The notes beneath the pieces were generated by a model. That model was not told where the DNA came from and searched no databases. It was given only the letters and a program-made list of their open reading frames with translations. From assembly GCA_903821905.1 (NCBI GenBank), contig CAIJMQ010000018.1, positions 1-37,305 of the forward strand: DNA of 37,305 bases. The letters run 5' to 3'. Below, one piece after another: positions 1 through 37,305 of this stretch. The translations under genes were made by a program, and so were the position numbers. This DNA comes from an uncultured bacterium (lineage in GTDB: Bacteria; CAIJMQ01). The stretch's first letter is position 1, and the number at the start of each line of letters is the position of its first letter.

Positions 1-1
1 A

Positions 2-124
2 AGTTGCACGTTTGGCAGATTCTCGAGCATGATTTAACGAGGGAAGTAATACTGCAGCCAATATTCCTATAATAGCGACCACCACTAAAAGTTCTATCAG
101 GGTAAAACCTTGATGTTTATTCAT
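2..124 (-). CDS. Prepilin-type N-terminal cleavage/methylation domain protein (DUF1559-like pseudopilin), partial, runs off left edge
   Basis: Read manually, not in ORF track: [42 protein letters not shown]^FTLIE class III signal; GGGAGG RBS 5 nt upstream of the ATG at 124. Confidence 0.92.
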
Positions 125-167
125 CCGTTCCTCCCTTTTATAGTTATAACTTTACATTTTGATTATA

Positions 168-656
168 TTACAGCTTTTCAAGTTTATCAAACTTTGGCAT
201 ATTGCCTTCTGTGTTGGTTTTCGTTACTAAATGGAATACTGTTTTACTCATTTCTTGTTGTATTTCCTCTTGAGTAAGCTGAAGTGATTTTATCTGTTGC
301 GTATTGATGTATAGAAGCCCGCCCAGGAAAATTAGCAGCGCTATCAGAACTCCATTAAAAGCAAACGCAAATTTAAAGATAAAGCTATTTGATAACTTTC
401 TATCTTCAATTAGCTGTTTAGTTATAACTGTATTTAATTTATTTTCCAATTGCGGTAAATAGTTCTCCCAATATCCTTTAGAAGGTTTTTCTTTTGTTTT
501 GAGTTTTATCAGATTGTCTATTCGGGTCATGGCATTAAGATTTCCCATACATTTTTGACATTCAGCAAGGTGTTTCTTAATTTCATCTTTATCGGTTATA
601 TCCAAAGAATTGTCTAAGTAACCCGATAACAACTTCTCTATTTTATTGCAATTCAT
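168..656 (-). CDS. Zinc-binding (zf-HC2/ZAS) membrane anti-sigma factor
   Basis: N-terminal C..LLSGYLD..L....HLAECQKC (HxxxCxxC), one TM helix, directly downstream of an ECF sigma. Confidence 0.88.
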   Translation of the reverse strand: MNCNKIEKLLSGYLDNSLDITDKDEIKKHLAECQKCMGNLNAMTRIDNLIKLKTKEKPSKGYWENYLPQLENKLNTVITKQLIEDRKLSNSFIFKFAFAFNGVLIALLIFLGGLLYINTQQIKSLQLTQEEIQQEMSKTVFHLVTKTNTEGNMPKFDKLEKL

Positions 657-678
657 TTATATCTACCCCCTTTCTAAT

Positions 679-1218
679 TTATATATACACTAATTTTTCT
701 TTCAAGTTTTTTCTTGCCTGGAATAAACGCCAAGATATAGTTTTCTCCGGGCAACCTAAAATATTTGCTATTTCTCTATGGGGCAAACCTTCAAGTATGG
801 CCAACTCCACTACCATTCTTTGCTTTAGTGGTAAAGAACCTATGGCTTTTGTTATTTCTTCGTGTAACTGACGCTGTTCTTCAATTTCACCCGGGTCAGA
901 ATTATTTTCAATAGAGATATTCTCATCTAATGCAAATGTTTGCTTTCTCCCGATTTTCTTAAGGTGATTAATCGTCATATTCACAATTATTCTATATATC
1001 CACGTAGAAAAACTTGATTTCTCTTTAAAACTACCGATTGATTCATATGCTTTAATAAAAGCTTCTTGAGAAATATCGTCTGCATCGGCATGGCTATTCG
1101 TCATCCTATAAGCGACAAAATAAATTTGCTGTTTATATTTTTGCACCAATTTACCAAATGCATCTTTATCGCCTGCTTTCACTCTCTTAACCAACGCTAT
1201 ATCTTCATCTTTCCCCAC
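679..1218 (-). CDS. ECF RNA polymerase sigma-70 factor (RpoE/SigW-like)
   Basis: Region 2 (DADDISQEAFIKAY, FSTWIYRIIVN) and region 4 (LPLKQR..EIANILG..TISWRLFQAR); GTG start with AAGGAG RBS. Confidence 0.93.
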   Translation of the reverse strand: MGKDEDIALVKRVKAGDKDAFGKLVQKYKQQIYFVAYRMTNSHADADDISQEAFIKAYESIGSFKEKSSFSTWIYRIIVNMTINHLKKIGRKQTFALDENISIENNSDPGEIEEQRQLHEEITKAIGSLPLKQRMVVELAILEGLPHREIANILGCPEKTISWRLFQARKNLKEKLVYI

Positions 1219-1342
1219 TACCTACTCCTTAGTTTAGACAATTTTTATGTTAAATCCTTTGAATTATTTTTAGAAATTTTTCTTAATACGCAACGTGAGG
1301 ACTGATATAACAATCTTTGGTAGAAGTTGAATTAGTTGATAA

Positions 1343-2629
1343 TTACTCGCTAAATTCTATTCTACCTCCAACAATCGTGCATACAGCTTTTCCCTTGAAT
1401 TCCCATCCTATAAATGGAGAGTTTATGGAGAGAGATTTAATGTCTTCTTGCCTGAACTGCCATTGTTTCCGGGGATCCATTATAGCTAAATCCGCATCAT
1501 GCCCTATTTTTATTTGGCCTTTTTTCAAGTTCAGAATTTTTGCGGGATTGATTGTCAGTTTCTCGACTGCTTCGGAGAGTGTGAGTATTTCCCTTTCCAC
1601 CAATTGCTTCATCACAAGAGACAATGTGGTCTGAAGGCCTATCATCCCAAACGGAGCATTCTCATATTCAAACTCTTTTTCTGTTGAAAGATGGGGCGCA
1701 TGGTCTGAAACAATAGCATCAATCGTTCCGTCTTTAAGGCCTTTTTCTATTGCTTTTATGTCTTCTTTTGTTCTTAAGGGCGGATTTACTTTTGTATTTG
1801 TATCAAATGATTTAACTGCTTCTTCGGTTAATGTAAAGTGATGTGGAGTTACTTCGCAGGTAACTTTTACACCTCTTTTTTTTGCTTCTCTAATAAGTTC
1901 AACCGAACGTTTTGTTGACACATGGCAGATATGAAGCCGTGCACCTGTTAGTTCCGCGAGTAACAAATCCCTAGCGACCATTATTTCTTCTGACTCTTTT
2001 GGTATCCCTTGAAGCCCCAGAACAGTAGAAGTATAACCCTCATTCATACTTCCGCCGATTGACAGATTTTCATCCTCGCAGTGCTCAAGTATCGGGACAT
2101 TAAGCATTAAAGAATATTCCATAGCTCTGCGCATAAGCAGGGAATCTTTTACGCCTTTGCCATCATCTGAAAAACCAACAGCACCCAAGTTTTTAAGTTC
2201 AACCATTTCAGAAAGGGTTTCGCCTTTTCTTTCTTTTGTTATTGCTGCTATTGGATATATATTACAGTGAGCATCTCTTGCTTTTTCCAAGATAAAATCC
2301 AAGGTAGAGGCATTGTCTATGGGAGGAGTTGTGTTCGGCATACAGCAGATGCTTGTAAATCCGCCGTGGACTGCAGCGACACTGCCAGAAAGAATAGTTT
2401 CTACATTTTCTTTCCCGGGTTCGCGAAGATGTGTATGTATATCAATTAAACCAGGAAGAACTATCTTACCCTTTACATCTAAAACTTTTGCGTCTCTTGA
2501 TTTCAGATTTTTACCGATTTTAGAAAACTTCCCGCCTTCAATATAAATATCTAAAACTTTATCCGTTTTGGAAGAGGGGTCAATTACCCTGCCATTTTTA
2601 ATAAGAATTGCGCCTCTTGTTACCATCAT
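1343..2629 (-). CDS. pyrC: Dihydroorotase (type I, multifunctional-complex type)
   Basis: [40 protein letters not shown] motifs; overlaps pyrB by 4 bp. Confidence 0.96.
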
Positions 2630-3606
2630 ATTCTCTTCCCTCCGGTTCTACGACCTATAGCCCCGTTTCGTTGAGAGGCATGGGTTGGAGATCCTCCGAG
2701 TAAGATATAAAGTATCGCCATCCTAACAGCCACACCATTTGTCACTTGCTCTAATATAACTGAATTCTTGCCGTCCGCAACTTCAGGGTCTATTTCTACT
2801 CCTCTATTTATTGGACCGGGATGCATAATAAGAACATCCTTTTTCGCCTTCTTTAATCTTTCCTTTGTGATACCAAAATATTGTCTGTATTCTCGTATAG
2901 ATGGGAAGAAGCTGCCTTTTTGTCTTTCCATTTGTATGCGTAGAGCCATTATTACATCAACTTTTTCTATGACCTCATCAAGTGAGTTAAATATTTTTAC
3001 TCCCATATTTGCGAGATATGGCGGTATGAATGTTGGAGGAGCTACTATGAAAACCTCCGCCCCCATTTTAGTTAATCCCCAGATATTTGAGCGAGCAACT
3101 CTGGAAAAACGAATATCGCCTATTATTGCAACTTTGAGATTCTGAAGTTTTCCTTTCTTTTCACGTATCGTGAACATATCAAGAAGTGCCTGCGTAGGAT
3201 GTTCATGTGCACCGTCTCCTGCATTGATTACAGGAACTGATAGTTTTTTTGCCAAAAGATGTGGTATTCCAGCGCCGCTGTGCCGGACTACAACAGCATC
3301 TATTTTCATTGCTTCAATGTTTAGTGCGGTATCAAGAAGAGTTTCGTTTTTAAGAACTGAAGAGCCAGATGTTGAGAAATTCACCGTGTCTGCAGAAAGC
3401 CGTTTCTCTGCCAGCTCGAAAGATATACGTGTGCGTGTTGATGGTTCGAAGAAAAGGTTAACTATTGTCTTACCTCGTAATATTGGAACTTTTTTGATAG
3501 GGCGTTCGGATACTTCCTTGAAAGAAATCGAAGTGTCTAGAATATGAATAATTTCATCTGGGTTTAGTTCTTCAATGCCAAGAAGGTCTTTTCTCTTCCA
3601 ATTCAT
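2626..3606 (-). CDS. pyrB: Aspartate carbamoyltransferase catalytic subunit
   Basis: [40 protein letters not shown] motifs. Confidence 0.97.
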
Positions 3607-4172
3607 CAGGATTTAGCTATTTCTTCTTTATCTAATTTCTGTTTCGTTGCTATTACTCCTTCTTTCCCATCTATTTCTTTGAGTTTTACTTCCACAATCT
3701 CGCCTGCATTTACAGCCATTTTCTTTGATATATAATCGGGCTGAATGGGCAATTCTCTTTCTCCTCTATCTATCAAAACAGCAAGGCGGATAGAGGCAGG
3801 TCTCCCGAAATCCATTAAAGCATCCATCGCCGCTCTTATCGTTCTCCCCGTGAAGAGAACATCGTCGACAAGTATAACATTTTTTCCGTTAATATCGAAA
3901 TCAATTTCGGTTTCACGCACTACCGGGTCAGGTCCCACAGAAGTGAAATCATCACGATAAAGAGTAATATCGAGAATCCCTAAAGGAACATCTGCGCCAG
4001 TTTCTTTTTTTATTTCTTTAACCATCCTGGAAGCAAGTATATTCCCCCTTGACCTTATGCCAACAATCACAAGTTTTGAAAGTGAAGGATAATCTTTGAT
4101 AACTTGAGCAGTTATCTTATCCCAAGCTTCTACCACTTCCTTCTCTTCCATCACATTCTTCTCAACCATCAA
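3606..4172 (-). CDS. pyrR: Bifunctional pyrimidine regulator PyrR / uracil phosphoribosyltransferase
   Basis: [40 protein letters not shown]; start is TTG 4172 or ATG 4169. Confidence 0.95.
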
Positions 4173-4195
4173 TAATAACTCCTTCTAAGTTGGGG

Positions 4196-4224
4196 AAAAT
4201 ATCAAAATCACGAGTAATAGTCAA
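4196..4224 (-). promoter_or_regulatory. Putative sigma70 promoter for the pyrR-pyrB-pyrC operon
   Basis: TTGACT-17 bp-TATTTT with an extended -10 TG on the minus strand. Confidence 0.5.
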
Positions 4225-4244
4225 ATGGAGAAGGCATTGTTTGT

Positions 4245-4273
4245 TTGACTCAAAAAGTAGAAAATGCTATGCT
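4245..4273 (+). promoter_or_regulatory. Putative sigma70 promoter for tRNA-Asn
   Basis: TTGACT-17 bp-TATGCT with an extended -10 TG, about 43 nt upstream of the tRNA. Confidence 0.55.
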
Positions 4274-4316
4274 GCCAACATTAACAGGTCTTTGATTTTA
4301 TTAATAATCAGAAATT

Positions 4317-4389
4317 TCCCTGGTAGCTCAATCGGTAGAGCGGGTGGCTGTTAACCACTAGGTCGGGGGTTCGAGTCCCTCCCAGGGAG
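4317..4389 (+). tRNA. tRNA-Asn (GTT)
   Basis: Cloverleaf: TCCCTGG/CCAGGGA acceptor stem, D arm GCTCAATCGGTAGAGC, anticodon loop CTGTTAA, T loop TTCGAGT; CCA not encoded. Confidence 0.97.
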
Positions 4390-4614
4390 CTAAAGATTGC
4401 TATCTGTGCGGTTGAGAATTGTGTTGAAAAAGTTTTGTATATATTACTCGGTTTTTCTACCTTCCTATATAGAGTTCTGAAGTAATAACTGTAAATGGGG
4501 ATTCTTTATTTTATCCCCGAATTTACAAACAGCTCATAAACCTGGCTAGCCCAATTGTAACAGTATTTTGCAGTTAAATAAGTAAGAACATTTTTTGAAG
4601 GAGAATATTAAAAA

Positions 4615-5688
4615 ATGAAAATAGGACTTATAGGCCTGCCACAAGCAGGGAAGAAAACACTTTTCAGACTGCTTACGCAATACACATTTTCCGAGAAAGA
4701 TTTAGTTTCCAGTAAAACTGTTGAAAGCCTTGCTCAAATAAAAGACCCCAGGTTTGACCATCTTGCTTCGGCATATAAACCTAAAAAAATTACCCGTGCT
4801 CGAGTTGACATTGAATTACTCCCCAATTTAGAACCTGATTCAATAGAGAAGGGAAACATATTTAAAGATATTTCTGAACTTGATGCTGTTTGTCATGTAG
4901 TTAGGGCTTTCAATGATGATACTGTTTATCATATAAATGGCTCGGTAGATTTCACGCGTGACATAGACAGTGTTAATTCCGAGCTTATACTTAATGACCT
5001 GCTTTTTATCGAAAAAAGATTGGAGCGTATAGAAAATAATTTAAAGAGAATTAAAGACGTGGAGGCAATAAAAGAAAAAGAGCTTTTACTCAAGCTTAAA
5101 GCACAATTGGACAAGGAACTGCCTCTTCGGTTAATTAACCTAACTGACCAGGAAGCAAAGATTATTACGAGTTACCCGTTTATTACCGCAAAAAAGATGA
5201 TAGTTGTATTGAACGTTTCTGAAAACGAAATTAACAATACCGTGAATCTTGAAAAATTGAATAAGGAATATCAAGATAGAGATATTTACATTCTGCAAAT
5301 TTGTGCAAAAGTAGAATCAGAAATTGCTGAACTTGGAACTAACCAGGAGAGAGAAGAATTTCTTACAGTGCTTGGGATTAAGGAACCCGCGATAGATGCT
5401 CTAACACGCACGTGCATAAAGGCACTGGATTTGATATCTTTTTTTACAGTCGGTTCCGATGAAGTCCGGCAATGGCTGGTAAAAGCAAATTCATCAGCCC
5501 CCGTAGCAGCAGGTGTTATACACAGCGATTTGCAAAAAGGATTTATTCGGGCTGAGGTAATGAAATATGCTGATTTCTCAGCTCTGGGAAGCGAAGACAA
5601 ATTAAGACAAGCAGGCAAGGTTTCCCTTAAAGGGAAAGATTATATCGTTGAAGACGGCGATATAATGGATATTAAATTTAATGTTTGA
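4615..5688 (+). CDS. ychF: YchF/OLA1-family ATPase (atypical G motifs)
   Basis: N-terminal GLIGLPQAGKKT, HVVRAF, NVSE (G4); C-terminal TGS/DUF933 FFTVGSDEVRQW..AGVIHSDLQKGFIRAEV..GKDYIVEDGDI..FNV. Confidence 0.85.
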   Translation: MKIGLIGLPQAGKKTLFRLLTQYTFSEKDLVSSKTVESLAQIKDPRFDHLASAYKPKKITRARVDIELLPNLEPDSIEKGNIFKDISELDAVCHVVRAFNDDTVYHINGSVDFTRDIDSVNSELILNDLLFIEKRLERIENNLKRIKDVEAIKEKELLLKLKAQLDKELPLRLINLTDQEAKIITSYPFITAKKMIVVLNVSENEINNTVNLEKLNKEYQDRDIYILQICAKVESEIAELGTNQEREEFLTVLGIKEPAIDALTRTCIKALDLISFFTVGSDEVRQWLVKANSSAPVAAGVIHSDLQKGFIRAEVMKYADFSALGSEDKLRQAGKVSLKGKDYIVEDGDIMDIKFNV

Positions 5689-5799
5689 TTGCTTTCCCCT
5701 CAATTACTTGTTTTATATTTTTAAATATGGTAGTATGATGTCCAGATTGATTAAGCGAGTGGTAGTATTTGGAATTATAAATTTTTCTAAAGAGATTAT

Positions 5800-5828
5800 G
5801 CCTCGGCATTTTATGTCGAGGTTTTTTT
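5800..5828 (+). terminator. Rho-independent terminator
   Basis: GCCTCGGCAT-TTT-ATGTCGAGGT hairpin followed by a T-tract. Confidence 0.75.
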
Positions 5829-5865
5829 ATTTATAATAGAAAAAGAATAAAAAAAGGAGGAAAAG

Positions 5866-6543
5866 ATGGGGAATTTAGGAGAGATGTTAGTAGTACCTGC
5901 AAAAACGATGCTTACGCAAGTGGGCAATTTTGCGGTCAGCATACTGCTGGTACTTGTTATTCTTCTTGTTGGTTGGCTTATCTCCAAGTTTATCATAAAG
6001 GTTGGTGTTACCAAGATATTAGAACTATTAAAACTTGATAAGCTTTCCAAGAGCATCGAGTTTGATGATTTATTGGCAAAGGGAGGCATAAGTATTTCAC
6101 TATCCGAGTTAGTAGGAGTAATCTGTTATTGGATAGCCTTGTTGATTACTTTTATGGTTGCTCTCAATGCGGTAGGGTTAGTTATAGCTGCCAATCTATT
6201 AAATCAAATAGTGCTTTTCATACCTAATATTATAGCAGCCATATTTATCCTGGTAGCCGGGATGTTTGTAGCTGTAACATTGAAAACTATAGTGAAAACT
6301 GCCGCCGGAAACGCCGGGATATCTCAGGCTGCTCTCTTAAGCAAAATTACAGAAGTTGTAATTATGGTATTTGCTATTGCCATGGCTTTAGAACAACTGC
6401 AGATCGGCACCACAATTATCAATACCGTGATAACCATTATATTGGGTTCATTGGGCTTGGGATTTGCGCTGGCATTGGGCTTGGGCTGTAAGGATATTGT
6501 TGGTAAATCTGTAGCGGAATTTATTAATAAGTTGAAAAAATAA
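5866..6543 (+). CDS. Conserved TM-helix repeat membrane protein (CmpX/MscS-associated TM family)
   Basis: Two repeated units (ILLVGWLISK / ILVAGMFVAV; FIPNIIAAIFIL), C-terminal ALALGLGCKD; strong AAGGAGG RBS; adjacent to mscL. Confidence 0.8.
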   Translation: MGNLGEMLVVPAKTMLTQVGNFAVSILLVLVILLVGWLISKFIIKVGVTKILELLKLDKLSKSIEFDDLLAKGGISISLSELVGVICYWIALLITFMVALNAVGLVIAANLLNQIVLFIPNIIAAIFILVAGMFVAVTLKTIVKTAAGNAGISQAALLSKITEVVIMVFAIAMALEQLQIGTTIINTVITIILGSLGLGFALALGLGCKDIVGKSVAEFINKLKK

Positions 6544-6576
6544 ATAGACATTATATAATATAACTTAAAGTCCATT

Positions 6577-6617
6577 AACCCTCTGTGATAGAATATATTG
6601 CAGAGGGTTTTTGTTTA
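6577..6617 (+). terminator. Rho-independent terminator
   Basis: AACCCTCTGTGATA..TATTGCAGAGGGTT stem followed by TTTGTTT. Confidence 0.7.
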
Positions 6618-6644
6618 TAACAAAAATAAAAGGGGGATTTTTAG

Positions 6645-6998
6645 ATGTCTATTATTAAAGAGTTTAAGGAGTTTATAGGCAAAGGAAATGCGGTCGATAT
6701 GGCAATAGGTATCATAATCGGTGCCGCTTTCGGTAAAATTGTTACTTCTTTAGTAAACGACGTTGTCATGCCTCCTTTAGGAATATTGGTTGGTGGGGTT
6801 GATTTTAAGAATCTAAGGGCAACACTTAAAGCGGCGACAGATAATACACCAGCAGTTACTTTAAATTATGGGCAATTCATAAATACAGTGATTGATTTCT
6901 TGATTGTAGCATTTGTTATTTTCTTAATGATAAAAGGAATTAATAGTCTAAATAGACAAGTTCAAGCGAAAACAGTAGATGGGAAAAAGGCCAAGTAA
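6645..6998 (+). CDS. mscL: Large-conductance mechanosensitive channel
   Basis: [58 protein letters not shown]. Confidence 0.97.
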
Positions 6999-7044
6999 CA
7001 ATTAAAAAGATTTGAAATATTTTTTTTATTTTGTTAGCATATAA

Positions 7045-7134
7045 TTGACGTCTCAAAACTGGCGGGTAACCTTTACACATGGAATAACCATGGGGAATTG
7101 AGATGTCATTAGTTCATGCCGCCCGCCTGGGCAA
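7045..7134 (+). ncRNA. ZMP/ZTP riboswitch (pfl RNA motif)
   Basis: P1 TGACGTCTCAA/TTGAGATGTCA enclosing ACTGGCG and TGGAATAACCATGGGGA; P3 TGCCGCCCGCCTGGGCA whose CGCC can pseudoknot with GGCG; sits in the pflB leader. Confidence 0.92.
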
Positions 7135-7193
7135 ATACAAGCTGTTTACCAGGCTGGCAAACCTTCTAAAGGTAACAGCTCCGGGAGTTTAAA

Positions 7194-9425
7194 ATGAAGA
7201 AGAGTACCTGGAGAAATTTCAAAGGTCATCTCTGGCAAAGAGAGATAAACGTCAGGGATTTCATTCAGAACAACTACATTCCTTACAATGGAGATTCATC
7301 TTTCCTAAAAGGTCCCACAAACAGAACGCAAAATCTTAAAAGTAAAGTCGATAAACTATTCAAGCTTGAAAAAAAGAAAGGCGGAGTGCTTGACATAGAT
7401 ACAAAAACCGTATCTTCGCTCTTGACTTACGGTCCCGGTTACATAGACAAAAAAAACGAAATCATAGTAGGGCTTCAAACCGATAAACCATTAAAGAGAG
7501 GAGTCAATCCTTTCGGCGGGATAAAGATGGTCAGGAAGTCCTGCCAAGCCTATGGCTACAAGCTGGATAAAAGAATAGAAGATTACTTCCATTTCAGGAC
7601 TACACACAACGACGGAGTATTTAGGGTTTATACTGAAGAAATGAAAAAAGCGAGGGAAAACGGGGTCATAACCGGTCTTCCTGATGCTTACGGTAGAGGA
7701 AGAATTATAGGTGATTATAGGAGAGTCCCCCTTTATGGTGTAGATTTCCTTATAGAAAAAAAGCGTGCTGACAGAAATCTGCTGGGCAGAAAGTTAATGG
7801 ACAAAGAAAATATAAAACTTTCCGAGGAACTTTACAGCCAGATCGATTTTTTGGATAAGCTCAAGGATATGGCAAAGATGTATGGATTCAACATCTCCAG
7901 GCCAGCTTCAAATTCTGTAGAGGCAACTCAGTGGTTATATTTTGCATATTTGGGTGCAATAAAAGAACAGAACGGCGCCGCAATGTCGCTGGGCAGAATA
8001 AACACTTTCCTGGATATTTATTTTGAACGCGATTTAAAAGAAGGCTTATTAACCGAAGAAAATGTGCAGGAAACAATAGATGATTTCGTAATAAAACTGA
8101 GAATGGCAAGACAATTAAGAACCCCTGAATACGACGAACTTTTTGCCGGAGACCCGTTATGGATAACTGAATCCGTAGGAGGTATGGGAACAAATGGGAA
8201 AACACTTGTAACAAAAAGTTCTTTCAGGTTCTTAAATACTTTATATAATCTCGGCTCGTCATCAGAGCCAAATCTTACTGTTTTATGGTCAAAGAAGCTC
8301 CCCAAAAATTTCAAACAATTCTGCGCAAAAGTATCAATTGAAACAAATTCTATCCAATACGAAAATGACGACATGATGAGACCTCTTTATGGTGACGATT
8401 ATGGGATAGCTTGTTGTGTCTCTGCGATGAAATTAGGGAAACAGATGCAATATTTCGGTGCACGCTGCAACCTTCCCAAGGTTTTACTTATGGCTCTCAA
8501 CGGAGGGAAAGATGAGTTGACCGGAGAACAAATCGGACCAAAGTTACCTGTTTATAAAACCGAGAAACTTGATTACAAAGAGGTAATGAAGAGGTATAAC
8601 TTCTACCAGAAATGGCTCTGCAATCTTTATGTAAATACAATGAATGTAATACATTTCATGCACGATAAATATGCTTACGAGAAACTGCAGATGGCACTCC
8701 ACGACACGGATGTGGAAAGATTTATGGCTTTCGGAATCGCAGGATTATCTGTAATTGCAGATTCAATTAGCGCCATTAAATACGCAAATGTTAAGCCGAC
8801 ATATGGTAAAAACGGGCTTATTACAGATTTTAAAATTAATGGTGATTTTCCCAAATATGGGAACGATGATAACAGGGTGGATATGATGGCGACAAAAATA
8901 GTGACGGATTTTTATAATAATCTCAAGAAAACTCCAGCATATAGAAATTCAAAACATACTTTATCGATTCTGACAATAACTTCAAACATTGTTTACGGTA
9001 AAAAAACAGGCGCTACTCCCGACGGTAGAAAAAAGGGACAACCATTTGCTCCAGGTGCAAACCCTATGCATCAGAGAGATTCTGCCGGAGCACTAGCATC
9101 TTTGAATTCGGTATCCAAAATACCATATCAATGCTGTAGAGATGGGATTTCCAACACTTTCAGTATTCTTCCCAGTGTTATAGGGAAAGGGATACACGAA
9201 CAAATAGATAATCTTGTAACGATGCTAGACGGATATTTCTTAAAAGGCGGACACCATCTAAACGTAAATGTACTAAACAGGGAGCAACTTGTTGATGCGA
9301 TGAAAAACCCACAGAAGTATCCCAATCTTACCATAAGAGTTTCCGGTTATGCGGTCAATTTCCACAAACTTAGTAAACAACAACAGAAAGAAGTCATCTC
9401 ACGAACCTTCCATTGCAGTATTTAA
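7194..9425 (+). CDS. pflB: Pyruvate formate-lyase (formate C-acetyltransferase)
   Basis: [17 protein letters not shown], catalytic IACCVS, glycyl-radical motif TIRVSGYAV. Confidence 0.98.
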
Positions 9426-9433
9426 TAAAATAT

Positions 9434-9538
9434 GATTACGGAGATTATTAACTGTAGATTACAGAGATTAAAAACTGCCAAATTACACAGACAAACAAAA
9501 TCTTTAATCGCTGAAATCTTTTAGAAATCTCTGCAATC
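9434..9538. repeat. Nested inverted array of 13-bp GATTRCRGAGATT-like units
   Basis: GATTACGGAGATT (9434), GATTACAGAGATT (9457), AATTACACAGAC (9481), then inverted AATCGCTGAAATC (9506) and AATCTCTGCAATC (9526). Confidence 0.7.
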
Positions 9539-9554
9539 AAATGTTTTAGATTAT

Positions 9555-10283
9555 ATGAAAGGATACATCCATTCCATTGAAACATTAGGAGCTCTTGATG
9601 GGCCGGGATTGAGAGTTGTTGTTTTCTTTCAGGGATGTCCTATGCGCTGCAAGTATTGCCAGAACCCTGATACCTGGGCACTTAAAGACGGCATTCTAAC
9701 AGATACCAACACCCTCATCAAAAAAATAGAAAACTACAAACCTTATTTCGGAGTAAAGGGCGGCATTACTGTTTCCGGAGGAGAACCTTTTATGCAAGCG
9801 GAATTCCTTCTTGATTTACTAAAAAATCTAAAGAAAAGAAAAATTAAAACTGTAGTTGATACCTGCGGATATTATCTTTCATCTACCGTAAAAAAATGTA
9901 TTGAATATATGGACTTTGTCCTTCTTGATATAAAACATACCGTTAACACTGAACATAAAAAACTGACAGGAAAATCTCTCACAAATGTACTCAAATTTTT
10001 AAATTACTGCTGCAGCCAAAGAAAAAAACTTTGGATAAGGCAAGTAATTATCCCCGGTATCAATGATACTAAAAAAGACATGCAACAGCTTGCTTGTCTT
10101 GTAAAAGATTGCAAATCCATCCAAAAGATTGAACTGCTTCCTTATCATTTAATGGGCAAGTGGAAATGGAAAAAGTTAGGTAAAAAATATCTATTACAGA
10201 AGAAGAAGGGCCCTACACCTGAAAAAATCCGAAAATTGAAAATTTATTTATCCAGACAATTAAAATGCGCGGATGAAATTTAG
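9555..10283 (+). CDS. pflA: Pyruvate formate-lyase activating enzyme (radical SAM)
   Basis: DGPGLR..GCPMRCKYCQNPDTW (CxxxCxxC), SGGEP, ELLPYH. Confidence 0.96.
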   Translation: MKGYIHSIETLGALDGPGLRVVVFFQGCPMRCKYCQNPDTWALKDGILTDTNTLIKKIENYKPYFGVKGGITVSGGEPFMQAEFLLDLLKNLKKRKIKTVVDTCGYYLSSTVKKCIEYMDFVLLDIKHTVNTEHKKLTGKSLTNVLKFLNYCCSQRKKLWIRQVIIPGINDTKKDMQQLACLVKDCKSIQKIELLPYHLMGKWKWKKLGKKYLLQKKKGPTPEKIRKLKIYLSRQLKCADEI

Positions 10284-12661
10284 TAAAGCTCGACAACTAC
10301 TTCATTATGTTTCTTGCAGTTTTCAACCAACAGGAGATTACCCTTAACATCTTTGCCATTTAGGCTTAATTTCTTTACGCCTTTGCCCTTTGAACCGTTA
10401 TTTATCTTGACATTAAAATCCATTCCGCGGAATTTGCGCGTTATATGAATTTGTTTCCACTTTGACGGTAAACAGGGGTCAATTAATAAACCTTTATAAT
10501 CCGGTCTAATGCCTAAAATATATTGAGTGGCTGCATAATAAGACCAGGAAACCGTACCGCTAAGCCAAGGTATACGACCGGCACCAAAACGCCTACTGGG
10601 TTTGGCATGAGTCCATTGGCAGTGGACATACGGTTCAACCTGTCGAATCTCTGCTTTATCGTTAAAAGCCGATGGCATATAAGCACGATAATACTCATAA
10701 GCCCTATCATTATGTCCGAGCATCGTTTCGGCTATAACAGCCCAGCCTTGAGTATGATTAAAAATAGAACCATTTTCCTTTGTACCGGCTGGGAAAATAA
10801 CCCCGCCGTAAATATCCGTATTCTTCCTGAATGGCGGGGCCAATAACATCACTCCGTATTCAGAAAACAAGCGTTTATATACACTGTCCATTGCGGTTTT
10901 TGCCTGTTGTGACGTAGCAATTCCGCTGAGAATAGCCCAAGATTGTGTTTCAAGGAAAATCGAGCCCTCGGATTCGGATTTACTTCCGACTATACGACCA
11001 TCTTCACGCAATGCTCTTACAAACCATTCTCCGTCCCAAGTGTACTTTTGAATATTTTCATCAAGTTTCTTGAGATTATCTTTAGCCCAAGAAACTTCAT
11101 CGGGTTTATTTAGCATTTCTGCAACTTCGGCATATACGACAAAAGCATAATGCAGCTGAAACGCTACAAATACGGACTCCATCTCTACGCCGCGGCTCAA
11201 ACAATCATTCCAGTCCGCCTGAAGTGCATTAGGTAACCCATGAGAACCACTATGGTTTAGATTGAATTCTATCGCTCGGCGTAAATGTCCAAGGATAGTA
11301 TCCTCACCATTATCTGCATAAGGTAAAACCTTCTCGTAGAAAGATGTATCACCTGTTTCTTTTACATAAGTCGGCACAGCATTGAATAACCAAAGACAAT
11401 CGTCAGACCTATACTGGTCAGGGGTTTTTTCTTTACCGGGATGATGTTCAAATGGCTTAACAATTGAAATTGCTCCGCCATTAGAACATTGCCCTGTAAT
11501 CATCAACTCAAGCCGTTGGCGAGCTTCGTCAGGAATTAATGACAAAGCTCCAATCATATCTTGCACAGTATCACGATAGCCCAATCCGTCACGTTCTCCT
11601 GTATAAACCAGTGAAGCAGTACGAGACCAAGCATAAGTAATCAAACAGTTATATGCATTCCAGACATTAACCATACTATCAAAATCTTTATCGGGTGTTT
11701 CCACATTAAGCACATTAAGAAGACCATGCCATTTGTTCTTCACATTCTCAAATGCTTCGTGTACCTTATCCATTGAACTTAGTTCAGAGAGTGCTTTCTT
11801 TCCGTCATATGCAGCACTGCCTATTCCCATCACTACGGAAAATTCTTTACTTTGCCCCGGCGCAAGTTCAATATCTATCTGTAATGTTCCGCAACCATTA
11901 TCACCATAAGCGCATGAACCCATGCATTTGCCTTTTTCAACCACAATCGGATTAGAATAACTGCGATAAGGTCCCAAGAATATATCTCTGTCGGTATCAA
12001 AACCTGAAGGTTTTGCGCCAACAAGCCCCAAAAATAAGTATTTATCAATTACACGTGATTTGGGGTCAGATGGATTACCGGCATAATTAGGATGCACAAT
12101 ATAACTAATCATACCTTCGGTCATGCCACAGTCTATAATATGCTGAGAATATTGCTGGTTGAACACATCTTGGAAAATCGACCATTCGCTTGCAAACTCT
12201 ACAAAAGTAAAGATACTCAACTTGCGAGTTTTTTTAGATTCATTAGTAAGTTTTAAAACCCAACATTCATACAATTTATCCAGCGGAACAAAATAAGTAG
12301 ATTCAGAATTTATTTCGTTATAATTTGATTCGATAATAGTATAAGCTGTGCCGTGTCGGCAGGTGGTTTTATACTTATCCAACGGTTTACCTGTGGGCTG
12401 CCAACTTGAAGACCAGTAATCGCCGGATTCTTTATCTCGGATGTAAAAATATCTGCCAGGTTGGTCCATCGGAATGTTATTGAAGATTATGCGCGTAAAT
12501 CTACCGCGAGCTGCGGAACGCCAGAAACTATAACCACCGGCATTGTTTGTAATAATTGCGCCATACTCCGTAGAGCCCAAATAATTACTCCACGAACGAG
12601 GTGTGTTAGGTTTTGTGATTACATATTCTTTATTCTTGTCATCAAAATGTCCGAATTGCAT
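10280..12661 (-). CDS. GH94 glycoside phosphorylase (chitobiose/cellobiose phosphorylase-like)
   Basis: TPRSWSNYLG..NNAGGYSF, DGLGYRDTVQD, RSDDCLWL, catalytic ADWND, KENGSIFNH, WLSGT. Confidence 0.92.
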   Translation of the reverse strand: MQFGHFDDKNKEYVITKPNTPRSWSNYLGSTEYGAIITNNAGGYSFWRSAARGRFTRIIFNNIPMDQPGRYFYIRDKESGDYWSSSWQPTGKPLDKYKTTCRHGTAYTIIESNYNEINSESTYFVPLDKLYECWVLKLTNESKKTRKLSIFTFVEFASEWSIFQDVFNQQYSQHIIDCGMTEGMISYIVHPNYAGNPSDPKSRVIDKYLFLGLVGAKPSGFDTDRDIFLGPYRSYSNPIVVEKGKCMGSCAYGDNGCGTLQIDIELAPGQSKEFSVVMGIGSAAYDGKKALSELSSMDKVHEAFENVKNKWHGLLNVLNVETPDKDFDSMVNVWNAYNCLITYAWSRTASLVYTGERDGLGYRDTVQDMIGALSLIPDEARQRLELMITGQCSNGGAISIVKPFEHHPGKEKTPDQYRSDDCLWLFNAVPTYVKETGDTSFYEKVLPYADNGEDTILGHLRRAIEFNLNHSGSHGLPNALQADWNDCLSRGVEMESVFVAFQLHYAFVVYAEVAEMLNKPDEVSWAKDNLKKLDENIQKYTWDGEWFVRALREDGRIVGSKSESEGSIFLETQSWAILSGIATSQQAKTAMDSVYKRLFSEYGVMLLAPPFRKNTDIYGGVIFPAGTKENGSIFNHTQGWAVIAETMLGHNDRAYEYYRAYMPSAFNDKAEIRQVEPYVHCQWTHAKPSRRFGAGRIPWLSGTVSWSYYAATQYILGIRPDYKGLLIDPCLPSKWKQIHITRKFRGMDFNVKINNGSKGKGVKKLSLNGKDVKGNLLLVENCKKHNEVVVELY

Positions 12662-12723
12662 GGGGATATTATATCAGAATTTTTATTCTGTGCTTATTTT
12701 TAATATAATACTTAAATCAAACC

Positions 12724-14121
12724 ATGAAAATTAAACTACTCGGTGCAGCCGGAGATGTAACTGGTTCAAGGTTCCTACTGGAAAGTGATGAATCTAAGGT
12801 TTTAATAGATTGCGGTTTATATCAGGGGAGAGAATCACGTGCGCACAACTGGGAAAAATTTCCAGTAGACCCTTCAAGTATAGATAACATAATTATCACG
12901 CATGCACACCTGGACCACTGCGGATATTTGCCAAAGCTGGTAAAAGAAGGATTCAATGGTAAAATATTCTGTACTCCTCCAACTGCAGAGATTGCGCAAA
13001 TTTCCCTTTTAGATTCTGCAAAATTACAAGAAGAGGATGCAGAATATAAAAAATTTAGACACGAACGGGAAGGGAAAAAGGGGCCACATCCTGAGATTCC
13101 ACTTTATACGGTCGAAGATGCGGAAAAGGTTTTCCCTTTATTTGAAACCGTGCCCTATAAAAATGAAATTCAAATTACTCCTGATATAAGAGCAACTCTT
13201 TATGACGCCGGGCACGTGCTTGGTTCATCAATGGTAGAGCTAATATTCAATAATAACGGTAAAGAAAATAAAATCATCTTCTCAGGCGATATAGGCAGAC
13301 AAGGAAACCCTATTCTTTGTGACCCGACTACTTTCCAGGAAGCCGATTATGTTTTTATGGAAACAACCTATGGTAATAGACTTCACGAAGACGGAAAGCC
13401 ATCTGTAGAAAAGTTTCAGAGAATAATAATAGATACTAAAAATAGAGGCGGTAATATCGTTATACCAACATTTGCCATCGAGAGGACACAGGACCTTCTC
13501 TTTTATTTAAGTCGTCTGTTAAGAGATAAAAAAATACCCCCCCTTAGGGTCTTTGTCGATAGTCCAATGGCTATAAATGTTACCGAGGTTTTCAAAAATT
13601 ATACTGATTACTTTGACGAAGAAACACGAAATCTTATTAAAAGCGGGAAGTCCCCGTTTGATTTTCCGTCACTAAAAACAACAAGGTTAAGCTCCGAGTC
13701 AAAAGAAATCAACGATGTAAAGGGAACTTCTATTATTATGGCCGGCTCCGGTATGTGTACGGGAGGTAGAATAAAACATCATCTTGTAAAAAATATTACA
13801 AGACCAGAAAGCACTATACTGTTTGTGGGTTACCAAGCGCAAGAAACTTTGGGAAGAGAAATACTCGAGAGGCCTCAGTCTGTTAGAATCTTGGGTAATG
13901 TATATTCCATCCGAGCAAAAATTGAAAAAATAAACGGATTCTCCGCTCATGCCGATAGAGATGAGCTGCTTAGATGGGTTTTGAGTTTCAAGGAAGCTCC
14001 CAAGAAAATATTTCTTGTCCACGGCGAAAAAGAGGTCGCAGAGAGCTTCGCTTCACTTTTGAGAGAAAAGATAAAAAGCGAAATCATAGCTCCGGGATAT
14101 CCCCAAGAATATACTCTCTAA
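12724..14121 (+). CDS. MBL-fold metallo-hydrolase, beta-CASP ribonuclease family
   Basis: VTGS, DCG, THAHLDHCG, AGHVLGS, FSGDIG, ETTYG, GSGMCTGGRI, FSAHAD, VHGE. Confidence 0.93.
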   Translation: MKIKLLGAAGDVTGSRFLLESDESKVLIDCGLYQGRESRAHNWEKFPVDPSSIDNIIITHAHLDHCGYLPKLVKEGFNGKIFCTPPTAEIAQISLLDSAKLQEEDAEYKKFRHEREGKKGPHPEIPLYTVEDAEKVFPLFETVPYKNEIQITPDIRATLYDAGHVLGSSMVELIFNNNGKENKIIFSGDIGRQGNPILCDPTTFQEADYVFMETTYGNRLHEDGKPSVEKFQRIIIDTKNRGGNIVIPTFAIERTQDLLFYLSRLLRDKKIPPLRVFVDSPMAINVTEVFKNYTDYFDEETRNLIKSGKSPFDFPSLKTTRLSSESKEINDVKGTSIIMAGSGMCTGGRIKHHLVKNITRPESTILFVGYQAQETLGREILERPQSVRILGNVYSIRAKIEKINGFSAHADRDELLRWVLSFKEAPKKIFLVHGEKEVAESFASLLREKIKSEIIAPGYPQEYTL

Positions 14122-14159
14122 ACTTTCTATTAAAAATTTTTCGTGATACAATTTAAACT

Positions 14160-14666
14160 ATGAAAGAGAAAATTCTTATTAGTATCGTGATGGGCAGCGA
14201 CAGCGACTTGCCCGTTTCAAAAAATACCACAGAAATCCTTGATAAGATACATTTAGGTTACGAAGTAAATATTCTTTCCGCGCACAGAACACCCGAAGAG
14301 ACTGCTAAATATGCAAAAGGGCTTCAGAAACGCGGCATTGAAGTAGTAATCGCTTTAGCAGGAGGAGCGTTCCATTTGGCAGGCGTAATTGCTGCATATA
14401 CAACTATTCCCGTAATCGCGGTTCCCTTGGCAGTCCCACCCTTAAACGGCTTGGATTCATTCCTATCAACACTGCAAATGCCAAGAGGCATACCTGTTGC
14501 AGTTATGGCTGTCGGCAATTGGGGCGCAACGAATGCCGGGATTTTTGCATCTGAGATATTGGCATTGAAATATCCATCTATTAAAGTATCTCTAAGCAAG
14601 ATGCGTAAGGAATCAGCTCAAAAGGTCTGTGAGCAGAACAAAAAACTAAGTTGCAGGAAGAAATAG
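14160..14666 (+). CDS. purE: N5-carboxyaminoimidazole ribonucleotide mutase
   Basis: MGSDSDL, SAHRTPE, HLAGVIA, GLDSFLSTLQMPRGIPVA. Confidence 0.95.
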   Translation: MKEKILISIVMGSDSDLPVSKNTTEILDKIHLGYEVNILSAHRTPEETAKYAKGLQKRGIEVVIALAGGAFHLAGVIAAYTTIPVIAVPLAVPPLNGLDSFLSTLQMPRGIPVAVMAVGNWGATNAGIFASEILALKYPSIKVSLSKMRKESAQKVCEQNKKLSCRKK

Positions 14667-15115
14667 AAAAAGCCAAAATAGCCGCATTCCGACTTCTTTC
14701 CTACCGCATGAGGTCATGCAAGGAAATATCCGATAAACTCAAAGAGAAAGGATTTCCTCAAGATATAATCCGCACTGTAATCAAAGATTTAAAAAGATTA
14801 GACTTCTTGAATGATCTGAATTTCGCTAAAGCATTTGTCGAAAGCCGTCTGATACATAACCCCAAAGGAAGAGCATTTCTGCGTTATGAACTATTTAAAA
14901 AAGGGGTAGAGAACAAAATTATAGACGAGGCAATCGGAGAAAAAATATCTGCCGAAAAAGAAGAGGATATAGCACAACTTTTAGCGGAAAAGGTCTGGCA
15001 GAAGAAAAAGAATGTTGAAGTAATGAAAAGAAAAGCCCAAACCTATAATTATTTAGCAAGAAGAGGTTTCCCTGCTTCTCTTGTAACAAAGATAGTAGAA
15101 GAGAAAAAGGACTGA
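14651..15115 (+). CDS. recX: Regulatory protein RecX
   Basis: AFRLLSYRMRSCKEI..KL, LNDLNFA, LRYELFKKGV, YLARRGF. Confidence 0.92.
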   Translation: MQEEIEKAKIAAFRLLSYRMRSCKEISDKLKEKGFPQDIIRTVIKDLKRLDFLNDLNFAKAFVESRLIHNPKGRAFLRYELFKKGVENKIIDEAIGEKISAEKEEDIAQLLAEKVWQKKKNVEVMKRKAQTYNYLARRGFPASLVTKIVEEKKD

Positions 15116-15135
15116 AATCTAAAGTTATCTTATCT

Positions 15136-16476
15136 TTACCTAAAATATCTCAGGTATAAAAACAGATTACAGAGCGCTATAACTATTATCATCGCCGGCA
15201 TTGCATATTTACAATATCTTGGCCAGCCAACCTTGTAGCCATTTTTCTCTGCATTTGCAATACCTACAACATTTGCTGATGCGCCGATTGGTGTACCATT
15301 GCCGCCAATATCAGTTCCCAAAGCAAGTGACCAAGATAATGTTCCCAAAGGAATTCCGGTTTTTGAAAGTCCAAAAATAACCGGGACCATAGTTGCAGCA
15401 AACGGTATATTGTCAATTATTGCCGATGCAAACGCTGAAAGCCATAGGATTATGGACACAGTTAAAAAGGCATTCCCCTTTGAGATACTGCCAATCCATT
15501 GTGCCAATATATCAAGAATTTTTGTGTATTCCAGTCCACCAACACATATAAAAAGCCCGAAGAAAAACAATAATGTCCGCCAATCAATCCGTCTAATGAC
15601 TTTATGATGCGATTTAAACATAAAAAGTAAAGTTAGGACGGCAGCAATTACTCCTATAAAAGCAACCGAAAGACCTGTCGATGCATGCGTAATAAGCAAA
15701 GTTGCAACGATAATAAATAAAACTACATATGCTAAAAACAACTGTTTATGTCGAATAGCCCTATTAGGATTTGGATACATTTTAGGGTTTAGTTCTGTTT
15801 TTGAAACCAGCTCTTTCTTGAAAACAATATAGAAAAATATTAACGTAAAAATTACTCCTATCCATGCAATTAGTCCTGTATTTTTCAGAAAATCAAAAAA
15901 CGTAAAACCAAATGATGTCCCTATGATTATGTTTGGCGGGTCACCGCACATTGTAGCGCTGCCGCCTGTATTTGCAGCAAAAATTTCAGAAATTATGACT
16001 GGTATCGGGTCAAATTTTAATAATCTCGCAAGTTCAATTGTAACAGTTGAAAGGAAAAGAAGAACTGTTATGCTATCAATAAACATTGAAAGAAATGCCG
16101 AAAGAAGTATAAAGGAAATAAATATCGGTACAACTTTGTAGTTTACCAGCTTAGCAACACAAAGACACAGCCATCTAAAAAAACCAACTCTTGCAAGTCC
16201 TTCCACCATCACCATCATCCCCGCAATAAAGATTATCGTCTGCCAATTGACGCCATGAGACACTCCTTCTTTAAGTCCTTTTGTTATCCAAAATGAAGGA
16301 TGGAAGATTTCTTTGATATTTAAAACCCAGAGGATTGCATCAGGCGTTCTTAATACAAAAATTGTAATTAGCAATGCACCTATTAACGCGGGAATGTACC
16401 TATGCCACTTTTCTAAAATAATTGAAACAAACATGGCCCCGAAAATTATAATAGCCAGTATTTGAGTCCCTGTCAT
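15136..16476 (-). CDS. ArsB/NhaD-family (P-protein/CitMHS-like) ion transporter
   Basis: Multi-TM protein; AANTGGSATMCGDPPNIIIG, SAIIDNIP, GTDIGGNGTPIGASANVV. Confidence 0.9.
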   Translation of the reverse strand: MTGTQILAIIIFGAMFVSIILEKWHRYIPALIGALLITIFVLRTPDAILWVLNIKEIFHPSFWITKGLKEGVSHGVNWQTIIFIAGMMVMVEGLARVGFFRWLCLCVAKLVNYKVVPIFISFILLSAFLSMFIDSITVLLFLSTVTIELARLLKFDPIPVIISEIFAANTGGSATMCGDPPNIIIGTSFGFTFFDFLKNTGLIAWIGVIFTLIFFYIVFKKELVSKTELNPKMYPNPNRAIRHKQLFLAYVVLFIIVATLLITHASTGLSVAFIGVIAAVLTLLFMFKSHHKVIRRIDWRTLLFFFGLFICVGGLEYTKILDILAQWIGSISKGNAFLTVSIILWLSAFASAIIDNIPFAATMVPVIFGLSKTGIPLGTLSWSLALGTDIGGNGTPIGASANVVGIANAEKNGYKVGWPRYCKYAMPAMIIVIALCNLFLYLRYFR

Positions 16477-16550
16477 TTTATCTTTAATGCTCCTCTATGG
16501 CACTTCCTACATAAACAACATTCAATAAGACCAATGCTACGTAAAAAATT

Positions 16551-17492
16551 TTACTGAAGTACAAGTGAGGCACAGGATATAATCCCTGTATCCTTGCCCA
16601 ATTGGGCAGGGACAACTTTTACATCTTTTGCCAGCAGCGAGAAGCTCCTTTCATCTATGGTTTTCTTTATTGTTGAGAAGAGTATTTCTCCCACTTGTGC
16701 AACCCCACCACCGATGACAATAACTTGAGGATTTAATAAATTCACTAGTCCACTTAATAGAGTTCCCAGATATACTCCCACCTCTATCCATACTTCTTTC
16801 GCTAATTTATCACCTCTGTTATATGCTTCTGAGATTATTTTCGGAGTGATTTTATCTATTTTCCCGTAAACTATTTCTAATATCAAAGATTTTCTAACTT
16901 TCAACTTCTTTTTTGCCATATCCACAATATATTTAGCTCCAACATACTGTTCTATACAACCGATATTGCCGCATTTACATTTGGGACCGGCATAACAAAT
17001 CGGCATATGACCTATTTCAACCGCCGAATATTTAGCTCCTCTAAGAAGTTCGCCGTTCAATACAACGCCGCCCCCTACGCCTGTCCCCAGTGTTATACAA
17101 ATGATATTATCATAATTTTTCCCTGCACCAAATTTATACTCGCCCCAAGTAATGGCATTTGCATCATTATCAACTTTTACAGGAAGAGAAAATTTCTGTT
17201 CAAAGATTTTCTTCAAATTCAAATTATTCCAATTAGGAAGATTGGGAGCCAAAAAAACTTTACCATTTTTATCTACCAAACCAGGCGTCCCAATCCCTAT
17301 CCCCAGAAATTCTTTCTTAGGATAGTTCTTCATACAATTACCTATGCTTTCAGCCATTACTTTAATAATCTGTGCTCTACCCTTGCCTTGAGGAGTAGGT
17401 ATCTCTTTTTTACTTAAAATTTTACCTTTTTCATCAACAACTCCTATCTTAATAAATGTACCCCCCAAGTCCAGTCCTATAATCTTTTTCAT
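16551..17492 (-). CDS. ROK family sugar kinase (glucokinase-like)
   Basis: GLDLGGT, DNDANA, TLGTGVGGG, EIGH..CKCGNIGCIE; no N-terminal HTH. Confidence 0.93.
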   Translation of the reverse strand: MKKIIGLDLGGTFIKIGVVDEKGKILSKKEIPTPQGKGRAQIIKVMAESIGNCMKNYPKKEFLGIGIGTPGLVDKNGKVFLAPNLPNWNNLNLKKIFEQKFSLPVKVDNDANAITWGEYKFGAGKNYDNIICITLGTGVGGGVVLNGELLRGAKYSAVEIGHMPICYAGPKCKCGNIGCIEQYVGAKYIVDMAKKKLKVRKSLILEIVYGKIDKITPKIISEAYNRGDKLAKEVWIEVGVYLGTLLSGLVNLLNPQVIVIGGGVAQVGEILFSTIKKTIDERSFSLLAKDVKVVPAQLGKDTGIISCASLVLQ

Positions 17493-17495
17493 GGT

Positions 17496-18047
17496 TTATT
17501 CCAGATTAGTATGATATTTTAGAAGGTCATTATTCTGCAATCCTTTTTTCTTCTGAATAAGAATTGCCACTATGTCGCATAAGATCAAAAGGCTCTGTTC
17601 AAAGAGGTTGCTTAGCGGCTGAAAAGACCTTTTTTCTGCAGGAGAATCCAGCTTAATAGATGCGGGTATATAAACTATAAAATCTGCAACTCTTGAAATT
17701 TCCGAGTCCTTTCTGGCAGTAATTAAAGCAATCTTCATCCCTATTTCTTTTGCTTTTTTAGCTACATTCAAGGGGAAAATACTCTTTCCGGAACCAGAAG
17801 CAACAATGAGAAGGTTGTCTTTGGAAACCGGCGGTTGAACAATCTCTCCGACAACATGCTCATCCAAACCAAGGTGCCCTAATCTCTTGGCAAAAGCTTC
17901 TATCATTAACTTGGTCCTGCCTGACCCAACTACAAAAACCTTACTCGAAGAAGAAATAGCTTCAATCAGCTTATCTACTCCTTCTACTTTATTTAAAGCA
18001 GAATTAATCTCTTTTATTACCTGTTCTTTAATTTCTAAAAAATCCAT
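17496..18047 (-). CDS. hxlB: SIS-domain sugar-phosphate isomerase, 6-phospho-3-hexuloisomerase-like
   Basis: VGSGRT..AFAKRL.HLG, ASGSG, QPL..LFEQ, C-terminal HTNLE. Confidence 0.85.
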   Translation of the reverse strand: MDFLEIKEQVIKEINSALNKVEGVDKLIEAISSSSKVFVVGSGRTKLMIEAFAKRLGHLGLDEHVVGEIVQPPVSKDNLLIVASGSGKSIFPLNVAKKAKEIGMKIALITARKDSEISRVADFIVYIPASIKLDSPAEKRSFQPLSNLFEQSLLILCDIVAILIQKKKGLQNNDLLKYHTNLE

Positions 18048-18105
18048 TCCCCTCCCTACCTCTGGTGATATTTTACCATACTCTGTTATTCAGCAAAATC
18101 ACCAT

Positions 18106-18135
18106 TTGACAACCTCTTATTTACTCTGGTATTCT
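18106..18135 (+). promoter_or_regulatory. Putative sigma70 promoter for the diguanylate cyclase
   Basis: TTGACA-18 bp-TATTCT with an extended -10 TG. Confidence 0.55.
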
Positions 18136-18159
18136 TTTTTAGTTTCAAAGGAGAAACAT

Positions 18160-18219
18160 ATGTATTGTTCATCAGAATCCTACCCAAGAAGTTCCCAAAT
18201 ATACCCCCCAAAAAAATGA
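18160..18219 (+). CDS. Putative 19-aa leader peptide (MYCSSESYPRSSQIYPPKK), or a frameshifted N-terminus of the DGC
   Basis: AAAGGAGA RBS before ATG 18160; its TGA overlaps the DGC ATG (ATGA) after a C6A7 run. Confidence 0.45.
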   Translation: MYCSSESYPRSSQIYPPKK

Positions 18220-21191
18220 TAGATAAAAGTAAAACAAAAAAGCAACTTTTGAGTGAAATCAAGAAGTTAAGCAGACAGCTTGGCGAGCTGACAAAATCCG
18301 GAAGAGTATGCACATTACAGGAAAAACAATGCAGGGAATTAATACGAAAAGGGAAAGACGTCCTATTTACACTTGATCCGGAAGGCAACGTTACCTCTAT
18401 AAATGCAATAGCAAAGAAAATAGCTGGCTATAAACAAGAAGAGTTAATAGGTAAAAATTTTAGAACGTTAGTTACCGAACAAACTAAAAAGAAAACAGAA
18501 GAAGATTTCAGCCGTATGCTTAAAAAAGGGGAAATCACAACAGAAATTACATTACTTGGGAAAAAGGGTAAACCCTGTTTTTTCGATTGCAATGTCAAAA
18601 CTATTAAAAAAGGCAAGAAAATTACCGAGATAAAAGGGGTTGTTCGAGACATTACAAAATATAAACAAATTGAAGACGATTTGCAGGAAACAAAAAGACA
18701 GATAGAATTTGTGTTAGGAAGTACAAAAACAGGTTTGGACATCATAGATTCTAATTTCAATATTAGATATATAGATCCTGAATGGCAGAAAGTTTATGGT
18801 AACCATAAGGGGAAAAAATGTTACAAATATTTTATGGGGCGTAAAAGAGTTTGTCCCAACTGCAGTATAACTAAAGCATTTGCAACAAAAAAACCTGTTG
18901 TCAGCGAAGAGATTCTTATTAAGGAAAACAACCGCCCCATACAAGTCACCACGATGCCTTTCCAAGCCAAAGACGGTGAATGGCTCGTTGCAGAGGTTAA
19001 TGTAGATATAACCGAGCGTAAACGATTAGAAAACATTCTACAGGAATCCGAGGGGAAATTTAGGGGTGTAGTGGATAATATAGCCATCGGAGTATCTCTT
19101 ATTAGCCCAAACATGGAAATACTAGCATTAAATAAAAAGATGAAAGAGTGGTTCCCCAATATCGATGCCAATAAAAAACTTGTCTGTTATAAAGCATTCA
19201 ATAATCCCCCAAGCGAAACAATATGTTCTTACTGCCCGACTTATAAAACTTTAAATGACGGACAGATACATGAATCAATAACAGAGACACCTGCAGGCGA
19301 TAAGATTATCAATTACAGAGTTGTTTCCTCGCCTGTCATTAATAACAACGGTCAAATTGTAGCAGCCATAGAGATGGTAGAAGACATTACCAAGCGCAAA
19401 CAATCGGAAGAGGCTCTGCGTATAAGCGAGAAAAAGATTCGCGCCATTTTTGACCAGACTTTTCAGTTTATAGGTCTGATGACAGTGGATGGTAAGCTTA
19501 TTGAGGCAAACAGAACGGCTATGCACTTTGCAGGAATTAATGAATCGGATTGTTTGGGTAAACCTTTTTGGGATACGCCCTGGTGGACTCATTCAAAAGA
19601 GATGCAGAATAAGCTACGCGAAGCTGTAAAAAGAGCCTTGAGTGGTGAAACCGTACTCTTCGAAGCAACCCATCTTGCCGCCGATAAAAGTCTTCACTAC
19701 ATAGATTTTTCGCTTAAGCCAATTAAGGATGAGGACGGAAAGGTAGTTTTTCTTATTCCTGAAGGGCACGATATCACTGAGCGCAAACAATCGGAAGAAC
19801 AATTAAAAAAATACCAGACAAATCTGGAGGAATTAGTTGAAGAACGCACAAAGGAATTACAAAAGGTAAATAAACAAATCCGACAAGATGTAATTTCTTG
19901 CAATTTAATGAGCCAAGAAATAAGTGAAAGCGAAAAACGATACAGAGAACTTTGGGATAATGCGCCCGTTGCTTACCATACTTTAGACATGAAAGGTATT
20001 ATCACAAATGTAAACAAGACTGAAGTGAAATTGCTCGGTTATAAAACTGAAGAAATGATAGGTAAATCCATTTTTGATTTTATACTGCCTGAACAAAAAG
20101 AAGAAGCTGAAAAAAGATTCCAGCAGAAATTGTCCGGCAAACGCATCTCAAGGGCTGAAAGTAGAATATACATTAGGAAAGATGGTTCTAAAATTTATGT
20201 GTCTATTGATGATGCATTTGAATACGATAGTAATGGAAAAATTGTGGGGATTAAAACAACAATGGTGGATTTTACTGAAAACAAGAAGATGGAAGAAGCT
20301 TTGCGGGAATCGGAATCGCAGTACCGTACAACGATTAATTCCATGAGAGATGCAATCAATGTTGTTGATGCAGATTTACGGATTATCCTATGCAATAACG
20401 CCCTCCAAGAATGGCTGGGTGCCCTTGGCTTTAAAACGGATTTAATGGGGAAAAAATTATTTGATGTACTTCCTTTCCTGTCTGATAATGTCCGTAACGA
20501 ATATAATCAAGTATTTGAATCCGGGGAAATACTAGTAACAGAGGAACGCCTCAATTTGGGAGGGAAAGAATGGGTTACTGAAATACGCAAGATACCGATT
20601 TGGGAGGCTGGTAAAGTAATCAGGATACTTACCATAATTAGAGATGTAACTGAGAGAAGAAAAACAGAAGAAACCATCAGATACTTGGCTTATTATGATA
20701 CTTTAACTAATTTGCCAAACAGAACACTTTTTAATAATCGGCTGGCTTTGGAGTTGAGCCGCGCACAAAGAAACAAACAAAAAGTATCTGTTATGATGCT
20801 AGACCTTGATAAATTCAAGAATGTTAACGACAGCCTGGGACACAGTTTCGGTGACCAATTATTGCAGGATGTTGCTAAAAGATTGTCAGAGACTGTGCGT
20901 TCAAGCGATACTGTATCGCGTATGGGTGGAGACGAATTTATTTTATTATTACCAGAAATCACTAGTGGAGAAAATATCACTATTATTGCCGAGAAAATAT
21001 TAGAAACGATTAGAAAACCATTTTTAATTAATAATCAAAAGCTTCAAATTACTACAAGCATTGGAATCAGCATCTATCCCGTTGATGGGGAAGACGCAGA
21101 AACCCTGATTAAAAACGCTGACATAGCAATGTATCAAGCCAAACAAACCGGTCGAGACCGATACTCCCAACATAAAACTGATTCAAAATAA
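18216..21191 (+). CDS. Cytoplasmic multi-PAS diguanylate cyclase (about 6 PAS/PAC + GGDEF)
   Basis: Repeated DIT/DFT/DVT-E-K PAC ends; YYDTLTNLPNR, DLDKFKNVNDSLGH, RSSD I-site, GGDEF; no EAL. Start placed at ATG 18216 (ORF track extends it to TTG 18165). Confidence 0.93.
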   Translation: MIDKSKTKKQLLSEIKKLSRQLGELTKSGRVCTLQEKQCRELIRKGKDVLFTLDPEGNVTSINAIAKKIAGYKQEELIGKNFRTLVTEQTKKKTEEDFSRMLKKGEITTEITLLGKKGKPCFFDCNVKTIKKGKKITEIKGVVRDITKYKQIEDDLQETKRQIEFVLGSTKTGLDIIDSNFNIRYIDPEWQKVYGNHKGKKCYKYFMGRKRVCPNCSITKAFATKKPVVSEEILIKENNRPIQVTTMPFQAKDGEWLVAEVNVDITERKRLENILQESEGKFRGVVDNIAIGVSLISPNMEILALNKKMKEWFPNIDANKKLVCYKAFNNPPSETICSYCPTYKTLNDGQIHESITETPAGDKIINYRVVSSPVINNNGQIVAAIEMVEDITKRKQSEEALRISEKKIRAIFDQTFQFIGLMTVDGKLIEANRTAMHFAGINESDCLGKPFWDTPWWTHSKEMQNKLREAVKRALSGETVLFEATHLAADKSLHYIDFSLKPIKDEDGKVVFLIPEGHDITERKQSEEQLKKYQTNLEELVEERTKELQKVNKQIRQDVISCNLMSQEISESEKRYRELWDNAPVAYHTLDMKGIITNVNKTEVKLLGYKTEEMIGKSIFDFILPEQKEEAEKRFQQKLSGKRISRAESRIYIRKDGSKIYVSIDDAFEYDSNGKIVGIKTTMVDFTENKKMEEALRESESQYRTTINSMRDAINVVDADLRIILCNNALQEWLGALGFKTDLMGKKLFDVLPFLSDNVRNEYNQVFESGEILVTEERLNLGGKEWVTEIRKIPIWEAGKVIRILTIIRDVTERRKTEETIRYLAYYDTLTNLPNRTLFNNRLALELSRAQRNKQKVSVMMLDLDKFKNVNDSLGHSFGDQLLQDVAKRLSETVRSSDTVSRMGGDEFILLLPEITSGENITIIAEKILETIRKPFLINNQKLQITTSIGISIYPVDGEDAETLIKNADIAMYQAKQTGRDRYSQHKTDSK

Positions 21192-21243
21192 ATAATAGTC
21201 AAAATCTTGCCTGAATTTAATTCTTCCTGTAAAATATAAACGT

Positions 21244-21606
21244 ATGGATTATGAAATTAAATTGTCGGATGACAAATCCTTTGTAATAGTCCATGTGAAA
21301 AAACACTTATCTACACAAGTAGCATTGGTTTTTACACAAGAGGCGGTAGACCTTGCCAGCAAACACAACATAAATTGTTATCTTATTGATATACGTGGTA
21401 TTAAAAATACATGGAGCCCTTTTGAAACTTATCAGTTTGCCCACGATCTTGAGAAATATGGACGGCAACGTTTACATAAGGTTGTTTTACTCGTTGACTC
21501 TACTGATAAAACACACGCTTTCCTTGAAACTACTATAGTAAATCAGGGTCATAATAATCATCTTTTCACTAATTATGACGAAGCTGTTGCTTGGCTAAAG
21601 AGTTAG
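21244..21606 (+). CDS. Small hypothetical protein, SpoIIAA/STAS-like fold
   Basis: LIDIR core strand and C-terminal LFTNYDEAVAWL, typical of SpoIIAA-like proteins. Confidence 0.65.
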   Translation: MDYEIKLSDDKSFVIVHVKKHLSTQVALVFTQEAVDLASKHNINCYLIDIRGIKNTWSPFETYQFAHDLEKYGRQRLHKVVLLVDSTDKTHAFLETTIVNQGHNNHLFTNYDEAVAWLKS

Positions 21607-21643
21607 TTTTTGAAAACATTTGATAAATTAAAACAAATTATTT

Positions 21644-22333
21644 TCAATCCACAAACCTGTATTTGAAGAGACAGAAAAAAGCGCTTAAACCATCCTTCAT
21701 CCTTATCTTTTTGCCTTCTTCATATCCTCTTCCCGAGTAAGTTATAGGAACTTCCCAGAGCTTATAGTTGTCTTTTAAAACTTTAGCAGTAACTTCCACT
21801 TCAAAATCAAACCCTGAAGATTTGAGATTGAAAGATTTTAAGATTTCGGTTTTGAACAACTTAAAACAGGTCTCAAAATCAGAAAGATTAACGTTATAAA
21901 GTATATTGGCAGTAAGATTCAAAAAGAAATTACCTGCGAAATGCCAGAATAAAAGAACTCTGTGCGCACTAAGAAACCGTGTGCCGTAAACCACATCGGC
22001 TTTACCGTCCAGAATAGGCTTTAAAAGGGCAGGGTATTCTTTAGGGCTATACTCTAAATCAGCATCCTGAATTATTACAAGTTCACCGGTGACATTAGGA
22101 AGTGCTGTCTTAATAGCAAAACCTTTACCGATATTTGAATTATGATGGAACAATTTAAAACCTTTCTCATTTTTAAGATTTTCTAAAATTTTTTCTGTTC
22201 CATCTGTAGAACCATCATCAACAACAATTAATTCTTTTTCAATATTACCCAAATCTACGTTAAATACCTCATCTATAGCTTTAGAAACGGTATTTTTTTC
22301 ATTATAAACCGGCATTATTATGGATAGTTTCAT
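21644..22333 (-). CDS. Glycosyltransferase family 2 (DPM1-like)
   Basis: SIIMPVYNE, VVDDGSTDGT, NIGKG, IQDADLEY, DFETCFK. Confidence 0.93.
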   Translation of the reverse strand: MKLSIIMPVYNEKNTVSKAIDEVFNVDLGNIEKELIVVDDGSTDGTEKILENLKNEKGFKLFHHNSNIGKGFAIKTALPNVTGELVIIQDADLEYSPKEYPALLKPILDGKADVVYGTRFLSAHRVLLFWHFAGNFFLNLTANILYNVNLSDFETCFKLFKTEILKSFNLKSSGFDFEVEVTAKVLKDNYKLWEVPITYSGRGYEEGKKIRMKDGLSAFFCLFKYRFVD

Positions 22334-22344
22334 GCTTAATATGG

Positions 22345-22593
22345 TTAATATTCTTTTAAGATTTTAAGAAGTGTCTTAACCTTTTCCTGAACAACTTTTC
22401 TCTCTTCCTCAAGAATTTTTATCCTGTCTTTTAGAAGCACATCTTCCTTATTGCCTCGTGTTAATTTCGTGGTCCGTACCTTGAGTTCTTCGAGTTCGTT
22501 TTTTAATTCATCTCTTTCTTTTTTGATTCTGTTGTATGCAGTAATGAGATTTTCAACCTTATCTGTAAACTCCGCCAATTTCTGCTCAAACAT
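22345..22593 (-). CDS. Coiled-coil protein, ZapB-like cell division protein
   Basis: 82-aa heptad-rich helix directly downstream of pheT. Confidence 0.55.
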   Translation of the reverse strand: MFEQKLAEFTDKVENLITAYNRIKKERDELKNELEELKVRTTKLTRGNKEDVLLKDRIKILEEERKVVQEKVKTLLKILKEY

Positions 22594-22615
22594 GCCTTTT
22601 CATTTCATTAAGGAG

Positions 22616-24994
22616 CTAACTTCTTAACTTTAACCCCAATTCTTCTTCCAATTTCCTGATAATATTATTCTGCAATTGATTAACTTCATCGTCAGTTAAT
22701 GTTTTTTTGTCTGAACGGAAACACAGGGAATAGGACATGCTCTTATGACCTTCCGGGACCTGCTTGCCTTTATAGTAATCGAAAAGTTTTATTCTCTGGA
22801 TAAGCCCGTCCCCTTCCTTGATCATGGTTTCCTCAATCTTATTTGAAGAAACTGGGTCTGGCACTATAAAAGAAACATCTCTTATAATAGGAGGATATTT
22901 GGGTGCTGATTTAATTTTTCTCCTAAGTTGAATAGATGGCATAAGTAATTCTAAATCAATCTCGGCAATATAAGTTTTTTCTTTGAGCGAGAATTTGTCC
23001 ATTAGAACAGAATTAGCTTCACCTATCATCCCTACATTAATATTATCTTTCAAGAGTGAGAATGTGTAGGTTTCACTAAAAATGGAGTGTTTCTCTTTTT
23101 TGTAAGAAAGTTCTATGCCCAATTCCCCGAAAAGTGTTTCTATTATTCCTTTTAAAACATAAAATGAAGCTTTTTGCTCGGGATTAATCCAGTTTGGTTC
23201 CTGCCAATCCCCAGTTATAAAAATCCCTATATGTAAATCTTCTTTCGGAGATTTGCTCTTTCCATATCCGTATATACTGCGAAGTTCAAAAATTCTTATA
23301 TTTTTCTCACCTCTCGAGATGTTCCCTTCCGACACCTGAAGCAGCGAAGGAACTAAAGAATATCTTAGGAACTCAAATTCTTCCGAGATAGGATTATCTA
23401 TTTTGATAGTCTCATCCGTAATGTTCATTAAAGATTTCTTTATTAAATCGGCGCTTATAAAAGAATAGTTTACTACCTCATTAAGGGAAAGCCGGTTCAA
23501 TATGCTTCGGCACTTTTTGATAACTTTTCCTCTATTATCTTCTCTAAGAGAAGGCATTCTACCCAAAGGAAGAGAAGTGGGTATAAGGTCATAATTATTT
23601 ATCCGCGCGATTTCTTCTATCAGGTCAATCTCTTCTTTAACATCATTTCTAAAGCTGGGGACTTTCACATGTAAACGATTACCATTTTTTTTCGTATCAA
23701 AACCTAATCTTTGAAGTATTTTGTTATAAGAAGCAACCTCTACTCCAAGTACTCTTTTAATTTCAGAAGGATTAAAGGAAATTGTCTTTTGAGTAACTTT
23801 TCCCTTTACATCAGCCGTTCCTGATATAATCTCCCCGCTTGCCAATTCCTGCATAAGATAGCAGGCTCGATTGGCTGCAAATACAGTTCCTTCCGGGTCT
23901 ACCCCTCTTTCAAAACGATAAGAGCTCTCTGTTGCCAGATTCAATGATTTTGACGTTTTTCTTATTGATTGCGGAGCAAAATTAGCGCTCTCAAGGAGAA
24001 TATTTTTTGTGTTCTGGCTAACTCCAGCTTCTTCGCCACCCATTACTCCGGCAAGAGCAATAGGTTTTTTACTATCCGCTATAACAAGGTCTTGGGAAGA
24101 CAAAGTTTTTTGAGCACCGTCCAGACAAAGAATTTTTTCGTTGTCTTTTGCCTTTCTGATTATAATTTGTCTATCTGAAATCTTATCGTAATCAAAAGCG
24201 TGTAGCGGTTGACCCGTTTCAAACATAACATAATTTGTTATATCCACTATGTTGTTTATCGGGCGGACACCTGCAAGAATAAGTCTTTTTTTCATCCATT
24301 GCGGAGAATCTTTAATTTGTATGCCCGTAATAATTCTTGCCGTATATCTCGGGCATAAGTTTGCATCTTTTACCTCAACATTTATTTTGTCTTTTGTCTT
24401 TTCTTTTGTTTCTTTGATTTTAATTGGCGGTAGTTTTAATTCTTGAGAAGTTAATGCTGCAATCTCTCTGGCTACACCGAGTATGGACAAACAATCGCCT
24501 CTGTTAGGAGTTATTTTAATTTCAACGACAGCATCTTTTAACCCCATTACATCCGATAATTCTTTTCCTACTTCGCACTTGTCAGGTAGAATCCATATTC
24601 CCTCGGAACTATCACTAAGCCCCAATTCAACTTCAGAACATATCATTCCCTCCGACTCGATTCCTCTAATTGCACGCTTTTCTATCTTTAATCCAGTGGG
24701 AAGGGTGGTGCCGGGTAGAACCACTGGGACCTTTATCCCTTCCTTTACATTAGAAGCACCGCAGATAATATGTTTGGGAGAACCTTCGCTAACATCTACC
24801 ATACATATTGTCAGCTTGTCCGCAGAAGGATGTTTTTTAACGGAAAGGACTTTACCTATCTTTATGCCTTGAAGGAGAGTGTCTTCTTCAATTCTTTCTA
24901 CTTCAATACCCAACTGTAATAATTTTTCAGCAAGTTCTTGGGTAGAAAAAGGGATATCTACGAACTCTTTAAGCCAATTGATTGGAACTTTCAT
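22616..24994 (-). CDS. pheT: Phenylalanine--tRNA ligase beta subunit
   Basis: WLKEFV, HPSADKL, ESEGMICS, ITPNRGDCLS, GQPLHAFD, SSYRFERGVD, DLIEEIAR, C-terminal FDX-ACB domain. Confidence 0.98.
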   Translation of the reverse strand: MKVPINWLKEFVDIPFSTQELAEKLLQLGIEVERIEEDTLLQGIKIGKVLSVKKHPSADKLTICMVDVSEGSPKHIICGASNVKEGIKVPVVLPGTTLPTGLKIEKRAIRGIESEGMICSEVELGLSDSSEGIWILPDKCEVGKELSDVMGLKDAVVEIKITPNRGDCLSILGVAREIAALTSQELKLPPIKIKETKEKTKDKINVEVKDANLCPRYTARIITGIQIKDSPQWMKKRLILAGVRPINNIVDITNYVMFETGQPLHAFDYDKISDRQIIIRKAKDNEKILCLDGAQKTLSSQDLVIADSKKPIALAGVMGGEEAGVSQNTKNILLESANFAPQSIRKTSKSLNLATESSYRFERGVDPEGTVFAANRACYLMQELASGEIISGTADVKGKVTQKTISFNPSEIKRVLGVEVASYNKILQRLGFDTKKNGNRLHVKVPSFRNDVKEEIDLIEEIARINNYDLIPTSLPLGRMPSLREDNRGKVIKKCRSILNRLSLNEVVNYSFISADLIKKSLMNITDETIKIDNPISEEFEFLRYSLVPSLLQVSEGNISRGEKNIRIFELRSIYGYGKSKSPKEDLHIGIFITGDWQEPNWINPEQKASFYVLKGIIETLFGELGIELSYKKEKHSIFSETYTFSLLKDNINVGMIGEANSVLMDKFSLKEKTYIAEIDLELLMPSIQLRRKIKSAPKYPPIIRDVSFIVPDPVSSNKIEETMIKEGDGLIQRIKLFDYYKGKQVPEGHKSMSYSLCFRSDKKTLTDDEVNQLQNNIIRKLEEELGLKLRS

Positions 24995-25632
24995 TTTTGT
25001 GTACTCATTCTATTTTTTACTCTTTCTAGCAATTTAGTAGCTACTTCTTCCAAAGTTTTTCCACTTTTTATAGAATTACATTCAAAACAACAAGTAACTA
25101 AGTTTTCTTTTGAATTATCCCCGCCTTTTGATATTGGTATCTTATGGTCTAATGTGGCATTATTCTGGGTTACTTTTTCACCACAATATTGACACCTATA
25201 ATCATCTCTTTCAAAGATAAGTTTCCTGTTTGCAGGGTTTTCGAAATAATCTTCCGATAATTCCTCTGTTGGAGTTTTATTTTTTTCTTGTTTTAATTCC
25301 AAGCTTTCTTCTATTTCTGAAGGGAGTTTCACCCTATAGATTTTACCTAAATGATGAACTCCCAGTATCTCTATATGTCCCTTTTTTATCAACGCCCTAA
25401 TATTTTCACTAACTGCGTTAGGACTTAATCCCTTCTTAAGGGAATTGCTCTTTGCGGATTTACTAACTTCTTTAGCAATAGTCCTGTCACCAACTTGAAA
25501 TGAATTTTTACCTGTTTCAAAAAAAGACCATCTTAGAAGATAATTATAAATTGACTGTTCAATAGGGGTTTGTAAAGGCGACAAATAATCAATAACCTCT
25601 TTGAAAATTTTTATTAATTCGGGTTTATCCAT
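24991..25632 (-). CDS. HNH endonuclease (McrA-like) with a putative N-terminal winged helix-turn-helix
   Basis: RDDYRCQYCG..TLDHKIPISKGG....NLVTCCFECNSIK; N-terminal IYNYLL..RTIAKE..LSPNAVSENIRALIKKGHIE..IYRV. Confidence 0.85.
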   Translation of the reverse strand: MDKPELIKIFKEVIDYLSPLQTPIEQSIYNYLLRWSFFETGKNSFQVGDRTIAKEVSKSAKSNSLKKGLSPNAVSENIRALIKKGHIEILGVHHLGKIYRVKLPSEIEESLELKQEKNKTPTEELSEDYFENPANRKLIFERDDYRCQYCGEKVTQNNATLDHKIPISKGGDNSKENLVTCCFECNSIKSGKTLEEVATKLLERVKNRMSTQK

Positions 25633-25670
25633 ATCATATAGAATTATCAGAATACTTATTAGTAGACATT

Positions 25671-25700
25671 ATTGTAACTTTCCTATGTCTGAAATGTCAA
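25671..25700 (-). promoter_or_regulatory. Putative sigma70 promoter upstream of HNH-pheT, overlapped by an inverted repeat
   Basis: TTGACA-18 bp-TACAAT; AGACAT-N15-ATGTCT at 25664-25690. Confidence 0.55.
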
Positions 25701-25722
25701 ACTCTGGAAGGGTAAATTCAAA

Positions 25723-26889
25723 CTATAACGCTTCTTCCTGACAGGATTTAACCAAATCATCAATCCCTTTCTGAAGTTCTGGGGGTAGGCCTAAAATAGC
25801 GGTATCCATAAAACCTCTCACTATAACTGCCTGAGCTTCTTCGGAGCTTAAACCCCTAGTCATAAGATATTCAATCTCTTCCTTGGCGATTTTGCCAACG
25901 GCCGCTTCATGCGACATTTCCAAATCTTTGCCTTTCCCTTCTAGTTCCGGGATGGCAAGTATACTTCCTTCAGGAGAAAGAATAAGTCCCCTGCACTCCA
26001 AATGTGCTTTTACGGAAGGGGCTTCTCCCTTCAAATGACCTCTCGTTATAATCGTTCCTCCGTTAGTTACGGCGCGGGCTATTATCTCGGCTTTCGTATT
26101 AGGTTTACTCAAAATTACGCGGGAACCAATATCTAAATGCGAACCGGAATGTGCATATAGAATCGAATTAAAACGCGCCGTTGCACCTTCGCCTACCAAA
26201 GTTGCCGTAGGATACATCTGAATAGAATTGACCGGCTTAAGACAAACATAGTTGGATAAGAACATCCCGCCCTCTTCCACAATTGCCTTTGACCTCGGAC
26301 GAACCATAACTTCTTCAGCCCAATTGTGAATCATTGTAAACTTAATGGTTGCATTTTTCTTTATATAGAATTCGGAAATACCGATATGAGCACCCTTCTT
26401 CACATAAGAAGCGGTAGTGCATCCGGTTATTATATTCAGCTGGGAACCTTCTTCGGCGATAATAAGATTATGGACATTCTGCAATAGATTTTCTTTCTTC
26501 AAGAACAGACACGATTGTATGGGATAGCCTGCCTTAACGCCCGGCAATGCTCTTATAAAATAACCGTTGCGTGATTCCTTGTCTGCTAAAATTGTATACT
26601 CATCACTGTCTTTGGCAACCGCTTTCCACCAATAATCCTTCAGCCAATCATATTTCTTTAAGGCATCGCTGATATTCATAACCTCAAGCCCCTTCTGTAA
26701 ACTTGCGGCATGAACAACGCTATGGTCTAATTGTATGAATGTACCGGCGCGTCCTTTCTCGGAAACATCCACTCCTGTTTCAATCATGCTCTTCTTATCT
26801 ACAGGAGATATCTTAGAAAGGTTTTTTTGATATGGATGCTCCTGCGTATCACGGTCGAAATCTTTAATCCACAACTCTTTGTTTGCCAT
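25723..26889 (-). CDS. sufB: Fe-S cluster assembly scaffold, SufB/SufD family (SmsB-type)
   Basis: QNVHNLIIAEEGS..TGC, H.GISEFY, HLECRGL, SHEAAVGKI..IEYLMTRGL..IVRGF. Confidence 0.88.
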   Translation of the reverse strand: MANKELWIKDFDRDTQEHPYQKNLSKISPVDKKSMIETGVDVSEKGRAGTFIQLDHSVVHAASLQKGLEVMNISDALKKYDWLKDYWWKAVAKDSDEYTILADKESRNGYFIRALPGVKAGYPIQSCLFLKKENLLQNVHNLIIAEEGSQLNIITGCTTASYVKKGAHIGISEFYIKKNATIKFTMIHNWAEEVMVRPRSKAIVEEGGMFLSNYVCLKPVNSIQMYPTATLVGEGATARFNSILYAHSGSHLDIGSRVILSKPNTKAEIIARAVTNGGTIITRGHLKGEAPSVKAHLECRGLILSPEGSILAIPELEGKGKDLEMSHEAAVGKIAKEEIEYLMTRGLSSEEAQAVIVRGFMDTAILGLPPELQKGIDDLVKSCQEEAL

Positions 26890-26896
26890 ATTTTTA

Positions 26897-27640
26897 TCAG
26901 TTCTTTGCTTTAATCTTTTCCGGCTCTTTTCTGTGACAACTTATACATCCTTTATAACCGTATTTGCGTATTCTGTTTAAGATGTCGTGAGGGTCTCCAA
27001 CACACTGCACTTTTTTATTCTCCAAAACACATCCCCTGCTTGCATTTACATAATCGAGAATATGTCCAGTATGTGTAATAATCAGAGCCGATTTATCCTT
27101 ACCGGATAATTTGTTTATAACATCTCCGATTAACGCTATATTCTCCAAATCTACGCCCGACTCCGGCTCATCTAAAAGCAATAGGTCGGGGGATTGGGCT
27201 GCGAGTTGTAAAAGTTCGGAACGCTTCATCTCCCCGCCGGAGAAACCTAAATTCAGGTCTCTATCCAGAAACTCTTTCATGTTTAGTTTGGAAGCCATCT
27301 TTTCTACATCAAATTTCTTATTAGATGCTTTACTGGCGAGGGCAATCATCTGTCTCATCTTCACGCCTCTTACCGTCGGCGGTCTTTGAAGCAGAATGCC
27401 AATCCCTAACCGCGCACGCTCATCTATCGACAAATCGTTTATCACTTTTCCCTTGAAAATAATCTTTCCTTTAGTTATTTTGTATTCGGGGAATCCCATT
27501 ATAGCCATAACAAGCGATGTCTTGCCTGAGCCGTTCTGACCGAACATAATGGAAGTGACCCCTTTTTCTATTTTCAGGTTCACTCCGTCAAGAATCTTCT
27601 TGCCTGACACTTCAATGTGTAGATTTTCTATTGATAGCAT
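26897..27640 (-). CDS. sufC: Fe-S cluster assembly ABC ATPase SufC (SmsC-type)
   Basis: GQNGSGKT, LNLGFSGGEMKRSE, LLDEPESGVD; C-terminal C-x18-CxxC. Confidence 0.9.
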   Translation of the reverse strand: MLSIENLHIEVSGKKILDGVNLKIEKGVTSIMFGQNGSGKTSLVMAIMGFPEYKITKGKIIFKGKVINDLSIDERARLGIGILLQRPPTVRGVKMRQMIALASKASNKKFDVEKMASKLNMKEFLDRDLNLGFSGGEMKRSELLQLAAQSPDLLLLDEPESGVDLENIALIGDVINKLSGKDKSALIITHTGHILDYVNASRGCVLENKKVQCVGDPHDILNRIRKYGYKGCISCHRKEPEKIKAKN

Positions 27641-27671
27641 AACCGCACCTTCAATTATAAAATTTAACTAC

Positions 27672-27732
27672 AAAGGATAACACTAAACAAATTGAGTGGC
27701 AAGTGGAAAGGAAAAGGTTTTTCTTTGACGGC
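27672..27732 (-). repeat. Degenerate ~60-bp direct repeat, copy A, containing a promoter-like element
   Basis: AAAGGATAACACTAAACAA..AGTGGCAAGT.GGAAAGG..CTTTGACGGC; minus strand reads TTGCCA-17-TATCCT. Confidence 0.75.
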
Positions 27733-27734
27733 TT

Positions 27735-28553
27735 TTATCTTCCAAAAACTTCGTTAGATACCTTTTGGTAATTTGCTTGAGCTTGCGCGCCTTCTTGCGT
27801 CACCGCATTAACTTTATCAACGGCGTTATTAACAATCTCAGCTTTCGCTGAAATTTCTGCTTCTGGTCGATTATCAATAAGGGCTTGATAGTAACTTATT
27901 TTAGCTGTGAAAATCTCGTTATAAACATCTTTTGCTTTTTCATCAGATTTTATTAACTGCAAAAAAACATCTACTAAATTTTGGGAATACTTGGCAAGAA
28001 TAGGGCTTGCTTGATTGAAATACTGAACGACTTTGTCCTGTCGTTCATCGTTTAATTTTTGTAGAGCTTTATAAGCGGTTATATTATTCGCATAGCCAAC
28101 CTTTGAATCGGTTTTGTCGTCAACATTATTTTGTGCTGTATCCCAACGAACCTGAAAATCTGCTAGATATGTTTTTTGATTTTGGTTTAATTGTGTCAAC
28201 AAATCCCGGTTTCTCGTTGCAATTTCTGTTCCGAGTGGCGTCCTCACAGCGACAGCTTCCCAGTTATTAGCGAGAGAAGTCAAAAAACCAATCAATAACC
28301 CCGAAACGATCTCGAGAATGACAAATGCTATAATAATTTTTGCCACTTCATTCTTGAATTTTATTTTTGATTTAAGGCGATAGTAAAAGAATCCCGCCCC
28401 TATCGTAATAACCACAATAATAAACTCGTCAATTATTGACTTATTAAAACTTTGGGCAATTGTCCAGATTAAACCAGCTACAATGTAACCACCCCAGAAT
28501 GTCTTTTTCGTCGGAGGTTGATTGTTGCGATTCTTGTTTGTTTCGTTTTCCAT
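27735..28553 (-). CDS. Hypothetical membrane protein (3 N-terminal TM helices, long helical C-terminal domain)
   Basis: 272-aa ORF filling the space between the two repeats; hydrophobic N-terminus, Q/N/A-rich amphipathic C-terminus. Confidence 0.75.
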   Translation of the reverse strand: MENETNKNRNNQPPTKKTFWGGYIVAGLIWTIAQSFNKSIIDEFIIVVITIGAGFFYYRLKSKIKFKNEVAKIIIAFVILEIVSGLLIGFLTSLANNWEAVAVRTPLGTEIATRNRDLLTQLNQNQKTYLADFQVRWDTAQNNVDDKTDSKVGYANNITAYKALQKLNDERQDKVVQYFNQASPILAKYSQNLVDVFLQLIKSDEKAKDVYNEIFTAKISYYQALIDNRPEAEISAKAEIVNNAVDKVNAVTQEGAQAQANYQKVSNEVFGR

Positions 28554-28625
28554 AGCTTTATTTTATTAAATCCTCATCAGTAGAATTGCCTACTTGAAAT
28601 ACCCTAAACAATTCGACACTAGAGT

Positions 28626-28691
28626 AAAGGATAGCACCAAACAAGGTAAGTGAGCAAGTATAGGAAAGGGTTCCATTTTCCCTTTGACGGC
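28626..28691 (-). repeat. Degenerate ~65-bp direct repeat, copy B, containing a promoter-like element
   Basis: AAAGGATAGCACCAAACAA..AGTGAGCAAGT..GGAAAGG..CTTTGACGGC; minus strand reads TTGCTC-18-TATCCT. Confidence 0.75.
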
Positions 28692-28711
28692 AAATCCTTT
28701 TGCTTCAACAA

Positions 28712-29776
28712 TTAAGATTTGTATTTCTTGAGTTGTTCTAATGCTTTTTTAACAAATTTCCCGAATTTTCGGTCTTTTCTTCTTTTTCCCAAATCGGTCA
28801 TCCCGTAATGCTCGGCTTCTTTTTTTAATTTAAAATAATTTGAATATTTATTCTTGTCTAACTTGTTGCGTTTTATAGCATTCAAGACAGCACATCCCGG
28901 TTCGTGTGTATGCGTACAGTCGCTGAATTTACACTTTTTTGATAAATAGGATATTTCATCAAATACTTTTTCTATCCCGGAGTTTGCGTCTGTCATGCCT
29001 ATTTCTCTCATCCCCGGATTATCTATTACAATCCCTCCGTTTTCCAGAAAATACATTCCCCTGCCGGAAGTGGTATGTTTGCCTCTGCCGGTATGCTCAC
29101 TTATTGTGTTAGTTTTTATAGTATTCGTTCCAAGCAGTTTGTTTATCAAAGATGACTTTCCCACTCCCGATGAGCCAAGGAAGCAATATGTTTTCCCTTT
29201 TGTTATATATGATATCAATTCATCCAATCCCTTATCAGCAACGGTACTGGCGGGGATAACACCTATATCCTTAAATCTATTTTTTATCTGGGTTATTTTA
29301 AAATTTAATTCTGCTTGGGAAACTAAATCGATTTTATTCAATACGATAGCGGGCTTTATGTTCCCGTCTTTTGCTATGGCAAGACACCTTTCAAAGCGAT
29401 TCAGATTATAATCTCTGTCAACCGACTCTACGGCAAACACAACGTCAATATTTGCAGCAATAACTTGAGTTGCGTTTTTATCGCTATACTTTTTCTTTAA
29501 TATTGTTTTTCTTGTCAATATTCCGTGAATTGTGGCTCGTCCCGAATCAAGTTCGGTAATAGCCACCCAATCTCCGACAGCAGGATAATCTTCTCTTGAT
29601 GAGGCATTGAACATTTGTCTGCCGGTTATTTTCGCCAAGTATTCATTAGTAGCATTTTTTACTCTATACGCTTCTTTGTGTTCGGCGATAACACGCGCAA
29701 CCAAGTAGGCATCTAACCCTAATGTTTTATGATTAGATTCAAAAAACGCACTATAACCTAAATCTTTCAGTTTCAT
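28712..29776 (-). CDS. rsgA: Ribosome small subunit-dependent GTPase A
   Basis: PAVGDWV, IAANID, NKID, GSSGVGKSSLIN, GRGKHTT, DNPGMRE, CKFSDCTHTHEPGCAV zinc finger. Confidence 0.96.
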   Translation of the reverse strand: MKLKDLGYSAFFESNHKTLGLDAYLVARVIAEHKEAYRVKNATNEYLAKITGRQMFNASSREDYPAVGDWVAITELDSGRATIHGILTRKTILKKKYSDKNATQVIAANIDVVFAVESVDRDYNLNRFERCLAIAKDGNIKPAIVLNKIDLVSQAELNFKITQIKNRFKDIGVIPASTVADKGLDELISYITKGKTYCFLGSSGVGKSSLINKLLGTNTIKTNTISEHTGRGKHTTSGRGMYFLENGGIVIDNPGMREIGMTDANSGIEKVFDEISYLSKKCKFSDCTHTHEPGCAVLNAIKRNKLDKNKYSNYFKLKKEAEHYGMTDLGKRRKDRKFGKFVKKALEQLKKYKS

Positions 29777-29816
29777 TTTATTATTCTGTAATTTCTAAAA
29801 GATGAGACATATTTAT

Positions 29817-30173
29817 CTACTTGAAATAACCGAAGCGATTGGACACAAGAGTAAACGATAATGCTAATACGAAAAAAATGGTTAGACCAACCAGAATTGC
29901 TTTATATGGGCCAATCCGAGGTGCAAAATACGCGACAGCAAGCATATAAGGCACCCAGGATAGAAGTGTGCCTGTAAGAACAAATTTGGCGTGCTGGCTT
30001 ACCGCCTGGCCACCGCTTATCTTGCCAATAAAGAAATACGCAACCAATGTAAATACGGGAATAAGTGTAGCAAGGCCGGAGAGTGTTTTGTGTCCGCTTA
30101 CCTGAAACGCAACGATAAGGACAGTAAACAATCCGCCGGTGACAAAATAAATGATGTAATTAGAAATATTCAT
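29817..30173 (-). CDS. Small 4-TM membrane protein, GlpM/DUF3147-like
   Basis: YFVTGGLFTVLI..LSGLATLIPVFTLVAYFFIG pattern; start is ATG 30173 or TTG 30188. Confidence 0.6.
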   Translation of the reverse strand: MNISNYIIYFVTGGLFTVLIVAFQVSGHKTLSGLATLIPVFTLVAYFFIGKISGGQAVSQHAKFVLTGTLLSWVPYMLAVAYFAPRIGPYKAILVGLTIFFVLALSFTLVSNRFGYFK

Positions 30174-30233
30174 GAACAGTAATCCCAATCATAGTTTAAG
30201 TTGAAATTTGATTGATAAATAATAGCATTATCT

Positions 30234-31661
30234 CTAATCTCTAAATCGTCTTGGTCTATTATTTCCCGACCGACCCGAGGCGGGCTGGGATGATTGATTG
30301 CGGTTATGGGAGAAGCGTCCGGGACGTGAACCACCCGAGTGCGGGCCACCTGAACGTGAGCCGCCTGAGTACGAACCACCACCCGAGTGCGAACGGCTTG
30401 GGCGCGGACCACTACCTGAGCGCGAACCACCAAAGCGTGAACCACCTGGACGCGAACGGTTATGCGAATATGATGAACCATGGTGCCTATCCCCCTCGGG
30501 GGAAAATTTATGAGCGGCGCTTGCCGGAGGAAGGTCTGCCGGGAGAGGTGAAATTGGGAGATTTTTCCTTATCAGTCTCTCAATACGGTGAACATCACTT
30601 CTCTGGTCTGAAGTAACAAACGAAATGGCATGCCCCTTAGCACCTGCACGGGCCGTTCGTCCGATACGGTGCACATAATCTTCACAGTTATCTGGTATGT
30701 CATAGTTGACCACCAATTCAATGCCTATTACATCAATACCCCGCGAGGCAACATCGGTAGCTACTAATATGCGATATTTCCCTGATTTAAACCCTTGAAG
30801 CGCCTCTCGGCGTTGAAAAAGTGAGCGGTTGGAATGAATCTCGGCTGCTCTATGGCCAATATTGCAAAGCACTCTTGTAAGTTTGCTGGCTCCGTGTTTT
30901 GTCCTGGTGAAGATAAGTGTGGGGCCGTGATATTGTTTAAGAAGTTTTTCCAGCAGACGGGATTTCAAATCTTTTGAAATAACAAAAATTTCCTGTGTTA
31001 CCTGGTCAACTGTTGTCCCGGTTGGAGCTACCTCTATTCTAATCGGCAATTTCATATATTTCGTAGCCATAGTCATAATCGCGTGAGGTATTGTCGCAGA
31101 GAAAAGCATGGTTTGCCGATTATGCGGAAGCACGTTAAAAATTGTTCTAATTTGCGGTTCAAATCCCATGTCCAACATTCGGTCAGCTTCATCAAGAACA
31201 ACAATGTGGACATTTTCAAGCCGCAGTGTTTTTTGCTCTAAATGGTCGTTGAGCCGTCCCGGTGTTGCTATAATAATATGCGGGTGCCGGTATATTGCTT
31301 GTATCTGAGGACGTATTGCCGTACCGCCAATAAGCACTGCAGTTCGAATCCCCATATCCACACCAACCTGGTGCAGCGCTTCGTCAACCTGGATAGCGAG
31401 TTCACGTGTGGGAACTATAACCAAGCCCTGCCCTTTGGTTTGAAGTAACTTCTGAATCATCGGAATACCAAAAGCAATCGTTTTACCGGTGCCCGTCTGT
31501 GCAATACCTACCACATCTTTACCCTGTATTGCGACCGGCATGGCTTGGCGTTGGATCGGGGTCGGTTCTTTAAATTTCAATTTTTCTAGTGTTTTCAAAA
31601 GAACGGGCGTGATACCCAACCCAGAAAACCCAGTATTTTGATGTTGACTATTCGGACTCAT
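30234..31661 (-). CDS. DEAD-box RNA helicase (RhlE-like) with a Gly/Ser/Arg-rich tail
   Basis: PTPIQ, AQTGTGKT, PTRELA, TPGRL, DEAD, SAT, RGID, HRIGRTAR; GGGAG RBS supports ATG 31661. Confidence 0.95.
   Translation of the reverse strand: MSPNSQHQNTGFSGLGITPVLLKTLEKLKFKEPTPIQRQAMPVAIQGKDVVGIAQTGTGKTIAFGIPMIQKLLQTKGQGLVIVPTRELAIQVDEALHQVGVDMGIRTAVLIGGTAIRPQIQAIYRHPHIIIATPGRLNDHLEQKTLRLENVHIVVLDEADRMLDMGFEPQIRTIFNVLPHNRQTMLFSATIPHAIMTMATKYMKLPIRIEVAPTGTTVDQVTQEIFVISKDLKSRLLEKLLKQYHGPTLIFTRTKHGASKLTRVLCNIGHRAAEIHSNRSLFQRREALQGFKSGKYRILVATDVASRGIDVIGIELVVNYDIPDNCEDYVHRIGRTARAGAKGHAISFVTSDQRSDVHRIERLIRKNLPISPLPADLPPASAAHKFSPEGDRHHGSSYSHNRSRPGGSRFGGSRSGSGPRPSRSHSGGGSYSGGSRSGGPHSGGSRPGRFSHNRNQSSQPASGRSGNNRPRRFRD
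30328..30460. repeat. Degenerate 15-bp tandem repeat encoding (S/F)GGSR pentapeptides
   Basis: GAACCACCCGAGTGC / GGGCCACCTGAACGT / GAGCCGCCTGAGTAC / GAACCACCA... units within the helicase C-terminus. Confidence 0.75.
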
Positions 31662-31720
31662 AAATTTTTTTAACTCCCAACTTTGGCATAACGTCACATG
31701 CTATGCTAAAACTTACATTA

Positions 31721-31749
31721 ATCTTAGGCGGATCCGCCTAACCTGTCAA
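31721..31749 (-). promoter_or_regulatory. Putative sigma70 promoter for the DEAD-box helicase, overlapped by a perfect 18-bp palindrome
   Basis: TTGACA-17 bp-TAAGAT; TTAGGCGGATCCGCCTAA at 31724-31741. Confidence 0.6.
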
Positions 31750-31804
31750 GTAAAGTTTGACTAGATCTCGCCTCGCCCGCCAAGTAACAATTGGCGAGGC
31801 GGGG

Positions 31805-31889
31805 CGGAGAGACAGGGATTCGAACCCTGGTACCCTTGCGAGTAACACGCTCTCCAAGCGTGCGCTTTCAGCCGCTCAGCCATCTCTCC
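31805..31889 (-). tRNA. tRNA-Ser (GGA)
   Basis: GGAGAGA/TCTCTCC acceptor stem, anticodon arm CACGC-TTGGAGA-GCGTG, long variable arm TACTCGCAAGGGTA, T loop TTCGAAT; CCA not encoded. Confidence 0.96.
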
Positions 31890-31938
31890 AGTTTTATATC
31901 CTATAATGATGATTACTGACTAAAAAATAACTGATTTT

Positions 31939-33165
31939 CTATTCAGAAACTACCTGGTTTCTTCCACCTGTTTTTGCTTTATATAATCTTTCATCTGCGT
32001 TCTTTATCAATTCACCTCGCGTTTTGCTATCCGCCGGTAATGAAGAAACGCCGAAACTAACAGTAAGCTTGCCGTTTGGTTGTTTTTCTTCGTTATGGAA
32101 ATGCGTATTTTCTATTTCTTCTTTTAATTTCCGGGCAACAACTACTGCATCTTTCTTTTCCGTGTGGGGAAGAATGATAACAAATTCCTCTCCTCCATAT
32201 CTTGCCACAACATCTCTGCCTTTGGTATTTTTTTTGAATATGTCTGCGACTTTCCAGAGAACTTTATCGCCTGCAACGTGTCCGTTAGTATCATTATAGT
32301 GTTTGAAATAATCTACGTCTGCCATAATCAGCGAAATTGACTGTTCGCCTTTAATTCCCATTTCAGTAAACTCTTCCAGCTTTTCCTGGAAATGGCGATG
32401 ATTATAGATATTAGTGAGTCCATCAGTTATTGAGAGAAATTTAGTCTTTTCAAAAAGCTGTGCATTCTCTACCAGCAAAGATGCTTGGGAAGCGATTGAC
32501 ACCAACAATTCTAACTCCTGTGACAGAAAATCACGGGATTCTTTTGTCAGAACACCTACCATCCCAAAACTTCTCTCTCTTCTTTTTAGGGGGACAACCA
32601 AAATAGAAAAGTAACCCGCTTCTGACAGTTTTTTATATTTGGGGAATGAACTTAAATCGTTGATAAGGTGAGATTGTCCTTTTTGTATAACCTCTTCCCT
32701 TAAATCATCATCTAAAGTAATATTTTTCTCGCCCTCGTATATTTTCACAAAATATTTTTGTTCTTCATCGGAATAGAGTTCAAGAAATAGTATATTTACT
32801 TTTAATAGGTCCTTTATGGCTAAAAGCATCCTTTTAAGCACGGTGTGTAGGTCTTGTTCGGCCGTGAATGCGCTCATTAAATCACGAAGCGTAGAAAGAA
32901 GATGACTTCCTTCGGATTGGTCCGATTGAGTAAGCTCAAGTGTAGTGCTCATTCTCTGGTTTTCCCTCAAAAGATTAGAACTTATTTTATGGAGAGACCA
33001 AAAAGATATGAGTAATAGTATAAATGCAAAAGTATATAGAACAAGCACTGCGGGAATATTTTTGGGGAAAAGAGGAATAATGATTTTGCTGCCAAACCAT
33101 AGAGTAACTAATACTAAACAGGCAACTGATGCAAGAATGTTTGCAACAATACGACTTTTTATCAC
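31939..33165 (-). CDS. Membrane-anchored GAF-GGDEF diguanylate cyclase
   Basis: Two N-terminal TM helices; GAF (SILVVPL..F.SQELELL..ENAQLF); ITDGLT, DVDYFKHYNDTNGH, RYGGEEF. Confidence 0.93.
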   Translation of the reverse strand: MIKSRIVANILASVACLVLVTLWFGSKIIIPLFPKNIPAVLVLYTFAFILLLISFWSLHKISSNLLRENQRMSTTLELTQSDQSEGSHLLSTLRDLMSAFTAEQDLHTVLKRMLLAIKDLLKVNILFLELYSDEEQKYFVKIYEGEKNITLDDDLREEVIQKGQSHLINDLSSFPKYKKLSEAGYFSILVVPLKRRERSFGMVGVLTKESRDFLSQELELLVSIASQASLLVENAQLFEKTKFLSITDGLTNIYNHRHFQEKLEEFTEMGIKGEQSISLIMADVDYFKHYNDTNGHVAGDKVLWKVADIFKKNTKGRDVVARYGGEEFVIILPHTEKKDAVVVARKLKEEIENTHFHNEEKQPNGKLTVSFGVSSLPADSKTRGELIKNADERLYKAKTGGRNQVVSE

Positions 33166-33167
33166 GC

Positions 33168-33899
33168 TTATTGTCCCTCGACCGTTCCAACTTCAAGCTC
33201 TATGTCGGCTCTACGTTCTACTCTTTCTATTTTGCCGTCTCTAATCCAGAATATTCTATCCGAGACATCTATCATTTTTAGGTCGTGAGTAGCGGATATT
33301 ATTGTGACTTCCTTTTCTCTGTTTAGAGTTTTGAGAAGTTGTATAATTTCTTTACCTGTATTCAAATCTAAGTTTCCCGTGGGTTCATCTGCCAACACAA
33401 TAGCTGGGTCATTTGCGAGTGCTCGGGCAATAGCTACTCTCTGTTGCTGTCCGCCGGAAAGCTGGAAAGGTTTATGGTGAACTCTGTCGCCCAGACCCAC
33501 ACGGGAAAGTAATGCGACTCCTTTTTCTCTTGAGTCATCTGCACTCATTCCGGCAAATACCATCGGAAGAGTCACATTTTCTAAGGCGCTCATTACGGGT
33601 ATCAAGTTAAATGTCTGGAAAATATATCCTATTTTTCTACACCTCAGCCATGCCAATTCATAGGCATCAAGTTGAGCTACGTCCACCTCATCAATATAAA
33701 CTCTACCTTCAGATGGTTTATCTAAACCGCCTATCATATTAAAAAGGGTGGTCTTTCCGGAACCTGACGGCCCCATTATAGATATGTATTCGCCTCTTTT
33801 AATTTCCATATCTATACCCTTTAGAGCTGGCACCGAGAGCTCACCTAAACGGAAAACTTTCGTTACTCCTCTTGTTCTGACTACATTCTCTGCTGGCAT
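33168..33899 (-). CDS. ABC transporter ATP-binding protein (LolD/MacB/FtsE-type)
   Basis: [45 protein letters not shown]. Confidence 0.96.
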
Positions 33900-33909
33900 C
33901 TTATCTTCT

Positions 33910-34554
33910 TTATTCGTCCTTTCTCATAGCATCAGCAGGGACCATTTTCGCTGCTCTGTAAGCAGGATATATGGCACCAACAATTGTAAGTATAACACCA
34001 AAAAAAATTGCAATCATACCAGTTTTAATAATACTTAACCACGGGAATACCTTCCAGATTATACCGCCATATTTTATAAGCGATATCAAAATCATAGACA
34101 AATTTCCTATAATTACTCCTGCCACTGCTCCTATTATACCTTGGAATGCTGATTCTATTAAGAAAAGTTTGACTATGAAGCTATCCAACGCACCAAGACA
34201 TTTCATTGTCCCTATCTCTCTATATCTTTCGGTGACAGACATAAGCATTGCATTTGTAATTCCTACGACACATACCAGAAGAGATAGAGACATTAACCAG
34301 ATTTGTTGGGCTTTTATTCCCACACCGCCTGAAAGTCTTGCTTGAAGATATTCCGGGCCTTTTGTTAAAAGCGCTCCATTAATTGCGATTGATGAAAAAA
34401 TAGACGTCAAAAACGCTATTGCAAAGCTTATTCCCATAATTGTAATTATGGAACGCCCAAGCCTGATTTGGATGGACTGGTAACTCATCTGGATGGCCTT
34501 AAACATGGGTAAAACTATCTGTTTTTCTACTTTCATTTGACCGGTCTCAGCCAT
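33910..34554 (-). CDS. FtsX-like ABC permease, 4 TM, lacking a large periplasmic domain
   Basis: RSIITIMGI, ITNAMLMSVTERYREIGTMKCLGA, FLIES, YPAYRAAKMVPADAMR. Confidence 0.9.
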   Translation of the reverse strand: MAETGQMKVEKQIVLPMFKAIQMSYQSIQIRLGRSIITIMGISFAIAFLTSIFSSIAINGALLTKGPEYLQARLSGGVGIKAQQIWLMSLSLLVCVVGITNAMLMSVTERYREIGTMKCLGALDSFIVKLFLIESAFQGIIGAVAGVIIGNLSMILISLIKYGGIIWKVFPWLSIIKTGMIAIFFGVILTIVGAIYPAYRAAKMVPADAMRKDE

Positions 34555-34930
34555 TATTATTTACTCCATTTCTAGAAATTACCAAGCCTATTATCCTTCT
34601 TTGAGCTAATTTTTTCAAATATTCCAACGTAGAAACTTCCACTTCTTTGCGGTTTAATTGAAATTTTCTCTCTAACTCTATGATTATAGTTTCCACGGAA
34701 TTTTTCCCGTCACATAGTCCCCACATATATGCCCCAAGTTCATCAAGAGTTATAATTTTTTCACTTGGGATAAAAACAATTTTACTAAAAAAATCAATCA
34801 TTTTGCTTTTATCGCGCGGTATATAAAGAATTGCTCCACCTTTTTCGTTTTTCTCCCATCTAATAGAAGCATTCTTGACAGGTTTGGCAAGAAACATTTC
34901 TTCTCTTGTAAGTTTTCGCTTATTTATCAT
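34547..34930 (-). CDS. PqqD-family protein (RiPP recognition element-like)
   Basis: TLDELGAYMWGLCDGKNSVETII..L..KF.....EVEVSTLEYLKKLAQRRII matches the PqqD/RRE winged-helix pattern, with an N-terminal extension. Confidence 0.85.
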   Translation of the reverse strand: MINKRKLTREEMFLAKPVKNASIRWEKNEKGGAILYIPRDKSKMIDFFSKIVFIPSEKIITLDELGAYMWGLCDGKNSVETIIIELERKFQLNRKEVEVSTLEYLKKLAQRRIIGLVISRNGVNNNG

Positions 34931-35883
34931 TTATGGCAAATCACGTCTTTGGACAAATTTTCTAATATAGGATTTTCACCTACAGAAGTAGAAAGAAGGA
35001 CAAAAATCCTGTTAGTTTCCTTACAATACCATACTTTTCCTTCTTTAAGAATATTTTTTCGTGTAAATATTGGAATCCCCCTTTTTTGTATCGCACTAAA
35101 ATTAAATTCAGTATGGTTATTTTTCTCTTCTAACTTTACGCCTGAAAGGTAATTATTATAAATCGCATAAGCTACCGAGAACCATTCTGTTAATTTTTTT
35201 TCTTTCAGAAGCATATTCCCCAAAGCCCATCTTTCAATATCCAAACTGTCCTTTCCTTTATTAAAGCTTAACTTTAAATATCCGGATTTTAAAGAATAAT
35301 CAGCCAACTTGTAATCCTTGGGAGTATGGAAAACGAGGTCGTAAAGTCCCCAGGTCATTTTATCATCAGGGTGGTCTTCCAGAGAACTGTATATTTTACT
35401 GACTATGTCTTTTATATCCTCTTCTTTCTTAGAGTATACCCTCATCAATAAAACTCTTCCACAGGCTTTACAGTACCACGCTATACAAAAAGCTCTGAAA
35501 TTAGATTCTAGAATAAAAAATTCACCATTTCTTTCTTTGGTAAATATTTTTTTTGCTGGTGGGGGTAGTTTTCTTTGAACAGAAAATGGCAGTTTTTTTC
35601 TTTTTGTCTCTTTTTCTATGGTATCTATATTATTGGAAATGATTTTTTCTAAATAAAAGGAAGAGGCAGGTGTATGCCAATAAAGCTCTACTCGGACCAT
35701 AAAACCATCATCCAGAAAAACTTCTCCGTTGGAGTAATCTTTTGATAGTTTTGAAATATTCCATTCTTTGGGATGCAGAAAAGATATGCCTTGCCAGCCA
35801 AAAATGGCAAATTCACCCACGGTGCTTTTGTTAGTTGGACGCTCGGTAGAGGTTTCTATGCTGATGTCTCTATTTTCTTGCAT
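34927..35883 (-). CDS. Hypothetical protein with an internal two-fold duplication and Cys/His motifs
   Basis: Long ORF overlapping the PqqD gene by ATGA; WYCKACGR and WYCKETNR in equivalent positions of two halves. Start uncertain (ATG 35883 or GTG 35820). Confidence 0.75.
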   Translation of the reverse strand: MQENRDISIETSTERPTNKSTVGEFAIFGWQGISFLHPKEWNISKLSKDYSNGEVFLDDGFMVRVELYWHTPASSFYLEKIISNNIDTIEKETKRKKLPFSVQRKLPPPAKKIFTKERNGEFFILESNFRAFCIAWYCKACGRVLLMRVYSKKEEDIKDIVSKIYSSLEDHPDDKMTWGLYDLVFHTPKDYKLADYSLKSGYLKLSFNKGKDSLDIERWALGNMLLKEKKLTEWFSVAYAIYNNYLSGVKLEEKNNHTEFNFSAIQKRGIPIFTRKNILKEGKVWYCKETNRIFVLLSTSVGENPILENLSKDVICHK

Positions 35884-36779
35884 ATCAGATTGGCTAATTG
35901 TAGTGACTTCAAGCCATCTGTTCCGCTAACTTTCGGTGCCCTGTTATTTTTTATGCAGTCAAGAAAATCTCTGATTTCTTCTTTTAAGGGTTCTTTCTTC
36001 TCTATAGGAACAGACGCCTTTTTAACAGTATTGTTTTCTCCCTTTTCAAGTATATCTATGGTTTGATTAACATAGTCAAGGGAGATATAAGAAGTTGGCT
36101 GAAATACTCTAATTTTTCTCAAAACCTTTTCGCTAACCCTCGATGTTGTTATATTTGCTACACAACCTGAAGAAAAATAGATTCTTGCATTAACAATATC
36201 ACTTGTTTTGGAAAGCACTTTTACACCAAAAGCATCTACCGATTTTATCGGGGAATTAACGAGATTCAAAATTATATCCAAATCGTGAATCATTACTTCC
36301 ATTACTACATTTGTTTCTGTGCCTCTGCCGGGATAAGGTCCTACCCTATGGCATTCGATGAAACGGGGATTGGAAACTATTTCGTACAGTTTTACAACTG
36401 CCGGATTATATCTTTCTACGTGTCCAACCTGAAGAACTAATTTATTGTTTTCTGCCTTCTCAATGAGTTTTGAAACTTCTATCTCGTCTGAAGTAACTAC
36501 TTTTTCAACAAGTACGTTTACACCGTTCATCAAGAAATCTCGAGCTATGGGGTAATGAAATTTAGTGGGGGTAGCTATGCTCACGCCATCTACTTTACCA
36601 ATTAGTTCGTGATAATCTTTATAAGCTTTTGTATTAAACTCCGTAGCTACTTTATCTCTTCGCTCTTTTGAGGCATCACACACTCCTACGAGATTGACAT
36701 CTTCAAAATTAGAATAAACTTTTGCATGCTTTTCTCCCATATAACCTACGCCAATAACAGCGACATGCATTGTTTTCAT
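35856..36779 (-). CDS. Gfo/Idh/MocA oxidoreductase (GnnA-like UDP-GlcNAc 3-dehydrogenase candidate)
   Basis: GVGYMG Rossmann fold, LVEK, QVGHVERYNPA, MIHDLD, SRVS; follows lpxI. Confidence 0.85.
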   Translation of the reverse strand: MKTMHVAVIGVGYMGEKHAKVYSNFEDVNLVGVCDASKERRDKVATEFNTKAYKDYHELIGKVDGVSIATPTKFHYPIARDFLMNGVNVLVEKVVTSDEIEVSKLIEKAENNKLVLQVGHVERYNPAVVKLYEIVSNPRFIECHRVGPYPGRGTETNVVMEVMIHDLDIILNLVNSPIKSVDAFGVKVLSKTSDIVNARIYFSSGCVANITTSRVSEKVLRKIRVFQPTSYISLDYVNQTIDILEKGENNTVKKASVPIEKKEPLKEEIRDFLDCIKNNRAPKVSGTDGLKSLQLANLICKKIETSA

Positions 36780-36811
36780 AATAAATTAAAGATTGGATTG
36801 TTATCTTTTTA

Positions 36812-37168
36812 TTAAATCCCTATTAGTGCAATATTGTGGGTATTACATTTTTTTATGAGGGATTTTTTTTCAAGGACTATGGTCTTTCCGGCTTCAAAAG
36901 CAATAGCAGCAATACCCACCTGAGATGCAACTTTTAAGGTTTCTAAGCCTACAACAGGTGGATGATCGAACCTTGAATCCTGGTTGTATCTTGCCACTTT
37001 TACCACAACTGCTCCTTTACCTGCCAATTTACCTCCTCGCAGTATAGTGGGATCTGTACCTTCTATGGATTCTACCGCGAAAATCATTCCTTCCTTTACA
37101 ACTACCGTATGACCTATATCAAGATGAGCAATATTCTTTGCAATCTCCCATCCTAAGTTTATATCAAT
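36812..37168 (-). pseudogene. lpxI: UDP-2,3-diacylglucosamine diphosphatase LpxI, C-terminal part only (5' truncated)
   Basis: The frame extends upstream of the ORF-track start: IDINLGWEIAKNIAHLDIGHTVVVKEGMIFAVESIEGTD..QDSRFD.P.VG..T. In-frame TGA at 37187-37189, no N-terminal domain. Confidence 0.8.
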
Positions 37169-37180
37169 GTTTGGGAGAGT

Positions 37181-37270
37181 ATGTCGTCAGTAAAAAAGAA
37201 GCGTCGCGCCAAAATCGCTCGTCATAAACGCAAAAAACGTCGACGTCGCGATCGTCACAAGAAAAAATAG
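37181..37270 (+). CDS. 29-aa highly basic peptide, bS22/AURKAIP1-COX24 (mS38)-like small ribosomal protein
   Basis: Read manually: MSSVKKKRRAKIARHKRKKRRRRDRHKKK with GGGAGAG RBS; the M-x-S-V-x-K-K-R-R-x-K start resembles bS22. Confidence 0.75.
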   Translation: MSSVKKKRRAKIARHKRKKRRRRDRHKKK

Positions 37271-37305
37271 TCGGCTCAATCGATTATCATGTGGGAATAT
37301 CCTCA

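Follow-up and report, generated by a model that had tools for sequence, protein, structure and literature searches.

Four overlapping or abutting genes in a 37,305-nucleotide stretch of DNA from an uncultured bacterium (the window) appear to encode the cytoplasm-facing half of a widespread, multi-component type VII (MacB/FtsX-type) ABC machine of non-model diderm phyla, a reading to which we assign a probability of roughly 55%. In this machine, a minimal permease, FtsXmin, and a LolD/MacB-like ATPase would form the motor module. A giant FtsX protein and an OPT-like protein, encoded on another contig (C105) of the same genome, would be the outward-facing parts. The building blocks are of known kinds: FtsX permease, MacB-type ATPase, RRE, PsbP-like, and OPT-like proteins. 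As far as was searched, their combination is undescribed: the full-text literature, which excluded subscription journals, yielded neither a description of such a system nor a paper on DUF6785/DUF6784, a family associated with it.

If this reading is correct, the machine would represent a fifth functional type of the type VII ABC family, and FtsXmin the first FtsX unit without a periplasmic part to occur as its own gene. It would also supply the first functional context for DUF6785/DUF6784 and for the unnamed 609-cluster family of U318, the 318-aa product of the cassette. Finally, an RRE would be at work outside the biosynthesis of natural products, a point of relevance for genome mining that takes RREs as RiPP markers.

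Organization of the gene cassette

The coordinates of the four genes (33168-35883) and their junctions agreed with the original prediction (Table 1). The U318 and PqqD-like genes overlap by 4 bp (ATGA, read from the sequence), the PqqD-like and FtsXmin genes overlap by 8 bp, and FtsXmin and the ATPase gene are separated by 10 nt. Upstream, the Gfo/Idh/MocA gene and U318 share 28 bp; downstream, 2 nt separate the ATPase stop codon from the GAF-GGDEF gene. As had been noted, the cassette follows lipid A-related genes, namely an LpxI frame and the UDP-GlcNAc 3-dehydrogenase-like gene. The latter is the conserved upstream neighbor of U318 only in the window's phylum, and the lipid A link is specific to the window's lineage. 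The GAF-GGDEF gene directly follows the ATPase gene in the window's phylum and in three other genomes (loci L020, L036, and L039).

Table 1. Genes of the cassette and its neighbors in the window
Feature	Positions	Strand	Basis or context
U318 (318 aa)	34927-35883	minus	ORF list
PqqD-like protein, stand-alone RRE (127 aa)	34547-34930	minus	ORF and PF05402
FtsXmin, FtsX-only permease (214 aa)	33910-34554	minus	ORF and PF02687
LolD/YbbA/MacB-type ABC ATPase (243 aa)	33168-33899	minus	ORF and ABC_tran
Gfo/Idh/MocA oxidoreductase, UDP-GlcNAc 3-dehydrogenase-like	35856-36779	minus	context gene upstream of U318
GAF-GGDEF diguanylate cyclase, membrane-anchored	31939-33165	minus	context gene downstream of the ATPase
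LpxI C-terminal-domain frame	36812-37087, open to 37183		precedes the cassette

No radical SAM, YcaO, lasso cyclase, or peptidase gene adjoins the cassette in the window, and the earlier statement that RiPP enzymes and precursors are missing beside it was borne out. The sole radical SAM gene of the window (9555-10283) encodes an activase beside pyruvate formate-lyase, 24 kb away. With gaps of at most 10 nt, the cassette cannot accommodate a precursor gene. No candidate peptide gene for the RRE was found among the ORFs of the window or in the gaps of homologous arrays, which are too short for ORFs.

FtsXmin and its ATPase

FtsXmin matched PF02687 with a score of 64.4 bits over residues 88-205 only. 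Hydropathy, which provides an estimate and not a structure, revealed four hydrophobic stretches; TM1 and TM2 lie about 25 residues apart, in line with the short spacing originally noted and with that of 27/27 aligned members. Systems of type VII feature a large periplasmic domain at this position; FtsXmin has none. The cross-phylum alignment of the 27 members had a mean column identity of 66%, contained the motif NAMLMSVTERYREIGTMKCLGALD, and was used to collect homologous loci. In the FtsXmin search, 8000 candidates (117-375 aa) were scored, of which 7368 matched; 589 relatives occurred in species-representative genomes.

The ATPase scored 119.5 bits against ABC_tran. Its scores against NCBIfam models were 232.8 bits for LolD, 224.6 for YbbA, 220.1 for MacB, and 201 for FtsE, each under the model's own cut-off (the equivalog cut-offs for LolD and FtsE are 307.75 and 264.85, respectively). 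FtsXmin likewise scored under the equivalog cut-off of lolCE (48.2 bits; cut-off 362.45) and under that of FtsX_Gneg (31.2 bits; cut-off 255). The ATPase is 85-86% identical in class-level relatives, and in 73 of 80 loci its gene immediately follows FtsXmin. Judged from sequence, an FtsX transmembrane domain with an adjacent MacB/LolD-type subunit would make the pair type VII-like.

A stand-alone RRE of the PqqD family

The 127-aa protein matched PF05402 with 44 bits (cut-off 23.4; E = 2.8e-11) over residues 54-114. For comparison with solved structures, a profile of 16 orthologs was used; it matched solved RREs at E-values of 4.9e-9 to 2.8e-5, among them the lasso chaperone 9x90_B (4.9e-9), PqqD 3g2b (1.1e-6), and TbiB1 (2e-6). 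The AF2 model (pLDDT 87.9) comprised strands at residues 16-19, 24-27, 33-38, and 57-62 and helices at residues 64-72, 79-90, and 94-110. The best Foldseek match of the model was TbiB1 (TM 0.81-0.83, rmsd 2.2), followed by PqqD, TruD, TbtB, MadB, and lasso B1, and the top matches were all RREs. As modeled, the protein has the RRE fold originally proposed for it, a winged helix in which a small antiparallel sheet sits on three helices.

The RRE of the window shares its family and fold with PqqD and the lasso-peptide B1 proteins. It differs from these in that its gene is translationally coupled to those of a PsbP-like protein and an ABC permease, in having a conserved N-terminal extension of roughly 50 residues, and in that no RiPP enzyme or precursor was found in any locus examined. 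Specifically, maturase and precursor genes were absent from the neighbors of 15 FtsXmin loci and from the region downstream of PqqD in nine of ten further loci (L112-L119 and L121). The claimed separation from RiPP maturation thus extended to the homologous loci examined.

U318 is a tandem Mog1/PsbP-like protein

U318 matched no Pfam or NCBIfam family above the cut-off; a weak match to DUF3781 (E = 0.04) was under the cut-off and was dismissed. An exhaustive search identified 609 cluster representatives at E ≤ 1e-3. A k-mer search returned a single homolog, the large size of the family being visible only in the exhaustive search. In an Atlas search, 30 of the 30 nearest clusters were annotated as 'hypothetical protein' without a Pfam family. 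PADLOC assigned no defense family to U318, the PqqD-like protein, or the OPT-like protein, and its matches to the ATPase and FtsX were generic.

According to the AF2 model (pLDDT 90.4), U318 consists of two tandem Mog1/PsbP-like domains, with an alpha-beta sandwich over each whole domain. The N-terminal domain (residues 23-171) superposed on PsbP (2xb3) with a Z-score of 14.1 (rmsd 2.9, 137 aligned residues) and on Mog1 with a Z-score of 11.3, and Foldseek matched PsbP at a probability of 1.0. For the C-terminal domain (residues 172-318), the Z-scores were 11.8 for BT_1490, 10.4 for Apa, and 10.1 for Tsi3. PsbP, DcrB, LpqN, the Eag/SciW chaperones, and TplEi have the same fold as both halves of U318 (Z 9.8-14.1), and TplEi likewise has two such domains. 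U318 differs from these proteins in having no signal peptide and in its sequence, with identities of at most 15%. Hydropathy revealed no hydrophobic segment, and U318 is a cytoplasmic protein. Because homologs begin near residues 22-25, its true start is uncertain and may be nearer residue 22.

Seven Cys and His residues are conserved among the 90 aligned members of the family: C138 (in 86), C141 (80), C287 (82), C316 (83), H171 (80), H257 (76), and H317 (78). The CxxC...C...CH set conserved in U318 is not known to occur in PsbP, DcrB, LpqN, Eag/SciW, or TplEi. U318 is probably metal-binding.

Presumed partner proteins encoded elsewhere

The original prediction had also called for a probable partner permease or substrate encoded elsewhere. 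Such a permease was found: contig C105 of the window's own genome (84% complete) carries the gene of a 1552-aa giant FtsX protein and, right after it, that of a 661-aa OPT-like protein; in other genomes, both are contiguous with the cassette. Besides an N-terminal anchor and an ectodomain of roughly 800 aa with a PA/M28-like domain, the giant protein has four additional helices and a single FtsX unit of the MacB type that includes a periplasmic core domain. The large periplasmic domain of this unit (residues 972-1276) gave a weak MacB_PCD match (E = 0.001), and hhalign aligned residues 1273-1397 with residues 84-212 of FtsXmin at a probability of 97.5. The middle helix cluster was evaluated as a second FtsX unit and rejected (hhalign probability 0.7); the giant protein is predicted to hold only one.

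The match of the giant protein to the M28 family was partial, covering profile positions 1-65 of 193. M28 enzymes have a metal-binding and catalytic motif of the form His...Asp...Glu-Glu.... The HYDS and AEELG segments of the aminopeptidase YwaD aligned with YYDS and SGHFM in the giant protein of the window's genome, and in this one sequence, the M28-like domain is without the catalytic residues and looks inactive. The ectodomain also matched nicalin.

The 661-aa protein scored 25.1 bits against PF03169, just under the cut-off of 25.8, and had no solved relative by sequence. Many of its homologs (50-64% identical) have a precomputed PF03169 assignment and are named 'OPT/YSL family transporter' or 'peptide transporter' by NCBI. 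In relatives, the giant/OPT-like loci additionally encode a small TPR protein and a member of DUF6785/DUF6784. In the window's genome, DUF6785 was not detected, and only 230 bp of contig lie upstream of the giant gene. Twelve DUF6785 paralogs lie among sulfatase, BNR, FG-GAP/ASPIC, GDSL lipase, and Gfo genes. Some adjoin signal-peptide proteins of 357-359 aa, which were considered as relatives of U318 and rejected (best E = 1.1).

The giant gene has no ATPase gene next to it in the window's genome, and none within 1.5 kb upstream in three relatives (G005-G007). The other three MacB/LolD-type ATPases of the window's genome are each beside or fused to their own permease, and the genome holds two ordinary LolC/E-like genes (419 and 423 aa), each with its own ATPase.

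Distribution and gene order

Among 50 FtsXmin-bearing genomes, the giant FtsX and OPT-like proteins were found in all 50, DUF6785 in 49, the PqqD type in 38, and U318 in 31. As PqqD is absent from 12 and U318 from 19 of these genomes, the core cannot depend on them, and both are accessory to it. The expected co-occurrence of the four genes was upheld as to gene order, which is kept in relatives and other phyla, but not as to constancy. Within the window's phylum, the window's genome and G005-G007 hold U318, FtsXmin, giant FtsX, and the OPT-like protein, whereas G001-G004 (81-96% complete) and G008 (64%) hold none of these and gave only LolC/E-like matches of 376-423 aa.

The order lpxI-Gfo-U318-PqqD-FtsX-ATPase-GGDEF is kept in three class-level relatives, and U318-PqqD-FtsXmin-ATPase recurs in other phyla. 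The latter also contain contiguous arrays of giant FtsX, OPT-like, PqqD, FtsXmin, and ATPase genes (loci L020, L022, L036, and L039) and, in two further loci (L031 and L040), the same array with U318 preceding PqqD. Gaps range from -4 to 250 nt, a contiguity akin to gene fusion. The giant gene is within the FtsXmin locus in only 7 of 61 loci. U318 and PqqD are adjacent in 28 of the 31 U318-bearing genomes. In 18, an OPT-like gene lies directly upstream of the pair, in 12 the pair is followed at once by FtsXmin-ATPase, and in 2 both apply. In the Poribacteria loci L115 and L116, the giant, OPT-like, U318, and PqqD genes are followed by an ATPase gene of their own, with no FtsXmin. The giant protein may thus work without an FtsXmin neighbor, for example as a homodimer. 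In a second phylum, OPT-like fragments nevertheless occur at contig ends in two of four FtsXmin-less genomes.

In another phylum, 47 of 51 genomes carry FtsXmin as a single copy. Across a dozen phyla, the core retains 45-65% identity, and the system is kept in small genomes of 0.9-2 Mb, most of which are without U318 and PqqD. This cross-phylum conservation, single-copy occurrence, and retention at about 1 Mb suggest an important, unstudied envelope function. Per genome, DUF6785 matches numbered from 1 to at least 24, compared with a single FtsXmin; large genomes combined one FtsXmin with numerous giant FtsX matches and 24 or more matches to DUF6785. These copy numbers fit a shared motor but fit independence of the components equally well.

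Proposed machine and comparison with known systems

Building on the observed gene content, folds, co-occurrence, and gene order, we infer the physical contacts, stoichiometry, transport direction, and cargo of the machine. An ATPase dimer would dock on an asymmetric FtsX pair formed by FtsXmin, which has no ectodomain, and the giant protein, which has one. ATP-driven mechanotransmission would then work the giant ectodomain, gate the OPT-like proteins, or both. U318 and the RRE would act as an accessory cytoplasmic adaptor pair bridging the OPT-like/giant and FtsXmin/ATPase modules, the RRE holding an extended peptide that may be a substrate or the tail of a partner. A peptide or protein cargo is our guess, as the OPT, RRE, and PA/M28-like folds all point there.

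Of the known systems, LolCDE resembles the proposed machine in combining a heteromeric FtsX-type permease pair with a LolD-type ATPase dimer, and FtsXmin and the ATPase both score best with Lol models. However, LolC and LolE each have a periplasmic domain of roughly 200 aa where FtsXmin has about 25 residues, and scores far under the equivalog cut-offs place FtsXmin and the ATPase outside LolCDE. By analogy, the asymmetric or paired FtsX units of BceAB and LolC-LolE resemble the proposed pair; according to PMC12646458, BceB is without the first periplasmic domain. YbbAP-TesA joins a type VII motor to a partner with a hydrolase fold, a counterpart to the M28-like domain of the giant protein, although here that domain is fused and looks inactive. 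Unlike the ten-helix BceAB and YbbAP-TesA, the two units here would be separate polypeptides of 214 and 1552 aa, with OPT-superfamily, cytoplasmic RRE, and PsbP-like proteins added. FtsEX, which acts by mechanotransmission and not transport, likewise has a small FtsX-family permease beside its ATPase. The FtsX ectodomain binds EnvC, PcsB, or RipC, whereas FtsXmin has no ectodomain for a hydrolase activator and, with its ATPase, scored under the FtsX and FtsE cut-offs, which places the pair outside FtsEX.

We tentatively consider a more far-reaching version, somewhat doubtful as it stands, in which FtsXmin-ATPase would be a universal shared motor for giant FtsX and OPT-like/DUF6785 envelope units, with up to dozens of paralogs per genome, in many uncultured diderm phyla, and the RRE would be a non-RiPP peptide clamp working with a metal-binding tandem PsbP-like protein. 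ECF transporters provide an analogy, having one motor pair per genome and many paralogous membrane units; their folds are unrelated to this system, and motor sharing is deduced here from copy numbers alone. If true, the shared motor would define a new ABC architectural class, type VII mechanotransmission coupled to OPT-superfamily channels, and the RRE fold would gain a new role in the cell.

Alternative explanations

The invariance of the FtsXmin-ATPase pair and its usual distance from the giant gene would also suit a self-contained minimal ABC system. In such a system, an FtsXmin homodimer with two ATPases would, for example, stand in for FtsEX in the division of these lineages or transduce a membrane signal to the GAF-GGDEF protein, whose gene position is consistent with this; the giant and OPT-like proteins would be separate, and U318-PqqD would be regulators. 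The second ATPase of the Poribacteria loci points the same way. So does the lack of a canonical FtsX among the five FtsX-domain genes of the window's genome and, using the narrow TIGR00439 model, in four of five other carriers. Nevertheless, we consider this unlikely: the giant and OPT-like proteins accompany FtsXmin in all 50 FtsXmin-bearing genomes, five genomes of the window's phylum have lost all three together, and in contiguous six-gene arrays the genes are a few nucleotides apart. Further, genome G053 has a canonical FtsX-like gene (202.9 bits) alongside FtsXmin, and for the ATPase the FtsE score is lower than those for LolD, YbbA, and MacB. Finally, by the family's known mechanism, a type VII unit without a periplasmic part would have nothing to act on.

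A peptide-uptake machine overlaps the main explanation, differing from it only in cargo and direction. Here, OPT-like/DUF6785 proteins would import nutrients such as peptides, the giant ectodomain would capture periplasmic substrate, FtsXmin-ATPase would be a shared motor following ECF logic, and U318-PqqD would receive the peptide. The NCBI names and PF03169 assignments of the OPT-like homologs, the numbers and gene neighborhoods of the DUF6785 paralogs, retention in small genomes, and the peptide-binding nature of the RRE fold are all consistent with uptake. Yet transport direction is not readable from sequence, the M28-like domain of the window's genome has no catalytic motif, and most small-genome carriers are without the supposed receivers. 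According to PMC12646458, type VII ABC systems are not known for moving substrates across the inner membrane. Overall, uptake seems quite unlikely.

We regard as highly unlikely a cryptic RiPP-type pathway in which the RRE presents a precursor to an unrecognized enzyme, perhaps U318 as a metalloenzyme, and FtsXmin-ATPase provides export or immunity. RRE fold and family membership hold, the seven conserved Cys/His residues of U318 could bind a catalytic metal, and MacB-type exporters occur in some peptide clusters, the ATPase scoring 209.6 bits against the darobactin export ATPase model. Against this, neither the cassette nor the homologous loci examined contain a radical SAM, YcaO, lasso cyclase, protease, or short precursor ORF, and the Mog1/PsbP fold serves binding and is not among the known folds of RiPP enzymes. 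Moreover, the system is single-copy, near-universal in one phylum (47/51), and conserved across phyla at identities of 50-65%, a distribution that is housekeeping-like and not patchy like that of biosynthetic clusters.

Organization of the cassette

The genome of the uncultured bacterium (G000; 1.30 Mb in 121 contigs, 84% complete) belongs to a small phylum with nine species genomes. The window spans one of its contigs, C18 (37,305 bases), from end to end. The four cassette ORFs form a minus-strand block at 33168-35883, with the coordinates and overlaps of the original prediction. Upstream, a Gfo/Idh/MocA gene overlaps that of the 318-aa protein, U318, by 28 bp and is itself preceded by a frame encoding the LpxI C-terminal domain. 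Downstream, 2 nt past the ATPase stop, a GAF-GGDEF gene begins. The operon limits were set solely by gene packing because promoter and terminator pattern scans performed no better than on shuffled sequence.

Features of the cassette, of the window around it and of the giant FtsX locus
Feature	Location (nt)	Strand	Remarks
U318	34927-35883	-	ORF
PqqD-like, 127 aa	34547-34930	-	ORF; 4-bp overlap with U318 (ATGA)
FtsXmin, FtsX-domain protein, 214 aa	33910-34554	-	ORF; 8-bp overlap with PqqD
ABC ATPase, 243 aa	33168-33899	-	ORF; 10-nt gap from FtsXmin
GAF-GGDEF diguanylate cyclase	31939-33165	-	
LpxI	36812-37305		region up to the contig end; C-terminal domain of LpxI only, frame open back to 37183, no N-terminal domain
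29-aa ORF, very basic	37181-37270	+	
Second GGDEF gene, PAS-rich	18165-21191		
ZMP/ZTP riboswitch (pfl motif)	7045-7139	+	59.9 bits; gathering score 39
Pyruvate formate-lyase	7194-9425		
Radical-SAM activase	9555-10283		
pheT	22616-24994		
HNH endonuclease, stand-alone	24991-25632	-	4-bp overlap with pheT
DEAD-box helicase	30234-31697	-	
Giant FtsX, 1552 aa	L111 (G000 contig C105), 8204-12862	-	FtsX domain residues 1279-1389

In relatives, LpxI is 262-264 aa long. The space of its N-terminal domain in the window is occupied by the 29-aa ORF, which we take to resemble ribosomal protein bS22, and the contig end follows; the partial LpxI may reflect either truncation of the gene or a join made in assembly. 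In the bacterium's own phylum, and in another lineage in which three genomes show the same arrangement, the GAF-GGDEF gene lies 2-47 nt after the ATPase gene (the window and loci L020, L036, L039, L005 and L016). This adjacency is a hint of a link to c-di-GMP. The window also holds a second GGDEF gene.

Properties of the cassette proteins

The 127-aa protein, PqqD, had been predicted to be an RRE. This assignment was borne out: it scored 44 bits against Pfam (cut-off 23.4), a profile of 16 orthologues matched solved RREs (lasso chaperone, 4.9e-9; PqqD, 1.1e-6; TbiB1, 2e-6), and the best Foldseek matches to its AF2 model (pLDDT 87.9) were RREs. The model superposed on TbiB1 with a TM of 0.81-0.83 and an rmsd of 2.2 Å, at Foldseek E-values of only ~2e-3. 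The permease, FtsXmin, matches Pfam FtsX over residues 88-205 only, and ~25 residues separate the first two of its four hydrophobic stretches, in agreement with the short TM1-TM2 spacing originally described. The ATPase is nearest to LolD, YbbA and MacB, and its scores fall below every equivalog cut-off.

U318 has no family in Pfam or NCBIfam. An exhaustive HMMER search returned 609 cluster representatives at E≤1e-3, and all the named relatives that were looked up are annotated 'hypothetical protein'. Its AF2 model (pLDDT 90.4) comprises two Mog1/PsbP-like domains, of which residues 23-171 match PsbP (Z 14.1) and residues 172-318 match BT_1490 (Z 11.8). Four Cys and three His are retained in 76-86 of the 90 aligned members. 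Since neither U318 nor PqqD contains a hydrophobic segment, both are presumably cytoplasmic.

No RiPP maturase or precursor gene was found beside the window cassette or flanking 15 FtsXmin loci. The same was true 3' of PqqD in nine of 10 further loci, where the genes encode products such as RecD2, flagellin and a methylase, and the intergenic gaps of homologous arrays held no precursor gene. The lack of RiPP genes first noted at the cassette extends to these loci, and the cassette is very probably not a RiPP cluster.

Conservation of the cassette and its proposed partners

The LpxI-Gfo-U318-PqqD-FtsX-ATPase order is retained in three class-level relatives, G005, G006 and G007, the GGDEF gene coming next in G005 and G007 and the G006 contig stopping inside the ATPase gene. 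Identity to the window proteins is 85-86% for the ATPase, 56-60% for FtsXmin, 40-46% for PqqD and 30-35% for U318. These three genomes and G000 all encode U318, FtsXmin, the giant FtsX and an OPT-like protein; none of these four proteins was found in four sister-genus genomes (81-96% complete) or in one 64%-complete genome, where the FtsX matches were only 376-423-aa LolC/E-like proteins.

FtsXmin is far from a local peculiarity. It is matched by 7368 of the 8000 candidates of similar length that were scored, the best matches (50-69% identity) come from many candidate phyla, and the mean column identity of a 27-member alignment is 66%. Species-representative genomes contain 589 relatives. Among the best 80 of these, the ATPase directly follows FtsXmin in 73 loci; in the 69 with enough upstream DNA, PqqD lies upstream in 19 and U318 in 11. 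In L020, L022, L036 and L039, loci from other phyla, genes for a 1041-1507-aa FtsX-domain protein and then a ~660-aa protein come before PqqD, FtsXmin and the ATPase; L031 and L040 add U318 ahead of PqqD. The gaps in these six arrays are -4 to 250 nt. The cassette genes recur together both in the class-level relatives and in L031 and L040. Both extra genes occur in G000 on contig C105, consistent with the original suggestion that a partner permease is encoded elsewhere.

The giant FtsX of G000 has helices at residues 5-23, 822-971 and 1277-1380, an M28 match at 249-317 and a weak MacB_PCD match. Its M28-like part aligns with the aminopeptidase YwaD (3.5e-10) and Nicalin; the HYDS and AEELG of YwaD read YYDS and SGHFM, so, judged against the M28 motif, the domain is probably not catalytic. 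Using hhalign, a single FtsX unit was detected (residues 1273-1397 against FtsXmin 84-212, probability 97.5); the middle helix cluster, considered as a second unit, gave no match to FtsXmin. The protein also matches the PADLOC model 'CARF_m8--CARF_LolE_TM' (3.5e-57, best over residues 1250-1529), and the family may therefore have been catalogued already as CARF-like. The next gene encodes the OPT-like protein, polytopic and 661 aa long, which scores 25.1 bits against Pfam OPT (cut-off 25.8) and whose homologues NCBI names 'OPT/YSL family transporter' or 'peptide transporter'. Relatives have, ahead of the giant gene, genes for a small TPR protein and a DUF6785/DUF6784 protein. In the 84%-complete G000, in which C105 extends 230 bp beyond the giant gene on its upstream side, DUF6785 was not found.

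Co-occurrence was evaluated in the genomes of 50 of the 80 loci, chosen for diversity. The OPT-like protein and giant FtsX were each present in 50/50, DUF6785 in 49/50 (0/14 model control genomes), the PqqD type in 38/50 and U318 in 31/50. Of the 31 U318-bearing genomes, 28 have U318 and PqqD side by side; the pair directly follows an OPT-like gene in 18 genomes, directly precedes FtsXmin-ATPase in 12 and does both in two. In a second phylum, 47 of 51 genomes (≥80% complete) carry single-copy FtsXmin, and two of the four that lack it still have OPT-like fragments at contig ends.

A proposed split transporter

FtsXmin lacks a periplasmic domain and would therefore have nothing to act with by itself. 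The giant FtsX is a candidate partner because its one FtsX unit carries a periplasmic core domain, because no ATPase gene adjoins it in G000 or lies within 1.5 kb upstream of it in G005-G007, and because the other three MacB/LolD-type ATPases of G000 are each beside, or fused to, their own permease. The simplest reading is an asymmetric pair of giant FtsX and FtsXmin on an ATPase dimer. Such a pair would be comparable to LolC/LolE and to BceB, whose first unit has no periplasmic domain according to PMC12646458. The OPT-like and DUF6785 proteins would be associated channels. U318-PqqD would be an accessory cytoplasmic bridge or regulator between two membrane modules, as its gene order 'floats' between them and many carriers lack the pair; the RRE fold suggests that the pair could clamp an extended peptide. 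For this machine, we infer all contacts, stoichiometry, cargo and direction of transport. The assembly would be a type VII ABC system whose split architecture has no precedent and whose partners are new, and no description of it was found in the full-text literature covered, subscription journals and supplements lying outside that coverage.

Two Poribacteria arrays count against the proposed machine. In L115 (G046) and L116 (G056), the genes for giant FtsX, OPT-like, U318 and PqqD precede an additional ABC ATPase gene (259-269 aa) and FtsXmin is missing from the array; each genome has a separate FtsXmin-ATPase pair elsewhere. In large genomes, giant FtsX matches are numerous and DUF6785 matches number at least 24, but every genome checked had only one FtsXmin; this imbalance fits independence and a shared motor equally. 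FtsXmin-ATPase may instead have a role in division: canonical FtsX was not detectable in most carriers tested using a narrow model, although G053 encodes both it and FtsXmin.

DUF6785 paralogues and other genes of the window

The genomes with at least 24 DUF6785/DUF6784 matches are large and labelled Poribacteria, Latescibacterota or Gemmatimonadota; they include G036, G037, G039, G041, G042, G044, G046, G049 and G057 (loci L136-L145). The DUF6785 paralogues adjoin sulfatase, BNR, FG-GAP/ASPIC, GDSL lipase and Gfo genes and, in L137 and L140, homologous 357-359-aa proteins that are 42% identical and have signal-peptide-like N-termini.

Elsewhere in the window, the ZMP/ZTP riboswitch lies directly 5' of the pyruvate formate-lyase and activase genes. 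The HNH endonuclease gene is situated between pheT and a SufBD-like gene. Finally, the DEAD-box helicase has a ~90-residue Ser/Gly/Arg/Pro-rich tail, encoded where the contig's G+C peaks (0.45-0.47 vs ~0.37).
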